In this document: positions 1-64,000 of the stretch, one piece after another
Layout: each line of letters opens with the position of its first letter
How positions within the stretch are numbered: position 1 is the stretch's first letter
Source: Patescibacteria group bacterium
GTDB lineage: Bacteria > Patescibacteriota > Patescibacteriia > UBA10025 > JAHIVO01
Direction of reading: 5' to 3'
Assembly: GCA_041650915.1 (NCBI GenBank)
Contig: JBAZKE010000003.1
Coordinates: 85,226-149,225, forward strand
Length of the DNA stretch: 64,000 bases
Notes under the pieces: model-generated
Database searches by the model: none
The model's input: only the letters and a program-made list of their open reading frames with translations
Told to the model about the DNA's origin: nothing
Made by a program: the position numbers and the translations under genes

Positions 1-573
1 GTTATCATGGTCGGTGAGATCCGTGACAGTGAAACGGCGGAACTGGCCGTGCATGCCTCGTTGACCGGGCACCTCGTGCTCTCGACGCTTCATACCAATG
101 ATTCGTTCGGTGCGATCCCGCGCATGATCGATATGAAGATTGAGCCGTTCCTCATTACGGCGTCACTCTCCACCGTTGCGGCACAGCGCCTTGTCCGCCG
201 GCTCTGCCCATACTGCCAGGAGGAAGTGCAACTTCCGTCCGAGCTGCTCGGGCGCGTCAAGCAAATGCTCAGCACTATTCCGAAAGAAGTGATTGAGAAG
301 CGGCTCGGCAAGCCCCTCGACGAGATGCACTTCTTTGAGGGCAAGGGGTGCGTGCGGTGCGAGAATACCGGGTACAAAGGCCGTATCTTGATCGATGAAA
401 TTCTTGAGGTCGACGAAACGCTCAAGAAGATAATCGTCAGCAATCCCACGATCGACGACATACGTGCGGCAGCCGCTGATCAGCACATGATTACCATGGT
501 GCAGGACGGCATGATCAAGGCACTCGAACGGAAGACGTCCATTTCAGAGGTGATTCGGGCAACGACGGATTAA
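1..573 (+). CDS. pilB: Type II/IV secretion ATPase PilB/GspE family, C-terminal fragment (5' end cut by the window edge)
   Basis: Translation has the GspE C-terminal motifs ([27 protein letters not shown] zinc motif). It reads in frame from position 1. Confidence 0.8.
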
Positions 574-602
574 GCAACTCTTTTCACTAAGGATTAAACA
601 TT

Positions 603-995
603 ATGGCAGGGGAGAAGCAAAAAAAGGTTAACGTTCTGCTCGTCGAGGATGATTCTTTCCTCGCGGGCATGTACGTCACGAAGCTGGAGCTGGAGGGATT
701 TGAGGTCCGGGTTGCAGCGGACGGCGAAAAAGCGCTCAAGCTCGCAGCAGAAGCAGTGCCGGATATCGTGCTGCTCGATATTATACTGCCGAAGATGAGC
801 GGGTTTGACGTCCTCGCAGATCTCAAGCAGTCTGCCGCAACGAAGAATACGCCGGTTATCCTGCTCACGAATCTCGGGCAGCGGGATGACGTGCAGAAGG
901 GCATTGAGCTCGGAGCTGCCGACTACCTCATTAAGGCGCATTTCATGCCCTCAGAGGTGATCGACAAGATCAAGAAGGTAACCAGTTCCGCGTAA
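603..995 (+). CDS. Single-domain response regulator receiver (CheY-like), sitting between pilB and pilC
   Basis: The 130-aa translation is a receiver domain: Asp in LLVEDD and LLDIILP, Thr in LLTNLG, Lys in YLIKA. It has no output domain. Its position is PilH/PilG-like. Confidence 0.75.
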   Translation: MAGEKQKKVNVLLVEDDSFLAGMYVTKLELEGFEVRVAADGEKALKLAAEAVPDIVLLDIILPKMSGFDVLADLKQSAATKNTPVILLTNLGQRDDVQKGIELGAADYLIKAHFMPSEVIDKIKKVTSSA

Positions 996-1040
996 CGTTG
1001 CCGGTGCGGAGGCGGCCCGGAAAAACAAATATAGAAACGC

Positions 1041-2246
1041 ATGGCAAATTATTTTTATAAAGCGCGCAACAACCAGGGCGAAATGATCAGCGGTGTTGTC
1101 GTGGCGCCGACGGAAAACATTGCGTACGGCATACTGCGCGACAAGAAGCTCTTCATCGTGTCGCTCAAGGAGCGCCGGCGTCCAGCATTTCTCGCGGGAC
1201 TCAACCTGCGGGGCCGCGTCAAGTCGAGCGAGATTGTCGTCTTTTCGCGCCAGCTGTCCGTTATGATATCATCGGACGTGCCAATCGTCCGGGCGCTTCG
1301 GGTGCTCGTCCGGCAGACGACCAATAAGGAGCTCAAGTCGGTTGTTGCTGAAATATCGGATGAGGTCGACGGCGGCGCCAAGCTCTCCCAGACGCTCTCG
1401 CGGTATCCGCACGTTTTCAACAATTTTTTTGTCCAGATGGTGCGTTCTGCAGAGACAACCGGCCGGCTCGATGAGATTTTGCAGTACCTCGCTGACCAGC
1501 TCGAGAAAGATTATGACCTCAAAGCAAAAGCCCGCGGTGCGATGATCTACCCCGCGTTCATCGTCAGCGCGCTGCTCCTTGTCGGTGTCGGCATGATGAT
1601 GTTCGTACTGCCGCAAATTACCGGCATCTTCGCCGAGAGCGACGTTCCGCTGCCGATAACCACGCGGGCATTCATGGCGCTCAGCGATTTTTTGATTGGA
1701 TACTGGTGGCTGCTGATCGTGCTTGGCATCGGCGCTTTTTTTGGATTCCGCTTCATGATCAGCTCGCCGCAGGGGCGTAAGTTTTATGATCTCGCGAAGA
1801 TCCGCACCCCGATCATCGGGCCGATCTTCAACCGGCTGTACCTGACCCGTTTTTCCCGCTCACTGTCGACGCTCGTCGCCTCCGGCGTTCCGCTGACGAA
1901 ATCGCTCACTATCGTGGCTGACGTGGTCGGCAATACCCTGTACCATGACCTGACAAAAGAAACGATCAACCGCGTCGAGGGCGGCGCTTCCATAACGACG
2001 GTTTTTGTCCAGAGTAAGGACATACCGCTTATGCTGTCGCAGATGATGAGCGTCGGTGAGCAGTCCGGACAGCTCGATAAAATTCTGGGAAAGGTCGCGG
2101 ATTTTTACTCTCGGGAGCTTGAAAATTCGCTTCAGAACCTGACCGCCCTTATCGAGCCCGTTATCATGGTCGTTATCGGCATTGCCGTCGGGCTGCTCGT
2201 ATCAGCGATTATTCTGCCAATCTACAATCTGTCGAGTACAATATAA
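1041..2246 (+). CDS. pilC: Type IV pilus inner-membrane platform protein PilC/GspF
   Basis: The 401-aa translation shows the duplicated GspF-type domain, three transmembrane segments and a length typical of PilC. Confidence 0.85.
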   Translation: MANYFYKARNNQGEMISGVVVAPTENIAYGILRDKKLFIVSLKERRRPAFLAGLNLRGRVKSSEIVVFSRQLSVMISSDVPIVRALRVLVRQTTNKELKSVVAEISDEVDGGAKLSQTLSRYPHVFNNFFVQMVRSAETTGRLDEILQYLADQLEKDYDLKAKARGAMIYPAFIVSALLLVGVGMMMFVLPQITGIFAESDVPLPITTRAFMALSDFLIGYWWLLIVLGIGAFFGFRFMISSPQGRKFYDLAKIRTPIIGPIFNRLYLTRFSRSLSTLVASGVPLTKSLTIVADVVGNTLYHDLTKETINRVEGGASITTVFVQSKDIPLMLSQMMSVGEQSGQLDKILGKVADFYSRELENSLQNLTALIEPVIMVVIGIAVGLLVSAIILPIYNLSSTI

Positions 2247-2288
2247 TAATATATCCCGTGACTGGAGCACTAGAGATTGATAATTACA

Positions 2289-2317
2289 TTGACATTTCGT
2301 TAAAAATGTGATACTAT
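2289..2317 (+). promoter_or_regulatory. Sigma70-like promoter (TTGACA, 17-nt spacer, TACTAT with a TG extension) ahead of a ~250-nt AT-rich 5' leader of the major pilin gene
   Basis: The hexamers were read directly from the sequence. A long untranslated leader is typical of pilA genes. Confidence 0.4.
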
Positions 2318-2567
2318 AGTAGTATATGGTACTGATTGAAAGCTGTTTTTATTGAAATTTAAGAAAAGTCGTGCTATTCTGTATTCATCATTACCCTGTT
2401 CGTTCTTTTTAAGTTAGTCGATATCATTAACTATCCACTGGGGAGTAAACAGCGTCCTGCGGATCGTATAGTATTAGCACGGGTCAGACGGATCCGTGAT
2501 CTGTGATACGCTATATGACAGTTTGGAGGTTGAACTGCTCTCTAGTATCAGAAAGGGGGTGGAAACT

Positions 2568-3014
2568 ATGCAGAAAAAAGGTTTTACTCTTATTGAGTTA
2601 TTGGTGGTTATCGCAATTATCGGTATCTTGGCCACCATCGGTCTCGTCGCTCTGAACGGTGCGCGTGAAAAAGCGCGTGACGCAACCCGCAAGTCTGACC
2701 TTGGCCAGATCCGGACCGGACTCGTCCTGTACTCGGATGACAACGGTGGTGCGTTCCCGAATGTAACGGGTGAAACGTACGCGGTGCTTGACAGCTACCT
2801 CGTACCGACGTACATTTCGAAGGTTCCGTCTGATCCGCAGGCAACAGGCCAGTATACGTACGTAGAGTGCAATAGTGGGCTCACAACGCCGTACTACTAC
2901 CTGTATACTGAGCTCGAATCACCAGGCACTGGCGAGATTTACTGGCTCATGGGTGATGGCACAAATGATGAGCAGTATACCGGCACACTCGGCTGTACAA
3001 TGCAACCAGACTAG
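2568..3014 (+). CDS. pilA: Type IV major pilin (PilA-like) with an N-terminal prepilin cleavage/methylation motif
   Basis: Translation begins MQKKGFTLIELLVVIAIIGIL (G-1, F+1, E+5). An RBS AAAGGGGGTGG lies upstream of the ATG at 2568. The ORF-track start at 2496 is an in-frame upstream artefact. Confidence 0.85.
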   Translation: MQKKGFTLIELLVVIAIIGILATIGLVALNGAREKARDATRKSDLGQIRTGLVLYSDDNGGAFPNVTGETYAVLDSYLVPTYISKVPSDPQATGQYTYVECNSGLTTPYYYLYTELESPGTGEIYWLMGDGTNDEQYTGTLGCTMQPD

Positions 3015-3132
3015 TCAACTACCATCAGTTGAAATAAATGCAGAAAGCGCTCGATACTATTTCCGGGCGCTTTTTGTAATGTGCTGCTTCTGGTATACTT
3101 ACATGCAGATCGTAAGGCAGGATCGGGTTCTT

Positions 3133-4110
3133 ATGGAATCAGCGGATACGTGTGTCATTATACTCAATTGGAACGGGCTCAGGCACCTTGAGACCTGCTT
3201 GCGTGCGCTGGAACGGCAGAGCTACAAACGGTTTCGGACGATTCTCGTTGACAACGGTTCAAAGGACGGGTCACGAGAGTACGTCCAGAAGTGCTTCCCC
3301 GGCGTCGAGATAATCTCACTGCTCCGGAACCGAGGATTTGCGGAGGGCAACAACGTCGGCATCCGCGAAGCGCTCGCCGACAAAGGAGTCGCGTATATCG
3401 CGGTGCTCAATAATGATACGGAAGCCGACGCGCAGTGGCTGTATGAGCTCCGCGCCACTGCCAGTAAAGACGAACGCATCGGAGCCGTGAGCAGCAAGAT
3501 GCTCCGATTCGATGAGCGCACGGTGCTCGATTCAGCAGGGGACTTTTTCAAGGCGGGGACGCTCAAGGTCGTCACGAGAGGTTTCGGCAGGGAAGATAAG
3601 GGCCAGTACGACCGCGAGGAAGAGTGCTTCAGCGCGCGCGCTGGAGCCGCACTCTACCGCCGAAGCATGCTCGAGGATGTCGAGCTTGATGGAGATTTTT
3701 TCGACAGCCATTTTTTTGCATACGTCGAGGACACCGACCTGTCAGTCCGCGCTCGGCTGAAAGGCTGGAAAATAATGTATGCGCCAAAAGCTATCGTCTA
3801 CCACAAGGTGGCCGCAACGACGAGCACTATCTCATATGCTTTCAGGCGCTACCGTTCGGGCCGCAACAGGCTATTCCTGGCAATAAAAAATTATCCCCTC
3901 TCCTTGTGGCTGGGCGTTTTCCGCGGCACCGCATCGGTTGAAAAAGGCTATACCCTTGGCATTATTGGGAGCATTGCCACGTACATTCGCATCGCGTGCT
4001 CGCTTGTTTGCTCGCTGCCGCGGCTCGTACGGCAGCGGCGCGCGATCCAGCAATCCCGGGCCGTTTCAGCGGCAGCCATCGGCTCATGGCGCGAACGGTT
4101 TTCGATATAA
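3133..4110 (+). CDS. Family 2 glycosyltransferase (GT2)
   Basis: Translation contains CVIILNWNG...LVDNGSKDGS...AVLNNDTEAD, i.e. the DXD and GT-A fold motifs. The start was moved to ATG 3133 (alternative 3103) to avoid overlapping the pilin. Confidence 0.8.
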   Translation: MESADTCVIILNWNGLRHLETCLRALERQSYKRFRTILVDNGSKDGSREYVQKCFPGVEIISLLRNRGFAEGNNVGIREALADKGVAYIAVLNNDTEADAQWLYELRATASKDERIGAVSSKMLRFDERTVLDSAGDFFKAGTLKVVTRGFGREDKGQYDREEECFSARAGAALYRRSMLEDVELDGDFFDSHFFAYVEDTDLSVRARLKGWKIMYAPKAIVYHKVAATTSTISYAFRRYRSGRNRLFLAIKNYPLSLWLGVFRGTASVEKGYTLGIIGSIATYIRIACSLVCSLPRLVRQRRAIQQSRAVSAAAIGSWRERFSI

Positions 4111-4151
4111 GAATGCTACACAGCCGCCCGGCGATTTGATATACTGTACGC

Positions 4152-6146
4152 ATGCAACCCGTCGTCTTCACCGAGAGCAGCATCCGGTTCCGCCAGTATG
4201 TCGTACTGGGGATTTTTTTATTTCTCATCGTGCTCTCGTCCTTCTTCTCCGGAGAGTGGAATCGCTGGCTTCACGGCATCTTCATGGTCGTCAGCTTTCC
4301 GCTCGCCTTCTTTACCATGATGCTGCTGCGGGGAGAGCCCGATCGCAGGACGGCTGTTTCCGCTTGGAGGTCTCCTTTTTTTTATTTTTTCCTGTTCATG
4401 GCCATCGTCGCGGCCACTTCAGTTGTGTCCGTGCAGCTCTACGAGAGCATGCATCAGGCTACGCTGCTGCTGTGTTACGGTATTTTTTTCTGGGTTGCGG
4501 CGACGGTCCTTGGCAAACCGCTGTTCCTCAAGCTCACCTCAATCGTCATTTACTGTACGGGCATCATCGCAGCAATCGTCAGCTTGGTGCTGCTCATTAT
4601 CGATCCGGCACTGAGGGCGGGAGGCCTCCTCTACAATGCGAATGCGCTCGGCAGCTACCTGCTCTTCAGCCTGCTGCTTGGGATCGTTCTTGCGCTTTCA
4701 GCTGAGAAAAGGCGGAACAGGGCGCTGTTTTGGTTCGGCACGCTCGTATTACTCGGCAGCTTTTTACTGACGTTTTCTTTTACAGCCTGGGTGAGCATCG
4801 CCGTTCCGCTGGGCATTCTGGCATGGTTACAGCGAAAAAAAATTTTTACAAAAAAAGGGCTGCTCTTTTTCCTCATTGCTTTTACGGCACTCTTTACCGT
4901 TGCGGTCGGCGTACGGTACTTGAGATCAGGGAATTTTTTACACGCGCTCAAGATACATACGACAATCCCGGCCGAAGGCATTGCCGAGAGTTTTAACCAG
5001 CGCTTGAAGTTCATATCTTCGGCCGCTGAGATTTTTTATGACCACCCACTCACCGGCAGCGGGCTCGCTACGTACCAGGATGTGTATCCGCGGTACGCGG
5101 CGTCAGTTCTCGAGCAGCCGCGGTACGCGCACAACTACTACATCCAGCTCGCTGCCGAGGTCGGGTTTTTTGGGGTGCTCGCGTTTGTTGCGCTCATTAG
5201 TACGCTCCTGATCCGGTGCCGTGCGGCTGTCCGGCGCCTCGCCGGCGATTCCGCACGCTATCCCTACGCGCTCGGATTATCACTGGGGGTGCTCGCCTCG
5301 GCAATTCACGCCCTATTCGATTTTGGATGGCATTTTCCCGGCGTATTCGTACTTTTCTGGATTGCGGGCGGCATTGTGATTGCGCAGGGGGGGCAGGCCG
5401 ACGAGGGCAGGGCGCGGCATCCAGGCTCGAATCGTACTGCGGTCATTCTCTGCGTTTCCGTCGGCCTACTGCTCATGGCGCGGGGCATTACGTTAATTGC
5501 ATCAGAAGCATACTATGACAAAGCTGAGCGGCAGCGGTCGCTGGGGGGCATCAGTTATCCGCTCGAGCTGTATGCGCGCGCAGTGGCGTTTGATCCTTCG
5601 CCGACAAAGATGAAACGCCAAGCCGGCCTGCTGTATGAACAGGCAAACACGATTCCAGATTACAATCCCGGGAGTTTCTACGAGGCCGAGCGGGTGACGT
5701 TAGACGCGATGCAGTGGAGTGAGATTGATTGCTTCGGGTATAATCTTCTCGGCAGGATTTATTTTATACTCGAGGACTATGGAAGCGCTGAACGCGCTTA
5801 TCAGAAAGCGATCGAAATAAACCCGGTTTTCGAACCTGATTTTTACTATGATCTGGCCGCTCTCTACGGCAAGCAAGAAGATTATGTGGGCGCCGTAGCT
5901 ACTATTGAGAGCATACTCTCGCGGTACGGCGAAACGGTGAAGACGGCTAATCCAAAGCTGAAAACCGAGCTGTCTTTTCTCAATCTGCTCCTTGGGCAAT
6001 CCTACCGGGAACTCGGGGAGTACGACTCAGCAGAGCGTGCATTACAGCGGGCGCTCGAAATCGATTCCGCGTTTGAATTGGCAGCGCTGGAGCTCGCTGG
6101 CGTCCGGCAGGACCGGGCACGTCTAAACGGCGCCACTGATGAGTAG
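4152..6146 (+). CDS. Wzy_C / O-antigen-ligase-like polytopic membrane protein with a C-terminal TPR domain; candidate pilin O-oligosaccharyltransferase (TfpO/PglL-like)
   Basis: About 12 transmembrane helices. The Wzy_C signature RYAHNYYIQLAAEVGFFGVL is present. The C-terminal ~230 aa carry TPR-like repeats (AYQKAIEINP.., ALQRALEID). Location between two pilin genes. Confidence 0.65.
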   Translation: MQPVVFTESSIRFRQYVVLGIFLFLIVLSSFFSGEWNRWLHGIFMVVSFPLAFFTMMLLRGEPDRRTAVSAWRSPFFYFFLFMAIVAATSVVSVQLYESMHQATLLLCYGIFFWVAATVLGKPLFLKLTSIVIYCTGIIAAIVSLVLLIIDPALRAGGLLYNANALGSYLLFSLLLGIVLALSAEKRRNRALFWFGTLVLLGSFLLTFSFTAWVSIAVPLGILAWLQRKKIFTKKGLLFFLIAFTALFTVAVGVRYLRSGNFLHALKIHTTIPAEGIAESFNQRLKFISSAAEIFYDHPLTGSGLATYQDVYPRYAASVLEQPRYAHNYYIQLAAEVGFFGVLAFVALISTLLIRCRAAVRRLAGDSARYPYALGLSLGVLASAIHALFDFGWHFPGVFVLFWIAGGIVIAQGGQADEGRARHPGSNRTAVILCVSVGLLLMARGITLIASEAYYDKAERQRSLGGISYPLELYARAVAFDPSPTKMKRQAGLLYEQANTIPDYNPGSFYEAERVTLDAMQWSEIDCFGYNLLGRIYFILEDYGSAERAYQKAIEINPVFEPDFYYDLAALYGKQEDYVGAVATIESILSRYGETVKTANPKLKTELSFLNLLLGQSYRELGEYDSAERALQRALEIDSAFELAALELAGVRQDRARLNGATDE

Positions 6147-6206
6147 GGGCCTGCGGCGGTCGAATTGACTCATTGCGGGCGTGATATATACTGTACCTAT
6201 ACAGCC

Positions 6207-6710
6207 ATGGAAAACAAGCAACAGAGCGCGGTAAAATACAGGGGGTATACGCTCATTGAGCTGCTGGTAGTACTCGCGATTATTGGCATCCTCGTAACGA
6301 TCGGCCTCGTCAGCTTGCAAGGCACGCGCGAGAAAGCGCGCGACGCGCAGCGCGCAGCAGACCTGTCTCAGATGCGTCTCGGGCTCGCGCTGTACTTCCA
6401 TGACCACGAGCAGTATCCTACGCCCGCGAGCAGCAGCGGAGGCGGCCCTGATATCGGTTCCGAGCCCGCCGATGGCTCGATTTTTTCTCAGAACGGCAAT
6501 CCGCTGTACCCCGGATACGTGAGCAAAGTTTTCACCGATCCGATCAATAGCACCCAAACGGCGCTGTACTACGCGTACGATACGAATGAGAATATCAGGC
6601 ATGCAAACTACGTGCTCTGCTACCATCGAGAGGGCACTGACAAGCTCTGGTTCTATTACTACTCGACCGGCATTTACGGTGAGGGTGTCAGCTGCCCCAC
6701 GTTGCCATAA
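6207..6710 (+). CDS. Type IV pilin, second PilA paralog
   Basis: Translation MENKQQSAVKYRGYTLIELLVVLAIIGILVTIGL has the prepilin motif G|YTLIE. After it, REKARDAQRAADLSQ parallels pilin 1. Confidence 0.8.
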   Translation: MENKQQSAVKYRGYTLIELLVVLAIIGILVTIGLVSLQGTREKARDAQRAADLSQMRLGLALYFHDHEQYPTPASSSGGGPDIGSEPADGSIFSQNGNPLYPGYVSKVFTDPINSTQTALYYAYDTNENIRHANYVLCYHREGTDKLWFYYYSTGIYGEGVSCPTLP

Positions 6711-6723
6711 GAAAGAACTGCGT

Positions 6724-7146
6724 ATGCTACAAAAAAACAGGGCAGGGGTATCGATTCTCATTATTCTTATCTTTGTAGTTATTTTTGGTTTGCTCATCGG
6801 CGGGGGTTTCCTCCTCATCAACAGCGAGAAAGCAAAGACGCGTGATGCGAAGCGGCTGTCTGATATGACGAGGATTCAGGCTGCGTTTGAGTTTTTGTAT
6901 AATGATACGGCAAGCTATGAGGGGGCGGCTCTCGGGGGATGCGGCCAGCCGGGCATGCTCGTATCGCAGTGCAACCTAACCCAGTACCTTCCGACGCTGG
7001 CTGAGTTTATCGATCCGGGAACATACAGCTACACCGTCCAAAAGGCGCCCGACAGTGAGGGCTATGCTGTTTCATTTATGCTCGAAAAGAATTACGGCAG
7101 CCTCCGCGCAGGACCCCATACGCTCTCCCCGGAAGGGATCTTTTGA
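6724..7146 (+). CDS. Pilin-like small secreted protein with a hydrophobic N-terminus but no canonical G/F-x-x-x-E prepilin motif
   Basis: Translation MLQKNRAGVSILIILIFVVIFGLLIGGG..SEKAKTRDAKRLSDMTRIQAAFEFLYND mirrors the region after the N-terminus of the neighbouring pilins. There is no Glu at +5. Confidence 0.5.
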   Translation: MLQKNRAGVSILIILIFVVIFGLLIGGGFLLINSEKAKTRDAKRLSDMTRIQAAFEFLYNDTASYEGAALGGCGQPGMLVSQCNLTQYLPTLAEFIDPGTYSYTVQKAPDSEGYAVSFMLEKNYGSLRAGPHTLSPEGIF

Positions 7147-7257
7147 GCACAGGTAATTCGTGCGTTCGGTTATGCATGCAGTGGCGCACGCTTTTTTATC
7201 ATGCATGCTGCGTTTTTAAATACGGCCTCGTTCTGGTATACTATAAAATAGGTACGT

Positions 7258-8040
7258 ATGGATTTCACCTCTACACTTATTGTTTATATCGACGTATTCC
7301 TCATAGTATTGCTCGGCTTTGCCGTCGGCAGTTTTTTAAACGCCGTCATCTACCGTCTCCATGCGGGGGTGAGCTTTATGCGGGGGAGGTCGTACTGTCC
7401 CCGGTGCAAGCACGATCTCGCTGCGAAGGATTTGGTGCCGGTTGTCAGCTTTGTGCTGCTGCGCGGGAAGTGCCGGTACTGCCATAAGCCGATTTCATGG
7501 CAGTACCCCCTTGTTGAATTCAGTACGGCCGTGCTCTTCGTGCTCCTCTACGCACAGTTTGGGATCGGTGCCACTTTTTTTGTATACCTCGTCTATACCT
7601 GCTTCCTGATCGTTATTTTCGTTTACGACCTCAGGTACTACCTCATACTCGATAAGGTCAGCATTCCAGCGCTCGCGCTCGCGCTCATGCTTTCTTTAAC
7701 CGTATTGGACATCAGCATCCTGTCGGTCGTAATCGGCATGCTCATCGGAGGCGGTTTTTTCTTTTTGCAGCACGCGGTTTCGCGGGGGAAGTGGATCGGC
7801 GGCGGGGACATACGGCTCGGCATCGTCATGGGGGCCATGCTCGGGTGGGAGCACCTCCTCGTTGCGCTCTTCGGGGCGTACATCTTCGGATCCATCATCG
7901 GGATCGGGCTCGTCCTGTTCGGCAACAAGCGGTGGCGGAGCCAGGTGCCCTTCGGAACGTTTCTCACCGTAGCGACTTTCCTGACATTCCTCTGCGCCGA
8001 TCCGGTTGTGAGCATGTATAAGGATCTTTTTTTACTATGA
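7258..8040 (+). CDS. pilD: Prepilin peptidase / N-methyltransferase PilD (A24 family)
   Basis: N-terminal CPRC..CRYC zinc motif, a catalytic Asp in DLRYY, and the GGGDIRLG motif. Confidence 0.85.
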   Translation: MDFTSTLIVYIDVFLIVLLGFAVGSFLNAVIYRLHAGVSFMRGRSYCPRCKHDLAAKDLVPVVSFVLLRGKCRYCHKPISWQYPLVEFSTAVLFVLLYAQFGIGATFFVYLVYTCFLIVIFVYDLRYYLILDKVSIPALALALMLSLTVLDISILSVVIGMLIGGGFFFLQHAVSRGKWIGGGDIRLGIVMGAMLGWEHLLVALFGAYIFGSIIGIGLVLFGNKRWRSQVPFGTFLTVATFLTFLCADPVVSMYKDLFLL

Positions 8041-8744
8041 ACCTGCCCGACAAGAGAGGTTTCACGTTAACGGAATTGCTGATCGTTATTTCGATTATCG
8101 GACTGTTTAGTGCGATCGTGATGGTGAACTTCCGGCATGGCAGGGAGTCCGATGAATTCCGGCGCGTGTCGACCGAGCTGCACCAAAATTTCCGGCTTGC
8201 TCAGAATTACAGCATCGGCGGAAACAGCATCAAGTATTGTGAGCGCAGCTCGACCGACCATGAGTTCTACCCTTGCGAGGACAACTCTTACTGCAACCTC
8301 GGCGTCGGTCCGTGGGATCCCGAATATGAGTGCAAGGCAGCGGTTCCGCTCGGCGGGTACGGGATTAATGTTAGATCTACTGAGCGGTACACGCTCTTTG
8401 GAGATACGACGGCGGACCACCTGCTGACCGACAGCACGGAGGATTTCATCATCGTTGAAAATAACGTATTCACGAAGGGAGTGCACATAGAGAGTTTTCG
8501 GTTCGGTACGGCCGATCCGGCAACGCCTTCGTCCGAGAATACCCTCGATGTTACGTTTACGCCGCCCACCGGTACGATGAATTTTTACCTCAACGGGGCG
8601 GAGGCGATCGACGACGATGCAGAGCCGTACTTTACGCTCGAACTGCTCCTCGGCAGCGACTTCATTGAGGGGAGCTGCAGGAAGGTAAGTTTGCACAGGA
8701 TCTCAGGGCAGATCAGTGAAGACATGAGTTCATGCAACTGGTAA
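8037..8744 (+). CDS. Minor pilin / pseudopilin (prepilin-type N-terminus)
   Basis: Translation begins MNLPDKRGFTLTELLIVISIIGLF. The start overlaps the pilD stop (ATGA), which suggests translational coupling. Confidence 0.75.
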   Translation: MNLPDKRGFTLTELLIVISIIGLFSAIVMVNFRHGRESDEFRRVSTELHQNFRLAQNYSIGGNSIKYCERSSTDHEFYPCEDNSYCNLGVGPWDPEYECKAAVPLGGYGINVRSTERYTLFGDTTADHLLTDSTEDFIIVENNVFTKGVHIESFRFGTADPATPSSENTLDVTFTPPTGTMNFYLNGAEAIDDDAEPYFTLELLLGSDFIEGSCRKVSLHRISGQISEDMSSCNW

Positions 8745-8746
8745 CT

Positions 8747-9454
8747 ATGCACACGGCGCACCATAATCAAAGCGGGCAGACATTACTGGAGCTCATTATT
8801 GCGATTACCGTGCTCGTTGTCGCGCTCGTAGCCACGATCGTCCTGATCGTCACGAGCATCAATGCGAGCAGGGAAGCCCGCAATAAGCTCATTGCCACCA
8901 ACCTCGCACGCGAAGGCGTTGAAACCGTCCGAAACGTGCGGGATAGCAACTGGATCGATCCGACGATGCAGTGTGATGACCCGAACTGCGATAATCAAGC
9001 TGACTGCACTGACTCTGCCCAGTGCGATTCGACGTGGGGCATCAGTCAGTGGGATCGGGAGCTGCGGACTGACGACGCGGCTGCCACAATCAAGACGACC
9101 GCCATACCGGTCGTTGGCGATCCGAGCATTCATTCGCCACTCTCATTTTTACCCGATGATTTTAGCGAGACCGAATATTCGCGCTTACGGCGCACCGATG
9201 AAGGATTCTTGCAGGGAGGCGCGTCTATCGTCGGCAATTCTGAGTTCTACCGGATGCTCTACCTGTATCCGATTTGCCAGAATGCTGCCGGTGACCAGGA
9301 ATACGGCACCGATAATACGTCCGCAAACGATTGTCCCACCGCGGGGTATGCCGAGGTGGGCATACAGGTGGTCTGTGAAGTGCGATGGGGGCAGCACGAT
9401 TCGAATAAAAAGGTGATTATTGAGGATCAGCTGTACAATTGGCAAACGCTCTAA
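8747..9454 (+). CDS. Minor pilin, Cys-rich (prepilin-type N-terminus GQTLLELIIAI)
   Basis: Translation MHTAHHNQSGQTLLELIIAITVLVV. The C-terminal half is Cys-rich (QCDDPNCDNQADCTDSAQCDSTW). Confidence 0.65.
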   Translation: MHTAHHNQSGQTLLELIIAITVLVVALVATIVLIVTSINASREARNKLIATNLAREGVETVRNVRDSNWIDPTMQCDDPNCDNQADCTDSAQCDSTWGISQWDRELRTDDAAATIKTTAIPVVGDPSIHSPLSFLPDDFSETEYSRLRRTDEGFLQGGASIVGNSEFYRMLYLYPICQNAAGDQEYGTDNTSANDCPTAGYAEVGIQVVCEVRWGQHDSNKKVIIEDQLYNWQTL

Positions 9455-9475
9455 CAAGTTACTGATAAAAAGCAG

Positions 9476-10228
9476 GTGCATCAGGCAATCAAAAACAGCA
9501 AGCAGGGAGGATTTACGCTCATCGAGATGATCGTTGCGCTGTCGATTTTTGTCATGATCATCTTGATCGTCGTGAACGTTTTTGTCGTCATCAACAACAC
9601 ACAGCGGAAGACCGTCGCGATGCAACGCGTGCAGGATGACGTACGGTACCTGCTCGAAGCTGTTGCGCAGGAGATTAGGCTCGGCACGATCAACTATGCG
9701 CACTACGGTGACATGGAGTACGATTTGCACGAACTCGATACTGAAGGGGAGTTTGTACTCGCACTCACGAATCAGGCGGATGAACAGATTTTTTTCAGGC
9801 GGAGCCCCGGCGCTCTCGGGCCGGGAACCGGCACGAAAGTTCAGTACTGTTCAGAAGCCGGCACAGGCGTGTGCGATGAGGAGGCCGGTACCGGCTGGTA
9901 CGATATAACGCCCGAGTCGGTTGAAATCACGAATCTGCGTTTTATCATCACGCCGAGCGCTGATCCGATGGCCGAGGCGGCAGAAACGGCGTGCGCCGAT
10001 GACGGCGACTGTGACGATGCAGGCCTATTCTCATACCGCTGCGATAGTGGCGGGGACGATACGTGCCACTATTCCACGGACGGGGGAAATTTCCAGCCCA
10101 AGGTGCGCATTGTATTCCAGGCGCAGACTGATGATGCCAGGATTTCCGAATCGCAGCGGCAGATTTCCATCCAGACGACGATTTCTTCACGGATCATGTC
10201 GGGCAGGGCGATAAACATGAATTACTAA
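9476..10228 (+). CDS. Minor pilin / pseudopilin (GGFTLIEMIVAL)
   Basis: Prepilin motif G|FTLIE followed by a hydrophobic helix. The C-terminus is acidic and Cys-containing. Confidence 0.7.
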   Translation: MHQAIKNSKQGGFTLIEMIVALSIFVMIILIVVNVFVVINNTQRKTVAMQRVQDDVRYLLEAVAQEIRLGTINYAHYGDMEYDLHELDTEGEFVLALTNQADEQIFFRRSPGALGPGTGTKVQYCSEAGTGVCDEEAGTGWYDITPESVEITNLRFIITPSADPMAEAAETACADDGDCDDAGLFSYRCDSGGDDTCHYSTDGGNFQPKVRIVFQAQTDDARISESQRQISIQTTISSRIMSGRAINMNY

Positions 10229-10231
10229 CGT

Positions 10232-11695
10232 ATGGAGACCAGGACACATCAGCATGGCATCGCGCTCCTCTATTCGCTCCTCGTGATTTCACTCTTTACG
10301 GCTATCGCGATTACCATCTCAATCATCGTCATCAATGAGCTCAAGCTCACCGCCAGCTCGACCGATGCGACGGTCGCATACTATGCGGCGGAGTCCGGCA
10401 TTGAACGGGGTCTCCATACCGTGCAGCTCGCGCGCGCTGATTCCACGAAGACGCTCCAGGATGCGGTTGATGAGGTTGGGCAGCTCAGCGCAGACCTCGA
10501 CTGGAGCAAAGCCAGCTATACCGATGAGGACAGCCAGAAGGCGACGTCGCGCATTGAGCACGTTGAGGTCAAGGAGTATGAGTACATACAGGCTGACTAC
10601 TATGACGTAAGCAGCCCGCTGGATCCAACAGACGGCGTGGTCGTCAGGACGCTCATGGTCGTCAATGGCGATGGAATAACCAATCCCGACGCGGCTTCGT
10701 ACGCAGAGGTTTCGTGGACGGCGTGGAACAGCAACGGCTTGCTCGAGTCGTCAGCGAGCGCCCGCAAGGTCATCGGGCCGTCTGATCTCGAGGAGGGGTG
10801 GACGCTCGATTTGCAGGCGCCATACTCGGACACCTTTATTCCCGTCGGGTACCGCGTCAGGGTCAAGGCCCTCCTCGGCGATTTGTCGGACGTAACGCTG
10901 ACTCCCCGGAAGGCTGACGGCAATGAGCTGTCGGATGATGAGCTCCCGTCCCAGCTGCAGATCAAATCAATCGGGACGTACAGGAATTTCAAGCAGTCGC
11001 TCACCGCTACCGTTCCGTGGAAGGTGCCGCTCTTCGGGCTGTATGACTACGTGCTGTTCAGCGAGAGCACTATTTTGAAAGATATCGTCCTGAGCGCGCC
11101 GACATACTCGTCCGGCGTTATCCATCCGGAAGCAAACATACCGACCAATCAGATGTGCAATCTATCGCCCTGCGACGGCAGCTGTGAATCGACTTGGGAT
11201 TGGCAGGGGTGGTGCCCGTCCGGGTCAACGCGGATGGCATGCTACGGTTCGGCGCAGGGAGCATACCCGCCGTTTCCTCCCGGGACGTGCGCGATGGGGG
11301 CAGAGTTAGAAATGTACGGTTTTGTCCTGCCGATGCCCGATACCGTGCCCCAGGGTGATGAGTACTACGTTTCGCTGAGAATGCACTACCACTATAACAA
11401 TGCCCTGAGCGATGGCCAGGATCGCGACCTCTCGGTGAGCATCAGCGGCCAGTCAATCATCGTCAATGACCAGAAACCTGGAGAGACCGAGGTATGGCAT
11501 ACGTGCACGATTCCGGAAACGTTTTCGCTTGGCGACCCCGCGCTTCCGGAAACGGATCAGTCGCGCACGATCGAGTTTGCGGTACACCCGTATGGAGACG
11601 AGACGGTACCCGGGACCGGGTGGGAAGCGGAGGATTTTATTACGGTAGATTGGTACCAGCTGAGCACGTACAAGGTATTCCCCGACTGTGAATAG
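10232..11695 (+). CDS. Large PilX-N-domain minor pilin (tip or adhesin candidate)
   Basis: The N-terminus QHGIALLYSLLVISLFTAIAITIS resembles a PilX_N-type pseudopilin helix. 487 aa, with a Cys-rich C-terminal region containing CESTWDWQGW. Confidence 0.55.
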   Translation: METRTHQHGIALLYSLLVISLFTAIAITISIIVINELKLTASSTDATVAYYAAESGIERGLHTVQLARADSTKTLQDAVDEVGQLSADLDWSKASYTDEDSQKATSRIEHVEVKEYEYIQADYYDVSSPLDPTDGVVVRTLMVVNGDGITNPDAASYAEVSWTAWNSNGLLESSASARKVIGPSDLEEGWTLDLQAPYSDTFIPVGYRVRVKALLGDLSDVTLTPRKADGNELSDDELPSQLQIKSIGTYRNFKQSLTATVPWKVPLFGLYDYVLFSESTILKDIVLSAPTYSSGVIHPEANIPTNQMCNLSPCDGSCESTWDWQGWCPSGSTRMACYGSAQGAYPPFPPGTCAMGAELEMYGFVLPMPDTVPQGDEYYVSLRMHYHYNNALSDGQDRDLSVSISGQSIIVNDQKPGETEVWHTCTIPETFSLGDPALPETDQSRTIEFAVHPYGDETVPGTGWEAEDFITVDWYQLSTYKVFPDCE

Positions 11696-11707
11696 TTATA
11701 ATCTATT

Positions 11708-13735
11708 ATGAATAAAGAGGAGGCTAAACTTCGCATTCAGAAGCTGCGGAAAGAAATACAGCACCACCGGTACCTGTATCACGTACTGGACCGACAGGAG
11801 ATTTCTGATGCTGCGCTGGATTCTCTCAAGCACGAGCTCGTACGGCTCGAGCAGAGTTACCCTGATTTGATTACGGCTGAATCTCCGACCCAGCGCGTCG
11901 GCGGAAAACCGCTCGGAAAATTTGAAAAAGTCGACCATGCAACCCGCATGCTGTCGCTCAACGACGTATTCAGCGCCGAGGAGGTGGCTGAGTGGGAGGC
12001 GAGGATTATGAAGCTCATCGGCAAGAAGCCCGCCTACTATGCGGAGCTCAAGGTCGACGGACTCGCACTGAGCCTCGTCTACATGGACGGCCTCCTCACG
12101 AGGGCTGCTACCCGCGGTGACGGCAGGGTCGGCGAGAACGTAACGGTAAACGCGAGGACGATTGAAGCGATCCCGCTGCGCCTCAGGCGGTCAGAACGCA
12201 TCAAGCACGCCGGCGTTATCGAGGTCCGCGGTGAGGTGTACATGCTGAAAAAGCACTTCGACGAGCTCAACCGGAAGCAGAAGGAAAGAGGTGAACAGCT
12301 CTTTGCGAATCCCCGCAATGCTGCTGCCGGGAGCGTGCGCCAGCTCGATTCTGCCGTTACGGCATCCAGGAAGCTCTCATTTATTGCATACGATCTCATT
12401 ACTGAATCTGGTTTTTCGAAGCATAGCCAAGAGCACGAAGTGCTCGCTGATCTGGGTTTCAACAGCGGCATACGGTACAATAAGATATGCCGGACGCTCG
12501 ATGAGGTCGGCGTTTACCATCAGCAGACCATGAAGCAGCGGAATGCGCTCGCTTTTTGGGTCGATGGCATCGTTGTTTCGGTCGATGACAACGAGCTGTA
12601 TAAACAACTTGGCACGGTAGGAAAGGCGCCGCGCGGCGCGATCGCGTATAAATATCCCGCTGAGCAGGCAACGACGATCGTGGAGGACATACAGGTCCAG
12701 GTCGGCCGAACCGGGGCGCTGACGCCAGTCGCTCACCTGAAACCGGTGTCAATCGCCGGCTCTACCGTCTCACGTGCAACACTGCACAATATCGATGAGA
12801 TTGAACGGCTCGGCGTCCGCATTGGCGACACGGTCATTCTGGAAAAAGCGGGCGATATCATTCCGGATATTGTCGAAGTGCTCCCTAAGCTCCGTAACGG
12901 CAAGGAGAAAAAGTTTTCCATGCCAAAGAAATGCCCGGTTTGCGGATCTGCCGTGCAGAGGAAGCAGGGCGAGGTTGCGTCTTACTGTTCGAATAAAAAC
13001 TGCTATGCACAGCAGCATGAGGGGTTGCGCCACTTTATTTCGAAGAAAGCGTTTGATATCGACGGGCTCGGCCCGAAGGTGCTCGAGCAGCTGTTTAAGG
13101 CGGATCTCGTCAAGAGCGCGCCCGATCTATTCGACCTGACTGAAAACGACCTGCGGCCGCTCGAGCGGTTTGCGGACAAGTCAGCTGAGAACCTGGTTGC
13201 CGCGATCCGCCATTCCAAAAAAGTTTCACTGTCAAGATTTATTTTCGCGCTCGGCATCAGGCACGTCGGGGAGGAAACCGCTCTTGCCCTCGCCACGGCG
13301 TACAAAAGCATTGGCGCCCTATCGCGCGCAAGTAAAATTCAACTGGAAAAAATACCTGATATCGGCGCCACGGTCGCACAGAGTATTGTCGATTTTTTCA
13401 ATGATAACGAAAAGCTGAAGTTTATCCGGGAGTTAACGGAGAGGGTGAGGATAATCCACGCTCCACCCGTTAGTCTGGTTTCAGGTCACGTGCTGTCCGG
13501 CAAGAGAGTCGTGATTTCCGGTACCTTCCAGTTCGCAGGCAGGGAGGAGATAAAAGAAAAGCTACGTTCGGCCGGTGCAAAAGTGTCGAGTAGCTTGTCC
13601 CAGAATACGGATTATTTTTTCGTTGGCAAAGATCCGGGAGAATCAAAAATTAAAAAAGCAAAAGAGTTGGGAATACATGAGAGCACTGAATCGGAACTGC
13701 GGAGATTAGTTGGAGAAACATCATCAATACAATAA
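11708..13735 (+). CDS. ligA: NAD-dependent DNA ligase LigA
   Basis: Adenylation motif KVDG (KLDG-type), OB fold, Zn finger CPVCGS..C, HhH repeats and a C-terminal BRCT domain. Confidence 0.9.
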   Translation: MNKEEAKLRIQKLRKEIQHHRYLYHVLDRQEISDAALDSLKHELVRLEQSYPDLITAESPTQRVGGKPLGKFEKVDHATRMLSLNDVFSAEEVAEWEARIMKLIGKKPAYYAELKVDGLALSLVYMDGLLTRAATRGDGRVGENVTVNARTIEAIPLRLRRSERIKHAGVIEVRGEVYMLKKHFDELNRKQKERGEQLFANPRNAAAGSVRQLDSAVTASRKLSFIAYDLITESGFSKHSQEHEVLADLGFNSGIRYNKICRTLDEVGVYHQQTMKQRNALAFWVDGIVVSVDDNELYKQLGTVGKAPRGAIAYKYPAEQATTIVEDIQVQVGRTGALTPVAHLKPVSIAGSTVSRATLHNIDEIERLGVRIGDTVILEKAGDIIPDIVEVLPKLRNGKEKKFSMPKKCPVCGSAVQRKQGEVASYCSNKNCYAQQHEGLRHFISKKAFDIDGLGPKVLEQLFKADLVKSAPDLFDLTENDLRPLERFADKSAENLVAAIRHSKKVSLSRFIFALGIRHVGEETALALATAYKSIGALSRASKIQLEKIPDIGATVAQSIVDFFNDNEKLKFIRELTERVRIIHAPPVSLVSGHVLSGKRVVISGTFQFAGREEIKEKLRSAGAKVSSSLSQNTDYFFVGKDPGESKIKKAKELGIHESTESELRRLVGETSSIQ

Positions 13736-13769
13736 AAGGAACCCCGGCATTGTCGCGCTGTTCCTTTTT
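13735..13769 (+). terminator. Intrinsic terminator after ligA
   Basis: Stem AAAGGAAC...GTTCCTTT followed by TTT. Confidence 0.5.
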
Positions 13770-14053
13770 ATGGTTGAACTGCCTGGACTAACACCGGGGT
13801 TTATTTGCACTGTGGTTTGAGAAGCGTGCTGCATGCCAGCGGAGGGGGGGGATCCGAAGATAACTTCGGACGCCAGACAGAGTCCGGCACGCTAGCGGTG
13901 CCACATACTCCTCTCCCCACAGTTTTTCTGATCAAAAGGACATAGAGCATATACTAGCTGATTGGCCGCAGCTGTCAATTCCGCAGATTTCGGGTATTGT
14001 GGATAACTGCGGCGGCATTTGTTTTTGGATATTCGCGGTGCTATACTTTGAGT

Positions 14054-14341
14054 ATGGAATTTACAGAGCACGACGTAGAAAAGCTCGCTGGCCTGGCAAG
14101 AATTGAGCTGACAGAACAGCAGAAGCGCACCTTCAGCAAACAGATCGCTTCAATTTTAGATTACGTGCGCCAGGTGCAAGAGGTCGATACAAGCGGGGCA
14201 AGAACGAGTGAAGGCAACTACCGCAAGATCGAATCGCTCCGTACGGATGCGGTATCCCAAACAAAGGAGCAGGAAGAAATCGTAAGGCAGTTCCCCGATC
14301 GGCTCGGCAACCTAAATAAAGTAAGGCGCGTTTTCGATTAG
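14054..14341 (+). CDS. gatC: Glu-tRNA(Gln)/Asp-tRNA(Asn) amidotransferase subunit C
   Basis: The translation MEFTEHDVEKLAGLARIELTEQQ... is GatC-like, with gatA immediately downstream. Confidence 0.8.
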   Translation: MEFTEHDVEKLAGLARIELTEQQKRTFSKQIASILDYVRQVQEVDTSGARTSEGNYRKIESLRTDAVSQTKEQEEIVRQFPDRLGNLNKVRRVFD

Positions 14342-14344
14342 CGT

Positions 14345-15814
14345 ATGGAACTCAATGAGTTGAGCATTGCCGCAGCGCACGACGGCCTCGCCAAAAGAAA
14401 ATTTTCTTCAAAAGAAATAACCCAGTCGTGCTTAGACCAGATTGCACAGCACGATAAAAAAGTTGCGGCATTCCTCAACGTCGATGCGGAAGGCGCGCTT
14501 GCGCAAGCAGCGGACGCTGATGGGCGCATCGCTGCAGGCACGCCTGGCGCGCTGTGTGGCATACCGATCGCACTGAAGGACCTCATTCTGCAGAAGGGAA
14601 CCGTTACGACCGGCGGTTCAAAAATACTTGAAAAGTATACCGCAACGTACGATGCGACCGTGGTGAGCAAGCTCGCCGAAACCCGCGCAGTTTTTATCGG
14701 CAAGACAAACCTCGACGAGTTCGCGATGGGCTCTTCGACCGAGAATTCGGCATTTCAGAAGACAAAAAATCCATGGAACCTCGAGCGGGTGCCGGGCGGG
14801 TCTTCGGGCGGCTCGGCTGCTGCCGTTGCGGCGGATATGTGCCTCGGTGCGCTCGGAACGGATACGGGTGGGTCCGTGCGCCAGCCCGCATCGCTCTGCG
14901 GCATCGTCGGCCTCAAGCCGACGTACGGCAGTGTATCACGGTACGGCATCATCGCGATGGCGTCTTCCCTCGATCAGGTCGGGCCGATGGCCAAGACAGT
15001 CAGGGATGCAGCGCTCCTCTTTAACGTGATCGCAGGCAAGGATGCGCACGACAGTACGACCGTAAAGCTAAAGCCTGTCGACCTGGAGGCGCTCGAGCGG
15101 GGCATAAACGGTATCGCGATTGGGATTCCCGATGAGTACTTTATCGAAGGAATGGATGCGGGCGTGCAGGAGAGCGTTGAGCGTGCTATCGAAAAACTCA
15201 GAGAGCTCGGCGCGCGCGTCAGTACCGTCAGCCTGCCGCTGACCAGGTACGCCCTCGCCGTCTACCAGCTGACGATGACCTCTGAGGTGTCTACGAATCT
15301 CGCGCGGTACGACGGGATCCGGTACGGGCACTCGGCGGTGTCTGGCGCCGGAACGCCACCGGCGGATCTCATTGAAGTGTATCGGAAGTCGAAGGCCGCC
15401 GGTTTCGGGGACGAGGCAAAGCGCCGGATTATCCTCGGAACATTCGCGCTCTCAGCCGGGTACCACGACCAGTACTACGTCAAGGCGCAGCAGGTGCGGA
15501 AGATGATCGAAAGGGAATTTACGGACGTTTTTAAGAGTGTTGACTGCCTCATCACGCCGACTTCGCCGAGCGTCGCGTTTAAGGTCGGAGAGCGGTACGC
15601 AGATCCGCTCACGATGTACCTGTCCGATATTTATACGGTGCCGGCGAATATGGGTAACATTTGCGGCATTTCAGTTCCGTGCGGCTTTGTTGGCGGGTTG
15701 CCGGTGGGCCTGCAGGTGCTGGCGAAACCATTCGATGAAGCGACGCTCTTCCGTGTAGCGCGCGCCTACGAGCAGGCAACTGAGTGGCATGCGCGGCGCC
15801 CCCAGCTCAATTGA
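14345..15814 (+). CDS. gatA: Glu-tRNA(Gln) amidotransferase subunit A (amidase)
   Basis: Amidase signature GGSSGGSAAAVAA and a Ser-cisSer-Lys triad context. 489 aa. Confidence 0.9.
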   Translation: MELNELSIAAAHDGLAKRKFSSKEITQSCLDQIAQHDKKVAAFLNVDAEGALAQAADADGRIAAGTPGALCGIPIALKDLILQKGTVTTGGSKILEKYTATYDATVVSKLAETRAVFIGKTNLDEFAMGSSTENSAFQKTKNPWNLERVPGGSSGGSAAAVAADMCLGALGTDTGGSVRQPASLCGIVGLKPTYGSVSRYGIIAMASSLDQVGPMAKTVRDAALLFNVIAGKDAHDSTTVKLKPVDLEALERGINGIAIGIPDEYFIEGMDAGVQESVERAIEKLRELGARVSTVSLPLTRYALAVYQLTMTSEVSTNLARYDGIRYGHSAVSGAGTPPADLIEVYRKSKAAGFGDEAKRRIILGTFALSAGYHDQYYVKAQQVRKMIEREFTDVFKSVDCLITPTSPSVAFKVGERYADPLTMYLSDIYTVPANMGNICGISVPCGFVGGLPVGLQVLAKPFDEATLFRVARAYEQATEWHARRPQLN

Positions 15815-15868
15815 CAAATCCGCCGATATTTTATACGATGTACCTAACACAACTAATAAAAAATCATT

Positions 15869-16300
15869 ATGGCAAAGGATAAGAGCAAGGAAACGATAAA
15901 AGATTTGAACGGTAAGTTTAATTCAAAGATTCTGCTTGTCGAGGACGACAAGATGCTCGCTGACATGTATATCACGAAGTTTACGAAAGAAGGACTCAAG
16001 GTGATGCGCGCGGAAGATGGCGCACAGGGCCTCGCGATGGCCAAGAAAGAAAAGCCTGATCTCGTGTTGCTCGATATCATCATGCCGAAACTGGACGGTT
16101 TTGCGGTGCTTAAAGAGCTGAAGCAGGATCCGAATACCCAGAATACCCACGTGCTGCTGCTCACCAACCTCGGCCAGTCGGAAGACGTCGAGAAGGGCAA
16201 AGAACTTGGCGCTGATGACTACTTTATCAAGGCAAACCACACGCCGGCGGAAATCGTTGAGAAGGTGCGGTACATGCTCACTAAAAAAATGCAGGAATAA
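15869..16300 (+). CDS. Single-domain response regulator receiver, paralog of 603-995
   Basis: 143-aa receiver domain, ~55 % identical by eye to the pilB-adjacent regulator (ILLVEDD..LLDIIMPK..LLLTNLGQ..YFIKA). Confidence 0.75.
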   Translation: MAKDKSKETIKDLNGKFNSKILLVEDDKMLADMYITKFTKEGLKVMRAEDGAQGLAMAKKEKPDLVLLDIIMPKLDGFAVLKELKQDPNTQNTHVLLLTNLGQSEDVEKGKELGADDYFIKANHTPAEIVEKVRYMLTKKMQE

Positions 16301-16303
16301 ATT

Positions 16304-16906
16304 ATGAAGATGAAAGCAGACCCGCGGAAAGAACGCACGGTTGTTTTACTGAAGCCAGACGCAATCAAGCGCGGCCTGGCAGGAGAGATACTCACTCGCT
16401 TTGAAAAAGCGGGCTTTAAGATCGCTGCCCTCAAGATGGTTCACGTCAATGCCGACCTTGTCGCCAAGCACTACCCCGATAACAGGGAGTACCTTGCGCT
16501 CGTCGGCGGAAAGACGCTCAAGACGTACGAGGAGTACGGCATGGATCCCGGTGAGGAGCTCGGAACGAAGGACGCATACGAAATCGGAAAGATGGTGCGC
16601 ACGTGGAACATGGAATTTTTAAGCTCGGGGCCCGTCATCGCAATCCTGCTCCAGGGCATCCACGCGGTCGATGCCGTCCGCATGATGGTAGGCAATACGC
16701 TTCCCCGGTTTGCCCAGCCTGGCACGATCCGCGGTGATTACTCGCTCGATTCACCTATCCTCGCGAATATGCAGAAGCGGACGGTCAAGAACATGATTCA
16801 CGCATCGGGTACGGTTGAGGAGGCACAGTTCGAGGCTGAACTCTGGTTTCGCAAGAATGAGATTCATGAGTACAAGCGGGCTGACGAAGAGATTATGTTT
16901 GAATAG
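16304..16906 (+). CDS. ndk: Nucleoside diphosphate kinase with a ~50-aa internal insertion
   Basis: NDK motifs VVLLKPDA, the NMIHASG active-site His and RGD. 200 aa against the usual ~140. Confidence 0.8.
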   Translation: MKMKADPRKERTVVLLKPDAIKRGLAGEILTRFEKAGFKIAALKMVHVNADLVAKHYPDNREYLALVGGKTLKTYEEYGMDPGEELGTKDAYEIGKMVRTWNMEFLSSGPVIAILLQGIHAVDAVRMMVGNTLPRFAQPGTIRGDYSLDSPILANMQKRTVKNMIHASGTVEEAQFEAELWFRKNEIHEYKRADEEIMFE

Positions 16907-16909
16907 GGC

Positions 16910-16937
16910 TTGACGCCGTTGCCGGTTTTAGTATACT
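16910..16937 (+). promoter_or_regulatory. Sigma70-like promoter (TTGACG, 16 nt, TATACT) for the small-ORF cluster
   Basis: Hexamers read directly from the sequence. Confidence 0.4.
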
Positions 16938-16947
16938 TGTATACATT

Positions 16948-17064
16948 ATGGAAGCTGTAAATTGCCTGAAAGCGCATCTGGGCAGTAAAACATACACCGT
17001 AATCGGTGCCTTCTTTGTGATTAGCATTATCGTTATTATTAGCGGCTTACTGGTTAGCTTGTAG
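16948..17064 (+). CDS. Small hydrophobic peptide (38 aa, MEAVNCLKAHLGSKTYTVIGAFFVISIIVIISGLLVSL)
   Basis: Read by hand; below the 60-aa cutoff of the ORF track. It has an upstream promoter and a downstream hairpin plus T-run. Confidence 0.3.
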   Translation: MEAVNCLKAHLGSKTYTVIGAFFVISIIVIISGLLVSL

Positions 17065-17261
17065 TTCAACTCTCAGGAAGAAGTACAGACTAGCCGGTAA
17101 GCGGCTCGTTTTTTTAATATGAGGCACAACCAGAGGTTTTTCTTTATGAGCCCCTTTTTCATTAAGGATCGCCTTGTCCAGACGTGAAGTCGAAGATTCG
17201 ATGTTTCTTGAAAAATACAAAAAGTGCAACAGAAATAAAAACAGCAGATTGGAGGTTATGT

Positions 17262-17480
17262 ATGCTCGGAATGGGTTTGGATAACTGCGGTTCGTTTGCA
17301 CCGCTGCCGGTTGAAGAACGCATTGTTGCCGATTCTCCTGCTCAGCTCAAGCAGACACTCGTTGGGCGGAATGAATTTCATGAAGCCAGCTTGCGCGTTT
17401 CCCCTGAGACACTCCTCAGGTTAATCGAGCTCTTGCCGGCTGATGGTCCCGTAGACGTATGTTTGATTACGAGGCGTTAA
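17262..17480 (+). CDS. Small hypothetical protein (72 aa)
   Basis: An RBS GGAGG lies 7 nt before the ATG. The leader sequence is shared with the next small gene. Confidence 0.4.
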   Translation: MLGMGLDNCGSFAPLPVEERIVADSPAQLKQTLVGRNEFHEASLRVSPETLLRLIELLPADGPVDVCLITRR

Positions 17481-17813
17481 CCGTGCCAGGCATCTCCGTA
17501 CCCATCATGGCAAAGTCCCAGCGGCGCCGTCCTGCTGCTGGGGCTTTTCTTTTTCTCCCGGTATGCTATACTCATTGCCAGTATGCAACCGCACAGTGAT
17601 GCACAGCCAATCCAGAAAAAGAACCTGAAAGCACAGGCTGCATTTATCGTTGCCCGGAAGGATGGCAAGAAGCGAACGGCGAGCCCGCTGGTGGTTGGTT
17701 TGTAGATAGTACAGTCGAGAGCATTTACAGACGAGCCATCAGTAGGCTCGTTTTTTTGCATTGAAAAACATACTGAAAATAAAAACAGAATCAACTTTTT
17801 GGAGGATTCAAAC

Positions 17814-18077
17814 ATGGCACGTTTTATCATCGATTCGATCGGCTTTGAAGGTGAGGGCTTCGGCAGCGAGTGCGTGATAGCGTTCGGCAGCGGTTCAGGT
17901 TCGTTCCGATTCGGCGGCGGACGGGTTATTTCGCAGATCGTCCAACTGGTCGTCGGCACGGAGGGCGGTTCAATCGAGCTCGAGGGTGAGTACGGCGCGG
18001 TCATATGCGTCAGTGAAGCCCAAAAAGCTGAGATCGAGCGCTGGGCGAACCGGTACGGCACCTGCTGCGGTTACTGA
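17814..18077 (+). CDS. Gly-rich small protein (87 aa, ends ...GTCCGY)
   Basis: An RBS GGAGG precedes the ATG. A strong intrinsic terminator follows. Confidence 0.45.
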   Translation: MARFIIDSIGFEGEGFGSECVIAFGSGSGSFRFGGGRVISQIVQLVVGTEGGSIELEGEYGAVICVSEAQKAEIERWANRYGTCCGY

Positions 18078-18098
18078 TATTTTCACTTCAAAGCTCTG

Positions 18099-18127
18099 AG
18101 GCTCCCTTTCGGGGGAGCCTTTTTTAT
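18099..18127 (+). terminator. Rho-independent terminator
   Basis: AGGCTCCC-TTTC-GGGAGCCT followed by TTTTT. Confidence 0.65.
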
Positions 18128-18254
18128 TGCAAATGGCGCCATAAAAGCTATAATGAGTGTAAGTAATAACACAACGGGGTGTGGCCCCGCATCATTCACT
18201 CTGTTCAGATGCGGGGTAAAGGTGCTTTATCTGTTACGTTATTATGAGCTTAAT

Positions 18255-18328
18255 CGGGGATTAGCGCAGTTGGCTAGCGCGCATGCATGGGGTGCATGAG
18301 GTCACCGGTTCAAGTCCGGTATCCCCGA
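18255..18328 (+). tRNA. tRNA-Pro (anticodon GGG)
   Basis: A cloverleaf was folded by hand: acceptor CGGGGAT/ATCCCCG, anticodon stem CATGC/GCATG, loop ATGGGGT, T-loop TTCAAGT. No encoded CCA. Confidence 0.8.
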
Positions 18329-18666
18329 TTAAGCTCATAATGGAGTGCGTGCCTGTCCCGTACCCGGACGAAGTGGGCGGTGTAGGGAGGTTGTAGGTTT
18401 CCCGCTGCTTGGATCGCGTCGAGACTTGAAGGTCGAGCGGTGCGGAAACCGCCGCGAGACTAGGGCCGCAGGGAAGCACATAGCCTGGGCCAAGCCGCAG
18501 GGTGACGCCACTCCCGTATCCCTACCGTACGGAGGTTGTTTTTGTAGTGGGATTGCATCAGATGCAGGAATATGCTATAGTAATCAATTCCTTGTGTATC
18601 CTGTTGTTCTTTGACAGGGAAATCGGCTAACACATGAGGAGAGGGCTCTTTTTTTAAGGAGGCACT

Positions 18667-19092
18667 ATGCCAATGTCAGGTCGTTTCAAGACCCGCCAGG
18701 AAGAACTGGATTATCTGCAGCACCTGAGTGATATTGGTTTTTATCGCGAAGAAGGCCGCAACGGCGAGATTATTTATTGGTTGCGTTTTTATTTGGAGCC
18801 GCCTGAAAACAAGCCTGTCTGCGAAGTGCGAATAGCAATGGAATGGAGGTTCATTAGCCGTGACGATTGTCCGGAAAAGGAAGGCTTTTTTGGGGTGAAG
18901 CTCGCGGTTGGAGACGCCGAACACGACTGCCAGTATGTGGCGCGTTACGATACGCTGTATGAGTATTCGCCGCCATCCCCGTACCACCAGTTAGTGCTCG
19001 GCCAGAGGGTGTATGCCTTGTTCATGAGATGGGTCCGCGGCGAGATCGTTGAGTTCGTCTGGCGGCGAGGCGATGAACTGCCGGAGCGGTAG
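18667..19092 (+). CDS. Hypothetical protein (141 aa)
   Basis: An RBS AAGGAGG precedes the start. A terminator-like hairpin GCCCCCG...CGGGGGC with TTTTTT lies downstream. Confidence 0.5.
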   Translation: MPMSGRFKTRQEELDYLQHLSDIGFYREEGRNGEIIYWLRFYLEPPENKPVCEVRIAMEWRFISRDDCPEKEGFFGVKLAVGDAEHDCQYVARYDTLYEYSPPSPYHQLVLGQRVYALFMRWVRGEIVEFVWRRGDELPER

Positions 19093-19279
19093 CATCCAAA
19101 AGGTGTTTATGTGTCTGGTCGATTTCTATTGTTTCAAACCGGGAGAAATCCCGCAAGCCCCCGCGCTGAACTTTAACGGGGGCTTTTTTATTTGTGCATA
19201 CTTTTTTTAATCGGTATACTGTATATAATTTAGCATAATAGAGTTTCGGGCCGGGGCATCCTCGGTTGAATTTATTGGC

Positions 19280-20353
19280 ATGATAATTAAAAATATGCAA
19301 CAAGTACGATTTCCGCGGGATGAGCAGCAGCACAACCACATTATCGAGTGGTGGTACTGGAACGGGCACCTTGTCGACGGAAGAGGAAACCGCTATAGCT
19401 ACATGAATTGCCTGTTCAGGGCGGACATTAAGCGGGTCAATTTTCCCTTTTTAAAGGGGGTGCAGCGGCTGCCTTTCCGGACGGTATTTTTTTCTCATTC
19501 GCTCCTGACTGACATCGGGAAAAAGAAATTCTACCCGCGCATCGAGTACGTCGCGACAGTATCGAAAGACAGCTTCACGAGGCCGCTGCTCTACGTTAAC
19601 TACGCCGACCCGATTATCGTCGACGGGTACGTCAATAAGGTCATGGAGGAACCCGAACTTTTTACCTACCGCATCAAGAACGAGGATATCGACCTCAATC
19701 TCACCTCGAAGAAGCCGCCGCTCCTTGAGGGGGGCAAGGGCTACGTCAATCTGGTCGGCGATCGGAGCACGTACTACTATTCGCTTACGGACTTGAGGAC
19801 AGCGGGGCACATCCGCGTAGGCAAAAAGCTGATTCCGGTCATCGGCAAGTCGTGGATGGACCATCAGTGGGCGAATATCCCGTACGAAAAAAATAAGTGG
19901 AACTGGTTTTCGTTCCAGCTCGATAATAATATTGAGGTCATGGCGGTCGAGTACGGGCGGCATGGCAAGAAAACAAAGCTCGCGAGCGTTTGTTATAAAA
20001 GCGGCAAGCAGTTGCACAGCGATGCGGTCCGCATCACGCCGGTCGGCAGGGCCTGGGTCAGCCCGAAGACAAAAGCCCGGTACCCGCTCGAATGGCGCGT
20101 TGAGTTGCCGGCGATCGGCATAGAGCTCACTGCCAAAGCGCCCGTTAAGCAGCAGGAGATGCTGTACGGCACGCTCAACTACTGGGAAGGCCCGCTCGAT
20201 GTCACCGGAACGGTGGAGGGAACTTCGGTTTCCGGACTCGGCTTCTGCGAGCTCGTCGGGTACGAATCGGAGTTCGATAACATGAAGTTCATACGGACTT
20301 CGCTTACGGAGCTGATCCGGAGCGGGTACGATTATCTCGTCCACATGCGGTAA
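19280..20353 (+). CDS. AttH/CrtC-like lipocalin-fold protein (COG5621-like)
   Basis: The motif HNHIIEWWYWNGHL is characteristic of the AttH / hydroxyneurosporene-synthase-like family. 357 aa. Confidence 0.55.
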   Translation: MIIKNMQQVRFPRDEQQHNHIIEWWYWNGHLVDGRGNRYSYMNCLFRADIKRVNFPFLKGVQRLPFRTVFFSHSLLTDIGKKKFYPRIEYVATVSKDSFTRPLLYVNYADPIIVDGYVNKVMEEPELFTYRIKNEDIDLNLTSKKPPLLEGGKGYVNLVGDRSTYYYSLTDLRTAGHIRVGKKLIPVIGKSWMDHQWANIPYEKNKWNWFSFQLDNNIEVMAVEYGRHGKKTKLASVCYKSGKQLHSDAVRITPVGRAWVSPKTKARYPLEWRVELPAIGIELTAKAPVKQQEMLYGTLNYWEGPLDVTGTVEGTSVSGLGFCELVGYESEFDNMKFIRTSLTELIRSGYDYLVHMR

Positions 20354-21033
20354 TGAAGTCATTTCCAGAACAGCAGCGTGAGCTATTCGACAAGCTTGAG
20401 CAGGGCAGCGTGCGTGCTACGTCTATTGCAATGATCAGGGACTACACGCGGGAAACCCGGATGTGCCTGACCGGCATTGCGTTCGTGCCCCAGAGCATGC
20501 GGCCGGAGATCAGCGCCCGCGTGATTGAGCCTCTCAGGGAGCGTGATGCCCGGCAGCACTACTATCCTCCGGAGTCACTGCACGTGACCATTCAGAATGT
20601 ACGCCGTTCCAGCGATCCGCCGCGATTTACTCCTGATACTGTCGCACGGGCACGGGAGGTTTTTCGGAGCGTGGTACCGCGGCACCGGCGGTTCTCATTC
20701 GAGCTCCGCGGGCTGTTCGAGATGCCGGCGAGCCTTTCGGTCCGCGCGTACTCCGATGAAGCGCTTGGGGACCTGGTTTTTGACCTGCGTGATTCGCTGC
20801 GGGCGGCGGGCATTCCCGATGATAAGCAATACGCTCCGGGCGGTGCGGTATTCGGCAACTGCACGGTATGCCGGTTTACGCGGAAGCCGAACGCCGGCTT
20901 TGCCGCGGTGGTGCGCGAGCTGAAGCAGGCGCCCGTCGGTACGTTTGAAGTCGCTGACGTTTCGCTCAAAACGACCAATGCCGTATGCGATTCGAGCGTG
21001 ACCGCGGTGATCGGGCGGTTTCCGCTCCAGTAG
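20353..21033 (+). CDS. Hypothetical protein (single H-x-T motif; weak 2H-phosphoesterase-like)
   Basis: The start overlaps the upstream stop (TAATG). Only one HVTI motif is present, so assignment to the LigT family is not supported. Confidence 0.4.
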   Translation: MKSFPEQQRELFDKLEQGSVRATSIAMIRDYTRETRMCLTGIAFVPQSMRPEISARVIEPLRERDARQHYYPPESLHVTIQNVRRSSDPPRFTPDTVARAREVFRSVVPRHRRFSFELRGLFEMPASLSVRAYSDEALGDLVFDLRDSLRAAGIPDDKQYAPGGAVFGNCTVCRFTRKPNAGFAAVVRELKQAPVGTFEVADVSLKTTNAVCDSSVTAVIGRFPLQ

Positions 21034-21119
21034 GTTTGTGTACGCGCAGCCTGCCTTGCGTGAAACGGGATATTGTTTTACACTGAACTGGAATAATTTA
21101 ATACGTTAATAAAAATACC

Positions 21120-22439
21120 ATGGACAGGACCAAGGTAATCATTATGGGAGCCGCTGGGCGGGACTTCCATGATTTTAACGTGTACTTCCGCTCCAAGTCT
21201 GCGTACGAGGTGGTGGCCTTTACCGCTACGCAGATTCCGAACATTGAAGGCCGTTTGTACCCTCCGAGCTTGAGCGGGAAGCGCTATCCACAGGGGATTC
21301 CGATTGAGCCTGAGAGCAAGCTCACCGAGCTTATCAAAAAGCACGGCGTCGAGCAGGTTTTTCTGTCGTACTCCGATCTGCCGCACCAGGTCGTGATGAA
21401 TAAGGCGTCGGAGGTGCTGGCGGCGGGCGCAGATTTCCGGCTCCTCGGGCCGAACCACACGTTCGTAAAATCGAAGAAGCCGCTCGTGTCGGTCTGCGCA
21501 GTCCGGACGGGCTGCGGCAAGAGCCAGACGTCGCGTCGTGTCGTTGAGTACTTTAAGGAGAAGGGGAAGAAGGTCGTCGCTATCCGGCATCCGATGCCGT
21601 ACGGCGATCTCGCCAAGCAGGCAGTGCAGCGCTTCGCGAAGTATGAGGATTTTGAGAAGCATGAGTGTACGATTGAAGAGCGCGAGGAGTACGAGCCGTA
21701 TGTGGAACAGGGGCTCGTCATCTATGCGGGCGTTGACTATGAGAAAATCCTGCGAAAGGCCGAGAAGGAGGCGGATGTGATTATCTGGGACGGCGGCAAC
21801 AACGACCTGCCGTTCTACAAGCCCGACGTGCACATCGTCGTCGCGGATCCGCACCGTGCGGGCCATGAATATGGGTACCATCCCGGAGAGACGAATTTCA
21901 GGATGGCAGACGTGATCGTCATCAACAAGATTGATTCGGCCGATCCGGCGAAGGTCAAGGCGGTCGAGGAGAGCGCGAAGCGGCTCAATCCGAAAGCGGT
22001 CCTGATCAAGGCGAATGCCCCCTATACGGTTTCTGATGAATCGTTGATTCGCGGCAAGCGCGTGTTGGTCGTCGAGGACGGCCCCACGCTGACGCACGGC
22101 GAGATGCGGTACGGCGTCGGTGTGGTCGCGGCAAAAAAATTCGGGGCGAAAGAGCTTGTTGATCCGCGGCCGTTCGCCGTCGGGTCGATACAGGCGACAT
22201 TTAAGAAATTCGGCCACTTGACGGACCTTCTCCCGGCGATGGGGTACAGCGACCGGCAGGTGAAAGAGCTCGAGGAGACGATCAATGCGAGCGACGCGGA
22301 CTCCGTCGTGGTCGGCACGCCGATCGACCTCACGAGACTGCTCAAGATCAATAAGCCTGCGACCAGGATCAGCTACACCATGAAAGAAATCGGCAGCCCG
22401 ACGCTTGCCGAAGTGCTGGACAAGGCCGCGCTTGTTTAA
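21120..22439 (+). CDS. P-loop NTPase-like protein (Rossmann-like N-terminus plus a GCGKSQT Walker-A-like motif; cyclic-2,3-diphosphoglycerate-synthetase/DUF1611-like)
   Basis: The sense-strand translation has coherent motifs. The longer antisense ORF is Arg-rich junk. Confidence 0.4.
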   Translation: MDRTKVIIMGAAGRDFHDFNVYFRSKSAYEVVAFTATQIPNIEGRLYPPSLSGKRYPQGIPIEPESKLTELIKKHGVEQVFLSYSDLPHQVVMNKASEVLAAGADFRLLGPNHTFVKSKKPLVSVCAVRTGCGKSQTSRRVVEYFKEKGKKVVAIRHPMPYGDLAKQAVQRFAKYEDFEKHECTIEEREEYEPYVEQGLVIYAGVDYEKILRKAEKEADVIIWDGGNNDLPFYKPDVHIVVADPHRAGHEYGYHPGETNFRMADVIVINKIDSADPAKVKAVEESAKRLNPKAVLIKANAPYTVSDESLIRGKRVLVVEDGPTLTHGEMRYGVGVVAAKKFGAKELVDPRPFAVGSIQATFKKFGHLTDLLPAMGYSDRQVKELEETINASDADSVVVGTPIDLTRLLKINKPATRISYTMKEIGSPTLAEVLDKAALV

Positions 22440-22458
22440 ATCAAATACGTACGTTTCG

Positions 22459-22488
22459 ATGCCCCCGCCACGCAGGTGGCGGGGGCAT
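22459..22488 (+). terminator. Strong 13-bp hairpin (ATGCCCCCGCCAC-GCAG-GTGGCGGGGGCAT)
   Basis: A perfect inverted repeat directly after the stop at 22439. It has no clean T-run. Confidence 0.5.
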
Positions 22489-22492
22489 GTTA

Positions 22493-22520
22493 TTGACGTG
22501 TTTTTCCAACGGGGTACAAT
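22493..22520 (+). promoter_or_regulatory. Sigma70-like promoter (TTGACG, 16 nt, TACAAT)
   Basis: Read directly; upstream of the ArsR-type regulator. Confidence 0.4.
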
Positions 22521-22792
22521 AGAGAAGGACGACTTCCCTATAGATGCTTTGTTGGATACGCGTAGGACGCGGAAGGAGTCCACAGTCATTGTTCATTTCT
22601 GATTGGGATGATGGTATTAGGAAGTTCCGGAAAGCGCAACGCGGTCTTGTTGCCCGCAGTTCGATTTCCGTGAGGGCGGTGTCTTGCACACACTGCCCTC
22701 ATATTTTTTTTGGAATGCACGTTTTGACAGTTTTGCAAATCCGCCGTACCGTTCCAGTACTTGCTCAAGAACTCAATTTTTCATCCATCCAT

Positions 22793-23125
22793 ATGTTACT
22801 CAATAAAAAGGTTCAGGCAGAGAAGCGATGGCTGCATTCCCGCCGCGCCGATATCACGAAGCACAGCGAACTCTGCCATGTTATTTCTGACCCGACGAGG
22901 GTGAAGATTCTCATGCTGCTCAACAGGCATGGCAAACTGTGCGTCACCGATTTGGCGAACATCGTCGGTGTCAGCATCAGCGCCATTTCGCACCAGCTCG
23001 ATTTGCTCGAGCATGCGGGCGTCGTGTCGAACAAGAGAATGGGCCGGGTCGTACGCTACTATCCGCAACTGGGTGATAACGTTTTTTTGAAGATAGTTCG
23101 TTTGACTTTGGGCAAAAGTTTTTAA
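22793..23125 (+). CDS. ArsR/SmtB family transcriptional regulator
   Basis: wHTH: VISDPTRVKILMLLNRHGKLCVTDLANIVGVSISAISHQLDLLEHAGVV. The start was moved to the in-frame ATG at 22793. Confidence 0.75.
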   Translation: MLLNKKVQAEKRWLHSRRADITKHSELCHVISDPTRVKILMLLNRHGKLCVTDLANIVGVSISAISHQLDLLEHAGVVSNKRMGRVVRYYPQLGDNVFLKIVRLTLGKSF

Positions 23126-23217
23126 AATACGTCCGAATGTAAGCAGCAAGGAATAACACATATGGCACGTAATGGACCCGGATGCGAAACCTGCTAATAA
23201 CGCCATGTCCGGCCTCT

Positions 23218-23252
23218 GCATCTCGCCCCTGAAGGGGCGAGATGCATTTTTT
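23218..23252 (+). terminator. Rho-independent terminator
   Basis: GCATCTCGCCCC-TGAA-GGGGCGAGATGC followed by ATTTTTT. Confidence 0.75.
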
Positions 23253-23414
23253 CTAATAGAAGCCGTGCAGGAACATGCCGGCACAGCCATGCGCCGTTTG
23301 TACCGTGCGGGCGGGCGCCTGTTTTCGCTTGATGCCGCAGTGGCACAAAGCGGGAGAATCTGATATAATTCCATCAACAAGCAAAGCAGTGAATTCGTAA
23401 CCAACGCTGTACGA

Positions 23415-23867
23415 ATGAAAGTTTTTTTAGGCGCAGATCACGCAGGTTTCGCCCTCAAAGAGGCGCTCGAAACGTACCTCCGGCGGCATAAGTATGATGT
23501 CGTTGATCTCGGTAATACGCAATTCGAAAAAAATGACGACTACCCTGATTTTGCGTTCAAGGTCGGGGAAGCGGTAGCCCGCACGAGAGGATCGCGCGGG
23601 GTTTTGGTGTGCGGGAGCGGCGTAGGAATGGGGATCGTCGCGAATAAGGTCAGGGGCATTCGCGCAACGCACGCCAGCTCGCCGAAAATCGCGCTCGTTG
23701 CACGCAGGGACGATGACGCGAACGTCATTTCGCTCGGCGGCCGTTTCATGAGCCCGCGGGAGGCGCAGAAGGTTGTCCGGGTTTTTCTCACGGCGCCCGC
23801 GAGCACCGCGTCGAGGCACCGACGGAGATTGGACAAGGTCAAGCGGTATGAACGGAAAAAAATATGA
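23415..23867 (+). CDS. rpiB: Ribose-5-phosphate isomerase B
   Basis: RpiB/LacAB motifs GADHAGF and VLVCGSGVGM. Confidence 0.85.
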   Translation: MKVFLGADHAGFALKEALETYLRRHKYDVVDLGNTQFEKNDDYPDFAFKVGEAVARTRGSRGVLVCGSGVGMGIVANKVRGIRATHASSPKIALVARRDDDANVISLGGRFMSPREAQKVVRVFLTAPASTASRHRRRLDKVKRYERKKI

Positions 23868-24499
23868 GCGAGATCATGCCGGCGATCCTGACGGCCAGCG
23901 TGGAGGATTTGCGCAAGAAAATCAGCCAGGCGAAACCGTACGTCGGCTGGGCGCAGATTGACATCGCCGACGGTGCGTTCGTGAACAATAAAACAATCGC
24001 GGTCAAGGACATCCCGGCCGGCCTCCCCAAGATGCAGCTCGAAGCGCACCTGATGGTCATCGACCCCGCGGCAGAGCTCAGCGCGTGCAAGGCGGCCGGC
24101 ATCAAGCGGGCCATCGTTCATGTTGAGACCGTGGCGGATCCGGAAAAGATATTAGACGCAATGGAGCGGCTCGGGCTGCAGACCGGCGTCGCGATCAATC
24201 CGGAAACCCCGGTCAAGCAGCTCACGCCGTACGGTAAGCGCGTCAGCCTCATCCTCCTCATGTCAGTCCACCCGGGGTTCCAGGCGCAGTCGTTCATTCC
24301 CGCCACCCTCGGACGGATCAAGCAGGCGCGCTCGCTCGCACCGGACGCGCTGATCGAAGTGGACGGAGGCGTCAAGCGGGACAATATCGGCAGCATCGCG
24401 CGGGCCGGCGCGGATATCGCCGCCGTGGGAAGCGCACTGTATGCAAACGATGCTTTTAAAGAAAACTACGAAGCGCTCGTTGCGAGCATGACTATCTGA
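23864..24499 (+). CDS. rpe: Ribulose-phosphate 3-epimerase
   Basis: Rpe motifs (DIADG, HLMV, VDGGV). The start overlaps the rpiB stop. Confidence 0.85.
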   Translation: MSEIMPAILTASVEDLRKKISQAKPYVGWAQIDIADGAFVNNKTIAVKDIPAGLPKMQLEAHLMVIDPAAELSACKAAGIKRAIVHVETVADPEKILDAMERLGLQTGVAINPETPVKQLTPYGKRVSLILLMSVHPGFQAQSFIPATLGRIKQARSLAPDALIEVDGGVKRDNIGSIARAGADIAAVGSALYANDAFKENYEALVASMTI

Positions 24500-24504
24500 C
24501 CCAC

Positions 24505-26355
24505 ATGCAAAAAGACACGAAAACATTAGAGAAAATCGCGCGGCTCGTCCGCCGGTGGATACTCCAGTCGACGACCGAGGCAGGGTCAGGGCACCCGACG
24601 TCATCCCTGTCGGCGACTGATTTGATGGTTGCGCTCATGTTCGGCGGTGTTTTTCGGTTCGATGCCGCCAATCCCCAGCACCCCAATAACGACCGGCTTA
24701 TTTTTTCCAAGGGGCACGCTTCCCCGCTTTTTTACGCGCTCTGGGCCGCAACCGGCGCATTCCCGGCCGATGAGCTCATGACGCTCCGGAAATTCGGGAG
24801 CAGGCTCGAGGGGCACCCGACCATGGAATTCCCCTTTACGGAGGCTCCGACCGGTTCGCTCGGGCAGGGGCTGTCTGTCGGCGTCGGCATCGCGCTCAAC
24901 GGGAAGTACGTCGACAAGCTGCCGTACCGCACGTACGTGCTGCTCGGGGACAGCGAAATGGCAGAGGGGCAGGTATGGGAGGCGATACAGTCGGCCGCGC
25001 ACTACGAGCTCGATAACCTCGTCGGCATTATCGACGTCAACCGGCTCGGCCAGCGTGGCGAGACGATGTACGGCCACGACGTGAAGGCGTACGAAAAGCG
25101 CATCGCAGCGTTCGGCTGGCAGACCATCGCCATCGACGGCCACTCGGTCTCGCAGGCAGCCGAGGCGTTCAGCATGGCTTCCAAGGTGCGCAAGAAGCCG
25201 ACCATGATTATCGCGAAGACCGTGAAGGGCAAGGGGGTCCCATCCCTCGAGGATAAGGATGGCTGGCACGGCAAAGCCTTGAAGCCCGAAGAGCTCGAGC
25301 AGGCGCTTGCGGAGATCGGCAGCGTAGACGAGTCGGTCCGCGGCGCGGTCGCGGTTCCGGAGGAGGCAGAGCTCGCCAGCGCCGAGGCTGGACCGCAGCC
25401 CGCCCCAGCGTTTGATAAGCCGATCAGCACGAGAAAGGCGTACGGCAACGCGATCGTCCGAATTTTCCCGATGTTTCCGGACATGGTCGTGCTCGATGCG
25501 GAGACGGGCAACTCGACGTACGCAGAGTTGTTTAAAGAGGCGCACCCCGGCCGTTTTTTCGAAATGTACATCGCGGAGCAGAACATGGTGGGAGCCGGCA
25601 TCGGTTTCTCATCGCGCGGCAAGATTCCGTTCATTTCGACCTTCGCCGCGTTCCTCGCGCGCAGTTATGACCAGGCGCGGATGGCAAGCTATTCGCAGGC
25701 GAATATCAAAATCGTGGGGTCGCACGCGGGCGTATCCATCGGGCAGGACGGCGTGTCGCAGATGGGATTGGAGGATTTGGCGATGTTCCGGGCGCTTCAT
25801 GGCAGCGTGGTGCTGTACCCGTGCGACGGCGTTTCGACCGACAAGCTCGTCGAACAGGCGGCGAAGCATAAGGGCTTGGTGTATATCCGCACGACCAGGG
25901 CAGACACGCCGATCATTTATGACAGCAATGAGCAGTTCCCGATCGGCGGGAGCAAGACGCTGCGCTCGAGCGCACATGATGCCGTTACCGTCGTCTCCGC
26001 GGGCATCACGCTCCACGAAGCGCTGAAAGCGCATGATGAGCTGAAAAAGCAAGGCATTTCAATTCGAGTAATAGATTTGTACAGCATTAAGCCTATTGAT
26101 GAAGCAATCCTCCAAAAAGCAGGGAAAGAAACAAAAGCAATCATTACCGTGGAAGACCATTATCCGCAGGGCGGGTTGGGTGAAGCAGTGCTGAGCGCGT
26201 TAAGGCATGCGAAAGTGCATGTTGTTAAACTGGCAGTAACAAAAATGCCGAAGAGTGGGAAACCGAATGAATTGCTGGATTTTGAAAGCATTTCACAGAG
26301 TGCTATCGTGAAGGCAGTAAATGGTATCATAAATCCCCAGTATAAGAGTAATTAA
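24505..26355 (+). CDS. tkt: Transketolase (single polypeptide)
   Basis: TPP-binding GDSEMAEGQVWEA, and a pyrimidine-binding domain plus a C-terminal domain. The 3' ~300 nt are markedly AT-rich. Confidence 0.9.
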   Translation: MQKDTKTLEKIARLVRRWILQSTTEAGSGHPTSSLSATDLMVALMFGGVFRFDAANPQHPNNDRLIFSKGHASPLFYALWAATGAFPADELMTLRKFGSRLEGHPTMEFPFTEAPTGSLGQGLSVGVGIALNGKYVDKLPYRTYVLLGDSEMAEGQVWEAIQSAAHYELDNLVGIIDVNRLGQRGETMYGHDVKAYEKRIAAFGWQTIAIDGHSVSQAAEAFSMASKVRKKPTMIIAKTVKGKGVPSLEDKDGWHGKALKPEELEQALAEIGSVDESVRGAVAVPEEAELASAEAGPQPAPAFDKPISTRKAYGNAIVRIFPMFPDMVVLDAETGNSTYAELFKEAHPGRFFEMYIAEQNMVGAGIGFSSRGKIPFISTFAAFLARSYDQARMASYSQANIKIVGSHAGVSIGQDGVSQMGLEDLAMFRALHGSVVLYPCDGVSTDKLVEQAAKHKGLVYIRTTRADTPIIYDSNEQFPIGGSKTLRSSAHDAVTVVSAGITLHEALKAHDELKKQGISIRVIDLYSIKPIDEAILQKAGKETKAIITVEDHYPQGGLGEAVLSALRHAKVHVVKLAVTKMPKSGKPNELLDFESISQSAIVKAVNGIINPQYKSN

Positions 26356-26477
26356 AGAACATTACTTTTATTGCCTATATTAGTGAAGTTTAATACAAGC
26401 TATATAGGGTGATATCTATTAAGATATCACATATATAGGAATCTTGACTTTTCTATATACATAGGTATAATAGGTAT

Positions 26478-27563
26478 ATGAATAAGAACATTCAACCAAG
26501 CAGACCACCAAAGCTTCCTGCTATTCTAAATCCAAAGATTTTTTTTAATGAATTAGCAGATGCAGAAAATACTTTAGGATTGCTTGAGGGGTTACAAAAT
26601 TCATTACAAAATCCTGGGTTACTTATTGCACCACTGTCAGCTAAAGAGGCAACTGTAAGTTCAAAGATAGAGGGAACGCAAAGTACTGCTTCCGATGTAT
26701 TTATTTATGAAGCTAGTGGGGTAGAACGGAAAGTTGATACCGCAGAAGTTGCTAACTATCGGAAGGCAATCCTTTATGCTATTGAAGAGTTATCTTCTAA
26801 GAAGCCATTCTCTCTCCATCTCATTAAAAGACTTCATCAACAATTATTAACTGGTGTTCGACATAAGGGGGCGATTGGGCAATTTAGAAATAAACAGGTA
26901 TATATCGCAGAGAAGCAAAGTGATCCGATCGAGAAAGCCATTTATATCCCACCGATTCATTTATTACTGGTAGATTACATGGAGAATTACCTAAATTATT
27001 TAAATACAAGCTCTGACCGGACATTAGTACAAATGGCCGTCTCTCATTATCAGTTCGAGGCAGTTCATCCATTTGAAGATGGCAATGGGCGTATTGGACG
27101 ATTATTAATTCCATTGTTGCTTTTTCACAAATCAAAACTGACGTTGCCGATTATTTATATGAGCGGTTATTTTGAAGAAAACCGTGACCAGTATATAAGT
27201 GCTCTACATTTGGTTGATACACAAGGAGCTTATGATAAATGGATCGCTTTCTTTTGCCGGGCCGTTGCCTCACAAACTAAAGAAACGATTCAACTAATTA
27301 ATCGGATAAATAAATTACATGAAGAAGTGATGCAAAAGGTTGGAAATTTGAAGTCGCCATATATTTATAAGGTGGTCGATGCGATTTTTAAATATCCTGT
27401 CTTTACTAAGAGCAGGATTGTTCAAGAAACTAAGGCGACATATTTAACTGCAAGCAAGCTAATTGATGTATTAAAGTCACATGGGTATGTTAATGAGTTG
27501 AGTTATCGAGACGGGCGGAATAAGTTATTTGTATTTGGTCATTTACTTTCAATTATTCGTTAA
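26478..27563 (+). CDS. Fic family protein (AMPylase-type Fic domain)
   Basis: Canonical Fic motif HPFEDGNGRIGR. The gene lies in a ~1.5 kb low-GC segment with its own strong promoter (TTGACT, 16 nt, TATAAT) and an operator-like palindrome GTGATATC-N6-GATATCAC. Confidence 0.85.
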   Translation: MNKNIQPSRPPKLPAILNPKIFFNELADAENTLGLLEGLQNSLQNPGLLIAPLSAKEATVSSKIEGTQSTASDVFIYEASGVERKVDTAEVANYRKAILYAIEELSSKKPFSLHLIKRLHQQLLTGVRHKGAIGQFRNKQVYIAEKQSDPIEKAIYIPPIHLLLVDYMENYLNYLNTSSDRTLVQMAVSHYQFEAVHPFEDGNGRIGRLLIPLLLFHKSKLTLPIIYMSGYFEENRDQYISALHLVDTQGAYDKWIAFFCRAVASQTKETIQLINRINKLHEEVMQKVGNLKSPYIYKVVDAIFKYPVFTKSRIVQETKATYLTASKLIDVLKSHGYVNELSYRDGRNKLFVFGHLLSIIR

Positions 27564-27575
27564 TTTAATATTTAA

Positions 27576-28781
27576 ATGAAAACAATCGGAATTATAACCA
27601 GCGGAGGGGATTGCGGTGGACTGAATGCGGTGGTGAAGGGCGTGGCGCAGATGGCGCACCGCATGGGCGTGAAAACGTTTGCCATCCCCAACGGGTACGC
27701 GGGGTTGTATAACCTCGTCAATTTAAAAACGCTCGTTGAGCTCACGCCACAGCGCATGGATACGTTCAGCATCAACCTTGCGGGTTCAGAGGCAGGGCAT
27801 TCGCGCGTGAAGATTTCGAAAATCGAGGACCCGAAAAAGTATGAGCGCATTAAAAAAGGTTTAGAGAAATTTAAAATTGAGGGCCTCGTTATCAGCGGCG
27901 GCGATGACACGGGGAGTGTCATTATTGACCTTGAGAAGCACGGCATCAAGTGCGTGCACGCGCCCAAGACCATGGACCTTGATTTGGTGCCGTATTCGGT
28001 GGGCGGCGATTCGGCGATTGAGCGCATTGCCGAATTCGTGCGCGACCTGAAGACCACGGGCAGGACGCACAACCGCATTATGATTATCGAGGCGTTCGGC
28101 AGGTACGCAGGGCACGTGGCGTTCCGCGGCGGCATTGCCGGAGAATGCGACGCGATACTTATTCCGGAAATCCCCGTTGATTTCGCAGAACTGTACCGGC
28201 ACATGAAAAAAGTGTACACAAAGCGCATTATTGAGAGCGATATCAACGCCGGCACGTACACCATCGTTGTTGCAGAAGGCATTAAAAGCGCGTCCGGCGC
28301 TGAGCTGTTTGACGAGTCTGCGGGAGCTGATTCATTCGGGCACAAGAAGCTTGCGGGCGCGGGCAAGTACGTTGCACAGGAACTGAAGAAAATGCTCAAA
28401 GCCGATAAGGAGATCAAGGACTTCATGGTTTCGCAGGGAATGTACGTTGACGGGCAGTATGATTTGCCGGAGGTGCGCGTTATCGTGCCGTCGCATCTGG
28501 CGCGGTGCGGGTTCACCACAGCCAATGACGCGAATTTCGGCATGGAGGTCGGCGCGGGAGCGGCGTATTTGCTGCTCACCGGCGTGTCAGGCGTGACCGT
28601 GACCGGATACCGCAATGGCACGTTCTCGTACATGGATATTGCCGAGGCGATCAAGCGGCGCCTGGTTGATCTAGACCAGGTAGGGATATTCGAACAGCTC
28701 GGGTTCTGCTTTGGCCGCGTGCGCACGGAATTCAAGGCACAGCACAAAAAAGTGAGCGGCATGATTGACCGGATTTATTAA
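27576..28781 (+). CDS. pfkA: 6-phosphofructokinase (ATP- or PPi-dependent, PfkA family)
   Basis: Motifs GIITSGGDCGGLNAVVKG, GGDDTG and MIIEAFGR. Confidence 0.85.
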   Translation: MKTIGIITSGGDCGGLNAVVKGVAQMAHRMGVKTFAIPNGYAGLYNLVNLKTLVELTPQRMDTFSINLAGSEAGHSRVKISKIEDPKKYERIKKGLEKFKIEGLVISGGDDTGSVIIDLEKHGIKCVHAPKTMDLDLVPYSVGGDSAIERIAEFVRDLKTTGRTHNRIMIIEAFGRYAGHVAFRGGIAGECDAILIPEIPVDFAELYRHMKKVYTKRIIESDINAGTYTIVVAEGIKSASGAELFDESAGADSFGHKKLAGAGKYVAQELKKMLKADKEIKDFMVSQGMYVDGQYDLPEVRVIVPSHLARCGFTTANDANFGMEVGAGAAYLLLTGVSGVTVTGYRNGTFSYMDIAEAIKRRLVDLDQVGIFEQLGFCFGRVRTEFKAQHKKVSGMIDRIY

Positions 28782-28846
28782 TTATCCCGTTATAATAGCT
28801 TTATATAAAAAAATAGCAGAAAGCTAATTATTTAATCAAACTGAAT

Positions 28847-29857
28847 ATGCCAGAAAACGAACTTCACGCTATCGCGCAACAGATGGTCGCCGATTACAAA
28901 GGACTGCTTGCCGCGGACGAAAGCGCTCCCACGGCGGCAAAACGCCTGTCGTCAGTCGGTATGGAATCGACCGAGGAAAACCGCCGGCAGTACCGGAACC
29001 TTTTCCTGACCACGGAGGGAATCGAGCAGTACCTGTCCGGCGTTATATTTTTTGAAGAGACGCTCGCGCAAAAATCTGATGGCGGGGTGCTGTTTCCGGA
29101 GCTGCTCCAGCAGAAGGGGATCATCCCGGGGATCAAGGTTGATAAGGGCGCGAAAGACCTCGCGCTGTTTTCCGGCGAGAAGATCACCGAAGGGCTCGAC
29201 GGCCTCCGCGAGCGCCTGAAGGGGTACTACGAAGCGGGGTGCCGGTTCGCCAAATGGCGGTCGGTCATCAAGATCGAAGGCACGAAGCTCCCCTCCGAGA
29301 CGTGCCTGAGCGCGAATGCGTACGGGCTCGCGCAGTACGCCGCGCTCGTCCAAGAGGCGGGCATGGTGCCGGTCGTTGAGCCGGAGGTCCTGTATGACAA
29401 AGGCGGCCACGATATCAAGCGCGCCGAGCAGGTTACGGCCGAGACGCTGAAGGTAACGTTCGACGCGCTCGAACGCTTCCGGGTCGACCTCAAGGGCGTT
29501 ATCCTCAAATCGAGCATGGTGCTCACGAGCAAGGAGTATGAGCCCCAATCGGCTCCCGACGAGGTCGCGGCAGCCACCATACGCTGCTTCCAGCAGTCAA
29601 TACCGTCAGAGCTTCCCGGCATCGTTTTTCTGTCGGGCGGGCAGTCTTCCGAGCAGGCGACGGTAAACCTCAATGCGGTAAATACGATCAACCCAGGCCC
29701 ATGGAAAATCAGCTTTTCGTACGGCCGGGCGCTGCAGGGCGATTCACTGAAGGTATGGGCGGGCAAGCCGGAGAACGTCGCGGCTGCGCAGGCTGAGTTT
29801 GTGAAGCGCATGAAAGCGGTTACCGCGGCAAATCGCGGCGAGTATCGGGCTGCGTAG
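28847..29857 (+). CDS. fba: Fructose-bisphosphate aldolase, class I
   Basis: Class I aldolase N-terminus KGLLAADESAPTAAKR, and a Schiff-base Lys region. Confidence 0.8.
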   Translation: MPENELHAIAQQMVADYKGLLAADESAPTAAKRLSSVGMESTEENRRQYRNLFLTTEGIEQYLSGVIFFEETLAQKSDGGVLFPELLQQKGIIPGIKVDKGAKDLALFSGEKITEGLDGLRERLKGYYEAGCRFAKWRSVIKIEGTKLPSETCLSANAYGLAQYAALVQEAGMVPVVEPEVLYDKGGHDIKRAEQVTAETLKVTFDALERFRVDLKGVILKSSMVLTSKEYEPQSAPDEVAAATIRCFQQSIPSELPGIVFLSGGQSSEQATVNLNAVNTINPGPWKISFSYGRALQGDSLKVWAGKPENVAAAQAEFVKRMKAVTAANRGEYRAA

Positions 29858-29886
29858 TTTCGGTTTTCGTTCAAAAAGCGTGTATC

Positions 29887-29918
29887 CAGGCGCCCGCCTG
29901 ACGGCGGGCGCCTGTTTG
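29887..29918. terminator. Bidirectional terminator between convergent genes
   Basis: 12-bp perfect stem CAGGCGCCCGCC-TGAC-GGCGGGCGCCTG followed by TTTGG. Confidence 0.65.
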
Positions 29919-29951
29919 GCGCTGTTTGTTATAAGCGCACCTTTTTGGATA

Positions 29952-30425
29952 TTATGCGAAAAACAGCGAAAAAATCAGCTCATCGGTGCCATTGTGGTAA
30001 TGGTTCCTGAGGATTGCTTCCTGCTGCATGCCCTTATTGAGGAAGAATTCCTTGATTTCGCGGTTATCCGCGTGGATCATCGAAAAAATTTTACGCAGCC
30101 GAAAACCGCGCTGCTTATAAAAATAGTCAGCTTCGGCAATGACCTGGTCAAACAGCATTTCCTTGACGTACTCCGTGTCAGCCGGTGCGGCATCGAGGGC
30201 CAGCCGGCATAGTTCCGCAACGCCGTGCGAAAGCAATCCCTCGGTTTTCCAGCTGACTAAGCCTACCACCCGGCCATGTTCTTCCGCGATGCGGTAGTGC
30301 TGGTATGCGCACTCGTTCCTGAACGTTTTCTCCGCGATTGCGAGTGACGGGAAGGAAAATTTTTTTGCTAAGAGATCCGAAACCTGCTGGCTATCCTGGC
30401 GCGAAGCCCTCCGTATTGTCGCCAT
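29952..30425 (-). CDS. GNAT family N-acetyltransferase
   Basis: 157 aa. GNAT fold motifs (RVVGLVSW..., and C-terminal NREIKEFFLNKGMQQEAIL.. HYHNG). Confidence 0.65.
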   Translation of the reverse strand: MATIRRASRQDSQQVSDLLAKKFSFPSLAIAEKTFRNECAYQHYRIAEEHGRVVGLVSWKTEGLLSHGVAELCRLALDAAPADTEYVKEMLFDQVIAEADYFYKQRGFRLRKIFSMIHADNREIKEFFLNKGMQQEAILRNHYHNGTDELIFSLFFA

Positions 30426-30581
30426 GTAAAATGATTTCTGTTATTTTTTTTGAATGTAGTATCAATTATAGCAGATCGGCAGAAAAAATCAAGAGCAGGG
30501 CATGAGCAGAATCATTTTTTTGCTTGCCGCTTGCAGAAAATTCCATCAAGAATAAAAAAAAGAGGCGGCACGTGGACCGTA

Positions 30582-30631
30582 CGCCAAGAAAAACGGCACT
30601 CCTGGAGTTGGCGGAGTGCCGTCTGTTTTTT
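30582..30631 (-). terminator. Hairpin terminator downstream of the minus-strand OMP-like gene
   Basis: CGGCACTCC..GGAGTGCCG stem with T-runs on both strands. Confidence 0.55.
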
Positions 30632-30648
30632 TGTGGGAGCTCTCATCC

Positions 30649-31968
30649 CTAGAACCATGCGGTCGTAGTGATTGCGCCTCCCTCGAATCCTGTTGTGCCG
30701 AATGCCCCCGTCGCTTCAAACCGGACGTTTCCGAGCCGTCCGCCGCAGCTGAGCATATGCTGCTCGTGCCCGGGGCTCTCGAGCTTTCGCTCCATGAAAT
30801 CGAACGTGACCTCTTCCTGGTAGCTGTAGGCGTATCCCAGGAATGGCTGGGATCTGAATCGGGTCCAGGTGTAGTACACCGCGCCTTTGAAGCTCTTACT
30901 CACGAGATAGTCCGTGGGCTCGAACTCGAAGTACGCTGCGTACCAGCCGATCTTTCCGTGCTCCTGGGTATGGATATCCTGCACCCTGATGTCGAACGAC
31001 TGGTTGTTTACCACCCTCGTCGGCATGAGCATCGAACGGAAACCGGCCCGGAACAGCATGTTGAGCACGGCATCGGGCATGTCATGTCCGTAGAACGAGC
31101 CCATTGCGTAGATGTTCTTGCTCCCCGGTTTAATCGTCGCCTTGGCGTACAGCGACGGCGACCACGAGGTTGAGTCGTCCGATGACGGCAACCCGATGGC
31201 GATTGTCCACGCCCTCGTCTCCCCGCTCCACTCGAGCGAGTCAATGCGGTGGGCGAAGCCAGCGCCGATGCGCCACGGCCCGGCGGGCACGAGGCAGCTC
31301 ACCATGAGTTTGTCTCTGAAGCGGTGCTCTTGGCCGGGCTCCTGGGCGTAGTGCCGCGAGAATCCCGCGTACAAGTACCGGTTCGTTTCGATCGGCTTCT
31401 GGACCGGCGTGCCGTCCGGGGCGAAACCAGTGCAGTATGCCGTGTTCGTCATCGTCCGCTCCGCCATGGCAAAGTAGATTTCCGGCGATTGCCCGTAGAA
31501 GAGCTCCTCGCCGTATTCGATGCGCCAGGTTCGCGACGGCCGGTACTCGAGGTACATGCCGAGAGCCTGTGTCGCCGCGCCGTTGTCACTGTCGACCCAC
31601 GAGTTGTACACGAGCCGGAGCTTCACTTTTCGCGACATGATCGCGGTGCCTCCGAATGAATTCTCGGATTTGTTCGTGCCGAGGCCGGTGAGCTCTACGT
31701 TCCGGTAGTCGAACCCCGTCGTACGAAACGTGAAGAGGGTATATGGCCCCGACGAGAGGGAAAGGTTGGTGCCGTACGTACCGTACGTACCGCGGTTGTC
31801 GTTACCGAGGAATTTATCGAGCCAGCCGAACTCGCCGGTCAGGCGAAAATCAGTAATGGCCCGATAGCTCGCTTCAGCGCTTCCCTGGCCATGCGGCTGG
31901 GCGCACACTGCCGATGCTGATGCAACAAGCAGAACGCACAGCACTGCGATTGTTTTCTGTCTGTACAT
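30649..31968 (-). CDS. Secreted beta-rich protein with a signal peptide and C-terminal ...TAWF (outer-membrane beta-barrel-like)
   Basis: RBS AGGAGGG, then a signal peptide MYRQKTIAVLCVLLVASASAVCAQ. The mature part is full of alternating aromatic/polar beta-strand patterns and Gly/Tyr. The C-terminal residue is Phe. Confidence 0.5.
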   Translation of the reverse strand: MYRQKTIAVLCVLLVASASAVCAQPHGQGSAEASYRAITDFRLTGEFGWLDKFLGNDNRGTYGTYGTNLSLSSGPYTLFTFRTTGFDYRNVELTGLGTNKSENSFGGTAIMSRKVKLRLVYNSWVDSDNGAATQALGMYLEYRPSRTWRIEYGEELFYGQSPEIYFAMAERTMTNTAYCTGFAPDGTPVQKPIETNRYLYAGFSRHYAQEPGQEHRFRDKLMVSCLVPAGPWRIGAGFAHRIDSLEWSGETRAWTIAIGLPSSDDSTSWSPSLYAKATIKPGSKNIYAMGSFYGHDMPDAVLNMLFRAGFRSMLMPTRVVNNQSFDIRVQDIHTQEHGKIGWYAAYFEFEPTDYLVSKSFKGAVYYTWTRFRSQPFLGYAYSYQEEVTFDFMERKLESPGHEQHMLSCGGRLGNVRFEATGAFGTTGFEGGAITTTAWF

Positions 31969-32140
31969 TGTTTCCCTCCTGGGGTTTTTGGTTGTTATTG
32001 GTTCAGTTTCTATTTTCTGGTTGGCCGTTAACCTTACCAGCGGTTCTGGCGTGCTGTCAAGCGGGCGTATTGCATACTGTGCCACGGCGCGGTACTATGG
32101 ATACGGAAAAAATATCGGCCTTTTCATGAGGAGGAGCAGC

Positions 32141-32608
32141 ATGGATATATCGCGTTCCCTACAGTGCTTCATGTGCCGCGGCGCGTGCAGCTGCATCATT
32201 GGTTTCAGCGACGGCAAGGGCCACTCCTGGACCTTCTGGCGCTGCCCGGCCTGCAGCCGCAACCTCATCGAGGTCGGTGAGGGTATCCGCGTTGAAATCG
32301 TGGTAACGGACGTCGAGGTAGGCGAGTTTCTCAGGCGAACCCTTAGCGGCACGTTTGACCACGCCGCTCTGGAACAGCTCTTTACCGACAGCCGGATATT
32401 CCACTGTCCCCGGTGCGGGGGCCAGCTCAGCGAAGCGGGTAAGCACCGGGTCTACATTACGAAGCAGTCGGAGATCGAGGGTCGCATACGTTCGGTAACG
32501 GTGCAGGCGGAGCTACAGTGTACGCGGCGTTTCTGCGGACCGCGCACGTTCACGGCTACCTATCGCCGCGGCAACCAACATTACACGCTCGAGGAGCGTG
32601 CGGGGTGA
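32141..32608 (+). CDS. Cys-rich zinc-ribbon protein (hypothetical)
   Basis: RBS GAGGAGGAG. Several CxxC pairs (CFMC, CPAC, CPRC). Confidence 0.45.
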   Translation: MDISRSLQCFMCRGACSCIIGFSDGKGHSWTFWRCPACSRNLIEVGEGIRVEIVVTDVEVGEFLRRTLSGTFDHAALEQLFTDSRIFHCPRCGGQLSEAGKHRVYITKQSEIEGRIRSVTVQAELQCTRRFCGPRTFTATYRRGNQHYTLEERAG

Positions 32609-32673
32609 CCTCTCTCATTACGGGAGAGGTCGCGTTTTTTGTCCGGCACGCCGACTTGGAGTATACTGACTGC

Positions 32674-33189
32674 ATGGGACAGAAGAAGCTTATCGTTTTT
32701 TTTGGGAAACCGGGCGCCGGCAAATCGACGATCATTCGAGAGACGTTTGCCCAGGAAAGGATTGTTGATGTTAAGGATTATGTTCTTCGCTACCGGGCGG
32801 GAGACGACGTTCCGGAGGAGAAAACAATCGACGGGTACCGTGATATGTACCGCTTTGTTATCTCACTGAAGGATCCCGTAGTCGTGCTCGAGCTCGGCAC
32901 GAACCATCCCGTGTACAACGTTGAACAGCTGAAGGCGCTGGGAGCATCGAGGGTGGTCGTGATTTTTCTATGTACCGCGTCGGTTGATACGCTCGATGAG
33001 CGGCTCCGGAACCGGTCAGCCCGCTTCATCGGCGACCTGGCCAGGATACGCGAGCGGCTGCAGCGCCCGTTTCCGAACGAACTTATTCCGCTCCTTGAGT
33101 TGGCGGGTTTGTCCTATACAGTACTCGATATGGAACAGCCCTGGACAGATAACGTGATTTTAATCAACCAGCGGCTGCGTGATGCATAG
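32674..33189 (+). CDS. P-loop kinase (AAA_33/zeta-toxin-like nucleotide kinase fold)
   Basis: Walker A FFGKPGAGKST at the N-terminus, and a Walker-B-like VVIFLCTASVD. 171 aa. Confidence 0.55.
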   Translation: MGQKKLIVFFGKPGAGKSTIIRETFAQERIVDVKDYVLRYRAGDDVPEEKTIDGYRDMYRFVISLKDPVVVLELGTNHPVYNVEQLKALGASRVVVIFLCTASVDTLDERLRNRSARFIGDLARIRERLQRPFPNELIPLLELAGLSYTVLDMEQPWTDNVILINQRLRDA

Positions 33190-33997
33190 TATGCGGGTGC
33201 AACGGGCACAATTTCAACGGACTGTTCTGAATTACTACCGGCAGTGCAGGCGCGATCTGCCGTGGCGGCATGCGATAACGCCCTATAAGGTTTTTGTTTC
33301 AGAAATCATGCTGCAGCAGACGCAGGTGAAGCGCGTTATCGAGCGGTACCCCGTATTTATCAGGGAGTTCCCCGGTTTTGCTGCGCTTGCCCGGGCGCCG
33401 CTGAGAAGAATACTCGCGGCCTGGAGCGGGCTCGGGTACAACCGCCGGTCCCTCGCACTCAAGCGCTCCGCCGAAATTATCGTCCGAAGCTACCGCGGAC
33501 GGCTGCCGCGCACGCTCGCAGAACTCGTGGCGCTTCCCGGCGTCGGTCACGCGACGGCGTGCGCTGTTCTTGCGTACGCATTCAACGAGCCGGTCGCGTT
33601 CATCGAAACGAATATCCGTACGGTGTACATCCACCACTTCTTCCGTGATCAGGGAAAAGTCTCTGACCAGGACATCCTGCGGCTCGTTGAAGCAACGGCC
33701 GACCGCCGTAATCCGCGGCAGTGGTACTGGGCGCTCATGGACTACGGCACGCACATCAAAAAACGGTACGGCAATCCCGGCAGGAAGAGCGCGCACTATG
33801 TCCAACAGCCGCCGTTTGGGGGGTCGCACCGGCAGGTGAGGGGCAGGGTGCTCGCCACGCTTGCGAAACGGGCATGCAGCGTACGCGAGCTCGGGCAAGG
33901 ACTGCAGATGCCCCTCCGCCCGATTCAGGAAGCGGTGAACGAGCTGCAGCAGGAAGGTTTTATCGCCGCTGGCAGGGGGCGATACCGGATCGCCTGA
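33182..33997 (+). CDS. HhH-GPD family DNA glycosylase (MutY/Nth-like) without the C-terminal 4Cys Fe-S motif
   Basis: The helix-hairpin-helix LVALPGVGHATACAVLAYAF plus catalytic-Asp context. No CX6CX2CX5C cluster. The alternative start at 33191 is just after the upstream stop. Confidence 0.7.
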   Translation: MHSMRVQRAQFQRTVLNYYRQCRRDLPWRHAITPYKVFVSEIMLQQTQVKRVIERYPVFIREFPGFAALARAPLRRILAAWSGLGYNRRSLALKRSAEIIVRSYRGRLPRTLAELVALPGVGHATACAVLAYAFNEPVAFIETNIRTVYIHHFFRDQGKVSDQDILRLVEATADRRNPRQWYWALMDYGTHIKKRYGNPGRKSAHYVQQPPFGGSHRQVRGRVLATLAKRACSVRELGQGLQMPLRPIQEAVNELQQEGFIAAGRGRYRIA

Positions 33998-34025
33998 AGG
34001 CACACAAGTGGTGTATACTTACGGT

Positions 34026-34616
34026 ATGGCAACGGAGAAGCGGATAAACAGAATCCAGGAAGTGGTTGAAAAGCGGCAGTCAGGGATGACTGTTGTTTTG
34101 GAAGATATTCATGACCCCCACAATATTGAAGCCATTTTCCGCAGCTGTGATGCCTTCGGCATCCAGCGGGTGTGCGTCATTTTTGAGCGTGAGCAGTATT
34201 TCAATCCCAAGCGGATCGGCAAGTCCACCTCCTCATCAGCAAATAAGTGGCTCGATTTTTCGGTCTACCGGTCTACGGGCGAGTGCCTCGACGCGCTGGC
34301 CGCAAGCCGGCACTCGATCGTGGCGACGTCGCTGCGGCCGACGGCGGCCAGCATCTACACGGCGGATTTCAGTGCCGAGCGGATCGCGCTGTTCGTGGGC
34401 AATGAGCACCGCGGCCTGTCACAGAGCGTATACGAACGCGCCGACACGGTCGTGAGGATCCCGATGCTCGGCATGGTCGAGAGTTTGAATGTTTCGGTGA
34501 CTGCCGCGGTTTTTCTCTACGAGATTAGCCGCCAGCGCGCCGCTGCCGGCAAAACGTTTCTCCTGAGCGGCCCCGATCGGGACGGGCTCGCACGCGATTT
34601 ATTACAACGACAGTAG
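34026..34616 (+). CDS. trmH: SpoU/TrmH family RNA 2'-O-methyltransferase
   Basis: SPOUT motifs VVLEDIHDPHNIEAIFRSCDAFG, LFVGNEHRGLS and ESLNVSVTAAVFLYE. An alternative GTG start lies at 34008. Confidence 0.8.
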   Translation: MATEKRINRIQEVVEKRQSGMTVVLEDIHDPHNIEAIFRSCDAFGIQRVCVIFEREQYFNPKRIGKSTSSSANKWLDFSVYRSTGECLDALAASRHSIVATSLRPTAASIYTADFSAERIALFVGNEHRGLSQSVYERADTVVRIPMLGMVESLNVSVTAAVFLYEISRQRAAAGKTFLLSGPDRDGLARDLLQRQ

Positions 34617-34619
34617 GAT

Positions 34620-35576
34620 ATGATAAACCGATGGTTAAAATTTGTGCTGCTCTTCCTCGGGCTCTGCGTGGTTGTCGTCTGCGCTTCGTACCTCGTTCCG
34701 CTGCCGGAGCAGGAGTATACTGATCTGAGCGACCTCGTTCCGAGCACCGGGCACCTGATAACCGTGCAGGGCATTAGGACGTTCGTTGAGGATGTCGGCC
34801 CCCGTGACGGAGAGGTTGTGCTGCTCATACACGGTTTCGGCGGGGGAACATTCAACTGGCGGTACACGATTCCGGCACTCAGCCGCGCAGGCTACCGCGC
34901 GATCGCATTCGACCTCAAAGGTTTCCATCTGAGCGATAAGTCGGGGGAAGAAAATTACTCGCTTCCGAGCCAGGCGGCTTTTGTCTCTGCGGTGCTCGAC
35001 GAGCTGGGCATAGAACGTTTCAATGTGGTCGGCCACAGCATGGGCGCGCATGTCGCCGCACTCTTTGCGCTGCAGAACCCGGACCGCGTCAAGAAGCTCA
35101 TCATTGTCGATGGCGCGATCATGACGGAAGACAGCTCGCTGCTCAATGCCGCCGGATCGCTCCTTTCGTTTCCGCCGATCGGGCGGTGGGCGCAGATTTA
35201 CCTCCGCTCATTCCTCACCAGGGAAGAGATCGGCGAGAGGCTCGGGAAATTTTATCACGATCGGGGATTCATAACTGACCAGCTCATCGGCGAATATGCC
35301 GCCGTGACCCGGCTGGAGAACTGGGATGCGGGCTTGATAAAATTCGTGAAAGATTCCAGGAAAAATACGCTCGAGCGCCCGCTCTCAGGCCTTGCCATGC
35401 CGGTGCTGATTATCTGGGGATCGGAAGATGAGGCGGTGCCGGTCGAGTCTGGCAACGAACTGCGCGCACAGATGCCTTCTGCCGAGTGGACCGTTTTTTC
35501 AAACGCTGGCCACGTGCCGATGGAAGAGCGTTCGGATGCGTTCAATGTTCGTTTGCTGGAGTTTTTACGGTTTTAA
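34620..35576 (+). CDS. Alpha/beta hydrolase fold protein with an N-terminal membrane anchor
   Basis: HGFGGG oxyanion region, nucleophile elbow GHSMG, and a C-terminal Asp/His. Confidence 0.8.
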   Translation: MINRWLKFVLLFLGLCVVVVCASYLVPLPEQEYTDLSDLVPSTGHLITVQGIRTFVEDVGPRDGEVVLLIHGFGGGTFNWRYTIPALSRAGYRAIAFDLKGFHLSDKSGEENYSLPSQAAFVSAVLDELGIERFNVVGHSMGAHVAALFALQNPDRVKKLIIVDGAIMTEDSSLLNAAGSLLSFPPIGRWAQIYLRSFLTREEIGERLGKFYHDRGFITDQLIGEYAAVTRLENWDAGLIKFVKDSRKNTLERPLSGLAMPVLIIWGSEDEAVPVESGNELRAQMPSAEWTVFSNAGHVPMEERSDAFNVRLLEFLRF

Positions 35577-35647
35577 GTAGCACTGCCTCTTGCCGGATTC
35601 CTGGCTTTTCCCCGCATGTCAGCGCAGCGGGGAGTTTTTTAGTCCCC

Positions 35648-35676
35648 TTGACCTGCCTGCCAGCTCGTTGTATGCT
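35648..35676 (+). promoter_or_regulatory. Sigma70-like promoter (TTGACC, 17 nt, TATGCT) at the start of an AT-rich islet
   Basis: Read directly. A second TTGACA/TAAAGT pair and a 9-bp inverted repeat CAGCCTATT..AATAGGCTG lie downstream in the leader. Confidence 0.35.
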
Positions 35677-35867
35677 GCCTTGGGTTTTGTGGAAAAAGAC
35701 ATTGACAATGATATAGGCTTATGTTAAAGTCCGTTAAATATCAACCGCACATTACCAATGTGAAATAGCAATTTAATACAGCCTATTTTAGGATAATAGG
35801 CTGAAGTAACGCAAACCTTTTCATAGGAAGCAGCTCTCGTAAGTAGAGTTGAAGGAGGTCAGTGTCC

Positions 35868-36461
35868 ATGTTGGACGAATTTGAAAGAAACGGGAGAGTA
35901 TATAAACCAGGGGATATGCTCCTGTTTGAAGAGTCTAATGGACCGGGATTCGCGAACTCACTCTGGCTCTCAAGGATAACGTCGATTGAGGATCGTGGAT
36001 CCGGGTTGGTTGTGGCTGATCTTGGCGTTGGCGGGGAATATTGCTTGACGGGGCATTTCTGTATCGCCCACAACTATGCAGAACATGAAACCTGGCGCTG
36101 CGGTGCAAGTCATTGCTGTCCACTCTACGTGACCATCGTTGATGACAATTTCAAGTGGGGGGTCTCACCTGAACAACTTGAGTACGGCATGCTCATAGTG
36201 TACAGAGCGGCGGAAGATTATTGGCCTACGCCGATCCGCATTGGGAAAATACAGCGATATGACCATCCTCATGAATTGAGCTATCGGACTCATGGGGAGA
36301 TCGAGTTTTCCCTTCTCAATACAGATCGTATCCTCCGGTATCTGCCTGAGGAGGAACATAAGTGGCAGTTGTGGCTGTCGGGTCGCGACGTTTTCCCAAG
36401 GAAGGAGATACAACTTGCGCTGTTGCACAAAAAGGAAAACAGTGCTCCAAAGAACAAATAG
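35868..36461 (+). CDS. Hypothetical protein (197 aa) in a low-GC islet
   Basis: An RBS AGGAGG precedes the start. A hairpin terminator GGGTGTCCA..TGGACACCC plus T-run lies downstream. Confidence 0.5.
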   Translation: MLDEFERNGRVYKPGDMLLFEESNGPGFANSLWLSRITSIEDRGSGLVVADLGVGGEYCLTGHFCIAHNYAEHETWRCGASHCCPLYVTIVDDNFKWGVSPEQLEYGMLIVYRAAEDYWPTPIRIGKIQRYDHPHELSYRTHGEIEFSLLNTDRILRYLPEEEHKWQLWLSGRDVFPRKEIQLALLHKKENSAPKNK

Positions 36462-36543
36462 CACTGTACATTTTCCGACATAGGGTGTCCAATTATTTAT
36501 CAACAATGATTTATGGACACCCTTTTCTTTTTCCAAAAAACTA

Positions 36544-36572
36544 TTGCGCGAATTTTTAAAATGTGCTATAAT
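36544..36572 (+). promoter_or_regulatory. Extended -10 promoter (TTGCGC, 17 nt, TGcTATAAT)
   Basis: Read directly; upstream of the basic peptide gene. Confidence 0.4.
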
Positions 36573-36667
36573 GCCATTAACGTAATAAAGGTTTTTATTT
36601 TTTCTCTTTTATATTTTTGGAGTGATACGCTAGCAAACTTTACACTTTTCGAAAGGGGGTGAAAGTC

Positions 36668-36796
36668 ATGGCGAAGAAAAAGAAAGCAGCAAAGAAGCGG
36701 AAGCCGGTGAGGAAAGTGGCAAAACGGAGGAAGCCGGCAAAAAGGAGAAAGGTTGCCAAGAAGAAAGTAGTTCGCAGAAAGAAACGGAGAAAGTAG
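36668..36796 (+). CDS. 42-aa extremely Lys/Arg-rich peptide (MAKKKKAAKKRKPVRKVAKRRKPAKRRKVAKKKVVRRKKRRK)
   Basis: An RBS AAAGGGGGTG lies 6 nt before the ATG. It is below the ORF-track cutoff and was translated by hand. Nucleic-acid-binding/histone-H1-like composition. Confidence 0.45.
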   Translation: MAKKKKAAKKRKPVRKVAKRRKPAKRRKVAKKKVVRRKKRRK

Positions 36797-36945
36797 CATC
36801 GGAGTTACTTTAGTATACGGGCACATTGCCTATATAACCTTAAGAGCGGCACACTATGGCCGCTTTTAAGGTTTATAAGGCTTGATACGTCGGCTGTAGT
36901 ATACTAAAGAGGCGGTGCATCGGGCGCCGCTATCGGTAAAAACGT

Positions 36946-37761
36946 ATGGAATATATCTACCTGGGGGTGCTTTTTATCTCAGCCGGCCTGCTCGCAATAG
37001 CGTATTATTCGAGCGTTCCCGGCAGGGCTGAGCTCCAGGACCGCCTTCCGAATAAACCAACGAAACGCGCAATCATTCCGTCAGCCATGCTCATCCTGCT
37101 CCTCGGTGCGGGAATATGGTACATGGGTGCGGTATCAGTCGGGGCATTCCATCCCTCGAAGGTGCTGCTCGTAATTTTTGCGCTCCTTGTTTTTGAATCA
37201 TTTTTTATTCTCTCCCTTCGCTGGTTTCGTTCGAACACGTTTGCCGTGCTGGCGTGCTCCGCGGCGACCTGCCTCCTGTTCTGGGCATACTTTACGGTGC
37301 AGGTGTTTTTTATTTTCAACGGCATCGTGATCATCGCAACACTCGGTGCGGCGACCCTGCTCGTGCGGCTCGGGTACCTCCGTACGCGCCTGCTGTTTAT
37401 CGTCACTGTCCTATGGGTTGCATACGACGTCATGCTCGTCCGGTACGTGCTTCCGAACGTTACCGTGCCAGCTGACTCGCCAAGCCCCTCATTTTTATTT
37501 CCTGCCGTCACAGTCGGGCACGTGAGCCTCGGGAGCGGCGATTTCATGTTTCTATCCCTGTTCACGCTCGTGCTCCTCCGGGATTTTGGCAGGCTCTCGG
37601 CAGCTGTCCACGTCATCCTGCAGGGTACCCTCTATTTCATCACGGGCCTTGCGGTTCCCGAAGCGGGGTTTTTGCTGCCGTTTTTAGTTATCATGGCTCC
37701 CGCTTTTTTCCTCGTGTACGGTACGTCATACTACAGTAGCAGGGCGAAGCGCATATCATAA
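36946..37761 (+). CDS. Polytopic membrane protein with presenilin/SPP-like motifs (YD ... GSGD ... APA); candidate A22-type intramembrane aspartyl protease
   Basis: About 8 transmembrane segments. VAYDVMLV, then ~38 aa later LGSGDFMFL, then ~55 aa later VIMAPAFFL. The spacing matches the YD/GxGD/PAL layout. Confidence 0.35.
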   Translation: MEYIYLGVLFISAGLLAIAYYSSVPGRAELQDRLPNKPTKRAIIPSAMLILLLGAGIWYMGAVSVGAFHPSKVLLVIFALLVFESFFILSLRWFRSNTFAVLACSAATCLLFWAYFTVQVFFIFNGIVIIATLGAATLLVRLGYLRTRLLFIVTVLWVAYDVMLVRYVLPNVTVPADSPSPSFLFPAVTVGHVSLGSGDFMFLSLFTLVLLRDFGRLSAAVHVILQGTLYFITGLAVPEAGFLLPFLVIMAPAFFLVYGTSYYSSRAKRIS

Positions 37762-37768
37762 TGGCGAA

Positions 37769-37804
37769 TAAAAAAACCGCACGCTTCGGGACGTGCGGTT
37801 TTTA
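37769..37804. terminator. Bidirectional terminator between the membrane protein (+) and rpmB (-)
   Basis: AAAAAA-CCGCACG-cttcggga-CGTGCGG-TTTTT. Confidence 0.65.
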
Positions 37805-37814
37805 TCGATAGTAT

Positions 37815-37991
37815 TTACGCTCCTTTTTTTGTGAAGCTCTTGATGCAGCGGGCGCAGGCACGCACTTTCTTCCCTTGGTAAATGGTTTGTTGGAGATTGA
37901 GCTGCCGTTTCCGCTTCGTTGCTATATGCGAGTGGCTCCGCGTATTGCCGGCCTGAGCGCCGCGTCCACAGATTTGACACCGTTTTGACAT
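37815..37991 (-). CDS. rpmB: 50S ribosomal protein L28
   Basis: Hand translation of the minus strand gives MSKRCQICGRGAQAGNTRSHSHIATKRKRQLNLQQ..., the bL28 signature. It is missing from the ORF track (58 aa). Confidence 0.8.
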   Translation of the reverse strand: MSKRCQICGRGAQAGNTRSHSHIATKRKRQLNLQQTIYQGKKVRACARCIKSFTKKGA

Positions 37992-38067
37992 AAGTTGCCT
38001 TCGCTAATTAAATTGGTATACTTAACGGTACCACAGCGTGGCAATCAGTCAAGTATTAACATGCCGT

Positions 38068-38715
38068 ATGATCATCAACCTCCTTTTCACCGAACCGATT
38101 TACTTCATAGCAATTTTTGTTGCTCTCATCATTTCAATCAGCCTGCATGAGTTTGCGCACGTATTTACCGCCCACCTGCTCGGCGACAGCACAGGCGAGC
38201 GGGCGGGCCGGCTGACGCTCAATCCGCTCGCGCACCTCGATATGTGGGGTACGATTTCGATACTGCTCATCGGTTTCGGCTGGGGCAAGCCGGCGCCGTT
38301 TAATCCCTACAATCTGCGCGCGAAGCGGTTCGGCCCGGCGCTCGTCGCGCTCGGCGGCCCGCTCTCGAATTTTTTACTCATCGTGGTGTTCGGCATCATG
38401 CTGAAGCTGCTCTATCCGGTCCTCGGGCCTGCGAACTACCTGACTCTGTTCCTGAGTATTCTCGTGACCTTCAACGGCGTCCTGATGATATTCAACCTCA
38501 TACCGATACCGCCGCTCGATGGGTCGCACATACTTGAAGGCATCTTGGGTTCCCGCTTCGCAAACGTATCGGCCCTCCTCAATCGCTACGGCCCCCAGCT
38601 GCTCTTTGGGCTCATTTTTTTATCGATTTTTTTCGGATTGCCGATTTTTAGCTCGATAATTTACCCGATTATTCGCCAAATCAGCAGGGCGCTTGGCGTA
38701 CCGATTCTAATATGA
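38068..38715 (+). CDS. M50 family site-2 protease-like metalloprotease (small S2P/SpoIVFB type)
   Basis: An intramembrane HEFAH (HExxH) and a downstream NLIPIPPLDGSHI (LDG motif). An alternative GTG start lies at 38038. Confidence 0.75.
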   Translation: MIINLLFTEPIYFIAIFVALIISISLHEFAHVFTAHLLGDSTGERAGRLTLNPLAHLDMWGTISILLIGFGWGKPAPFNPYNLRAKRFGPALVALGGPLSNFLLIVVFGIMLKLLYPVLGPANYLTLFLSILVTFNGVLMIFNLIPIPPLDGSHILEGILGSRFANVSALLNRYGPQLLFGLIFLSIFFGLPIFSSIIYPIIRQISRALGVPILI

Positions 38716-38834
38716 TATAGTATTTGACACCCGGGGCGCTGCGTGCTATGCTGCTTGCAGCAATCGGGTATCGTCACTAGATACCTTTTTATTTACCCTT
38801 CTTATATTTATATACACCAGTACAGAAAGCGCGT

Positions 38835-39251
38835 ATGGCAACGGTAAGCCAATTAGTGAGAAAAGGCCGGAAAAAAGCCGGTAAAAAGACAAAAACGCCG
38901 GCACTTGAGCCAGTTCTCAACACCATCCGGCGGAAACGAACAAACCTGAAGAAGAGTTCGCCTTTTAAACGGGGAGTCTGCGTAAAGGTAACCACGGTTA
39001 CCCCGAAGAAACCGAACTCAGCGCTCAGAAAAATCGCCAGGGTTCGCCTTTCGAACGGCATGGAGGTGACTGCATACATACCCGGTGTCGGGCACAATCT
39101 GCAGGAGCACTCGATCGTGCTGATCAGGGGAGGGCGCGTCAAAGACCTTCCGGGCGTCAGGTACCATATTGTGCGCGGCGTGTATGACACTCAGGGCGTT
39201 TCAGATCGGAAACAGAGCCGGAGTATGTACGGCACGAAGCGGGAAAAGTAG
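38835..39251 (+). CDS. rpsL: 30S ribosomal protein S12
   Basis: uS12 signature KPNSALRK...[14 protein letters not shown]. Confidence 0.95.
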
Positions 39252-39286
39252 CCGATTTATTGGATATACTTACGTAGGCACGATCT

Positions 39287-39751
39287 ATGAGAGGAAAGAA
39301 AAGATTGAAGCGAAAGGTTGCTCCGGATCCGAAGCACGGCAGCGATGTGATCGCAAAATTCATCAATCTCATCATGCATGGCGGAAAAAAGGGCGTTGCG
39401 CAGCAAGCTGTCTACGACGCATTGGATATTATTGCCGCGAAGACGAAGGGTGATGCGGTTGAGGTCTTCAACCAGGCAATGAAGAACGTTTCACCCATCC
39501 TCGAGGTGAAGTCGAGACGCATCGGCGGTGCAAACTACCAGGTTCCGATCGAGGTCAAAGGGGACCGGAAGCATGCGCTCGCGATGCGCTGGATAATCGG
39601 CGCTGCGAGGAAAAGAAAGGGCAAGCCGATGCGGGAAAAACTCGCGCTGGAGCTCATGGATGCTGCAAACAAGCAGGGTGATGCCGTGAAGAAGAAGGAA
39701 GATGTGCACCGGATGGCAGAGGCAAACAGGGCATTCGCCCACTTCGCGTAG
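39287..39751 (+). CDS. rpsG: 30S ribosomal protein S7
   Basis: The uS7 translation is recognisable. Confidence 0.95.
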   Translation: MRGKKRLKRKVAPDPKHGSDVIAKFINLIMHGGKKGVAQQAVYDALDIIAAKTKGDAVEVFNQAMKNVSPILEVKSRRIGGANYQVPIEVKGDRKHALAMRWIIGAARKRKGKPMREKLALELMDAANKQGDAVKKKEDVHRMAEANRAFAHFA

Positions 39752-39844
39752 GCATATGAAGATTCCTGCGTGCATTCTTGCTGTACGAGGGAATTTTTTC
39801 TTTAAAGAAGCGTACAACTAACCACTAAGAGGTTTATCGAGCAT

Positions 39845-41920
39845 ATGGCACGAGAGTACAGTTTGGAAAAGACTCGCAATATAGGAATAATCGCGCACAT
39901 TGACGCCGGGAAGACGACTGTTACCGAGCGGATTCTGTACTATACCGGCAAGAAGCATAAGATAGGCGAGGTACACGAGGGTGAAGCCGAGATGGACTGG
40001 ATGGAGCAAGAGCGTGAGCGCGGCATTACGATCACCTCAGCCGCGACAACCTGCTTTTGGAATCACCACCGCATTAACATCATCGATACGCCGGGGCACA
40101 TTGATTTTACCGTTGAGGTGCAGCGGAGCCTCCGCGTGCTCGACGGCGGTTTTATCGTTTTTGACGGCGTTGCCGGCGTTGAGCCGCAGTCCGAAACCGT
40201 ATTCCACCAGGCGGAAAAGTTTGAAGTTCCGCTCATGGGTTTCGTTAATAAGATGGATCGGACGGGAGCTGACTTTTATGCTGATATTGCGGCAATCAGG
40301 GAGCGCCTGACGCCAAACGCCGTTCCGCTGCAGCTTCCCATCGGCGCTGAGAGCAGCTTTATCGGCATCATTGATTTGCTCGAGCAGAAGGCGCGCGTGT
40401 ACAAGGATGAGATGGGCAAGGAGTGGGAAGACCGGGACATACCGGATGATATGAAAGAAAAAACAGCCCAGTTCCGCAATGAGCTCATTGAGAAAGTCGC
40501 AGAGCAGGATGATGGTTTACTGCAGCAGTTTCTGGACGGCAAGGAACTCGCGCTCGGTGATATCAAACGGGTGCTCCGGAAGGGCACGATCGCGCGGACG
40601 ATCATGCCGATCTTTGTCGGCAGCGCACTCAAGAACAAAGGCGTGCAATTTTTACTCGATGCAGTGGTCGACTATCTCCCGTCGCCGCTCGATGTGCCGA
40701 ATGTAACGGGAATGCTTCCCGGAAAGGACGGACAGGCTGTGGAAAGAAAAACTGCCGATGAGGAAAAATTTTCCGCACTCGCATTCAAAGTTGCTACGGA
40801 TCCGTACGTCGGCACTTTGACGTTTTTCAGGACTTACTCCGGGACGCTCAAGGCTGGCTCATACGTTCTCAATGCCCGGTCCGGAAAAAGTGAGCGCATT
40901 GGCCGGATTGTCCGTATGCACGCAAACCGCCGCGAAGAGGTAGATGAGGTGTTCGCGGGCGAAATTGCGGCAGCGGTCGGCCTCAAGGATTCTACGACCG
41001 GGGATACGCTCTGTGACAAGGAACATCCAATTATTCTCGAGTCGATAACGTTTCCCGACCCCGTTATCAGAGTGGCAATTGAGCCGAAGACAAAAGCGGA
41101 TCAGGAGAAAATGGGCACTGCGCTCGCGAAACTCATGGGGGAAGACCCGACTTTCAAAGTTAATACTGATGAGGACACGAATCAGACCATTATCGCCGGC
41201 ATGGGCGAGCTTCACCTCGAAATTATTGTTGATAGGATGAAGCGCGAATTTAAGGTTGACGCGAGCGTCGGCAAACCGCAGGTTGCTTACAAAGAGACCA
41301 TCACGAAAATCGCGGAAGCAGAAGGCAAGTACATCCGCCAGTCCGGCGGCCGTGGGCAGTATGGGCACTGTGTCGTCCGGGTCGAGCCGCAGGAGCGGGG
41401 AGCAGGCTTTGAGTTTGTGAATGAGGTGCGGGGTGGAAATATCCCGTCGGAATACATCCCTGCTATAGAAAAAGGGGCTCGAGAAGCGCTGGACCGCGGT
41501 GTCATTGCGCACTACCCGCTCGTTGACGTCAAGCTGACCGTTCTGGACGGCTCATACCACGATGTTGATTCTTCTGAGGCCGCTTTTAAAATAGCAGGTT
41601 CGATGGGGCTCCAGGCAGCGGCGAAGCAAGCCGGTCCCGTGCTGCTCGAACCGATCATGAAAGTTGAGGTCGTGACTCCCGAGCAGTACATGGGCGATGT
41701 GATCGGAGACCTCAATTCAAAGCGTGCAACCGTAAAGGAGATGACTGACCGCGGAAGGATAAAAGTCATCGACGCGGATGTGCCGCTCGCGCAGATGTTT
41801 GGCTACGCCACGCAGCTGCGGTCAATGTCTCAGGGGCGTGCTTCGTACTCGATGGAGTTCTCAAACTATGAGATCGTGCCCAAGAATGTGCTCGCTCAAA
41901 TAATCGGGGAAAAAGAGTAG
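39845..41920 (+). CDS. fusA: Elongation factor G
   Basis: G-domain motifs [17 protein letters not shown] and NKMD. 691 aa. Confidence 0.95.
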
Positions 41921-41982
41921 CTCCTGCACAGCACGGCGGCCGGCTGAGCGAATTGGTACTGTTCATACGTAATCTATATAGT

Positions 41983-42549
41983 ATGGCAATGCCCGAAGGC
42001 AGCAAGCGAATTCAAACAGTCAGCGGTATCGTCTTGCTTATTGTCGTTGTTATGCTCATCGGGGTTTACTATCTCTGGCTCGTCGCCCGTGAAGATGAAC
42101 CCGTGATGAATACGACGCTCGTGCAGGTGCCGCAGCGTGAGGCGGCGGATACAGGGGCGGAAGCCGAAGCAGCAGGGCAGGCGACGCTCTACAGCAGTTT
42201 GGAGCATGGATTTGGTGTCGAGTATCCCGTCGGCTGGGACATCGAAACCCTGCAAACGGGCGACGGCGATTCGAGCATTTCTACGGTCCGCTTTTCCGGT
42301 GGCGACGAAACGGTTGATATCATCATTACAGATCAGGGCATGGAGGGCATTATCGCAAATTCAATTTCGATTGATGCGGAGTCGGAAATAGCAGTCAGCG
42401 GCCAGCGTGCCCGTCTCCTCGAAGGGGGAAACATGAAGGATGGGTCCCCGCTTAATATGGTTTTGCTTGTCAATGGCGATACGCTGTATGCGATTACCGG
42501 ATTAGGAGATAGTTTCAATAGTATCGTGGAGCATTTTTCTTTGCAGTAA
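41983..42549 (+). CDS. Hypothetical membrane-anchored protein inserted between fusA and tuf
   Basis: One N-terminal transmembrane helix, then an acidic extracytoplasmic domain. No recognisable family. Confidence 0.5.
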   Translation: MAMPEGSKRIQTVSGIVLLIVVVMLIGVYYLWLVAREDEPVMNTTLVQVPQREAADTGAEAEAAGQATLYSSLEHGFGVEYPVGWDIETLQTGDGDSSISTVRFSGGDETVDIIITDQGMEGIIANSISIDAESEIAVSGQRARLLEGGNMKDGSPLNMVLLVNGDTLYAITGLGDSFNSIVEHFSLQ

Positions 42550-42831
42550 ATATCCACATTTCTGGGGATAATCAAGTTGATTATAGAGGGCTGGTAGTTA
42601 TTTTTTGCTAATATTAGCTGAAAGTATACTAGTGAATAGATCTGACGGAATATGCATCCGACCCTCGGCTTGCTAAAAAATGCCATCGCTGCTATAATGC
42701 ACATTGCTATTTTAAAAGAAGGGTCTATACGTATTGACAACCGATAGCCCTTCGCGTATCCTTACGGGATACTACATGCTTTTATCAATTATTTAAGACT
42801 TATTTAAGACTATTAAGTACGAGTCACTACT

Positions 42832-44016
42832 ATGACTGCTAAATTTGAAAGAACAAAGACACACGTAAATGTTGGTACCATTGGCCACGTTGACCACGGT
42901 AAAACAACCCTTACCGCAGCAATACTCAAGGTGCTGAAAGATAAAGGTTTCTCTGCCCAGGATAAAACAGTGGATCAGATCGACAATGCCCCAGAGGAAA
43001 AAGCGCGTGGCATTACCATTGCGACCGCGCACGTCGAATACGAAACTGAAAAGCGGCACTACGCGCACATCGACTGCCCGGGGCACGCTGATTACGTTAA
43101 AAATATGATTACCGGCGCAGCTCAGATGGACGGCGCCATTCTTGTCGTTTCGGCCGCTGACGGCCCGATGCCGCAGACACGCGAGCATATCCTGCTCGCA
43201 AACCAGGTTGGCGTGAAGAATATCATCGTATTCCTCAATAAAGTTGATATGGTTGATGACAAGGAGTTGATTGACCTCGTTGAAGTTGAGGTGCGCGACT
43301 TGCTTAAGAAGTACGAGTACCCGGGCGATACCACCCCCGTTATCAAGGGTTCTGCATTGCGGGCGATTGAGGGTGACGAGAAGGCGGTTGCGTCAATCAT
43401 GGAGCTCATGAAAGCGATTGATGAGAATATCCCCGAGCCGGAGCGCGATGTTACGAAGCCTTTCCTCATGCCGGTGGAAGATATTTTTTCGATTGAAGGC
43501 AGGGGTACCGTCGTGACCGGAAAAATCGAGCGCGGCGTCATCAAGATTAATGAGGAAGTTGAAATTGTCGGCATTAAAGATACTTCCAAGACCGTCGTGA
43601 CTGGAATAGAAATGTTTAACAAGCAGCTTGATGAAGGGCGCGCGGGCGATAATGCAGGACTGCTCATTCGCGGCACCAAAAAGGAAGAGGTAGAGCGGGG
43701 GCAGGTTATTGCAAAGCCAGGCACTGTTACGCCGCATACTGAGTTTGAAGCGCAGATATACATTCTCAATAAAGAAGAGGGCGGCCGCCATACCCCGTTT
43801 TTTAAGGGGTACAAGCCGCAATTCTATATCCGTACGACTGACGTAACCGGCGAGGTGCAGCTTCCAGAAAATACCGAGATGATCATGCCGGGAGACGAGG
43901 TGACGCTCAAGGTCAAGCTGATTGTGCCGATTGCGCTCGAAGAGCAGCAGCGTTTCGCTATCCGGGAAGGCGGGCATACCGTCGGGGCAGGCGTTATTAC
44001 TAAAATAATTAAATAG
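42832..44016 (+). CDS. tuf: Elongation factor Tu
   Basis: [18 protein letters not shown] and NKVD. Confidence 0.95.
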
Positions 44017-44111
44017 ACAATGGTTTTTGAGGATTCCAGGCGATAACCTGGGATCTTCTTACAGCCGGCGTTAACAAAATTGTTAGTTTCCAATCGAGCA
44101 CGTGATATCCT

Positions 44112-44486
44112 ATGGCAGACGAGAAACCAAAGAAGCAGGCGGAAGCTGCCGATGATGCAGCAGTAGAAGGCACTGATGAAGTTCAGCAGCGGGTCCGTAT
44201 TCGTATCCGCGCTTACGACCACAAAATTATTGACCAGTCAACCCATACGATACTCGAGACTGCAGCCCGAAGCGGCGCCCAGACAAAGGGCCCCATTCCG
44301 CTCCCGACGGAGAAGAAGAAGTATACAGTCAATAAATCAACTTTCGTCCATAAGGATTCACGTGAGCAGTACGAGATGCGCATACATAAGCGTCTTATAG
44401 ATATCATCAACCCAACCGCGAAGACGATCGATTCGATGATGAGCTTGAACCTGCCGGCGGGCGTAGATATCGAGATTAAAATGTAG
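44112..44486 (+). CDS. rpsJ: 30S ribosomal protein S10 with a ~25-aa acidic N-terminal extension
   Basis: [15 protein letters not shown]...IPLPTEKK... The true start may be internal. Confidence 0.85.
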
Positions 44487-44597
44487 GGCGCTCCTGTGGA
44501 CCATTCTTAGTTCAATACGTACGGTGAATAGGTTCTAGAGATGATAATTCGGTTTTCGCTCGGTTAATCTCTAGATAACGATTTTCCAGAAACATGA

Positions 44598-44649
44598 AAC
44601 CGGTTTGTGCCGGATTCCTGAAATCTGGCACTCGTAGTCCGGTTTTTTT
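44598..44649 (+). terminator. Terminator/attenuator-like hairpin plus T-run inside the S10 operon, between rpsJ and rplC
   Basis: AAACCGG..GTGCC..GGCAC..CCGGTTTTTTT nested stems. Confidence 0.35.
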
Positions 44650-44696
44650 AGTAGCTACATCCGCCGTACGGTACGGTTACATCAATACACCCAACA

Positions 44697-45473
44697 ATGA
44701 AATTCATCATCGGAAAAAAAATTGAAATGACCCAGCGTTTTGCCGAGGACGGAAGTGTCGTGCCGGTTACTATTGTCGAGGCGGGCCCATGTATCGTTTC
44801 GCAGGTTAAGACGGCCGAGCGCGACGGGTATAGTGCAGTCCAGGTTGGTTTCGGTACCGCAAAGAAGCTCTCGAAAGCAGAGCGGGGCCACATGAAAAAC
44901 CTCGGTGCGGTCAAACACCTCCGTGAATTCAGGATGGCGCAGATGCCAGAGCTCAAGCGCGGCGACACGATCACCGCTGCGGTGTTTGTACCGGGAGATT
45001 TGGTTACCGTCCGGGGCATTTCGAAAGGCAAAGGCTTCCAGGGCGTTGTAAGGCGGCACGGTTTCAGCGGCAGCCTGGCTACGCACGGGCACAAAGACCA
45101 GCTGCGCATGCCGGGCTCAATCGGTTCGACTGATTCAGGCCGTGTATTCAAGGGCACCCGAATGGGCGGCCACATGGGATCAAACAGCATCACGCTTAAA
45201 AACTTGGCTGTTGTGGAGGTCAATGCAGAAAAGAATCTGCTGTACATCCGTGGGGCGGTGCCGGGGTCACGCGGAGGGCTGCTGGTTATCAGCACAGATG
45301 GCGTAATGAATTTGAGCGTACCTCCGTCTGCTGGAAATGCAGTAAAAAAAGGCGATGCGGACGGCAAACAAGCCGCGCCTCAAAAAGGGCAGGGTGAGAT
45401 TCCAGCAAAACCGCAGCCAAAGGGACCATCGGATAGCGCAGAGAAACAAAAAGGAGGAAAGAGCAAGAAGTAG
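44697..45473 (+). CDS. rplC: 50S ribosomal protein L3 with a Lys-rich C-terminal extension
   Basis: uL3 core, plus a ~50-aa extra tail (..KGDADGKQAAPQKGQGE..KGGKSKK). Confidence 0.9.
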   Translation: MKFIIGKKIEMTQRFAEDGSVVPVTIVEAGPCIVSQVKTAERDGYSAVQVGFGTAKKLSKAERGHMKNLGAVKHLREFRMAQMPELKRGDTITAAVFVPGDLVTVRGISKGKGFQGVVRRHGFSGSLATHGHKDQLRMPGSIGSTDSGRVFKGTRMGGHMGSNSITLKNLAVVEVNAEKNLLYIRGAVPGSRGGLLVISTDGVMNLSVPPSAGNAVKKGDADGKQAAPQKGQGEIPAKPQPKGPSDSAEKQKGGKSKK

Positions 45474-45479
45474 TATTCT

Positions 45480-46109
45480 ATGGCAAAGGTAACGGTATAC
45501 AATTCAGAAGGAAAGAGCGCGGGCGAGGTGGTACTCGATCAGAAGGTATTTGGCGTCGATATCAAGCCTGAGCTCGTCCAGCAAGCCGTGCGTACGCAGA
45601 TGGCTAATCGCAGGATTGTTCTCGCCCATACGAAGGATCGATCGGAAGTGCGCGGCGGGGGCAAGAAACCGTGGCGCCAGAAAGGCACCGGCAGGTCACG
45701 GCATGGCTCTATACGGTCCCCGCTGTGGAAGGGAGGCGGCGTTACGTTCGGCCCCCTGAGCAACCGTAATTTCGAGCTCAAGATGAATAAGAAGGCACGC
45801 CGAAAGGCGCTCTTGATGTGCCTCACCGCGCGTGCAGCAGCGAAAGAGCTCATCGTTATTGACACCATTGATATGAAGGGCGGGAAAACAAAAGCTGCCA
45901 TGGGGTTCTTCAAGAAACTGCCGGTGAAGGGGAGCGTTCTCCTGGTCGTACCGAAGCTTGAACAGCAGATAGTCCGTGCAACCCGTAATATTCCGAGCGT
46001 TAAGGTCATACGGGCAGACAGCATTAATGTCGTCGATCTCCTTTCGTTCCACTTCATCGTGGCTGCCAAGGGCAGCTTGGATATTATCAAGAAGACGTAT
46101 CTCGCATAG
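45480..46109 (+). CDS. rplD: 50S ribosomal protein L4
   Basis: uL4 translation. Confidence 0.9.
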   Translation: MAKVTVYNSEGKSAGEVVLDQKVFGVDIKPELVQQAVRTQMANRRIVLAHTKDRSEVRGGGKKPWRQKGTGRSRHGSIRSPLWKGGGVTFGPLSNRNFELKMNKKARRKALLMCLTARAAAKELIVIDTIDMKGGKTKAAMGFFKKLPVKGSVLLVVPKLEQQIVRATRNIPSVKVIRADSINVVDLLSFHFIVAAKGSLDIIKKTYLA

Positions 46110-46113
46110 CGTT

Positions 46114-46581
46114 ATGGGATTATTTGATAAATTTAAATTTAAGAAAAAGCCTGAGCGGAAGCTCGAGCGCAAACCGGGGCCGCCGCAGCACAGTGCACCG
46201 AAGCAGCCAGTCGTGACTCCGGATGGGAAGCTCGTCAATGCTCCGAAGAAAGAGGGCGCAAAGCCGAAGAAAGCGAAGGCGAAGAAGCTCGATACCGGTG
46301 ATGCATACCGCGTTCTCTTACGCCCGCTTATCACGGAGAAGGGGTCTATGCTCGGCGTGAACAACCAGTACGCCTTTGAGGTTGCCCCAAGCAGCAATAA
46401 GGTAGAGGTCCGAAAAGCAATTCGGAAGGTATATGGCATTGATCCGATTAAGGTGAACGTGCTCAACGTATCGGGCAAGCAGGTTCGCTACGGACGCGCG
46501 GAGGGGGTCACGAAGCATTGGAAAAAGGCTATCGTGACGCTGCCCGAAGGCCAAAAAATTGATATTCAAGAGGGGCTCTAG
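46114..46581 (+). CDS. rplW: 50S ribosomal protein L23 with a Lys-rich N-terminal extension
   Basis: uL23 core YRVLLRPLITEKG... preceded by ~55 aa of K/P/A-rich sequence. Confidence 0.85.
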   Translation: MGLFDKFKFKKKPERKLERKPGPPQHSAPKQPVVTPDGKLVNAPKKEGAKPKKAKAKKLDTGDAYRVLLRPLITEKGSMLGVNNQYAFEVAPSSNKVEVRKAIRKVYGIDPIKVNVLNVSGKQVRYGRAEGVTKHWKKAIVTLPEGQKIDIQEGL

Positions 46582-46590
46582 TATACTCCT

Positions 46591-47433
46591 ATGGCAATAA
46601 AGAAATACAAACCAACTACGCCGGGACGAAGGGGAGCTTCAGTGGTGAATCATGCTGAGCTCACGAAAAAACGGCCGGAGAGAAAGCTGATTGTGATCAG
46701 GAAGCAAGCTGCAGGCCGGAATAGCGGCGGAAAAATTACCGTTCGGCACCGAGGCGGCGGGCATAAACGTTTTCTGAGGGTTATTGACAGCCAGCATGAC
46801 CGGCTCGATCAGCCCGCAACTGTCAAGGCGATAGAGTACGATCCGAACCGATCAGCCTGGCTCGCACTCGTTGAGTATACGGACGGAGAAAAACGGTATA
46901 TTATTGCGCCGGCGGAACTGAAGGTCGGTGCGGTCATCGTAAATTCGACAAAAGAAGCGCCAATCAGGGTCGGCAACCGGTTGCCACTCGGGAAAATACC
47001 GGTCGGCATTACCGTGCATGATTTGGAGCTGCATCCGGGCACCAAGGCGTCGATCGTCCGTTCCGCAGGTTCGGGCGCGATCATCCAGTCAGTTGAAGGC
47101 GATGCAGCCCAGCTTCGCCTCCCATCCGGTGAAATCAGGATATTCCATATTGATTGCATGGCGACGATAGGGCAAGTCTCGAATATTGACCACAATAAAA
47201 TACGCCTAGGTAAAGCCGGCAAGAAACGGTGGCTCGGAAAGCGCCCGGCTGTCCGGGGCAAAGCGATGAATCCAGTAGATCATCCGCACGGCGGCGGCGA
47301 GGGCAGCAATCCGATCGGGCTCAAGCACCCGAAGACTCCGTGGGGCAAGCCGGCGCTGGGGGTACGGACGAGGCGGAAAGATAAAAGCTCAGACAGGTAC
47401 ATCGTACGCCGGAGGAGCAAGAAACGGCGCTAG
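46591..47433 (+). CDS. rplB: 50S ribosomal protein L2
   Basis: uL2 signature (..[12 protein letters not shown].., ..PHGGGEG). Confidence 0.95.
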
Positions 47434-47456
47434 AAGAGAATAATACTCATAACTTT

Positions 47457-47843
47457 ATGTCACGAAGTTTAAAAAAAGGCCCATTCACGGATCCGAAGCT
47501 TCTCAAAAAAGTTTCGAACTTGAAGCAGGGCGATAAGACCATTATCAAGACCTGGTCCCGCTCCTCGGTAATCACTCCGGAAATGGTCGGTTTCTCGTTC
47601 GGCGTGCACAACGGCAAGGAACATATTACTGTGTATGTTATTGAGAATATGGTCGGCCACCGGCTCGGTGAGTTTGCGCAAACGCGCAGGTTCGTGCGGC
47701 ACGGCGGCAAGATGCAGCGCGAACAGGCTGCAGCTGCAGCGGCAACTCAGCAGAATGAAGCCGTCGCCCTGCAGAAGGGTGCCCCGAGTGCCGGAGCAGG
47801 CAAAGAAGCTACGAAATCCGCTGAAGATAAGAAAGATTCATAA
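47457..47843 (+). CDS. rpsS: 30S ribosomal protein S19 with a C-terminal extension
   Basis: uS19 core, plus a ~35-aa Ala/Lys tail. Confidence 0.9.
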
Positions 47844-47846
47844 CGT

Positions 47847-48377
47847 ATGGAAGTACTCGCAAAGCTACGATTTTTAAAAATATCGCCTCCCAAGGTTCGG
47901 CTCGTCATTGATATTGTACGGGGGTTGTCCGTGAAAGACGCTGAAGCACAGCTACAATTCATGAACAAGCGGGCTGCGCTGCCCGTCCTTAAACTCATCC
48001 GTTCAGCCGTAGCTAATGCTGAGCATAATGATAAACTCAAGAAAGAAGATTTGCGCATCAAGCGGATTATGGTAGACCAAGGCCCGACGCTCCATCGCTG
48101 GAGGCCGAGAGCGTACGGTCGCGCAGCGCCAATCCAAAAGCGGTCATCCCACGTAACAGTTGTTTTGGAAAATATGCCGGGGACCGGCCCGAAAGCAGCA
48201 AAAGGCAATAAAGAAAAGGTTGTACCGGCAGTAAAAACGGACTCGAAGGCGGGCACCGTAAAGAAAGCATCCCCGAAATCCGGTAAAAAGCAGCCTATTA
48301 AACAGGCAGTCAAGCCACCGGTAAAAAAGCAGAGCCTCGCAAAGCCCGATTCGGTAAAGAAGTCCAAGAAGAAATAA
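47847..48377 (+). CDS. rplV: 50S ribosomal protein L22 with a Lys-rich C-terminal extension
   Basis: uL22 core, plus a ~60-aa basic tail. Confidence 0.9.
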   Translation: MEVLAKLRFLKISPPKVRLVIDIVRGLSVKDAEAQLQFMNKRAALPVLKLIRSAVANAEHNDKLKKEDLRIKRIMVDQGPTLHRWRPRAYGRAAPIQKRSSHVTVVLENMPGTGPKAAKGNKEKVVPAVKTDSKAGTVKKASPKSGKKQPIKQAVKPPVKKQSLAKPDSVKKSKKK

Positions 48378-48386
48378 TTGATACCT

Positions 48387-49064
48387 ATGGGACATAAAGT
48401 ACATCCAAGAGTTTTCAGAATAGGAACGATCGGCAGTTGGAAGTCGAAGTGGTTTTCTGACAAGACGTACGCTGAGCTGCTCGAACAAGATATCAAAATC
48501 CGCCGCTACATCAGCAAGAAGTTTAAGGAAGCCGGCGTTGCTTCGATTGAGATCGTACGTTCCGGGGGTGCCGTGGAGGTAAACCTCCACACCTCCAAGC
48601 CAGGCCTCATTATCGGGAGGGGCGGAGCTGGTGCAGATGAGCTCAAGAAGGAAATCAAGAAGCAGTTTTTGCCGAAAAAGGCGAACCTCAATTTAAATAT
48701 CCACGAAGTCTCAAAGCCGTATCTCTCAGGCCAGCTCGTATGCCAAAATATTATCGAGCAGCTCGAGAAGAGAATTCCTTTCCGCCGGGTGGCTAAGCGT
48801 GCGATAGATCAGGTCATGCAGGCTGGCGCTAAAGGCGTAAAGATCATCATCGGCGGGCGCTTGAACGGTGCGGAAATCGCGCGGAGCGAAAAGTTTTCAC
48901 AGGGTTCCGTTCCGCTCCATACGCTCCGGGCAGACATCGATTATGCGCGGGGCGCGGCGCGTACGACGTACGGGGCGGTGGGTGTGAAAGTTTGGATATA
49001 CCGCGGTGAAATTTTTAAGAGATCGCAGTCAGATACAAAAGCCCAATCGAACGAAATGAAGTAA
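48387..49064 (+). CDS. rpsC: 30S ribosomal protein S3
   Basis: MGHKVHPRVFRIG..., with a KH domain. Confidence 0.9.
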   Translation: MGHKVHPRVFRIGTIGSWKSKWFSDKTYAELLEQDIKIRRYISKKFKEAGVASIEIVRSGGAVEVNLHTSKPGLIIGRGGAGADELKKEIKKQFLPKKANLNLNIHEVSKPYLSGQLVCQNIIEQLEKRIPFRRVAKRAIDQVMQAGAKGVKIIIGGRLNGAEIARSEKFSQGSVPLHTLRADIDYARGAARTTYGAVGVKVWIYRGEIFKRSQSDTKAQSNEMK

Positions 49065-49070
49065 AAATGT

Positions 49071-49481
49071 ATGCTCGTACCGAAGAAAGTAAAACATAGA
49101 AAGTGGCACAAGGGCAGGTTGACCGGCCGTGCATCCTCAAAGGTAAAGCTCAGCTTTGGCAGCTGCGGATTGAAGTCCCTCGGTGCCGGGTGGATTTCTT
49201 CGCGCCAGATCGAGGCTGCGCGCCGTGCGATGACGCGCTTTATCCAGAAGGGCGGCAAGGTATGGATTCGTATCTTTCCTGACAAGCCGATTACGCTCCA
49301 CGGGTCTGAGGTGCGGATGGGCGGCGGCAAAGGTTCGGTTGACCACTATGTTGCCGTCGTGAAGCCCGGTACGGTACTGTTTGAGATGGATGGCGTTGAC
49401 AATGAGAAGGCGAAGGAAGCTTTTCGGCTCGCCTCGCATAAGCTGTCAGTTAAAACAAAGTTTATCACGAAGGAGGCATAG
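49071..49481 (+). CDS. rplP: 50S ribosomal protein L16
   Basis: uL16 translation. Confidence 0.9.
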
Positions 49482-49484
49482 ACT

Positions 49485-49721
49485 ATGGACATGAAAGAAC
49501 TCCGCAGTAAACCGGCAGCAGAATTGCAGAAGCTCATCAAAGCCCAGCGTGAGCAGCTGCGCGACCTTCGGTTTAAGGTTGCAGCAAAACAGCATAAAGA
49601 CGTGAGGGACCTGCGCGATACGCGCACGTCTATCGCACAGATCCTTACCGTTTTAAAGGAGAAAGAGTACGTTAAGTCTACCACACGTACCCATGCAGCA
49701 AGCACTAAACCAAAGGCGTAA
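49485..49721 (+). CDS. rpmC: 50S ribosomal protein L29
   Basis: uL29 translation. Confidence 0.85.
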   Translation: MDMKELRSKPAAELQKLIKAQREQLRDLRFKVAAKQHKDVRDLRDTRTSIAQILTVLKEKEYVKSTTRTHAASTKPKA

Positions 49722-49728
49722 TACTACT

Positions 49729-49980
49729 ATGGCACAGGTCATCAAAAAGCAATTCAGCGGAGTCGTCGTATCGGACAAGATGGACAAGACGATTGTCGTT
49801 ACCATCGAACGGACCAAGACGCACCCGAAGTACCACAAACAGTACAAGACCGAGAAGCGGTATAAAGTCCACGATCCCAAGAACGAGTACCATGTCGGCG
49901 ATGCCGTTACCTTTATTGAGACGCGCCCGTTGAGCAAAGACAAACGGTGGATCGTAGCAGGCAAGGAGCAGAAGGCATAG
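49729..49980 (+). CDS. rpsQ: 30S ribosomal protein S17
   Basis: uS17 translation from the ATG at 49729. Confidence 0.85.
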
Positions 49981-49990
49981 CGGAAATCAT

Positions 49991-50362
49991 ATGATTCAAC
50001 AGCGAACACGACTCGCAGTAGCAGATAATACAGGCGCCAGGAAGGTGCAGGTGATTAAAGTCCTCGGCGGAACGAAACGGCGCTACGCGGGCATTGGGGA
50101 CATCGTCGTGGTGGCGATCAAGGAGGCGGTACCGCACGCGATGGTGAAGAAGGGGGAGGTTACCCGTATGGTTATTGTCAGGCAGCATAAGGAGATGCGC
50201 CGTCCCGACGGTTCGTATATCCGATTCGATGATAACGCCGGCGTCATCCTCAATGCAAAAACCAAGGAACCGCAGGGTACCCGCATCTTCGGGCCGGTCG
50301 CACGGGAATTGCGAGCCCAGGGTTTCGCAAAAATTATTTCACTCGCGCCTGAGGTGCTATAA
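49991..50362 (+). CDS. rplN: 50S ribosomal protein L14
   Basis: uL14 translation. Confidence 0.95.
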
Positions 50363-50376
50363 GAGATCGTATTGCT

Positions 50377-50688
50377 ATGATGAATATCCATAAAAATGAT
50401 ACCGTACAGGTAATTTCAGGGAAAGACCGCGGCAAGAAGGGCAAGGTGCTCCAGGTGCTGCCGAAATCGGGCAAGATTATTGTTGAGGGCGCCAATATGG
50501 CTGCCAAGACGGTTCGTGCCAAGCGTGCCGGTGAAAAGGGGCAGGTAGTGCGGTACAACGCTCCGATCAATGCGTCCAATGCGATGCTCTTTTGCCAGAA
50601 ATGCAGCAAGCCGACGCGCCCCGGATTCGTCATTTCAAAAGAAGGCAAGAAGACGAGAGTGTGCCGGAAGTGCGCGCAACCATTATAG
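50377..50688 (+). CDS. rplX: 50S ribosomal protein L24 with a C-terminal CxxC...CxxC zinc-ribbon-like extension
   Basis: uL24 KOW core, then FCQKCSKPTRPGFVISKEGKKTRVCRKCAQPL. Confidence 0.85.
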   Translation: MMNIHKNDTVQVISGKDRGKKGKVLQVLPKSGKIIVEGANMAAKTVRAKRAGEKGQVVRYNAPINASNAMLFCQKCSKPTRPGFVISKEGKKTRVCRKCAQPL

Positions 50689-50697
50689 TATTACCAT

Positions 50698-51237
50698 ATG
50701 AGACTCAAGGAAAAATATGAAACGGAAGTAGTGCCGGCGATGATCAAACGGTTCGGCTACAGCACGGCGCTTGCGGTGCCGAAAATGGTTAAAGTTTCTA
50801 TTAATAGCGGTACCGGAAAAGCCCTCAAGGATGAAAAGCTGCTCGAGGCGGTACAGGCGACACTTACCAGAATCAGCGGCCAGCGGCCTGCGCTGACCAA
50901 GGCCCGAAAATCGATATCTGCGTTTAAAATTAGGGCTGGCATGACCGTTGGCGTGCGTGTTACGCTGCGGGGCTCGAGGATGTACGACTTTGTGGAAAAG
51001 CTGATTCATGTTTCCTTGCCGCGCGTTCGCGATTTCCAGGGGCTCGATCCGAAGAGCATTGACCAGTATGGCAACCTTTCAATCGGATTTAAAGAGCACG
51101 TCGTTTTCCCCGAGATACGGTCAGATGAGGTCGAACGCACTATCGGACTCGAGGTGACCATCACCACTAATTCTAAAACAAGAGAAGAGGGCACCGAACT
51201 GCTCACCATGCTCGGATTCCCATTTAAGAAAGACTAG
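50698..51237 (+). CDS. rplE: 50S ribosomal protein L5
   Basis: uL5 translation. Confidence 0.9.
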   Translation: MRLKEKYETEVVPAMIKRFGYSTALAVPKMVKVSINSGTGKALKDEKLLEAVQATLTRISGQRPALTKARKSISAFKIRAGMTVGVRVTLRGSRMYDFVEKLIHVSLPRVRDFQGLDPKSIDQYGNLSIGFKEHVVFPEIRSDEVERTIGLEVTITTNSKTREEGTELLTMLGFPFKKD

Positions 51238-51246
51238 GAACGCCGT

Positions 51247-51432
51247 ATGGCAAAAAAGTCACAAATCGCTAAGTCGAATAAGAAACCGAAGTATTCAACC
51301 CGCATCGTCCGGCGCTGCTGGCGCTGCGGCAGAAAGCGCGGGTACATGAGGAAATTCAACCTCTGCAGAATTTGCTTCCGCGAACTTGCCAACAATGGTG
51401 AAATACCGGGGATTCAAAAGTCAAGCTGGTAG
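51247..51432 (+). CDS. rpsZ: 30S ribosomal protein S14 type Z (zinc-binding)
   Basis: 61 aa with [16 protein letters not shown]. Confidence 0.9.
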
Positions 51433-51477
51433 TTACTAATAGGTTTAAGTAATACAATAGGTAGATAGTATACGTGT

Positions 51478-51873
51478 ATGACCGATCCAATTGCTGATTT
51501 ATTAACGAGAATGCGCAACGCAACGCTGATCCGGCAGAAAGCCGTGCTCGTTCCGTATTCCAATGTTAAGTTCGAGCTTGCGAAGGTTTTTGAGCGTGAG
51601 GGCTTCATCGAGAAATATGAACGGGTTGGGGACGAGACGAGCAAACAGCCGATGATGCGGATTACGCTGCGCTACAACAAGGGAGAGTCTGTCATGAGAG
51701 GCTTAAAGCGCATCAGCACACCGGGCAGGCGGGTGTATAAGAGTTACCGCGAGATTCCAAAAAAATTACCGTCTCTCGGCTTGCTAGTCCTGTCGACGTC
51801 AGGCGGCATCCTGACGAACCTGGAAGCCAAGCAGAAGAAGTTGGGTGGGGAGATTCTCTGTGAAATTTATTAA
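51478..51873 (+). CDS. rpsH: 30S ribosomal protein S8
   Basis: uS8 translation. Confidence 0.9.
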   Translation: MTDPIADLLTRMRNATLIRQKAVLVPYSNVKFELAKVFEREGFIEKYERVGDETSKQPMMRITLRYNKGESVMRGLKRISTPGRRVYKSYREIPKKLPSLGLLVLSTSGGILTNLEAKQKKLGGEILCEIY

Positions 51874-51888
51874 TCCCGATTATTTCGT

Positions 51889-52440
51889 ATGCCACGCATA
51901 GGCAAACAACCAGTAGCAATTCCCGATGGAGTCGATGTCCAGATCGATGGTTCGAAGGTAACCGTCAAGGGTCCCAAGGGGACTTTAACGCAAACGTTCC
52001 ACCGTCGTGTTGAGTTTGAACAACAGGGGAAGGAAGTGCTCGTTACCGTTAAAAAGTCTGATGAAAAACGTTCACGGGAGCTCTGGGGTTTATCTCGCGT
52101 TCTCCTCAACAACATGGTCAAGGGCGTCGTCAAGGGATTCGAAAAGAAACTCGAGGTGAACGGCGTTGGATACCGGGCTTTGGTGAGCGGCAAGACACTC
52201 GAGCTCATCGTTGGCTTCTCGCACCCGGTCAAGTATGAGGTCCCCGAAGGCATCACTGCGGGAGTTGAAAAAAATATTATAACCATTGCGGGCATCGACA
52301 AGCAGCTCGTCGGCCAGGTCGCCGCGCAGATACGCGACGTACGCCGCCCGGAACCGTACAAGGGAAAAGGCATTAAGTATATCGAAGAGGTAATCCGCCG
52401 TAAGGCAGGCAAGGTCGTCAAGAGCGCCGGAGCAGGATAA
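51889..52440 (+). CDS. rplF: 50S ribosomal protein L6
   Basis: uL6 translation. Confidence 0.9.
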
Positions 52441-52444
52441 TACT

Positions 52445-52810
52445 ATGAGAAAAAATAATCAAAAAATTAAACTGCGGAAGCGCACCGGAAGGGCGCGCCG
52501 GACGCGTGCAAAAATATACGGTACCGCAGAGCGCCCGCGCGCTTCAGTATTCAGGAGCTTGCAGAATATCTATGTGCAGGTCATCAATGATGAGAAGAGC
52601 GGGACAATTGTATCTGCCTCGAGCGCGGAAATTAAAAACAGAGCCAAGATGAATAAAACCGATGAAGCGCGGGAAGTCGGCAAGCTCATCGCGGAGCGCG
52701 CACTGAAGGCAAGCGTCAGGCAAGTGGTATTCGATCGTCGCGGGTACCAGTACCACGGGCGGGTGCGGGCGCTCGCCGAGAGCATGCGCGAGCACGGTCT
52801 CAGCTTTTAA
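52445..52810 (+). CDS. rplR: 50S ribosomal protein L18
   Basis: uL18 translation. Confidence 0.9.
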
Positions 52811-52828
52811 TATTGGAACCGGACTACT

Positions 52829-53353
52829 ATGAATGCGAATCCCATGGGCAATCAAGGAAGAAGGAAAAGCGGCCATCGCCGGCCAGAGCGCAAGGATGAC
52901 GAGTTTGATCAGAAGATGATCGATATTGCGCGGGTGACCCGCGTCATGGCGGGCGGCAAGCGCATGTCATTCCGCGCGTGCGTCGTCATCGGCGACCGCA
53001 AGGGCAGGGTTGGTGTCGGCATCAGAAAGGGAGCCGACGTTGCCGTTGCGATTAATAAAGCAGTTACCGCAGCAAAGAAAGAGCTCATTAAGGTTGTTAC
53101 CATTAACGATACGGTGCCGGCGGAGATTGTGTATAAGTATAAAGCGGCCAGGCTGTTTATAAAACCGGCAAAGCCGGGCACCGGCGTTATCGCCGGCGGT
53201 GCGATTCGGGCGGTATTTGAGCTCGCAGGCGTAAAAAATGTCGTTGCAAAGATGCTCGGATCAAAGAGCAAGATTAATAATGTGAGGGCTGCGATTATGG
53301 CGCTCGATCGGATGAAAGGCGAGGAGCAGCTGAAAGCATTACGTTCAAAGTAA
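52829..53353 (+). CDS. rpsE: 30S ribosomal protein S5
   Basis: uS5 translation. Confidence 0.9.
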   Translation: MNANPMGNQGRRKSGHRRPERKDDEFDQKMIDIARVTRVMAGGKRMSFRACVVIGDRKGRVGVGIRKGADVAVAINKAVTAAKKELIKVVTINDTVPAEIVYKYKAARLFIKPAKPGTGVIAGGAIRAVFELAGVKNVVAKMLGSKSKINNVRAAIMALDRMKGEEQLKALRSK

Positions 53354-53354
53354 T

Positions 53355-53855
53355 ATGATCGTATCACTATCACAGTTAAAAGCGGCGAGAAGCCGCAAGC
53401 GGAAACGCGTTGGCCGCGGATCGGGTTCCGGCCGCGGGACATACTCGGGACGCGGCATGAAAGGCCAGCGGTCACGTTCTGGCGGAACGAATAAGCTCAA
53501 GCGGCGCGGCCTCAAGCAGGTGCTCCAGCAGATACCGAAGTCTCGCGGATTCAAGAGCATGTACAGCGGCTTCGAGCCGGTGAATATTGAAGCGCTTGAG
53601 AAGAAGTACGAAACGGGAGCGACGGTAACGCTGAAAAATTTAAAGATCAATAGGCTCATAGAAGGCATCGGCAGCGGGGTGAAAATACTCGGGCAAGGCG
53701 CGCTCAGCAAGAAACTGACGGTGTATGCCCATGGGTTTTCAAAATCAGCTGAAGCGGCAATAATCAAGGCTGGCGGAACGGTGCACGTGATTGCGGTGCG
53801 GCAGGCCGCTCCCGCAGAGAAGAAAGAAAAAGCTGGCAAGCGGAAGAAGCAGTAA
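53355..53855 (+). CDS. rplO: 50S ribosomal protein L15 (directly after rpsE; no rpmD/L30 gene in between)
   Basis: uL15 Gly/Arg-rich N-terminus. There is only a 1-nt gap from the rpsE stop. Confidence 0.9.
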   Translation: MIVSLSQLKAARSRKRKRVGRGSGSGRGTYSGRGMKGQRSRSGGTNKLKRRGLKQVLQQIPKSRGFKSMYSGFEPVNIEALEKKYETGATVTLKNLKINRLIEGIGSGVKILGQGALSKKLTVYAHGFSKSAEAAIIKAGGTVHVIAVRQAAPAEKKEKAGKRKKQ

Positions 53856-53868
53856 AGAACAAAATTGT

Positions 53869-55143
53869 ATGTGGGAAAAAATCAGGCAGATATTCAAAGT
53901 TCCTGATCTGCGGAATAAAATTCTGTTCGTGTTTGGCATGCTCGTCATTTTTCGCATCGCAGCCCACGTACCTATTCCCGGCGTGAATATCGAGAATTTA
54001 AAAAATCTTTTCCAATCAAACGAGCTTCTCGGCTTGCTCAACCTCTTTTCGGGCGGCGGCATGGAGAATTTTTCGGTCGTCATGCTCGGCGTCGGCCCCT
54101 ACATCACCGCATCGATTATTTTTCAGCTGCTGCAGATGGTAATCCCGAAGCTCGAAGAAATGCAGAAGGAAGGCGAGGCCGGGCGGGCAAAGCTCAACCA
54201 ATACCAGCGCATTGCGACCGTGCCGTTTGCAGCTCTCGCAGGGTACGGCATGATCACCTTTCTCAAGCAGTCGGGGTACGGAATCATCGGTGATATGAGC
54301 GTCTTCCAACTCGCGACGACGATCATCACAATTACCGGGGGCACCGTGTTTTTGATGTGGCTCGGAGAGCTGATATCGGAGAAAAAGATCGGCAATGGCA
54401 TTTCGCTGCTTATCTTTGCGGGAATCATCGCGAGCGTTCCGACGCAGGTGCAGCAGACGGTCGCTACGTTCGATGCAACCCAGATCGGCGCAATTCTCGC
54501 GTTCATCGTAATCGGGATCATTACCGTCGCTGCCATTGTCATCATAACAGAGGGGCAGCGGAATATTCCCGTATCGTACGCGAAGCGTATTCGGGGCATG
54601 CGCATGTACGGCGGCGTCGACACACACCTTCCGCTCCGGGTGAACCAGGCAGGCGTTATTCCGATCATCTTCGCGATTTCTATCGTGCTTATCCCCCCGA
54701 TGATCGCCCAATTTTTTGAGGGGTCGTCTATAACGTGGCTTGCTTCTGCTGCAACTTTCATCGTCGATATTTTCCAGAATGACCTATTCTACGCTACGGC
54801 GTACTTTGTTATGGTTGTTGCGTTCACTTACTTCTATACCGCGGTCATTTTCCATCCGATGCAGATCGCGGAGAACTTGCAGAAGCAGGGCGGTTTCATA
54901 CCCGGCATCCGGCCTGGTAAGCCGACGTCAGATTTCCTAAGCTACGTCAGCAATAGGATTATCCTGGGCGGCGCGCTTTTCCTCGGCACGGTGGCAATCC
55001 TGCCGAACATAGTCCAGTCCGTGACAAACATTACAACTCTCGTCATCGGCGGCACGAGCTTGCTCATCGTCGTTTCGGTCGTCATCGAAATCGTTAAGCA
55101 GGTCGAGGCCCAGCTCGTTATGCGCAACTACGAGGGCTTCTAA
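53869..55143 (+). CDS. secY: Preprotein translocase subunit SecY
   Basis: 10 transmembrane segments and SecY motifs. The start was set at MWEKIRQIFKVPDLRNKI. Confidence 0.9.
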   Translation: MWEKIRQIFKVPDLRNKILFVFGMLVIFRIAAHVPIPGVNIENLKNLFQSNELLGLLNLFSGGGMENFSVVMLGVGPYITASIIFQLLQMVIPKLEEMQKEGEAGRAKLNQYQRIATVPFAALAGYGMITFLKQSGYGIIGDMSVFQLATTIITITGGTVFLMWLGELISEKKIGNGISLLIFAGIIASVPTQVQQTVATFDATQIGAILAFIVIGIITVAAIVIITEGQRNIPVSYAKRIRGMRMYGGVDTHLPLRVNQAGVIPIIFAISIVLIPPMIAQFFEGSSITWLASAATFIVDIFQNDLFYATAYFVMVVAFTYFYTAVIFHPMQIAENLQKQGGFIPGIRPGKPTSDFLSYVSNRIILGGALFLGTVAILPNIVQSVTNITTLVIGGTSLLIVVSVVIEIVKQVEAQLVMRNYEGF

Positions 55144-55229
55144 GCTCCAGCGCCTGCATTCCAATCAGGGGCGCCGCTCAAGCGTGTGCGGTGGTTTTTA
55201 ATGCCGTTCTACGCTATACTGAATGCACT

Positions 55230-56468
55230 ATGCGCAATAATAATCTGTATATCGGTATCGTCGGACGGTCAGCTTCCGGAAAGGATACCCTCGCTGCATA
55301 TCTGCGGCGGAAAGGTTTTTTGCATATCTCACTGTCTGATTTGATACGGGAGCTTGCGCGGAAACAGCGCTCGTACCGGGGGCGCGATGACCTGATACGG
55401 ATCGGCAACGAGCAACGTAAAAAGTACGGGCCGGGCATCTTTGCACGGCGTGCGCTCGAACGTGCGCAGCAGCGCGGAGCCCTGAAAGTGGTTTTTTCCA
55501 GCGTACGGAATCCTTCGGAAATTAGAGAGCTTGAGAAGGGAGGCAATTTTATCACCATCGAGGTACAGGCGCCCCTTAGGGTCCGTTTTTCACGGATGCA
55601 AAAACGGGGAAAGATAGACGATCAGGTGACTTTCTCGCAATTTATGGAGCAGGAGAAGCGTGAGAGCCGTGGCGGACGGCATCAACAGCAGCTCGATACA
55701 GTCATCGCCATGTCTGACTACGCGGTTAGAAATACGGGGACAAAGGAGGAATTTTATAAAAAGATTGATACGCTCCTCGAGACGGTACACCGCGATCGTG
55801 AAGCCTCCCAGATCATTAATATCGTGCTGCTTGGGCCCCAGGGGTCGGGAAAAGGAACTCAGGCTGAGGCCCTCGTACAGCGGTACGGTTTGTACCACGT
55901 GGAAATGGGTAAAATTTTACGGGGCATTGCGAAACGGAACACGCCGCTCGGCAGGAAGATCGATCGGTTCATCAATAAGGAAGGCAAGCTTGTACCCGAC
56001 CAGATCGTGCTCAAGGCGCTTGAACAGCAGCTGAATAGGCTGCCGGCTAAGCGGGGATTGCTCTTTGACGGATACCCCCGTAACGTGAGCCAGGCACAAG
56101 CCCTTGATATGCTGCTTGGGAGGCTTTGTCGTGAGCTGACGCACGTCATATACCTTCCGATATCCCGCACGACGACGGTCAGGCGGCTCGAGCTCAGGCG
56201 GACCTGCGAACGCTGCAATAAAATTTTTATACTCGGCGTTAACTTAAAACGCGGCGCTGCCCGCTGCCCATCGTGCGGCGGCAGGGTCTACCAGCGCGAG
56301 GACGACAAACCAAGAGCGATAGCACAGCGGCTGCGCGCTTACCGGCAGCAGACGATGCCCGTGGTACGCTATTACCGGAAGAAGCGAGTGCTTATTAGCG
56401 TCAACGGTGAGCCAAAAATTCCACAGGTTACGAGAAGTGTGCTTAAGCATTTACCAAAAGCACAATGA
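55230..56468 (+). CDS. adk: Fusion protein: N-terminal dNMP/NMP-kinase-like P-loop domain (GRSASGKDT) plus C-terminal adenylate kinase with a Zn-LID
   Basis: Residues ~1-190 carry an SGKDT-type P-loop kinase domain. Residues ~200-412 are canonical Adk (GPQGSGKGTQA, LFDGYPRN, CxxC..CxxC LID). One continuous reading frame. Confidence 0.7.
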   Translation: MRNNNLYIGIVGRSASGKDTLAAYLRRKGFLHISLSDLIRELARKQRSYRGRDDLIRIGNEQRKKYGPGIFARRALERAQQRGALKVVFSSVRNPSEIRELEKGGNFITIEVQAPLRVRFSRMQKRGKIDDQVTFSQFMEQEKRESRGGRHQQQLDTVIAMSDYAVRNTGTKEEFYKKIDTLLETVHRDREASQIINIVLLGPQGSGKGTQAEALVQRYGLYHVEMGKILRGIAKRNTPLGRKIDRFINKEGKLVPDQIVLKALEQQLNRLPAKRGLLFDGYPRNVSQAQALDMLLGRLCRELTHVIYLPISRTTTVRRLELRRTCERCNKIFILGVNLKRGAARCPSCGGRVYQREDDKPRAIAQRLRAYRQQTMPVVRYYRKKRVLISVNGEPKIPQVTRSVLKHLPKAQ

Positions 56469-57211
56469 AGTTGAAATCGCCAGAAGACATCCGGAAGCTG
56501 CGCGAAGGCGGCAAGATCCTCAATCGTATCGTTCGGCAAGTTGCTGACCGCGCAAAACCGGGCGTATCGCCGTATGAGCTTGAAGAGCTCGCGAATCAGC
56601 TGATTAAGGAATCTGGCGGAGTGCCCTCTTTCAAGGGTTTCAATGGTTACCCCGCTGCTACGTGCATCTCAGTCAACGAGGTGGTCGTGCATGGCATACC
56701 CGATCCGGACGTTACGCTCGTTAAGGGTGATATCGTCGGCATTGACATCGGATTGAAGTACAGAGGCTTGTTCACGGACCATGCCATAACGGTGCCAGTC
56801 GGAACCGTAAGCCCGCAGGCGCGCAAACTGCTCAGCGTCACCGCGCAGGCGCTCAGTGAGGGAGTCGGCGCGGTCAAGCCTGGTTGCACGGTTGGGGATA
56901 TCGGGAATGCTATTCAGTCGTATGTGGAGGGGTACAAGTTCGGGGTCGTCCGCAGCCTCGTTGGGCACGGCGTCGGTTTTGAGGTGCACGAGGAACCTCG
57001 CGTACCGAATTTTGGAGACAGGGGTACGGGACCGAAGCTGCAGCCGGGTGCCGTCATCGCAATCGAACCGATGGTAACGTTGGGCAGCTATGAGGTTACT
57101 ACGAAAGATGACGGCTGGACAATTGTAACGGCGGACGGATCGCTGTCTGCGCACTTCGAGCATACCATTGCCGTTACCCACGATGGGTGCATAATCATTA
57201 CTGCCCCCTAA
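56465..57211 (+). CDS. map: Methionine aminopeptidase, type I
   Basis: Pita-bread fold motifs (VHGIPD, DIGL..., HxxE). Confidence 0.9.
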   Translation: MKLKSPEDIRKLREGGKILNRIVRQVADRAKPGVSPYELEELANQLIKESGGVPSFKGFNGYPAATCISVNEVVVHGIPDPDVTLVKGDIVGIDIGLKYRGLFTDHAITVPVGTVSPQARKLLSVTAQALSEGVGAVKPGCTVGDIGNAIQSYVEGYKFGVVRSLVGHGVGFEVHEEPRVPNFGDRGTGPKLQPGAVIAIEPMVTLGSYEVTTKDDGWTIVTADGSLSAHFEHTIAVTHDGCIIITAP

Positions 57212-57222
57212 GTTCGCTGCGT

Positions 57223-57648
57223 ATGGGAAAAGTACTCGGCATTGATTACGGAGAGCGGCGCATCGGCATCGCACTATCGGATGAAGACCAGCGGTACGCT
57301 TTTCATCTGCGGACGCTCGATCAGGCCGATCCTGCGGCACTCTCGGGCGAACTCCGGGCACTTTGCCGTGACGAGGGTATTGAAACTATTGTGATCGGGC
57401 TGCCGCTCCAGCCGGACGGCCGCAAGGGCAAGAATGCGCTCGACGTGGAACGTTTTGGCGCACAGCTCTCACGCACGCTCGGGGTCGGGATCGTGTATGA
57501 GGATGAGCGCCTATCGAGCGTGATGGCGCAAAAGCTCATGACGGATGCCGGCAGGAGTGAACGTGCGATGCGGGGTTCGCTCGACGAGCGCGCCGCCCAA
57601 CTGATCTTACAAGCTTACCTCGACCGAAAGCATGGAAAAGTATCTTAA
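57223..57648 (+). CDS. ruvX: Holliday-junction resolvase-like RNase RuvX/YqgF
   Basis: MGKVLGIDYGERRIGIALSD...LDERLSS. Confidence 0.8.
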   Translation: MGKVLGIDYGERRIGIALSDEDQRYAFHLRTLDQADPAALSGELRALCRDEGIETIVIGLPLQPDGRKGKNALDVERFGAQLSRTLGVGIVYEDERLSSVMAQKLMTDAGRSERAMRGSLDERAAQLILQAYLDRKHGKVS

Positions 57649-58753
57649 CTACAGCCAGTATATCGTACCATTCGTGCTTGCAGTTGCGTTGAGCGCGTTT
57701 TTAACATACCTGGTACGGAAGCTCGCGATTCGCAGAGGTATTGTCGACAACCCGGCTCAATCGCCCGAAAGGAAAATACACGCCCAGTCCGTACCGCTAC
57801 TCGGAGGGATCGCGATTTTTTTAACGCTCGTTCTTATAACAGCCGGGTATGCGTTTTTTTCAGACAGGATCATCGGCGGGTACCTCCTGCCAAAGCACCT
57901 CATCGGGATTGCGCTCGGGGGGCTGCTCATCATGGTCGGCGGATACTTGGATGACCGGCACAACCTTTCTCCGGCGCGGCAGATCGCCTGGCCGATCCTC
58001 GCGTGCCTCGTGGTGATCGGCTCGGGTATCGGCATTGAATATATTTCGAATCCCTTCGGCGGTACCATTGCGCTCGATTCCGTCGAGCTCAAGCTCTTTA
58101 CCATGGGCGGCATACCGTACTATTTTACGCTCTTTGCTGACCTATTCGCGTTCTGCTGGCTTATGGGCATGATGTACACCACGAAGTTTCTTGACGGGCT
58201 TGACGGGCTCGTATCGGGCGTCACGACGATCGGCGCCAGCGTACTCTTTTTTCTCAGCCTCAATAAAGACGTCGCGCAGCCTGAGACCGCCCTCCTCGCC
58301 GCGATTCTCGTCGGAGCATCGCTCGGATTCCTCGTGTTCAATTTTCATCCCGCAAAAATTTTCCTGGGAGAGGGCGGAAGCCTCTTCACCGGGTTCATGC
58401 TCGGCGTCCTCTCTATCATATCGGGTGCAAAGATCGCGACCGCGCTGCTTATTATGAGCATACCGATTCTGGATGTGCTGTGGGTCATCTTACGGCGGTG
58501 GTTCCTCGAGCGGAAGTCACCGTTTAAAACTGCCGATAAAAAACATATCCATTTCCGGCTCCTCGAGAGCGGACTCTCGCACCGGCAGGCCGTGCTGCTC
58601 CTATACGGCGTGAGTGCGCTCTTTGGCGCACTTGGCCTGTTCTTGCATGGGGTACAGAAGATTTTTGCGCTCAGCGCTGCCTTCGTGGTGATGATCATGC
58701 TGAGCGTTGTACTTGTCAGGCGGCAGCGGCGCCGCACCGGCAGCGCTCATTGA
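57632..58753 (+). CDS. Glycosyltransferase family 4, MraY/WecA-like polyprenyl-phosphate sugar-1-phosphate transferase
   Basis: DDxxN motif YLDDRHNLS, KFLDGLDGL, and about 10 transmembrane segments. 373 aa. Confidence 0.8.
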   Translation: MEKYLNYSQYIVPFVLAVALSAFLTYLVRKLAIRRGIVDNPAQSPERKIHAQSVPLLGGIAIFLTLVLITAGYAFFSDRIIGGYLLPKHLIGIALGGLLIMVGGYLDDRHNLSPARQIAWPILACLVVIGSGIGIEYISNPFGGTIALDSVELKLFTMGGIPYYFTLFADLFAFCWLMGMMYTTKFLDGLDGLVSGVTTIGASVLFFLSLNKDVAQPETALLAAILVGASLGFLVFNFHPAKIFLGEGGSLFTGFMLGVLSIISGAKIATALLIMSIPILDVLWVILRRWFLERKSPFKTADKKHIHFRLLESGLSHRQAVLLLYGVSALFGALGLFLHGVQKIFALSAAFVVMIMLSVVLVRRQRRRTGSAH

Positions 58754-58803
58754 TCGTATGCAGGCATGCGCTATACTGGATAGGTACGCGATAACAGCAG
58801 AGT

Positions 58804-59286
58804 ATGCACAGTAAGGCAATATGGGTACTGGTATTTGTCGCAGCTGTCAGCGCGATAATGTTTTGGTCGGCTGCCGGCCAGTCGATACAGGAAGAGATGC
58901 CGTACTACCTCAAAAAGGCAATCAACGAAACGGGTTCGGTTACAATTCGCCAGGAGACGCTTGAGGTAGAGGTTGCCCGGACTGCGGGCGCACGCGCAAA
59001 GGGGCTGTCTGGCCGGGACTCTATGCCGTACGGGCGCGGCATGCTGTTTGTTTTTGATGCGCAGGGAGTGTACGGCTTTACAATGCGCGATACCCGCATG
59101 CCGCTCGATATCATTTGGATTGCCGACGGCAGCATCGTCCATATCGCCCACGAAGCACAGCCTGAGGAAGAGCATATCAATCCGGGCGTCGCTGCGGAAT
59201 ACGTCCTTGAGGTCAATGGAGGCTTCGCCAGGAGGGCAGGCTGGGATGACGGGGACAGCGTCTTGATTACGTTTGACAAGAAGTAG
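58804..59286 (+). CDS. DUF192 domain protein with an N-terminal membrane anchor
   Basis: GMLFVFDAQG...MPLDIIWI, a DUF192-like motif. Confidence 0.65.
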   Translation: MHSKAIWVLVFVAAVSAIMFWSAAGQSIQEEMPYYLKKAINETGSVTIRQETLEVEVARTAGARAKGLSGRDSMPYGRGMLFVFDAQGVYGFTMRDTRMPLDIIWIADGSIVHIAHEAQPEEEHINPGVAAEYVLEVNGGFARRAGWDDGDSVLITFDKK

Positions 59287-59350
59287 CGAATTTGGTATGC
59301 TCTATGTGCCCCACGTACGGGGTTTTTCTAACCATTAGAGTTTTTTATCT

Positions 59351-59674
59351 ATGAAATTCGCAATCATCGCCGATGGAGGCAAGCAGTACCGGGTAAAAGA
59401 AGGCGGCTCGCTTGCTCTTGAGAAAATAGACAAGAAGGAAGGCTCAAAGGTCGCCTTCAAGGACGTATTGCTGTACAGTGACGGCAAGCAGACGGTAATT
59501 GGAACGCCGCGCTGTGCGGGAGCTGCGGTGACTGGCAGTATTGTAGGCCAGGGCAGGGACAAGAAGGTTACCGTAATCAAGTATAAGCGGAAAACGCGGT
59601 ACAAGCGTACGATCGGGCACCGTCAGATGCGCACGCGGGTGAAGATTGATACCATCTCAGTCCCGGTACAGTAA
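59351..59674 (+). CDS. rplU: 50S ribosomal protein L21 (no rpmA follows)
   Basis: bL21 translation MKFAIIADGGKQYRVKEG. Confidence 0.9.
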   Translation: MKFAIIADGGKQYRVKEGGSLALEKIDKKEGSKVAFKDVLLYSDGKQTVIGTPRCAGAAVTGSIVGQGRDKKVTVIKYKRKTRYKRTIGHRQMRTRVKIDTISVPVQ

Positions 59675-59684
59675 ATAAAAAAGT

Positions 59685-59717
59685 ACAGCTTACAGTAAAT
59701 GAGGAGCTGTGTTTTTG
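59685..59717 (+). terminator. Terminator after rplU
   Basis: ACAGCT..AGCTGT stem followed by GTTTTT. Confidence 0.5.
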
Positions 59718-59720
59718 GTC

Positions 59721-60326
59721 CTACATCACCTGCCTGCCCTTGAGTGCGCTCGATACCGTTACCTCATCGGCATACTCAATTGCGGAGCCCATCGGCAGCC
59801 CGCGCGCCAGCCGCGTGGTTTTTACCCCGAGCTCCTTGAGCTTGCGGGCAAGGTACATCGCGGTCGATTCGCCTTCGAGGTCCGGATTGGTTGCGATGAT
59901 CACTTCGCTGGCTTTCGGCCGTGCACTGCGTACTCGCTCCAAGAGCGCGCCGATCGTAAGCTTGTCCGGTGATATGTCTCTGACGGGATTCAGTACGCCG
60001 CCGAGCACGTGGTACAAACCCGAGTACTCACCGGTTTTTTCGATGACGAGAAGGTCTTGTGGCTCGGCGACGACGCAGATCATTCCCCGGTTGCGCTTCC
60101 GGTCACGGCAGATGTCACACGGGTTGCCAGTTGATACATTGAAACAGGTACTGCAAATTTTAATTTGGTCTTTGAGCGCCTGGATCGTCCCCGACAAATT
60201 TCGGATATACTCCCTATCTTGCTTGAGCAGGTGGAATACAATCCGTTCAGCGCTCTTTGGCCCGAGGTTAGGGAGATTGCTGAGCGTATCGATGAGCCGC
60301 TGTATGGATTCCGGGTACTTTGCCAT
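59721..60326 (-). CDS. recR: Recombination protein RecR
   Basis: HhH, a C4 Zn finger CSTCFNVSTGNPCDIC and a Toprim domain. Confidence 0.9.
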   Translation of the reverse strand: MAKYPESIQRLIDTLSNLPNLGPKSAERIVFHLLKQDREYIRNLSGTIQALKDQIKICSTCFNVSTGNPCDICRDRKRNRGMICVVAEPQDLLVIEKTGEYSGLYHVLGGVLNPVRDISPDKLTIGALLERVRSARPKASEVIIATNPDLEGESTAMYLARKLKELGVKTTRLARGLPMGSAIEYADEVTVSSALKGRQVM

Positions 60327-60329
60327 AGA

Positions 60330-60626
60330 TTATGTGCCTGGGATTCCGAGTCCGCTCATGCCCTGCATTTTTTGGGCCATGACCCGCTGTGCTTTTTTAA
60401 TCGCATCGTTCGCCGCTTCGGCTATGTGTTTTTGGAGGTCTTCTTTCGACCCTTCATTCAGGAGCGTTGGCTCAACTTCGACGGCGAGCACTTCCTGGTT
60501 GCCATTCATGACGATCGTGACCTTGCCGTGCCCTCCTTCGCCCGATACCGACTCTTGTGCGAGCACCGCCCTGATCTGCTGCGCTTGGTCCCGCAGCTCT
60601 TTGAGCTGCTTTATTTTATCGAACAT
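60330..60626 (-). CDS. ybaB: Nucleoid-associated protein YbaB/EbfC
   Basis: 98-aa YbaB-like translation, immediately upstream of recR. Confidence 0.85.
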   Translation of the reverse strand: MFDKIKQLKELRDQAQQIRAVLAQESVSGEGGHGKVTIVMNGNQEVLAVEVEPTLLNEGSKEDLQKHIAEAANDAIKKAQRVMAQKMQGMSGLGIPGT

Positions 60627-60638
60627 ACATTGAATGCA

Positions 60639-62012
60639 TTATGCCGTATTAAACTCAGTCGAATGTTCCTGTATGCGGCGTTCGAGGTTGCGGAAGCTTA
60701 CCTTGTTTTCGTCGAAGTAGAGCTGAATGACGCCGGTAGGGCCGTTCCTGTGCTTGGCGACATGTATTTCAGTGACGTTTTTCTGTTCCGGATCGAGGTC
60801 TTTTTTATAAATCGATTCACGGTAAATGAACATGACAACGTCGGCGTCCTGTTCGATCGAACCGGATTCGCGCAGGTCTGCGAGCTTCGGGATCGGCGGG
60901 GTCCGCGATTCGACGGCGCGTGAGAGCTGCGACAGTGCGAGAACGGGTATGTTGAGTTCACGCGCTATGCCCTTGAGGGAGCGGGTGATCTGGCTGATTT
61001 CCTGCACGCGGTTTTCGGTCCGCATGTCGCCCTGCATGAGCTGAAGGTAGTCGAGGACGATGAGCCCGAGGTTGTGCTCGGACTGGAGGCGCCGAGCCTT
61101 GGTGCGTATCTGCATGATGTTGACGAGGGGGGAATCGTCGATGTAGATCGGGGCTTCCGAGAGGATTCCCATCGCGTGGCCGATATTCGTAAAGTCGGTA
61201 TCTTCCGAAAGCTTGCCCGTCTTCATTTTCCAGAGGTCAACGTTCGCCTGGCCGCAGAGGAGCCGGTCGACGAGCTGTTCTTTGGACATTTCGAGGCTGA
61301 AGAGGCCGACGGGAATTTTATTTTCGACCGCCACCTGGCGGACGATGTCGAGTGCGAGCGACGTCTTGCCGACGGACGGGCGCGCAGCAAGGATAATGAG
61401 GTCTGATTTTTGGAGTCCCGCAAGCAAGTGGTCGATTTCGGTAAATCCGGTCGGTATGCCGCGGAGCTTGCCTGAATCGCGGTGCAGCTCATCGATACGG
61501 TCGAACGCTTCCGTGAGGATTGACCGTATCGGGATGAAGTTCTGCTTGAGGTATTTCTGCGATACGCCGAAGAGGCTCTGTTCGGCCTGGTCGAGGAGCT
61601 CTTCCACGTTGTCCGTTTCCTGGTAGCCGAGGCTCGTGATTTCAGAAGCTACTTCGAGCATTCTGCGGAGAGTCGCTTTTTTCTGTACGATTTCTGCGTA
61701 GCTTACCACGTGTGAGGATGTGGGGACCGCATTGGCGAGGTTTGCGAGTTGGCTCCTCCCGCCAATTGTTTCGAGCTGGCCCTTTTCGGCGAGGCGGTTT
61801 GACAGCGAGACGACGTCGATCGGTTCGCGGTGCTCATACAGCTCGACCATCGCCTCAAAGATCATGCCGTTCGTATCCTTGTAGAAATCGTCCGGCTGTA
61901 TGATATCCGCGATTTTCGTAATCGCATCTTTGTCAATGAGAAGAGAGCCGAGTACGGACTGCTCAGCCTCGAGGTTCTGTGGCGGTAATTTCGTTACGTC
62001 GTCTGCTACCAC
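60639..62012 (-). CDS. dnaB: Replicative DNA helicase DnaB
   Basis: The N-terminal domain (PPQNLEAEQSVLGSLL), Walker A GARPSVGKTS and RecA-like fold motifs. Confidence 0.9.
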   Translation of the reverse strand: MVADDVTKLPPQNLEAEQSVLGSLLIDKDAITKIADIIQPDDFYKDTNGMIFEAMVELYEHREPIDVVSLSNRLAEKGQLETIGGRSQLANLANAVPTSSHVVSYAEIVQKKATLRRMLEVASEITSLGYQETDNVEELLDQAEQSLFGVSQKYLKQNFIPIRSILTEAFDRIDELHRDSGKLRGIPTGFTEIDHLLAGLQKSDLIILAARPSVGKTSLALDIVRQVAVENKIPVGLFSLEMSKEQLVDRLLCGQANVDLWKMKTGKLSEDTDFTNIGHAMGILSEAPIYIDDSPLVNIMQIRTKARRLQSEHNLGLIVLDYLQLMQGDMRTENRVQEISQITRSLKGIARELNIPVLALSQLSRAVESRTPPIPKLADLRESGSIEQDADVVMFIYRESIYKKDLDPEQKNVTEIHVAKHRNGPTGVIQLYFDENKVSFRNLERRIQEHSTEFNTA

Positions 62013-62230
62013 GGGTGTTGCCGTTCGAATAAAGTGTATACATCTTAACGCTCACATAGGATAAAAGCAAGCCTCCGGCTGTGCAGGTTCTATGCACATA
62101 TTTTCCACGTTTTTTTACTCATCACCCGCGCTTCCGCGCCTTGACAAATGCCCCCAATCGTACTACGATGACCTGCCAAACGTGCAAGTATGCAGATTAA
62201 AATAAACACTGAAACTGGAGGTAAAGCAGA

Positions 62231-62497
62231 ATGGCAATGAATCGTACGGGTATCGCTGTGACAGGCGAAGTGCTGAAGATTACGGACGAGAATCCATACT
62301 ACTATGTTATTAAAGGAGGGTGGAGCGTCTGGACAGCTCTTCACAAACGCGATACCGCTGGTTTGTGCGCTATGGGCACAGCGGCTCAAAAAGGCAGGTA
62401 CTATTTGTACTTCACTCTCGGAAAGCCTAGTATAGAGGCTTTCGAAGAGTTGCTGCGCGACCTCATGGCAAAGGTTGAAGAGGTCAGCGCGAGATAG
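62231..62497 (+). CDS. Hypothetical small protein (88 aa)
   Basis: An RBS GGAGG, an upstream promoter TTGACA-17-TACGAT, and a terminator hairpin after the stop. Confidence 0.45.
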   Translation: MAMNRTGIAVTGEVLKITDENPYYYVIKGGWSVWTALHKRDTAGLCAMGTAAQKGRYYLYFTLGKPSIEAFEELLRDLMAKVEEVSAR

Positions 62498-62590
62498 TAC
62501 GCACTGCGTACCTGTTTCCAGGCCTGCTCGTTATTCAGACACTATGCTGAATTTTGAGCAGGCTTTTCTTTTTTATGAGAGGCACATAGC

Positions 62591-62618
62591 TTGACAACAG
62601 ACTGATATTTGGTAGTAT
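62591..62618 (+). promoter_or_regulatory. Sigma70-like promoter (TTGACA, 16 nt, TAGTAT) driving the tRNA-like/GIY-YIG/tRNA-Lys array
   Basis: Read directly. Confidence 0.45.
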
Positions 62619-62648
62619 GCAATGTAGTTTCGTTATATGTTTGTGCGC

Positions 62649-62708
62649 GGGTCGTTAGCTCAGTTGGTAGAGCACTCCGCTCTCAGAAGAGCGGAGGTGT
62701 CACAGGTT
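62649..62708 (+). pseudogene. tRNA-like element, copy 1: acceptor and D arm identical to the downstream tRNA-Lys, anticodon arm replaced by a 9-bp stem with a 4-nt loop, no T arm or 3' acceptor strand
   Basis: GGGTCGTTAGCTCAGTTGGTAGAGCAC then TCCGCTCT-CAGA-AGAGCGGA then GGTGTCACAGGTT; after that it diverges into the GIY-YIG ORF. Confidence 0.5.
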
Positions 62709-62717
62709 TCAGAGTAT

Positions 62718-62972
62718 ATGTACTGGGTATACATACTAGAGAGTTTGAAAGATTACGGTTATTATACGGGTAGTACGAGCAACCTTGATGACCGCTTAGA
62801 GCGCCATTACAGTGGCAGGTCAAAAGCCACGAAAGCTAGATTACCTCTCGAACTCGTCTATAAGAAAGGTTTTCAGAAGAAGAGTGAAGCCTTAAGATTC
62901 GAGCGTTACATTAAGAGGCGTAAGAGTAAGCAGTATATTGCACATTTGATAAGAGACCACGCGGGTCGTTAG
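62718..62972 (+). CDS. GIY-YIG nuclease domain protein (small free-standing homing-endonuclease-like ORF)
   Basis: MYWVYILESLKDYGYYTGSTSNLDDRLERHYSG matches the GIY...YIG motif pattern. The ORF starts inside tRNA-like copy 1, and its stop codon lies within copy 2. Confidence 0.7.
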   Translation: MYWVYILESLKDYGYYTGSTSNLDDRLERHYSGRSKATKARLPLELVYKKGFQKKSEALRFERYIKRRKSKQYIAHLIRDHAGR

Positions 62973-63022
62973 CTCAGTTGGTAGAGCACTCCGCTCTCAG
63001 AAGAGCGGAGGTGTCACAGGTT
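62963..63022 (+). pseudogene. tRNA-like element, copy 2 (identical to copy 1), followed by a 9-codon remnant of the GIY-YIG ORF (MYWVYILNV*)
   Basis: Direct repeat of 62649-62740. The flanking ATAAGAGACCACGC is also repeated ahead of the intact tRNA. Confidence 0.5.
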
Positions 63023-63074
63023 TCAGAGTATATGTACTGGGTATATATATTGAACGTTTAATAAGAGACCACGC

Positions 63075-63147
63075 GGGTCGTTAGCTCAGTTGGTAGAGCA
63101 CCTGCCTTTTAAGCAGGGTGTCACAGGTTCGAGACCTGTACGACCCA
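63075..63147 (+). tRNA. tRNA-Lys (anticodon TTT)
   Basis: Full cloverleaf: acceptor GGGTCGT/ACGACCC, anticodon stem CCTGC/GCAGG, loop CTTTTAA, T-loop TTCGAGA. Confidence 0.85.
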
Positions 63148-63155
63148 ATGCAAAG

Positions 63156-63186
63156 ACGCTTTATTATCCAATAAGGCGTTTTTGTT
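63156..63186 (+). terminator. Terminator after tRNA-Lys
   Basis: ACGCTTTA..TAAGGCGT stem (one G-U pair) followed by TTTTTG. Confidence 0.5.
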
Positions 63187-63280
63187 GTTATATGTTTTTT
63201 TGAGCAGTCTCGAAGGGCAGGAGCGACCCTGAGCGAAGCCGAAGGAGAGCGCCGACGGATGCGACCGAGGCAATCGTATG

Positions 63281-63309
63281 AAAAAAAAGGGACTGCCTCA
63301 GGGCAGTCC
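63281..63309 (-). terminator. Terminator downstream of the minus-strand small gene
   Basis: GGACTGCC-TCAG-GGCAGTCC with an A8 run on the + strand, i.e. a T8 run on the - strand. Confidence 0.65.
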
Positions 63310-63334
63310 ATTGTCGGGTGGAGCGCAGTGCGGA

Positions 63335-63538
63335 TTAGCATTGCACTCCGAATCCGTCGACTCTCGGCGGAATATGATTGCCGTTACCAATATTCCTGGC
63401 AATACTGCTAACCCCTTTGCCGCGACGGGTCGGCCAGCCACCGTTCGGATCTTTGTCCGGGTTGACATCAGGTTCCGGGTACTGACCTGCCCTGAAGCGG
63501 TTGAGCGCTTCCTGGTGAGCCTTGGTTTTAGGATCCAT
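63335..63538 (-). CDS. Hypothetical small protein (67 aa)
   Basis: An RBS GAGGT lies 7 nt before the ATG, and a terminator follows. Confidence 0.45.
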   Translation of the reverse strand: MDPKTKAHQEALNRFRAGQYPEPDVNPDKDPNGGWPTRRGKGVSSIARNIGNGNHIPPRVDGFGVQC

Positions 63539-63630
63539 TTTGTATACCTCTTCGTAAAAAAGGGTTTATTGTCTGTTTTTCATACCATATCATACGGAAA
63601 AAACACGGTCAAGCGCATTTTTTAATGTTG

Positions 63631-63659
63631 TTTGGCAACAATGCTTTTTTTTGGTATAC
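63631..63659 (+). promoter_or_regulatory. Sigma70-like promoter (TTGGCA, 17 nt, TATACT)
   Basis: Read directly. Confidence 0.4.
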
Positions 63660-63691
63660 TGCAGGAGAATTATTCATTACCTAATTAAACG

Positions 63692-63781
63692 TATGGACAT
63701 GAACGGCGGCCAATTTCTCGTGCTCCTTCTCTTGCTGATTTTTGGTGCGTTTTTTTACTTCTATACTAAAAAACAGTTTTG
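63692..63781 (+). CDS. Candidate 29-aa membrane peptide (MDMNGGQFLVLLLLLIFGAFFYFYTKKQF)
   Basis: Hand-translated. A promoter lies ~30 nt upstream. The coordinates may be off by 1. Confidence 0.25.
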
Positions 63782-63885
63782 AGATGCTGTTAAGCCTCCA
63801 CCGTTGACACATGGCGGCAGGGGTGCTACGATTGGGTAATTCATCAATAATTTAAAATAATTAAAAAAGCATTTTATCTCCGCGT

Positions 63886-64000
63886 ATGAACAAAAAATTT
63901 TTCGTTGCGGTTTTAGTAATCGGCATGATCGCCCTGCCGCTCTCTGCCGCTGCGCAGGTAGAGGTAGGCGAGTACGGGACATCATTTGGGCTCGGTACTG
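63886..64000 (+). CDS. Secreted protein, N-terminal fragment (signal peptide MNKKFFVAVLVIGMIALPLSAAAQ), truncated by the window end
   Basis: A signal-peptide-like N-terminus. It continues beyond the window. Confidence 0.4.
   Translation, partial: MNKKFFVAVLVIGMIALPLSAAAQVEVGEYGTSFGLGT

Follow-up and report, generated by a model that had tools for sequence, protein, structure and literature searches.

A Wzy_C/TPR membrane protein encoded among the pilin genes of a patescibacterial type IV pilus operon: a candidate pilin O-glycosylation enzyme

The locus described here raises the question of whether a membrane protein encoded among pilin genes attaches glycans to the pilins themselves. Pilin genes adjoin 21 of 31 PglL homologs (PMC3643930), and sequence alone does not separate O-oligosaccharyltransferases (O-OTases) from WaaL ligases or from some polymerases (PMC3643930). 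The window, i.e. the whole 64-kb stretch of DNA that was analysed, lies on a 273 kb contig of a Patescibacteria MAG (an uncultured ultra-small bacterium), in which a pilin O-glycosylation cassette with a pilin-linked Wzy_C enzyme had been proposed. This original prediction is partly supported, by a WaaL-like fold, conserved linkage and plausible acceptor loops, whereas several of its details were wrong or overstated. Pilin glycosylation of this kind has not been described before in this lineage and context.

The pilus operon and its conservation

The four genes of the proposed block (pilin 1, GT2, a 664-aa Wzy_C/TPR protein and pilin 2) are all present at the predicted coordinates on the plus strand, with two prepilin genes (N_methyl) flanking a glycosyltransferase (PF00535) and a membrane protein (Wzy_C). 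The block is enclosed by a full type IV pilus (T4P) operon, in which PilB, a response regulator and PilC precede it and PilD, three minor pilins and a 487-aa protein follow it. This operon, and a third pilin-like gene at 6724-7146, had been omitted from the original prediction. The features are as follows.

7..573, +, C-terminal part of PilB, the pilus extension ATPase, truncated by the window start (whole gene on the source contig, 583 aa with MshEN and T2SSE)
603..995, +, single-domain response regulator in the PilB/PilC interval (Response_reg)
1041..2246, +, PilC platform protein (T2SSF_N and T2SSF)
2568..3014, +, pilin 1, prepilin of 148 aa (N_methyl, E=5e-9; IV_pilin_GFxxxE; leader MQKKG/FTLIELL)
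3079/3133..4110, +, GT2 glycosyltransferase (PF00535, E=4.5e-22; gene caller start 3079)
4152..5501, +, Wzy_C/WaaL-fold membrane domain of the 664-aa protein, residues 1-450, 13 TM helices (whole gene 4152-6146)
5121..5174, +, signature RYAHNYYIQLAAEVGFFG, residues 324-341, with putative catalytic His327 (codon 5130-5132; invariant EQPRYAHNYY)
5502..6146, +, extracytoplasmic C-terminal TPR domain, residues ~451-664 (TPR_1, TPR_2, TPR_8 and others above cut-off, ~488-660)
6207..6710, +, pilin 2, prepilin of 167 aa (N_methyl, E=3.5e-8; leader ...KYRG/YTLIELL)
6414..6488, +, αβ-loop of pilin 2, YPTPASSSGGGPDIGSEPADGSIFS, residues 70-94, Ser/Thr/Pro/Gly-rich (alignments and AF2 model)
6724..7146, +, pilin 3, pilin-like, 140 aa (hydrophobic N-terminus and EKAKTRDAKRLSD motif)
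7258..8040, +, prepilin peptidase PilD (A24_N_bact, E=2e-32; Peptidase_A24, E=4.5e-15)
8037..10228, +, three minor pilin genes at 8037-8744, 8732-9454 and 9476-10228 (N_methyl in all three)
10232..11695, +, 487-aa protein, last gene of the pilus operon (conserved; no Pfam family)

The frame of the operon is stable. PilB is kept upstream in all related loci, and in each locus extending that far the response regulator occupies the same site and the PilC orthologs score 460-640 bits. The order of the minor pilin genes, the second of which has a weak Tt1218-like match besides N_methyl, is the same in all loci, as is the place of the 487-aa protein (orthologs of 440-500 aa), which is possibly a large tip or minor-pilin-associated protein. 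Within this frame, every one of 17 distinct related loci has the Wzy_C/TPR gene among its pilin genes, even at identities as low as 29%; two Kerfeldbacteria genomes and loci of only 29-35% identity are among them. Where pilin 2 occurs, the ligase gene sits between pilin 1 and pilin 2. Pilin 3 is found in all loci (53-62% identity among five orthologs), always directly 5' of PilD and preceded by pilin 2 or, in L018 and L024, by the Wzy_C/TPR gene. The expected co-occurrence of all four genes thus holds for the Wzy_C/TPR gene and the pilins but not for GT2, which is missing in 4/17 loci (L002/L009, L018, L019 and L024) and replaced or expanded in others; GT2 is therefore variable, accessory cargo, the Wzy_C/TPR gene is core, and the conserved unit is pilin-Wzy_C/TPR-pilin-pilin-PilD rather than the four-gene block.

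The Wzy_C/TPR protein and the adjacent variable slot

Both domains claimed for the 664-aa protein were recovered: Wzy_C matches residues 196-346 with 69.3 bits (gathering cut-off, 31.7), and several TPR families exceed their cut-offs. The fold is WaaL-like, and WaaL is both the closest solved structure and the sole PDB sequence match, although the 664-aa protein shares only ~14% identity even with WaaL. Short loops carry 9.2 K/R inside and 2.9 outside, which gives 13 TM helices and puts the TPR domain and every invariant polar residue on the outer side; the helical repeats span residues 468-658, and it is the 13th TM helix that places them there. E35/W36, R155/N162/N164, R255, R284, H327 and D390/W393 are invariant and all on the outer face. 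Across 27 orthologs (29-44% identity), R155, R255, R284, H327, P299/G302/G304 and D390 are invariant; R284, H327 and P299/G302/G304 align with R265, H313 and P280/G283/G285 of the Cupriavidus metallidurans enzyme (CmWaaL). In the same 27 orthologs, R324, Y325, H327, N328, E336 and G338 of RYAHNYYIQLAAEVGFFG are invariant or nearly so, and this region aligns with EHAHN of CmWaaL. In WaaL, PglL, TfpM and PglS, the corresponding His is essential (PMC3643930, PMC9829042, PMC12800693), and the Arg/His residues of the 664-aa protein are those given as essential for these enzymes in the literature.

Two further parts of the original prediction did not survive. The TPR module is not a distinguishing feature, as WsfB, a monoderm S-layer O-OTase, is already a Wzy_C protein with a C-terminal TPR (PMC2943079) and TPR was found in 130 of the 150 closest family representatives. 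Nor is the protein PglL-like in the strict sense, since the PglL_A motif is absent; neither PglL_A nor Wzy_C_2 was matched in it even at E<=10.

The slot that separates pilin 1 from the ligase gene amounts to a variable glycan island, of which the window holds the minimal one-GT2 form. For this GT2, start 3133 is favoured over 3079 because its orthologs have 323-324 aa; weak matches to WbbL-type rhamnosyltransferase, EpsD and HpsE do not reach the cut-off. The slot is empty in L002/L009, L018, L019 and L024. A single GT2 occupies it in the window and in ten further loci, and PMT_2 plus GT2 in L005. In L023 and L025, the slot holds Wzm, Wzt (with a Wzt_C or methyltransferase domain), methyltransferases and several GT2s, with GT4s in addition in L025, followed by a GT2-Wzy_C-TPR fusion; one variant is a nine-gene Wzm/Wzt-methyltransferase-GT cassette with this fusion at its end. 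These large cassettes contain full-length orthologs of the window GT2 (325 bits in L023; 48% identity, E=8e-109 in L025), and the flanks of L025 exactly match those of the window as far as LigA-GatC-GatA-RR. Fusions in the subfamily comprise GT2-Wzy_C-TPR and WecG/TagA-Wzy_C-TPR, and the GT2 part of the former shares 40-51% identity with GT2 domains that are joined to Bac_transf priming transferases; together, these fusions and this likeness tie the enzyme to Und-PP-glycan donors.

The pilins as candidate acceptors

Pilin 1 and pilin 2 are paralogous, sharing 47% identity across 109 aa (E=2e-27), but the description of a duplicated major pilin does not apply: they are two of three pilin-like paralogs that diverged anciently, each with its own ortholog group, and not recent duplicates. 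Pilin 3, the remaining paralog, has no Glu5, and no Pfam family was matched. Pilin 1 is likely to be the major pilin; its orthologs are near-identical in residues 1-55 and variable in the C-terminal half. Both pilin 1 and pilin 2 are candidate glycan acceptors. In the pilin 1 ortholog alignment, no Ser/Thr column is conserved. The globular domain of pilin 2 is well conserved among orthologs (AF2 pLDDT 82.7), and its αβ-loop, a coil straight after α1, carries the conserved pattern [YF]PxP...GxGPDxS...G[ST]IFS; residues 71-80 form the lowest-confidence globular block (pLDDT 69). Promoter-like sites may be present ahead of pilin 1 (2289-2317) and pilin 2 (6165-6192).

A Ser/Thr-rich C-terminal acceptor had been expected in the pilins. 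In the ortholog alignments no such region was seen at the C-termini, the last residues being seldom Ser/Thr, and candidate sites might instead lie in the αβ-loop, YPTPASSSGGGPDIGSEPADGSIFS of pilin 2 being tentatively the top candidate segment. Ser/Thr occurs in 10 of 12 αβ-loop sequences against ~60% expected by chance on our own estimate, much as in any loop, and by our estimate the pilin 2 loop cannot be told statistically from an ordinary loop.

Function of the Wzy_C/TPR protein

The linkage to pilins and the variable slot together favour a lipid-PP-glycan-to-protein ligase acting on pilins: the 664-aa protein is probably a pilus-dedicated glycan ligase of the O-OTase type, and the operon ligase and its helper GT2 most likely make up a known kind of pilin O-glycosylation system. 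The absence of a GT from the operon in four loci counts against this assignment. A glycan would be assembled on the cytoplasmic side of the membrane, linked to polyprenyl pyrophosphate and probably extended by the adjacent GT2, with a priming transferase and an exporter presumably encoded elsewhere in this genome; no priming phosphoglycosyltransferase, flippase or ABC exporter was found in the window. After crossing the membrane, the glycan would be attached en bloc by the WaaL-fold domain to a membrane-anchored pilin, at a Ser/Thr hydroxyl, prior to pilus assembly, with R155/R255/R284 binding pyrophosphate, H327 acting as the base and D390 assisting. The TPR domain, suggested here as a binding site for the protein acceptor or for the pilus machinery, would capture the pilin globular domain from its position beside the catalytic loop. 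In this it would parallel the additional periplasmic domain at the C-terminus of PglL/PglS, for which recognition of internal sequons has been suggested. The acceptor region would most likely be the flexible αβ-loop of pilin 2 and/or pilin 1.

Among known systems, Neisseria PglL and Acinetobacter baylyi PglS (with ComP) share with the 664-aa protein the Wzy_C domain, WaaL-like fold, Arg cluster and catalytic His, frequent pilin-gene adjacency and acceptor sites that are internal rather than C-terminal. PglS likewise has 13 TM helices followed by a C-terminal periplasmic domain, and PglL E404/PglS E379 correspond to D390 as an acidic residue one loop past the His, a match by spacing only. In contrast, the protein described here lacks PglL_A (PF15864) and Wzy_C_2 signal, ends in a TPR array instead of the PglL/PglS domain, and is encoded by a fixed core gene of the pilus operon in a monoderm-type CPR host. 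TfpO (PilO) and TfpM of Pseudomonas, Acinetobacter and Moraxella are also pilus-dedicated Wzy_C enzymes encoded beside, and in the same orientation as, the presumed pilin substrate. However, they have 420-470 aa and no C-terminal domain, tfpO is strain-variable whereas the 664-aa gene is universal in its clade, and they modify a C-terminal Ser/Thr of the upstream pilin, a logic inapplicable here because the pilin C-terminal residues are rarely Ser/Thr. TfpW (P. aeruginosa group IV pilins) and TMTC/PMT-type GT-C enzymes are pilin-adjacent or TPR-bearing membrane glycosyltransferases acting on extracytoplasmic protein, and L005 carries a PMT_2 GT-C gene in its slot; they belong to another GT-C subfamily, without the WaaL fold and using polyprenyl-monophosphate sugars, and the resemblance is in logic only.

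A general extracytoplasmic glycan ligase, merely co-located or co-expressed with the pilus genes and acting mainly on an S-layer protein, another surface protein or a cell-wall or lipid acceptor, is an unlikely alternative with some precedent. WsfB (Paenibacillus alvei) and WsaB with WsaA (Geobacillus stearothermophilus) also come from monoderm hosts; the TPR is described as C-terminal in WsfB, as it is here, and resides in the separate partner WsaA in the case of WsaB. Their pathways resemble L023 and L025 in Wzm/Wzt export, terminal methylation and GT2-type rhamnosyltransferase-like enzymes, the Wzm/Wzt-methyltransferase cassettes of these loci looking like S-layer and O-PS pathways; PglL-type enzymes are general and not restricted to the neighbouring gene product (PMC3643930), and the acceptor-site evidence in the pilins is weak. 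Yet the WsfB/WsaB genes lie in S-layer glycan clusters and target S-layer protein (Tyr in P. alvei), whereas the 664-aa gene lies within a T4P operon with pilins on both sides, a position among pilins and 5' of PilD that is fixed in all 17 loci, those with an empty slot included. None of the loci examined has a linked gene for an S-layer protein or another obvious acceptor, a 25%-identical Wzy_C+TPR protein of an unrelated high-GC organism comes after three pilA genes, and even a general enzyme would likely have pilins as substrates.

A role as a Wzy-type polymerase (or ligase-polymerase) that makes a surface polysaccharide required by the pilus, and modifies no protein, is distinctly improbable. 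Polymerases do fall within Pfam Wzy_C, NCBIfam gives no equivalog (the top match, IctB, is far below cut-off), and P0030, a relative without the TPR, belongs to a plain polysaccharide cluster that has no pilins. However, none of the loci examined has a linked Wzx flippase or chain-length regulator, four loci have no glycan-synthesis gene near the enzyme, and the fold and Arg/His residues agree with the ligase WaaL. Polymerization in ABC-transporter-dependent pathways is cytoplasmic and needs no Wzy polymerase, so that the Wzy_C enzyme within the Wzm/Wzt pathways of L023 and L025 is taken to be a ligase. In the Geobacillus S-layer pathway, likewise, the Wzy_C enzyme is the ligase (PMC2943079). 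A non-catalytic assembly factor, in which a PilF/PilW-like TPR domain scaffolds the pilins or the machinery and Wzy_C is a mere membrane anchor, would suit the core-operon behaviour, so different from the strain-variable Pseudomonas tfpO, the operons without a glycosyltransferase and the JGI label of one ortholog, 'O-antigen ligase/Tfp pilus assembly protein PilF'. It is nevertheless very improbable, given the invariance of the catalytic-type outer-face residues R284, H327, D390 and R155, the attached glycan-synthesis cassettes and GT fusions, and the absence from these loci of an outer-membrane secretin, which a PilF-type pilotin would serve. Classical WaaL activity, from O-antigen to lipid A-core, is scarcely credible despite the structural match and the NCBI name 'O-antigen ligase family protein'. 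To our knowledge, Patescibacteria are generally described as without LPS and an outer membrane, so that the lipid A-core acceptor is not expected, and the gene lies outside any core-LPS locus. Furthermore, WaaL (PDB 7TPG/7TPJ) differs in its 12 TM helices, in the lack of a C-terminal TPR domain and in the Gln found at the position of the invariant D390.

The type IV pilus operon

Two pilin genes flanking a GT2 glycosyltransferase gene and a gene for a membrane protein with Wzy_C and TPR regions (hereafter the ligase) had been proposed in the original prediction, and all four genes were recovered on the + strand at the positions listed here together with neighbouring genes that are needed below.

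Genes of the pilus operon (window positions)
603-995: stand-alone response-regulator receiver, always located between pilB and pilC in the related loci
2568-3014, + strand: pilin 1, 148 aa, with a prepilin N-terminal methylation motif and a canonical cleavage site between G and F
3079 or 3133 (the start favoured by ortholog lengths) to 4110, + strand: GT2 glycosyltransferase (PF00535, E = 4.5e-22)
4152-6146, + strand: ligase, 664 aa, Wzy_C with C-terminal TPR
6207-6710, + strand: pilin 2, 167 aa, with a prepilin N-terminal methylation motif and a canonical cleavage site between G and Y
6724-7146: pilin 3 (pilin-like), 140 aa, with orthologs in all loci
10232-11695: conserved protein of 487 aa with no Pfam domain, which ends the minor-pilin set in every locus (orthologs 440-528 aa)

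These genes belong to a complete type IV pilus (T4P) operon, in which PilB, the response regulator and PilC are encoded on the 5' side, and pilin 3, PilD, three minor pilins and the 487-aa protein, followed by LigA, are encoded 3' of pilin 2. A promoter and terminator scan detected no terminator between the four genes, and the promoter-like sites 5' of each pilin gene are consensus matches only. The contig is metagenomic (273 kb), and the ligase is named by NCBI as an O-antigen ligase family protein of a Patescibacteria group bacterium. The fixed position of the response regulator between pilB and pilC suggests phospho-control of pilus extension, and the 487-aa protein may belong to the pilus tip or to an adhesin. 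A second response-regulator gene stands after GatA. The N-terminus of pilin 3 is hydrophobic, and the protein contains a pilin-type EKAKTRDAKRLSD helix but lacks Glu5, the canonical cleavage site between G and F and a Pfam match; its gene always lies directly 5' of PilD and is preceded by pilin 2 or, in the divergent loci L018 and L024, by the ligase gene.

Fold, active site and outer domain of the ligase

The ligase is a member of the Wzy_C/WaaL-fold superfamily. The Wzy_C assignment made from the sequence was borne out by a profile search, in which PF04932 matched residues 196-346 with 69.3 bits against a gathering score of 31.7, and the same family was matched in all five orthologs tested (best E = 2e-23); the signature quoted in support of the assignment, RYAHNYYIQLAAEVGFFG, corresponds to residues 324-341. 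The C-terminal TPR region that had been claimed was likewise found, with several TPR families scoring above threshold at residues ∼488-660 of the ligase, within a 214-aa domain (451-664). The 27 full-length orthologs share 29-44% identity and form an isolated family, the score falling from 242 bits for these proteins to 49 bits for the next Wzy_C proteins. An AlphaFold model built on the orthologs was confident (pLDDT 88.2, pTM 0.87), and the ligase passes the test for a WaaL-like multi-helix membrane fold. In a profile search of the PDB the full-length sequence was swamped by TPR proteins, and the membrane domain alone led to WaaL.

The HMM alignment places R284, H327 and P299/G302/G304 of the ligase on R265, H313 and P280/G283/G285 of WaaL from Cupriavidus metallidurans (CmWaaL). 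All of these residues are invariant across the 27 orthologs, as are E35/W36, R155/N162/N164, R255 and D390/W393. The roles of the residues were taken from published work (PMC3643930, PMC12800693): an Arg/Arg/His set is common to WaaL and PglL, with the periplasmic Arg and catalytic His of EcWaaL (R288/H338) equivalent to R298/H349 of NmPglL, the His is essential in WaaL, PglL, TfpM and PglS, and an acidic residue located one loop further on is also essential (PglL E404, PglS E379) (PMC3643930, PMC9829042, PMC12800693). In the ligase, D390 of the H386-x3-D390 motif lies one outer loop after H327, where CmWaaL has Gln, and its correspondence to PglL E404 and PglS E379 is by spacing only; within that limit, the substitution is suggestive of an oligosaccharyltransferase-like site. 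Across the 27 orthologs the short loops contain 9.2 Lys/Arg residues on one side of the membrane versus 2.9 on the other, an asymmetry that indicates an N-in topology with 13 transmembrane helices, and by this positive-inside count the TPR domain and every invariant polar residue face outward.

An exhaustive profile search yielded 149 cluster representatives at E <= 1e-30, and a C-terminal TPR is present in 130 of the 150 best family representatives. The long members have the architectures GT2-Wzy_C-TPR, WecG/TagA-Wzy_C-TPR and tandem Wzy_C-Wzy_C-TPR, and the fused GT2 domains are 40-51% identical to those joined to Bac_transf priming phosphoglycosyltransferases. WecG/TagA enzymes act on Und-PP-GlcNAc, and the two kinds of fusion tie the subfamily to polyprenyl-PP-linked donors. 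The tandem or otherwise unusual relatives (P0192, P0205, P0246, P0251 and P0259) include Wzy_C-Wzy_C-TPR proteins of 1047-1144 aa and one FolD-Wzy_C-TPR fusion that could reflect an error of gene calling. P0030, a distant relative that lacks the TPR, is encoded in an ordinary polysaccharide cluster without pilins.

Gene order and the variable slot in related loci

The gene context of the orthologs was collected by exact-protein look-up and from GTDB species representatives, and the order was mapped by comparing the window proteins with all ORFs. Every locus of sufficient length has the order PilB, response regulator, PilC, pilin 1, a variable slot, the Wzy_C/TPR ligase, pilin 2, pilin 3, PilD, three minor pilins, the large protein and LigA, except for the three most divergent loci, which differ in the arrangement of the pilin genes about the ligase: pilin 2 is missing from L018 and is replaced by a second pilin 1-like gene in L019, and the pilin 2-like gene of L024 stands 5' of the ligase. 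The linkage extends to loci in which the ligase is only 29-35% identical (the same three), as well as to two Kerfeldbacteria genomes. The ligase gene directly follows a pilin gene in L002/L009, L018, L019 and L024, and elsewhere follows pilin 1 and a variable cargo, always in the same orientation. Because this linkage persists across divergent loci, the core is a ligase among pilin genes and not a four-gene block; the predicted co-occurrence held for the ligase with pilin genes in all loci, whereas the GT2 is not part of the conserved unit. L009 and L010 are duplicates of L002 and L003. L009, L010, L013 and L015 are TPA MAG records titled 'uncultured Gammaproteobacteria bacterium', yet have the synteny of a Patescibacteria pilus operon, and these titles look like mislabels.

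The slot is empty in L002/L009, L018, L019 and L024, and contains one GT2 gene in the window and in ten other loci. In L005, from Kerfeldbacteria, a gene for a 396-aa GT-C protein of the PMT_2/PMT type (5787-6977) is inserted between pilin 1 and the GT2, which could provide another route of glycosylation, dependent on polyprenyl-monophosphate and recalling that of TfpW. An IS200-like Y1 transposase gene (PF01797, E = 1.5e-11) lies between the GT2 and the ligase gene at L004 7225-7809, and a GIY-YIG gene lies just 3' of pilin 1 at L025 886-1179, showing that mobile elements occupy the slot.

The largest cargo was found in L023 and L025, in which the slot encodes an ABC-transporter glycan pathway consisting of Wzm, Wzt with a Wzt_C or methyltransferase domain, methyltransferases and several GT2s, together with GT4s in L025; both cassettes end in a ligase of 985-988 aa fused to an N-terminal GT2. 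The flanks of L025 are exactly those of the window through LigA-GatC-GatA-response regulator, which places the 9-kb cassette inside the pilus operon. The window GT2 has full-length orthologs in both cassettes (325 bits in L023; 48% identity, E = 8e-109 in L025). Its sugar specificity was not narrowed by searches of the PDB, which gave generic GT2 matches only, or of NCBIfam, in which the matches were far below cut-off.

A similar pairing was seen in a high-GC organism that is unrelated and whose pilins are of the Myxococcota type (out-group locus L021, 2649-9449). The gene for P0034, a Wzy_C+TPR protein of 740 aa with 25% identity to the ligase, lies directly 3' of three tandem pilA genes and is followed by genes for a 295-aa protein and an ABC-transporter pair, which we take to resemble pilGHI of M. 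xanthus. This locus also contains YfhO, UDP-Glc dehydrogenase, methyltransferase, GT2 and PMT_2 genes and looks like an independent pairing of pilins with a Wzy_C+TPR protein.

Candidate acceptors and proposed function

Pilins 1 and 2 are paralogs (47% identity over 109 aa), and pilins 1, 2 and 3 each form a separate ortholog group. Pilin 1 varies in its head but hardly differs between genomes over its first ∼55 residues, the pattern expected of a major pilin. A C-terminal Ser/Thr acceptor had been suggested; however, the pilin alignments gave no such picture, with a Ser/Thr end in ∼1 of 17 pilin 1-type sequences and, for pilin 2, which ends in ...PTLP, a Thr or Ser tail in five of 12 orthologs. 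Since the C-termini are not Ser/Thr, the pilins depart from the rule of TfpO/TfpM. In both pilins, a conserved [YF]-P closes α1 and is soon followed by Ser/Thr in the αβ-loop, and the pilin 2 segment YPTPASSSGGGPDIGSEPADGSIFS fits the conserved pattern [YF]PxP...GxGPDxS...G[ST]IFS. The AF2 model of pilin 2 (pLDDT 82.7) shows this segment as coil immediately following α1 (helix 16-67), with the lowest confidence of the globular part at residues 71-80. A Ser run at ∼62-64 in mature numbering presumably occupies the same region as Ser63 of Neisseria PilE. The αβ-loop may thus fit an internal acceptor of the PglL/PglS type, yet it shows no more than an ordinary pilin loop does. A fold search with pilin 2 gave no significant match (best E = 0.84, Thermus TTHA1222) and shows no more than that the protein is pilin-like.

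PglL and PglS resemble the ligase in topology, in an extra outer domain and in the proposed internal acceptor, and PglS has 13 transmembrane helices and a C-terminal periplasmic domain, as predicted for the ligase. This domain is thought to read internal sequons and is absent from TfpM (PMC9829042, PMC12800693). The outer domain of the ligase is a TPR array and is therefore analogous, not homologous, to that of PglL/PglS. Strict membership of PglL was rejected, as PglL_A (PF15864), the feature that separates PglL from WaaL, was absent, together with Wzy_C_2, at E <= 10 in a permissive Pfam scan of five orthologs. TfpO and TfpM resemble the ligase in adjoining a pilin gene in the same orientation, but have 420-470 aa and no C-terminal domain, whereas the ligase has 664 aa with a TPR; membership was rejected on size and because the cognate pilins do not end in Ser/Thr. 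A Wzy_C protein with a C-terminal TPR is known from a monoderm as WsfB (PMC2943079), and WsfB/WsaB, compared with the ligase by description for WsfB, share with it a monoderm setting, the Wzy_C+TPR architecture and a Wzm/Wzt cassette. The chemistry, the pilin adjacency and the domain architecture all have precedents, and the mechanism is not new.

On this basis, the ligase is probably a pilus-dedicated enzyme of the predicted O-oligosaccharyltransferase (O-OTase) type. The ligase would move a polyprenyl-PP-linked glycan onto pilins on the extracytoplasmic side of the membrane, with the TPR domain serving to bind the acceptor and the adjacent slot supplying variable glycan-building genes. No priming transferase, flippase or ABC exporter was found within the 64-kb window. 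A general ligase with a main target other than a pilin, as in WsfB-type systems, where the slg cluster targets an S-layer protein, was considered rather unlikely, as all ligase loci are T4P operons and no S-layer gene was linked to the ligase in any locus examined.

The Wzy_C family would also accommodate a polymerase. In ABC-transporter-dependent pathways, however, polymerisation of the chain takes place in the cytoplasm without a Wzy polymerase, so that the Wzy_C enzyme of the L023 and L025 cassettes is the ligase; no Wzx or Wzz was found in any related locus, L023 and L025 having Wzm/Wzt instead, and a polymerase appears very improbable. In this the cassettes match the model of S-layer glycosylation in Geobacillus, which comprises Wzm/Wzt, terminal methylation and WsaB as the ligase (PMC2943079). 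A non-catalytic assembly factor, to which the TPR might point, was given still less weight beside the invariant H327 and R284. A pilotin role like that of PilF/PilW was judged unlikely: PilF (2FI7) ranked only 59th among generic TPR matches, the PilW model scored 27.5 bits on the ligase against a cut-off of 154 and the loci contain no secretin gene. A true WaaL, despite the shared fold, is scarcely conceivable: no lpx or waa genes occur within the 64-kb window and, to our knowledge, Patescibacteria have no LPS.

T4P are the best-supported host-attachment organelles of Patescibacteria. A bolder proposal, which we regard as doubtful, is that in this Patescibacteria clade the ligase may be an obligatory and not an optional T4P component, that the pilus may carry long, methyl-capped O-polysaccharide-like chains exported by Wzm/Wzt and that the slot may be a fast-evolving glycan island setting the host or phage specificity of these episymbionts; if true, this would be a glycan-sheathed pilus, unlike the short oligosaccharides of proteobacterial pili. 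It is also conceivable that the TPR-ligase links glycosylation with the assembly of the pilus, or that its target is a partner other than a pilin at the pilus base or tip.

The main experimental study of Patescibacteria T4P describes pilin glycosylation as "unexplored", predicts it only computationally and names no enzyme (PMC11623550), and our targeted literature searches, including searches on TPR with O-OTase, found no description of a ligase within a pilus operon for Patescibacteria. The present locus provides a concrete candidate enzyme with mutable predicted catalytic residues (H327, R284 and D390) and three adjoining candidate substrates, and its relatives form a natural series in which the slot is empty, contains one GT2 or is filled by a complete Wzm/Wzt cassette. 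If confirmed, the proposed function of the ligase would extend Wzy_C-type protein O-glycosylation to CPR and monoderm-type T4P, and would back the idea of acceptor recognition by a C-terminal extracytoplasmic domain, here a TPR array, in O-OTases, an idea with practical relevance to bioconjugate-vaccine enzymes.

Outside the pilus operon the window carries housekeeping genes, with those of the pentose-phosphate and glycolysis pathways and a ribosomal protein operon. Sizeable genes without a Pfam match (226, 439 and 439 aa) are located at 19280-22589 and 30649-32085, corresponding to 5849-7935 and 16145-17464 in the source-contig piece L006, with a gene for an AttH-domain protein (352 aa) just 5'. 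The GC content falls sharply to 0.40 at 26001-28000, compared with ∼0.55 elsewhere, coinciding with a Fic_N+Fic gene (26478-27563, 361 aa) between transketolase and phosphofructokinase, which may encode a toxin or AMPylase gained by horizontal transfer.

Follow-up and report, generated by a model that had tools for sequence, protein, structure and literature searches.

A conserved island of small genes downstream of ndk

The locus studied here raises the question of what four small open reading frames (ORFs) lying between ndk and a tRNA-Pro gene encode, and how they are expressed. It is part of a 64,000-nucleotide stretch of DNA from a Patescibacteria group bacterium (the window, to which all positions refer), and its neighbours are gatC, gatA, the gene of a receiver-domain protein and ndk, as well as tRNA-Pro, a gene for a 141-aa orphan protein and an AttH/lipocalin-like gene. 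The GC content over positions 16800–17800 is 0.44–0.50, against 0.52–0.62 in the flanks, in agreement with a preliminary description of this DNA according to which the segment is more AT-rich than its surroundings. The GC-rich stretch after the tRNA (18330–18548) is not unusually structured (z = −0.14). All four ORFs named in that description are present on the forward strand, although the third codes for 40 and not 39 residues: A (38 aa, 16948–17064), B (72 aa, 17262–17480), C (40 aa, 17583–17705) and D (87 aa, 17814–18077).

Useful relatives were obtained by a search with the ndk protein followed by contig look-ups (related loci are referred to by L numbers). An ndk-anchored scan of GTDB genomes returned one locus only, and the same scan of metagenome contigs gave 80 loci, with the short-ORF module described below in L006/L007 only. 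The locus occurs once, in syntenic position after ndk, in each of at least 12 related genomes and is not patchy. The presence/absence comparison that had been suggested shows that the content of the island varies among relatives. A to D follow each other in the same order in L003, where A, C and D also keep their length, and synonymous change exceeds non-synonymous change in the annotated frames only. The values are pS 0.80 and pN 0.26 for A (against L003), about 1.0 and 0.33 for B, 0.64 and 0.47 for C, and 0.90 and 0.22 for D, for which the contrast is missing in the other frames. As judged from these substitutions, A to D are real, conserved genes under purifying selection, and the view of the region as an island of small protein-coding genes is upheld.

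ORF A has a polar N-terminus and a hydrophobic C-terminal segment (..YTVIGAFFVISIIVIISGLLVSL, Kyte-Doolittle 2.97), and its orthologues in 11 related loci have the consensus YTLIGAGLVIGIIII.SGLLVSL. It probably codes for a functional small membrane protein; in L088 it is found alone, with a terminator, so that A may simply be a small membrane-protein gene. ORF C is a basic paralogue of A, the C-terminal S-P-L-V-V-G-L being common to both, and carries Lys-Lys-Arg at the position of the Ile run of A. Its length of exactly 40 aa is shared by the orthologues in L003, L085 and L089. ORF B codes for an orphan soluble protein (N-terminus LGLDNCGSFAPLP), with homologues of 48 aa in L003 (59% identity over 29 aa) and 75 aa in L093. 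ORF D codes for a Gly-rich orphan protein ending in GTCCGY, for which a beta-rich structure with a helix at the C-terminus is predicted, and distant D-like genes occur in L085, L087, L089 and L090. Its AlphaFold2 model, built on an alignment of two sequences, is unreliable, its pLDDT of 54 being too low for a fold search. The N-termini of B and D look alike (M-x-R-[FL]-x-[IL]-[DN]). In relatives, genes for Zn-ribbon proteins are also found downstream of the modules.

The profile searches that had been proposed for the small proteins gave no significant match for A to D in Pfam, NCBIfam, PHROG or PADLOC; the sole PADLOC/PHROGs match, of Cmr1 to C, is at chance level (E = 0.04, 11 bits), and neither B, D nor the Zn-ribbon genes of the relatives match a family. 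A word-indexed search of 5.8e9 proteins returned one homologue of D (63% identity) and, for B, only B itself. When the D alignment was used for an exhaustive HMM search of 1.8e9 representatives, no real homologue was added to the known one, the giant ankyrin, Big_6 and haemolysin-type repeat proteins that came up being rejected as repeat-summation artefacts, and a PDB profile search with a D-like alignment found nothing. The lack of family matches and the very few homologues of B and D are what a non-coding spacer with chance ORFs would give, but this explanation has virtually no probability left: order and frame of the four ORFs are kept in L003, as is the length of A, C and D, and the excess of synonymous change in the annotated frames alone already refutes it. 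The region had also been thought to encode secreted or membrane effectors, bacteriocin-like peptides or a toxin/immunity set. In a set of this kind, A would be a secreted peptide or a membrane toxin of type I, and the remaining ORFs would code for immunity or partner proteins. The hydrophobic 38-aa peptide A, the highly structured 3′ end of its gene and the Cys-rich GTCCGY tail of D are compatible with this. Nevertheless, we regard it as highly improbable: B, C and D contain no hydrophobic segment, signal peptide or membrane segment, PADLOC and PHROGs gave nothing significant, there is no promoter-like site on the minus strand over 16900–18200 for a type I antitoxin, and modification enzymes, a peptidase-ABC exporter or an immunity-like membrane protein, as would accompany a bacteriocin or RiPP, are missing nearby. 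Moreover, type I toxin–antitoxin systems are patchy and often multi-copy, whereas this locus is strictly syntenic after ndk and single-copy in the related genomes, and a covariance model of its RNA element finds no other copy in 297 kb.

Two promoter-driven pairs

The promoter reported after ndk (P_A, TTGACG-16-TATACT) was found at 16910–16937, with a 10/12 match to the consensus. Its −10 element ends 10 nt 5′ of the start codon of A, and the A mRNA is therefore almost leaderless and without a Shine-Dalgarno sequence. Orthologous promoters (TTGACA-16-TAnnnT) lie 10–27 nt upstream of A in L004, L007, L085, L087, L090, L091 and L092, and further ones are present in L093 and L094. The promoter of C (P_C) is an extended −10 element (TGCTATACT, 17564–17572) at the same distance of 10 nt from the start codon, again with no Shine-Dalgarno sequence; its orthologues read TTGACA-TACAAT, with a spacer of about 16–17, in L003, and TTGACA-16-TATCAT in L090. 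Within the island, consensus promoters precede these two short ORFs only, and in the window the stretch from either hairpin, that of A or that of C, to the gene behind it contains no sigma-70-type promoter. The same picture is seen in the relatives, in which 14 of 14 leaders of the downstream protein genes have none; 10 of 15 short ORFs have a consensus promoter upstream. An eleventh promoter match, for the C ORF of L089, is located inside a decayed A ORF, 70 nt upstream. Since promoters are found ahead of A and C only, the transcription units are A–B and C–D: the locus is made of two promoter-driven pairs, tandem and paralogous, and the independent transcription of each ORF that had been supposed is not supported. 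Both B and D thus have a short ORF of the same orientation upstream with no promoter in between, as is the case in attenuators.

Terminator-like sites are enriched in the region (15, compared with 5.0 ± 2.6 in shuffled sequences). As described before, a hairpin followed by a T-run is found 3′ of each ORF, at 17092–17106 (A), 17512–17547 (B), 17729–17753 (C) and 18098–18121 (D). Those of B and D are conventional terminators: the first has a 15-bp stem and a T-rich tail (17512–17557), and the second extends to 18131 (18098–18131) and is followed by the promoter of tRNA-Pro (TTGCAA-16-TATAAT, 18127–18154). Those of A and C are present as well, but each turns out to be the 3′ arm of a far longer hairpin that extends back into the ORF. 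The two form a 32-nt direct repeat with 78% identity.

The leaders of B (17208–17255) and D (17761–17805) share the elements reported for the two larger genes. The A-rich 12-mer AAATAAAAACAG is exact in both (17233–17244 and 17777–17788), as are TTGAAAAA (17208–17215 and 17761–17768) and TTGGAGG, which contains the Shine-Dalgarno GGAGG (17251–17255 and 17801–17805). With at most one mismatch, the 12-mer occurs 4 times in the window, for 0.27 expected, a number reached in 0 of 100 shuffles; the other two near-matches (2343–2354 on the minus strand, and 52630–52641 inside an ORF) have no related context. The leader does directly follow the terminator in the case of D, 3 nt past it, but not in that of B, where TTGAAAAA lies about 92 nt and the 12-mer about 117 nt past the U-run. 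In the relatives, TTGAAAAA is not conserved and the A-rich block alone is kept (L003, L004, L085, L087 and L089). Between the U-run of A and the B leader, a candidate 22-aa ORF of uncertain status (MRHNQRFFFMSPFFIKDRLVQT, 17119–17187) begins 3 nt past the U-run; L093 has an ORF of equal length in the same place, and their comparison gives pS 0.63 and pN 0.30 in frame, and about 0.35 and 0.37 out of frame.

Two mutually exclusive RNA folds

In both A and C, the final 25 or so nucleotides of the ORF, which comprise its stop codon, pair with the apparent terminator into a hairpin of about 24 bp which abuts the U-run, and the 3′ arm of this long hairpin can also fold alone into a 7-bp terminator. 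For A, the long fold (T_A, 17041–17106) has about 21–24 bp, its 5′ arm being the last 8 codons and the stop codon of the ORF; the short alternative covers 17092–17106, and a U-run (T7, 17109–17115) completes the intrinsic terminator. Its folding energy is −34.8 kcal/mol (z = −5.95). The C element (T_C, 17678–17757) comprises the long fold at 17678–17752, the short fold at 17729–17753 and the U-run at 17751–17757, with a folding energy of −44.1 kcal/mol (z = −6.87). The same pairing of the 3′ end of a short ORF with the sequence down to a U-run was found in 17 modules from 13 loci, and the six modules tested have z-scores of −6.0, −6.9, −3.0, −5.6, −5.5 and −4.1.

Covariation was analyzed after alignment with MAFFT of 14 modules, which stem from 11 related genomes; for the long fold, a six-module version was used as well. 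In the long fold, 88.7% of the cells are paired (18–45% when the partners are slid), and 9 pairs (28 cells), including some within the “loop” of the short hairpin, have changed on both sides; none of 500 shuffles reaches the observed values. The short fold is 96.9% paired, with 3 pairs showing compensatory changes (0–2 of 500 shuffles); over both folds, slid controls are 10–50% paired. An A-U to U-A swap in L087 is compatible with the short fold only, and in the C module of the window (W_C) and in L091 the segments numbered 1, 3 and 4 below have changed jointly. Both folds are thus conserved with compensatory changes, and they are mutually exclusive. The short hairpins have energies of −8.6 to −15.2 kcal/mol in 16 of the 17 modules, namely all those that precede a protein gene, while the hairpin of L088, a module without cargo, is weaker (−5.7 kcal/mol). 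Each is followed by U5–8, which places an intrinsic terminator between the short ORF and the downstream gene, as in known attenuators.

A covariance model finds the element in this island only, with no further copy in 297 kb, and detects the C-type module of L090, which was not in the training set, with E = 5e-4. Among the Rfam families, tRNAs alone match at the gathering score; at E-values up to 5 there is no leader family, and the only matches are generic terminator-like ones at the D terminator.

Position of the codon runs relative to the folds

The effect of a translating ribosome on the two folds was simulated by masking, under the assumption of a leading edge 13–15 nt from the P-site and taking positions with P < 0.35 as unpaired. 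In this model, the 3′ strand of the terminator is left unpaired for just 1–4 P-site codons in 15 of the 17 modules, and this masking interval, which is computed and not measured, always falls on the Ile run (A-type) or on K-K-R (C-type), a coincidence that amounts to about 3 independent events and not 17, since the modules are homologous and a membrane segment can be expected to contain Ile runs. For the modules of the window, the predicted stall points are ATT ATT ATT (I28–I30) in A and Lys-Lys-Arg (AAG AAG CGA) in C. L093 and L094, which were examined after the hypothesis had been formed, show the same. The 17-aa ORF of L090 is divergent and its hairpin sequence differs, and its masking interval is shifted, yet lies on K-S-K-K. 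No such interval is obtained for L088, whose A lacks a cargo gene downstream, nor a clear one for the A module of L003. The Ile run is written ATT ATT ATT in 10 of the 12 A ORFs, while ATT makes up 30–69% of the Ile codons of the same loci.

A possible attenuation mechanism and its alternatives

These results lead us to propose, as a reading that is plausible but falls short of probable, that B and D are each gated by a leader-ORF attenuator, the two attenuators being paralogous and arranged in tandem, with A as a sensory or leader ORF. Each unit would read promoter, short ORF, hairpin with U-run, orphan gene and terminator (A then B, C then D). The short ORF, near-leaderless and without a Shine-Dalgarno sequence, would end within a four-segment RNA element: segment 1 lies some 8 codons ahead of the stop, segment 2 comprises the last 4 codons and the stop, segment 3 is ACUAGCC, and segment 4 is GGCUAG with U6–8 directly after it. 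In the A unit, the positions given for segments 2 and 3 are 17055–17061 and 17090–17096. On naked RNA, 1:4 and 2:3 would pair into one long hairpin abutting the U-run, leading to termination. A ribosome at the stop codon would cover segments 1 and 2, and the 7-bp terminator hairpin 3:4 would form, again with termination. It would take a ribosome stalled slightly upstream of this point, by a few codons only, at the Ile run of A or at the Lys-Lys-Arg of C, to cover segment 1 and yet leave segment 2 free to pair with segment 3; segment 4 would then, and only then, have no partner, and RNA polymerase would read through into B or D. Slow decoding of Ile or Lys/Arg codons would in this way induce B and D (or, in relatives, Zn-ribbon proteins). 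In the masking simulation a ribosome stalled at the codon run does favour the antiterminator in 15 of the 17 modules, and we infer that stalling would cause read-through and that the signal would be amino-acid or translation stress. Against an attenuator, nothing connects the putatively controlled genes with the metabolism of Ile or Lys, whereas those of classical attenuators act in the synthesis, transport or charging of the sensed amino acid, and the A peptide is conserved beyond the need of a pure leader (pS 0.80, pN 0.26).

The main rival explanation is that the hairpins are plain, translation-proof terminators. The short hairpin 3:4 would terminate transcription even with a ribosome at the end of the ORF, and the RNA would refold to the long hairpin after the ribosome has left, which would protect a short, stable mRNA at its 3′ end; A and C would be ordinary small-protein genes, with B and D expressed by constitutive leaky read-through that fixes the A>>B and C>>D ratio, nothing being sensed. 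That both folds finish at the U-run and are conserved means that such a non-regulatory reading explains much of the data, and the energies of the short hairpins (in the range given above in 16 of 17 modules) are typical of intrinsic terminators. It also agrees with the purifying selection on A at the protein level, with its occurrence alone in L088, and with leaders that have no promoter, so that some read-through is needed under any model. It does not, however, provide any reason for the Lys/Arg codons of C, the K-S-K-K of L090 and the Ile runs of A to sit where masking frees the terminator strand, nor does it explain the nucleotide-level invariance of ATT ATT ATT or the loss of the switch interval in L088, which has no downstream gene; in addition, the 17-aa peptide of L090 is unlikely to be a stand-alone protein. 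On balance, we consider plain terminators to be possible, if rather unlikely. In a further reading, every ORF would be transcribed as a unit by itself, as in the preliminary description, and the shared A-rich motif (AAATAAAAACAG, or nAAAAT) would be, or contain, a non-canonical promoter for B and D. The motif is indeed exact in both leaders, enriched and directly preceded by terminators, and the corresponding leaders of L003, L085, L087 and L089 also have an A-rich block containing AAAAT. As a −10 element it was rejected because there is no consistently spaced −35 and because its distances to the U-run (8 to about 117 nt) and to the Shine-Dalgarno sequence (6–23 nt) vary. It is also missing in L090, L091 and L094 despite intact downstream genes, and the recognisable promoters of this clade are close to the consensus (TTGACA-16/17-TAnnnT), with none in any leader; a promoter in the leader is accordingly improbable.

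Relation to known attenuators

Ribosome-dependent transcription attenuators are known from amino-acid operons, such as those of E. coli trpL, ilvL/ivbL, leuL, thrL, hisL and pheL, and Rfam holds leader families such as RF01859. The proposed attenuator has in common with them a short upstream ORF with a codon run, an intrinsic terminator before the downstream genes, conserved exclusive pairings and, in the simulation, a terminator which is blocked only by a ribosome stalled at the run; the Ile/Val-rich hydrophobic peptide A resembles IlvL. It differs by matching no Rfam leader family in sequence or covariance model, by the naked RNA folding into one long hairpin (1:4 and 2:3) rather than 1:2 and 3:4, by segment 2 and the stop codon being inside the stem, and by a near-leaderless ORF with no Shine-Dalgarno sequence. 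The downstream genes code for orphan small proteins instead of biosynthetic enzymes, the leader peptide is itself conserved, and the host belongs to a Patescibacteria lineage.

Closer parallels to single features exist in other bacteria. The polycysteine leaderless short ORFs of mycobacteria have cysteine-metabolism genes as their targets (Canestrari et al., bioRxiv 10.1101/834739). They likewise have a (near-)leaderless short ORF first in the transcript with a run of one codon as the sensor, and several units responding independently via ribosome pausing (a “ribulon”); the hairpin and U-run found here mean that control would act on transcription termination, unlike in the mycobacterial case. 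The Sinorhizobium trpL attenuator, of which both the leader peptide peTrpL and the sRNA rnTrpL are reported to be functional (PMC7298713, 10.1101/606483), offers a precedent for a leader peptide and a terminated short RNA with functions of their own. If A had such a function in trans, its conservation as a protein would be in keeping with a role in regulation, but peTrpL is a soluble peptide of 14 aa and A a membrane-type peptide of 35–41 aa. In tylosin-induced yxjB of B. subtilis, a drug-dependent leader-peptide attenuator of the erm/cat type (PMC6851288), stalling of a ribosome in a short hydrophobic leader ORF switches the RNA structure downstream, as is predicted here by the masking model. 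Systems of this type regulate resistance genes and depend on an antibiotic bound in the ribosome tunnel, and no resistance gene lies downstream here.

The literature search gave no publication that connects attenuation or leader peptides with Patescibacteria, none of the top matches listed mentioning the phylum. In bacteria of the candidate phyla radiation, both regulatory RNA and control by leader peptides are essentially uncharted, and Patescibacteria are usually regarded as poor in regulatory RNA and as lacking amino-acid biosynthesis. The element is compact (about 80 nt) and well conserved, with 17 variants sequenced and compensatory changes in each of its competing folds. It might represent a previously undescribed family of Patescibacteria attenuators, in which near-leaderless ORFs would carry a long coding-region hairpin as a three-state switch, paralogues would read Ile (ATT) or Lys-Arg runs, orphan proteins would be turned on when translation slows, and A would in addition be a membrane protein; taken as a whole, this wider proposal is doubtful. 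It would amount to a ribosome-directed stress regulon in Patescibacteria. If the attenuator model is right, these reduced genomes would sense their translation status directly via the position of the ribosome, and B, D and the Zn-ribbon proteins would gain a physiological context open to testing, namely induction upon slowed Ile or Lys/Arg decoding. If the hairpins are plain terminators, the locus would be a clear example of a terminator that works despite its overlap with a translated ORF. In either case the small genes are real and deserve annotation: they are mis-annotated or missed by gene callers, and the public gene calls have a 37-aa ORF on the opposite strand in place of A.

Small ORFs downstream of ndk

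The window belongs to a contig of 273 kb from a metagenome-assembled genome of the Patescibacteria (CPR); the same proteins carry NCBI tags of the form WC505_048xx. Genes for DNA ligase, gatC and gatA are found upstream, a stand-alone receiver-domain protein (15869-16300) and the long form of ndk (16304-16906) lie 5' of the island studied here, and tRNA-Pro(GGG) (18254-18329) lies 3' of it. As had been noticed, the segment is AT-richer, with a GC content down to 0.44-0.50. The four small ORFs of the preliminary description, called A (16948-17064, 38 aa), B (17262-17480, 72 aa), C (17583-17705) and D (17814-18077, 87 aa), are all present, C being 40 aa long and not 39 as claimed.

All four also follow ndk, in unchanged order, in the related locus L003 (GCA_004196315.1), with counterparts of 35 aa (A'), 48 aa with a conserved N-terminus (B'), exactly 40 aa (C') and 87 aa with 63% identity (D'). 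Comparing the window with L003 by Nei-Gojobori counts gave pS and pN values of 0.90 and 0.22 for D, about 1.0 and 0.33 for the N-terminal part of B, 0.80 and 0.26 for A, and 0.64 and 0.47 for C; the contrast seen for D is absent in both shifted frames. A third B homologue (75 aa) is encoded in the related locus L093. Judged by sequence comparison, the four ORFs are genuine genes. None of them has a match in Pfam, NCBIfam, PHROGs, PADLOC or PDB sequences, and a membrane-type segment is found in A only. D has a single full-length homologue among 5.8e9 proteins, and likewise among 1.8e9 cluster representatives, the remaining matches being repeat-protein artefacts; its AlphaFold2 model is unreliable (pLDDT 54). 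The public gene calls contain a 37-aa minus-strand ORF (window 16864-16977, 6561-6674 in L001) which overlaps the promoter and start of A, and lack A although it is the conserved ORF; the annotation at 16864-16977 is probably wrong.

Variation among relatives

With the ndk protein as query, many relatives with 75-90% identity were retrieved, their labels being Patescibacteria, Candidatus Kerfeldbacteria or Candidatus Komeilibacteria. L003 and twelve further syntenic loci were used for comparison. The small-protein island is real and it is variable: the stretch from ndk to the next tRNA or CNNM gene differs in content between relatives, the presence/absence polymorphism that the preliminary description had proposed to look for. 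A and its hairpin are nearly constant, being found in L003, L004, L006/L007, L085, L087, L088, L090, L091, L092, L093 and L094; L089 has a decayed copy, and L086 and L005 have none. The place behind A is taken by B in the window, L003 and L093 and by one or two small Zn-ribbon proteins in L004, L007, L085, L087, L090, L091, L092 and L094; in L088 it is empty. Since A is conserved at the peptide level and able to stand alone, it probably serves as a small membrane protein, with or without a further role. The second unit, C with a D-like gene, was seen in the window, L003, L085 and L089; L090 has a shorter version whose ORF is 17 aa long. Identity of the D-like proteins to D is 16-23%, marking them as a divergent family.

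The Zn-ribbon family (58-68 aa), which most relatives have behind the A hairpin in place of B (L004 5933-6124, L007 3101-3460, L085 3863-4051, L087 3961-4161, L090 4214-4405, L091 ~4097-4294, L092 4015-4221, L094 ~4173-4349), has the motif C-x2-C ... H-D-x3-G-N ... C ... N-P-C-G and does not match Pfam significantly. The L007 protein at this position is 119 aa long and contains two ribbons of this kind.

Two mutually exclusive folds

A hairpin and T-run site was recovered 3' of each of the four ORFs, as described before, the region holding 15 terminator-like sites vs 5.0 +/- 2.6 in shuffles, and the reported likeness of the terminators corresponds to a 32-nt direct repeat. Those after A and C are not simple terminators. 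In every module (a short ORF of A- or C-type with its 3' hairpin and U-run), about 25 nt at the end of the ORF, stop codon included, pair downstream into a hairpin of 21-25 bp whose base adjoins the U-run (fold z-scores -3.0 to -6.9). With the pairing blocks numbered 1 to 4, this long fold consists of 1:4 and 2:3; alternatively, the 3' arm (ACUAGCC-loop-GGCUAG) can fold on itself (3:4) into the 7-bp hairpin originally described.

Conservation of the folds was scored on a MAFFT alignment of 14 modules, with slid partners and 500 shuffles as controls. For the long fold, 88.7% of cells are paired, compared with 18-45% for slid partners, and two-sided changes occur in 9 pairs (28 cells), values matched by 0/500 shuffles. 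Several of the covarying pairs fall inside the would-be loop of the short hairpin, which argues that the long fold itself is under selection. For the short fold, pairing reaches 96.9% and 3 pairs are compensated (matched by 0-2/500 shuffles), an A-U to U-A swap in L087 is compatible with it only, and positions in segments 1, 3 and 4 have changed jointly in the window's C module and L091. The pairing and compensation statistics indicate that both folds, mutually exclusive through their common strand beside the U-run, are conserved. A covariance model of the long fold found the element in this island alone within the 297 kb searched, and also detects the C-type module of L090, which was outside the training set. 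The element matches no Rfam family and belongs to no curated leader family.

Promoters and leaders

The promoter TTGACG-16-TATACT reported after ndk is present at 16910-16937, and promoters in the clade are close to the consensus TTGACA-16/17-TAnnnT. Such a promoter lies 10-27 nt 5' of the start codon in 10 of the 15 short ORFs; an eleventh match, 5' of the C ORF of L089, sits within a decayed A ORF. In the window, C has an extended -10 element (TGCTATACT, 17564-17572) whose distance to the ATG, exactly 10 nt, is also that found for A. None of the short ORFs has a Shine-Dalgarno sequence, and their leaders measure a few nucleotides at most; GGAGG precedes B, D and the Zn-ribbon genes. The repeated leader is borne out by a 12-mer, AAATAAAAACAG, exact in front of both B and D (4 matches with up to one mismatch vs 0.27 expected), and its position directly behind a terminator holds for D but not for B.

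A 22-aa ORF (window 17119-17187) begins 3 nt past the U-run of the A hairpin. An ORF of equal length occupies the equivalent site in L093 (3819-3887; pS 0.63 vs pN 0.30, in frame only), and ATGAGG right behind the U-run opens 8-aa ORFs in L085 and L091. It may be a third tiny ORF within the read-through leader.

Simulated ribosome masking

To simulate a ribosome, all bases as far as 13 or 15 nt past the first base of the P-site were barred from pairing, and the pairing probability was computed for the six stem bases closest to the U-run. In 15 of the 17 modules, this probability is high with the ribosome far upstream, owing to the long hairpin, and high again once no more than about 8 codons separate it from the stop, owing to the short one; it drops below 0.35 at 1-4 intervening codons only. 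They correspond in A-type modules to the Ile run (I28-V29-I30 in the window, ATT ATT (ATT) in L004, L085, L087 and L090-L094), and in C-type modules to Lys-Lys-Arg (K30-R31-T32 in the window). In the 17-aa ORF of L090, whose hairpin differs in sequence and geometry, the low-pairing codons still fall on K-S-K-K. L088, without a gene behind A, has no low-pairing codons, and the A module of L003 has weak ones. The Ile run is ATT ATT ATT in 10 of 12 A ORFs, also where ATT makes up only 30-40% of the Ile codons of the locus. Since the modules are homologous, the coincidence with codon runs represents about three independent events (A family, C family, L090-C) and not 17.

In the model, the units behave as a leader-peptide attenuator would, with read-through only upon a stall at the codon run. 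A ribosome far upstream would leave the long hairpin at the U-run and one near the stop codon would let the short hairpin form, both preventing read-through, while a ribosome stalled on the codon run would keep the terminator strand unpaired and allow read-through into the downstream gene.

Alternative explanations and known systems

Two tandem paralogous attenuator-like units, A-B and C-D, appear to be the best explanation, although we hold it tentatively. Ile runs are normal in membrane segments, and the main rival, a translation-proof terminator with a stabilising 3' hairpin and constitutive leaky read-through, is a somewhat unlikely but serious competitor. Independent promoters, a toxin or bacteriocin system, and non-coding spacer fit the data less well. 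Independent non-canonical promoters for B and D seem improbable: none of the 14 leaders has a promoter between the U-run and the downstream protein gene, and the A-rich motif does not fit the -35/-10 geometry, lying 8 to about 117 nt from the U-run and 6 to 23 nt from the Shine-Dalgarno sequence. This argues that B and D must be transcribed by read-through, and the independent transcription proposed earlier is replaced by the two units. The suggested effector or bacteriocin role, or a toxin system, is very improbable, as only A has a membrane-type segment and no PHROGs or PADLOC match gave any indication of it. Non-coding spacer is hardly conceivable for these ORFs.

The anatomy of the A and C units works like that of the classical trp, ilv, leu and his attenuators. 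In contrast to these, the naked RNA is predicted to be a single long hairpin (1:4 and 2:3) that includes the stop codon; and whereas classical targets serve the sensed amino acid, the genes downstream of A and C have no link to amino-acid metabolism. In their near-leaderless ORF with a proposed sensory role, these units resemble the mycobacterial polycysteine short ORFs, which are reported to act on ribosome-binding-site access and not on termination (10.1101/834739). Sinorhizobium peTrpL is a reported precedent for a dual-role leader peptide (PMC7298713, 10.1101/606483).

Other features of the locus

A 141-aa ORF (18667-19092) has a good Shine-Dalgarno sequence, a sub-threshold DUF1408 match and no family match, and was found in none of the related loci searched. 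The tRNA-Pro(GGG) is enclosed by a perfect 21-nt inverted repeat (18241-18341), its acceptor stem being lengthened by ~14-16 bp through leader and trailer (fold z = -6.5). The same arrangement, with different but complementary sequence, is found in L087 (~4786-4880) and L093 (~4322-4412), which suggests that a structure for pre-tRNA processing is conserved. Behind the D terminator comes a conserved promoter, TTGCAA-16-TATAAT-GA.GTAAGT, and the hairpin between this promoter and the tRNA, CGGGGTGTGGCCCCGCATC...GATGCGGGGTAAAGGTGC, looks like a tRNA 5'-end fragment (promoter and hairpin within 18127-18230); L091 (~4500-4720) has several tandem copies of the same type, CGGGGTA.GGCCCCG...CGGGGTAAA. 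In the more distant relatives L010 (~2000-2230) and L012 (~620-830), with ndk 64-65% identical, a consensus promoter straight after ndk leads into an ORF-free conserved stretch of ~200 nt (GAAGGTAGCTCTATTC...ACTTGCGGGAACCCACCTGAC...CAGGGGCAAATTTATAT) with a terminator at its end, which looks like a structured RNA candidate.

Follow-up and report, generated by a model that had tools for sequence, protein, structure and literature searches.

A low-GC islet with a SoFic-type Fic gene adjoining a chimeric transketolase gene in a Patescibacteria genome

We analyzed a window of 64,000 nucleotides, the whole stretch of DNA considered here, from a Patescibacteria (CPR) genome of approximately 54% GC, in which a low-GC islet lies between tkt and pfk of an rpiB-rpe-tkt-pfk-fba operon. 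In this islet, one segment of approximately 1.55 kb from a lower-GC Patescibacterium probably replaced the 3' end of tkt together with the short tkt-pfk spacer, bringing with it a SoFic-type class II Fic cassette. A first-pass annotation of the sequence had proposed horizontal acquisition by recombination within tkt; this is supported by the atypical composition of the islet, by relatives whose corresponding site is without Fic, and by a switch in the ancestry of the flanking tract at the breakpoint.

Results

Composition of the tkt-pfk interval

The gene calls in the interval were correct: tkt at 24505–26355, the Fic gene at 26478–27563, and pfk at 27576–28781, all on the + strand, as are the motifs and junctions described below. 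In 200-nt windows, GC was 0.58–0.66 across tkt to approximately 25900, 0.48 at 26000, 0.29–0.40 from 26200 to 27599, and 0.585 at 27600. The fall near 26030 and the abrupt return at pfk reported in the first-pass annotation were thus both recovered, with GC going from approximately 0.60 to 0.36 over 26026–27575. The islet (26031–27575) has a GC of 0.364, compared with 0.539 ± 0.030 (minimum 0.456) in all other windows of 1545 nt (z = −5.9), and the lowest of the 64 1-kb bins was 26001–27000 (GC 0.379; background approximately 0.54). At third codon positions, GC3 was 0.80 in tkt codons 1–507, 0.41 in codons 508–616, 0.30 in Fic, and 0.70 in pfk. A likelihood analysis placed the GC3 change point after tkt codon 507 (nt 26026; 2-lnL range, codons 502–515), as expected from the earlier description of a step about 100 codons before the tkt stop, and the nucleotide change points fell at 26033 (range 26018–26058) and 27598 (range 27583–27606).

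Such a step could in principle arise without any transfer, as a local feature of the lineage, such as selection-maintained AT-rich DNA with an accessory or regulatory role. The window does hold other mild GC dips (1-kb bins down to 0.456, and a dip in pfk at approximately 27816–27900), and the tkt tails of seven relatives lie slightly below the heads in GC3, by 0.00–0.16. In the window, however, the head-to-tail drop is 0.38, at synonymous sites within one ORF; both the step and the gene are absent in relatives, and the DNA also shifts in phylogenetic affinity at this position, as described below. We also rejected the idea that Fic genes are AT-rich everywhere, as 53 homologue loci had a Fic GC close to that of the flanks (0.518 vs 0.527), so that Fic homologues elsewhere match their host. 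An origin without transfer is hardly credible.

The transketolase gene and the left crossover

The resident part of tkt (codons 1–507; 24505–26025) keeps its Pfam N-terminal and pyrimidine-binding domains intact and is followed, in frame, by a foreign tail of codons 508–616 plus the stop (26026–26355) that covers most of the Transketolase_C domain. Based on the GC3 and nucleotide change points, the two parts meet in a crossover zone of codons 505–518 or so (26017–26058, ...EALKAHDELKKQG...), the DNA of which is nearly identical among the window, L002, L001, and L006; we refer to the tkt type of these three relatives as group B.

At this breakpoint, the nearest tkt DNA changes from L006, a high-GC relative (75%), on the left to L002, a lower-GC Patescibacterium (85%), on the right. 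Nucleotide identity to L002 rose from 0.66 in codons 430–507 to 0.85 in codons 508–575, and third-position identity from 36% before the breakpoint to 66% after it, whereas identity to L006 was flat (0.75/0.74). By blastn, the tail was 82.5% identical to L002 over 257 nt vs 75% for L006. Group-B-like residues made up 24 of the 25 informative positions after codon 507 and 27 of the 56 before it (Fisher p = 1.6e-5). This comparison of tkt C-termini bears out the suggestion that the C-terminus is chimeric. The chimeric enzyme is intact and in frame, with the whole Tkt passing the NCBIfam transketolase equivalog NF004559 (888 bits against a cut-off of 488; residues 2–609). We propose that the left crossover was homologous, within the conserved stretch at nt 26017–26058, and that it would have left an intact transketolase, in frame, whose last 110 or so codons are of the group B type. 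Residues 1–380 of Tkt are nearest to P0122/L003 (77%). There is also a possible older breakpoint near codon 380, suggesting that tkt recombines repeatedly.

The right junction and the assembly

The right junction lies in the 12 nt (TTTAATATTTAA; 27564–27575) from the Fic stop to the pfk ATG. The first-pass annotation had ended the islet at pfk, which holds for the low GC, and the junction itself can now be refined to these 12 nt. The pfk gene downstream (27576–28781; Pfam PFK) is resident and is 93% identical in amino acids and 84–87% in nucleotides to L006. Its first 60 nt match L006 at 87%, which makes pfk native from the first codon onward. Its AT-rich start of approximately 7 codons, beyond which GC3 is again 0.8 by codon 11 or so, is the same in L006; this rules out a junction inside pfk and places it before the ATG.

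A metagenome mis-assembly, in which reads of a low-GC organism were wrongly joined to a high-GC genome at conserved tkt sequence, is suggested by the k141 MEGAHIT-style name of this MAG contig and by the position of the left junction in a conserved tkt stretch. We found, however, that two Logan contigs (run SRR8542065) match window positions 21786–27095 and 27066–31781 exactly and cover both junctions, although the Logan assembly does split inside Fic, with a 30-nt overlap between its two contigs. As both junctions are base-identical in this second assembly, made by a second assembler, an assembler artefact is excluded; the second assembly may share reads with the first, so a chimeric read population could still underlie both. 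Mis-assembly would also call for two switches, both in frame and 1.5 kb from each other, with the second falling precisely 12 nt ahead of the pfk ATG, at a point where the Fic gene and pfk have no common sequence. At the first switch, mismatches every few bases break up the stretch that the window has in common with the nearest low-GC tkt, leaving it too short for a crossing in a k = 141 graph. Taken together, mis-assembly is very unlikely.

The tkt-pfk slot in relatives

We sampled four syntenic relatives. In L003, the tkt-pfk gap is 17 nt and Fic is absent. The slot of L006, which is the nearest relative found and equals the host in genomic GC (0.54), holds another low-GC ORF and an HD-domain gene, and its tkt tail has a normal GC. 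L007 has 1.3 kb without an ORF of at least 90 aa. The GC step is absent from all three, so the shared composition and arrangement by which the first-pass annotation would have recognized merely local low GC was not seen in them. In L120, a Fic-HTH gene of a different subfamily (26% identical) lies 2 kb downstream of tkt; the contents of the slot vary independently in L006, L007, and L120. When the cargo of the relatives was compared against Pfam and PADLOC, the HD/DUF4202 gene was the one entry above threshold. A duplicated pfk 5' fragment is also present in L006.

In the search for a donor, which found none, the protein sequence of the 113-aa tkt tail returned short fragments only (at most 72% identity); the best nucleotide match to the tail was 82–85%, and the nearest Fic homologue was 61–62% identical. 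Metagenomes scanned with an alignment of 13 Fic sequences yielded 80 loci, at most 55% identical, of which 0/80 adjoined tkt or pfk. The same was true of three other Fic-homologue loci (L032–L034), none beside tkt or pfk, and tkt-SoFic adjacency was not found in the contexts of eight Tkt or Fic homologues. The homologue in L034 adjoins Mrr-like genes. Fic homologues occur on plasmids (at most 36% identity) and in prophages (at most 30%), which are too distant to be informative about the islet copy, and a phage or plasmid origin was set aside. The Fic gene is the only ORF of the islet, and the features that would mark a mobile element (a recombinase gene, terminal repeats, a tRNA target) are missing from it: our searches found no recombinase and no tRNA, and any flanking repeats, direct or inverted, were within chance.

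These results bear on the number of events. The tkt tail may have been converted by a lower-GC relative and the Fic gene separately inserted, by illegitimate recombination, in the spacer, with their contiguity either coincidental or due to a hotspot. The GC3 of the tail (0.41) differs from that of Fic (0.30), so two separate events are possible, and the same reading draws on the 0/83 other loci examined with a Fic homologue beside tkt, on the independent variability of the slot in L006, L007, and L120, and on the repeated recombination of tkt suggested by the possible breakpoint near codon 380. Yet low GC is unbroken over 26026–27575, where the composition never goes back to that of the host, and parsimony favors a single event over two that abut. 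In low-GC relatives, moreover, tkt is richer in GC than the locus around it (L001: tkt 0.453 vs locus 0.403), so one donor could yield both GC3 values. We consider two events rather unlikely and prefer a single transfer, in which the donor would itself have carried the tkt tail and the Fic gene in this order.

The Fic protein

Based on its sequence and a structural model, the 361-aa product of the gene at 26478–27563 is a full-length SoFic-type class II Fic protein with its inhibitory motif in cis. SoFic, or MloA, is Shewanella oneidensis SO_4266 (PDB 3EQX, 3ZCN) and also the PADLOC "SoFic" single-gene anti-phage system; it is a class II Fic (PMC3667792). The PADLOC SoFic profile PDLC03963 matched residues 6–360 on profile positions 7–358 of 361 (E = 1.3e-104; 348.5 bits), Pfam found Fic_N (E = 6.1e-22) and Fic (E = 6.9e-19), and phmmer gave full-length alignments to the SoFic structures 3EQX/3ZCN/9TC4 and to 9VJC, the last of which scored best among PDB sequences (E = 4.8e-33; residues 7–358). 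For the AF2 model (pLDDT 77.8), the best Foldseek matches were SoFic (3EQX/3ZCN), over the full length and with a TM of 0.75–0.79. The protein is approximately 28% identical to SoFic itself and scores 177.4 bits on the NCBIfam SoFic equivalog NF046030, below the cut-off of 550; we therefore class it as a distant subfamily, SoFic-type and not a SoFic orthologue, and its target and biological role may differ.

The catalytic motif HxFx(D/E)GNGRxxR is present in the Fic-fold domain as the loop HPFEDGNGRIGR (H197-PFEDGNGRIG-R208; 27066–27101), which aligns with HPFIDGNGRTGR of SoFic. Across 13 homologues, residues H197, P198, F199, D201, G202, N203, G204, R205, G207, and R208 are invariant, and conservation is at least 90% at E200 and I206. 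The inhibitory-helix motif (S/T)xxxE(G/N) is found inside Pfam Fic_N as S61-S-K-I-E65-G66 (26658–26675); its counterparts in the alignment are SSEIEN in SoFic and SSRIEN in 9VJC, its residues S61, E65, and G66 are invariant in the 13 homologues, and the AF2 model puts it in a helix at 55–65. The same model predicts a C-terminal winged helix-turn-helix (residues 296–353 or so; 27363–27536) that aligns with the C-terminal domain of SoFic (helices 296–305, 311–318, and 322–334; strands 308–310, 338–345, and 348–353; pLDDT > 90), and a long helix at residues 19–40, a candidate counterpart of the SoFic dimerisation helix L28–L50.

The islet had initially been described as a toxin-type module, perhaps with an inhibitory helix or an antitoxin partner. 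Membership of the Fic family stands, and the inhibitory helix was found (S61-x3-E65-G66); a two-gene toxin-antitoxin system does not stand, since this helix is in the same polypeptide and a partner ORF is absent. A search of the islet for an antitoxin or AS1-like partner gave no independent ORF of 20 aa or more; its small ORFs all overlap Fic, and with only 12 nt separating the Fic stop from pfk there is no room for a partner gene. We thus predict that the protein needs no antitoxin. Class I FicT/FicA systems such as VbhT/VbhA also have the Fic fold, AMP transfer, and a glutamate-bearing inhibitory helix (PMC3667792), but there the helix comes from a separate antitoxin gene, unlike residues 61–66 here. 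EcSofic-AS1 consists of E. coli H397 Sofic and a 47-aa downstream antitoxin (PMC12249575), and 9VJC is probably its structure. Domain order, inhibitory motif, and catalytic loop are alike in 9VJC and the islet protein, whereas the islet is without an AS1-like small ORF (approximately 47 aa) downstream.

Promoter and inverted repeats

Upstream of Fic is an AT-rich spacer (26356–26477; GC approximately 0.29–0.31) with no DNA similarity to any fetched locus. Rfam and terminator searches found no RNA element or terminator in the islet, this spacer included. The strong Fic promoter named in the first-pass annotation is evident as a sigma-70-type TTGACT-16 nt-TATAAT (26444–26471) with 11/12 consensus positions, and the Fic ATG comes 6 nt past the −10 box, suggesting a leaderless mRNA. 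Both AATCTTGAC and the spacing from −10 box over 6 nt to ATG are kept upstream of the nearest homologues, L032/L033 and L034, in unrelated contexts; the cassette promoter, judging by this conservation, appears to travel with the Fic gene.

Two inverted repeats lie near the promoter. The first, GTGATATCT-ATTA-AGATATCAC (26409–26430; 14 nt upstream of the −35 box), is the palindrome described earlier as operator-like with 8 bp; it exists, with arms of 9 bp, and its operator status is that of a candidate. When the AT-rich spacer was shuffled 2000 times, 166 of the shuffled sequences had a perfect inverted repeat of 8 bp or more (approximately 8%; p ~ 0.08), so this palindrome alone is within chance and not significant, and such a repeat is present in 34% of 68 homologue upstream regions. 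The second, TATATAGGAA-N8-TTTCTATATA (26432–26459), is 90% complementary and straddles the −35 hexamer. A like layout, ATATAGG-N12-CCTATAT around TTGACT, is found upstream of a 45%-identical homologue in L040, and L032 and L034 have inverted repeats around the −35 box too. The straddling repeat is a candidate autoregulatory operator at least as good as the palindrome at 26409–26430, and inverted repeats at the promoter look to be a family trait across approximately 70 homologue loci. SoFic binds the 100 bp that precede its start codon, and this binding is dimer-dependent (bioRxiv 10.64898/2026.07.09.737422). By analogy, both repeats, and the AT-rich upstream DNA that contains them, would fit a protein of this kind. 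CccR of Yersinia pseudotuberculosis is described, as cited in the same preprint, as a Fic-wHTH autoregulator at its own promoter (bioRxiv 10.64898/2026.07.09.737422); by that description, it resembles the islet protein in joining a Fic domain to a DNA-binding winged helix, and differs in that the islet operator is predicted from inverted repeats.

Discussion

In our preferred reading, a single transfer, the left crossover would be homologous and the right joint either illegitimate or a second crossover over too little sequence to be visible. Homology-facilitated illegitimate recombination, which could account for the former kind of joint, is known from Acinetobacter and pneumococcal transformation. 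The cargo would be a self-contained cassette of near-consensus promoter, inverted repeats, and SoFic-type class II Fic gene. The protein matches SoFic/MloA in length, in its order of N-terminal helix, Fic domain with cis inhibitory motif, and C-terminal winged helix, and in its catalytic loop HPFxDGNGRxGR; it differs in its CPR host and in lying within a sugar-phosphate operon, 12 nt from pfk. We infer a dimeric AMP-transferase that its own N-terminal inhibitory helix would restrain and whose winged helix may bind the repeats at its own promoter, leading to self-repression. [quoted passage not shown] By analogy in activity, target, and defence role, the islet protein might AMPylate a host target to stop translation, for example on phage infection.

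The acquisition could be the same and the role different: Fic may regulate translation reversibly, through AMPylation and deAMPylation of EF-Tu, and regulate transcription as well, instead of serving as a phage-defence toxin. A dual regulatory role has been proposed for SoFic in a 2026 preprint reporting constitutive deAMPylation, dimer-dependent AMPylation, and promoter binding (bioRxiv 10.64898/2026.07.09.737422). The missed SoFic equivalog cut-off agrees with such a role, as do the 12-nt gap to pfk and the absence of a terminator; with its promoter directly upstream of pfk-fba, the cassette might now affect expression of these genes. Set against this are the full-length match to the PADLOC defence model (E = 1e-104), the mobile and patchy family with its plasmid and prophage homologues, the Mrr-like neighbors in L034, and the arrival as a foreign cassette, which suits accessory defence better than core regulation. 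A regulatory role is possible but doubtful.

A broader reading, which we put forward tentatively, is that the region just downstream of tkt is a recombination-driven cargo slot in this Patescibacteria clade, corresponding in the syntenic subgroup to the tkt-pfk gap inside the pentose-phosphate/glycolysis operon. Short AT-rich cassettes with accessory and defence genes would be swapped between species without mobile-element machinery, anchored by flanking core-gene homology, and would leave mosaic tkt tails and pfk 5' scars. The exchange would probably proceed through DNA uptake, on which CPR/Patescibacteria, with their small genomes that are mostly devoid of mobile elements, are thought to depend. 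Hotspot exchange of cargo between core genes is familiar from E. coli, Pseudomonas, and pneumococcal genomics. The tkt-pfk slot is similar in having a fixed position between core genes, cargo that differs among relatives, and tracts that reach into a flanking core gene (the tkt tail here, the duplicated pfk fragment in L006), but it is located within an operon, in a reduced CPR genome, with no integrase, tRNA, or repeat boundary.

The islet is a well-documented instance of known processes, a clean case of ordinary horizontal transfer that leaves current understanding unchanged. It offers a base-pair-resolved example of the gain of a defence-type gene in CPR/Patescibacteria through recombination anchored in an essential metabolic gene, a gain that left a chimeric transketolase predicted to be functional. 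A divergent member of the SoFic type, from an uncultured lineage, is added as well, and the promoter inverted repeats, as a family trait, fit the recent report of own-promoter binding by SoFic. If the cargo-slot reading is true, an autoregulated SoFic promoter would sit 1.1 kb upstream of pfk-fba with no terminator between, and the lower half of the operon could be coupled to the regulator of a defence gene.

Composition of the tkt-pfk interval

The window (ENA assembly ERZ27247363, part of the 273-kb contig k141_1347418 of a Patescibacteria (CPR) MAG) carries around the islet, all on the plus strand, an ArsR-type regulator, rpiB (23415-23867), rpe (23864-24499), tkt (24505-26355; 616 aa), a Fic gene (26478-27563; 361 aa), pfk (27576-28781) and a class I aldolase, fba (28847-29857). 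Downstream of the aldolase, a minus-strand ORF of 157 aa (29952-30425) is 83% conserved at the same position in the relative L003; it had no match in Pfam or PADLOC.

The first-pass annotation had described a fall in GC inside tkt that persisted through the Fic gene and ended at pfk. In 200-nt windows, we found GC values of 0.58-0.66 in tkt, 0.29-0.40 across 26200-27599 and 0.585 at 27600, and the lowest of 64 1-kb bins was 26001-27000 (0.379). The drop is real and far outside chance, with a whole-islet GC of 0.364 compared to 0.539 ± 0.030 for all remaining windows of equal length (z = −5.9). The step was sharper at synonymous positions than in overall GC: GC3 fell from 0.80 (tkt codons 1-507) to 0.41 (codons 508-616) and 0.30 (Fic gene), then rose to 0.70 in pfk. 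A likelihood change point was located after tkt codon 507 (nt 26026), with a support interval spanning codons 502-515. The fall inside tkt stands. The return at pfk also held, with its position refined. The right-hand compositional change point was 27598; because L006, the closest relative found, shares the AT-rich first seven pfk codons (first 60 nt 87% identical), we place the true junction between the Fic stop and the pfk ATG, which are 12 nt apart. Fic homologues elsewhere had a GC of 0.518 versus 0.527 in their hosts, and the AT-richness here therefore points to recent arrival, not to a property of the family.

Much weaker GC dips (1-kb bins of 0.456-0.469 versus ~0.54) were seen at 2001-3000, 36001-37000, 42001-43000 and 62001-64000. 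Within pfk, GC3 dipped locally to 0.40-0.45 at codons ~81-110 (27816-27900), across which the nearest relative was unchanged at the resolution used.

Two contigs from the Logan assembly of run SRR8542065 were identical to the window over their whole length (at 21786-27095 and 27066-31781) and together covered both islet junctions. This excludes an algorithmic artefact; a read-level problem could still be shared, with SRR8542065 possibly feeding the ENA assembly too. The two contigs meet within the Fic gene, where they overlap by 30 nt in the codons of the catalytic loop (27066-27095). This break may be a graph branch from other Fic genes in the sample, as the catalytic-loop sequence is conserved among Fic genes.

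A class II Fic protein with its own promoter

The Fic protein contains the Pfam domains Fic_N and Fic and aligns end to end with 9VJC and the solved structures of SoFic, the class II Fic of Shewanella oneidensis. Its catalytic loop (H197-PFEDGNGRIG-R208) aligns with SoFic HPFIDGNGRTGR, and its inhibitory motif (S61-x3-E65-G66) with SoFic SSEIEN; across 13 homologues, nearly all of these residues were invariant, with E200 and I206 at least 90% conserved. The PADLOC "SoFic" defence model matched over its full length (E = 1.3 × 10−104). An AlphaFold model (pLDDT 77.8, pTM 0.79) included a confident C-terminal winged helix, and its best Foldseek matches were 3EQX and 3ZCN (TM 0.75-0.79). We use the label SoFic-type rather than SoFic orthologue because the protein scored 177 bits against the 550-bit threshold of the NCBI SoFic equivalog. 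Class II Fic proteins are defined by an inhibitory helix in cis (PMC3667792), and by its sequence this protein belongs to that class. While E. coli Sofic has a 47-aa AS1 downstream (PMC12249575), the window Fic lacks such a small ORF, and no free-standing small ORF was found anywhere in the islet. The earlier description of a toxin-type module is refined accordingly: the Fic is class II and SoFic-type, not half of a toxin-antitoxin pair.

The strong promoter proposed for this gene was recovered as TTGACT-16-TATAAT (26444-26471), matching at 11 of 12 positions. The ATG starts 6 nt past the −10 box, and the Fic transcript is therefore predicted to be leaderless or nearly so. The nearest Fic homologues, in unrelated contexts (L032/L033, 58%; L034 from Zixibacteria, 61%), resemble the window in having AATCTTGA(C/T) as −35 region and equal spacing from −10 box to ATG, so the promoter moves with the gene. 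Among the closest homologues with upstream DNA fetched, exactly 6 nt separated the −10 hexamer from the start codon in the window (26466-26480), L032 (4975-5003) and L034 (4975-5003); this conserved spacing predicts a leaderless transcript for this Fic subfamily.

The operator-like palindrome noted earlier, GTGATATCT-ATTA-AGATATCAC (26409-26430), exists, and as an operator it is a candidate only; on its own it is within chance (equalled in 8% of shuffles). A second inverted repeat, TATATAGGAA-N8-TTTCTATATA (26432-26459), spans the −35 box and matches in layout the repeat around TTGACT in the homologue L040 (CATATAGG-N12-CCTATATG). Perfect inverted repeats of at least 8 bp occurred in 34% of 68 distinct homologue upstream regions, where the longest arm averaged 6.9 versus 5.0 in shuffles. 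According to a 2026 preprint (bioRxiv 10.64898/2026.07.09.737422), SoFic dimers show specific binding to the AT-rich 100 bp that precede their start codon. Given this promoter binding, it is reasonable to suppose that the window Fic may regulate itself through one or both candidate repeats.

Ancestry of the transketolase tail

The proposal of a chimeric transketolase C-terminus gained support from a switch in the nearest DNA, from L006 to L002 (Patescibacteria MAG GCA_043808365.1, GC 0.48), at codon ~507. Over codons 430-507, L006 was closest (nucleotide identity 0.75, third positions 0.56; L002 0.66 and 0.36); over codons 508-575, L002 rose to 0.85 (third positions 0.66) and L006 was steady at 0.74. 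The top blastn match of the islet was L002 (82.5% over 257 nt, E = 8 × 10−60), followed by L118, L119 and L120 (78-79%), L001 (76%) and L006 (75%). Informative Tkt sites sided with group B, the Tkt type of L002, L001 and L006, over P0122, the Tkt of L003, at 24/25 positions after codon 507 versus 27/56 before (p = 1.6 × 10−5). The tkt head exceeded the tail in GC3 by 0.38 in the window versus 0.00-0.16 across seven relatives. By both ancestry and composition, the sequences mark the tail as a separate segment. The switch point, ...GAA GCG CTG AAA GCG CAT GAT GAG CTG AAA AAG CAA GGC..., is near-identical across group B genes, as would suit the resolution of a homologous crossover. The chimeric protein is intact, with all three Pfam domains and 888 bits to the NCBIfam transketolase equivalog (cut-off 488).

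The operon is also mosaic outside the islet. Rpe (23864-24499) shares 73% identity with L003 and 35% with L006. In Tkt, residues 1-380 are nearest L003 (77%; 24505-25690, codons 1-~390), and residues 394-503 lean toward group B (13/17 informative sites versus 14/39 before, p = 0.008). Pfk is 93% identical to L006. The aldolase belongs to class I in the window and to class II in L003. Together these suggest a breakpoint near tkt codon 380 that is older and has ameliorated in composition.

A possible variable slot between tkt and pfk

Had related genomes shared the composition and arrangement, the low GC would point to local composition rather than transfer; the arrangement was absent from relatives. 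L003 (Logan ERR10503087, GC 0.42; Tkt head 76%, Pfk 82%) has a tkt-pfk gap of 17 nt without Fic. L006 (Patescibacteria STD1_130, GC 0.537; Pfk 93% aa, 85% nt) has a tkt tail of normal GC, then a 273-aa ORF (GC 0.30-0.36) and a 187-aa HD/DUF4202 gene. L007 (GC 0.44, Pfk 82%) has a 1.3-kb gap (915-2232, GC 0.33-0.48) with no ORF of at least 90 aa and no Pfam match, possibly a non-coding element or the remnant of former cargo. Downstream of tkt, L001 has unannotated ORFs, and L120/L121 carry small ORFs in a patch of GC 0.25-0.31 along with a Fic-HTH gene of another kind (352 aa, 26% identical to the window Fic). With four syntenic relatives sampled, this is suggestive of a slot that varies within the clade.

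In L120 (5849-9541; L121 is the same), another Patescibacterium, rpiB-rpe-tkt is followed by four small unannotated ORFs, Fic-HTH and DUF4202, and a minus-strand 157-aa ORF upstream of rpiB recalls the one downstream of fba in the window. L006 has two copies of the pfk 5′ end, ~32 nt long (ATGAAAACAATCGGCATTATTACGAG...; 5383-5416 and 6001-6034, 2-3 mismatches). The extra copy lies 600 nt upstream of the real start, with the low-GC ORF on one side and the DUF4202/HD gene on the other. It resembles a scar left when a previous exchange at this slot brought along part of the flanking core gene, which would mirror the tkt tail in the window.

Composition, relatives and the ancestry switch agree with horizontal acquisition by recombination inside tkt, as first proposed. 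No recombinase, tRNA or flanking repeat was found at the islet. A single recombination explains the islet most simply: a lower-GC Patescibacterial fragment (a group B tkt 3′ end, then the Fic cassette) would have been anchored through homology in tkt, its right end joined just upstream of pfk by illegitimate recombination or a very short second crossover. Separate events for the tail and the Fic gene would fit their differing GC3 and a search for a tkt-adjacent SoFic homologue that found none; we consider this less likely and favour one event because the low GC runs uninterrupted.

Possible functions of the Fic gene

By homology, the window Fic is a predicted auto-inhibited AMP-transferase. 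Among family members, a single-gene anti-phage system acting through toxicity has been described (PMC12249575), and SoFic is reported to AMPylate the switch I region of EF-Tu, blocking translation, in addition to constitutive deAMPylation and promoter binding (bioRxiv 10.64898/2026.07.09.737422). This distant CPR copy may serve in phage defence, regulate translation or now influence pfk-fba expression; bearing on the last, the Fic-pfk gap is only 12 nt and no terminator was found there. Overall, the islet is confirmed and its transfer supported, with two refinements (a class II Fic and an operator that is a candidate). The window Fic adds one more protein to an established family, and the process behind its acquisition is likewise of a known kind.
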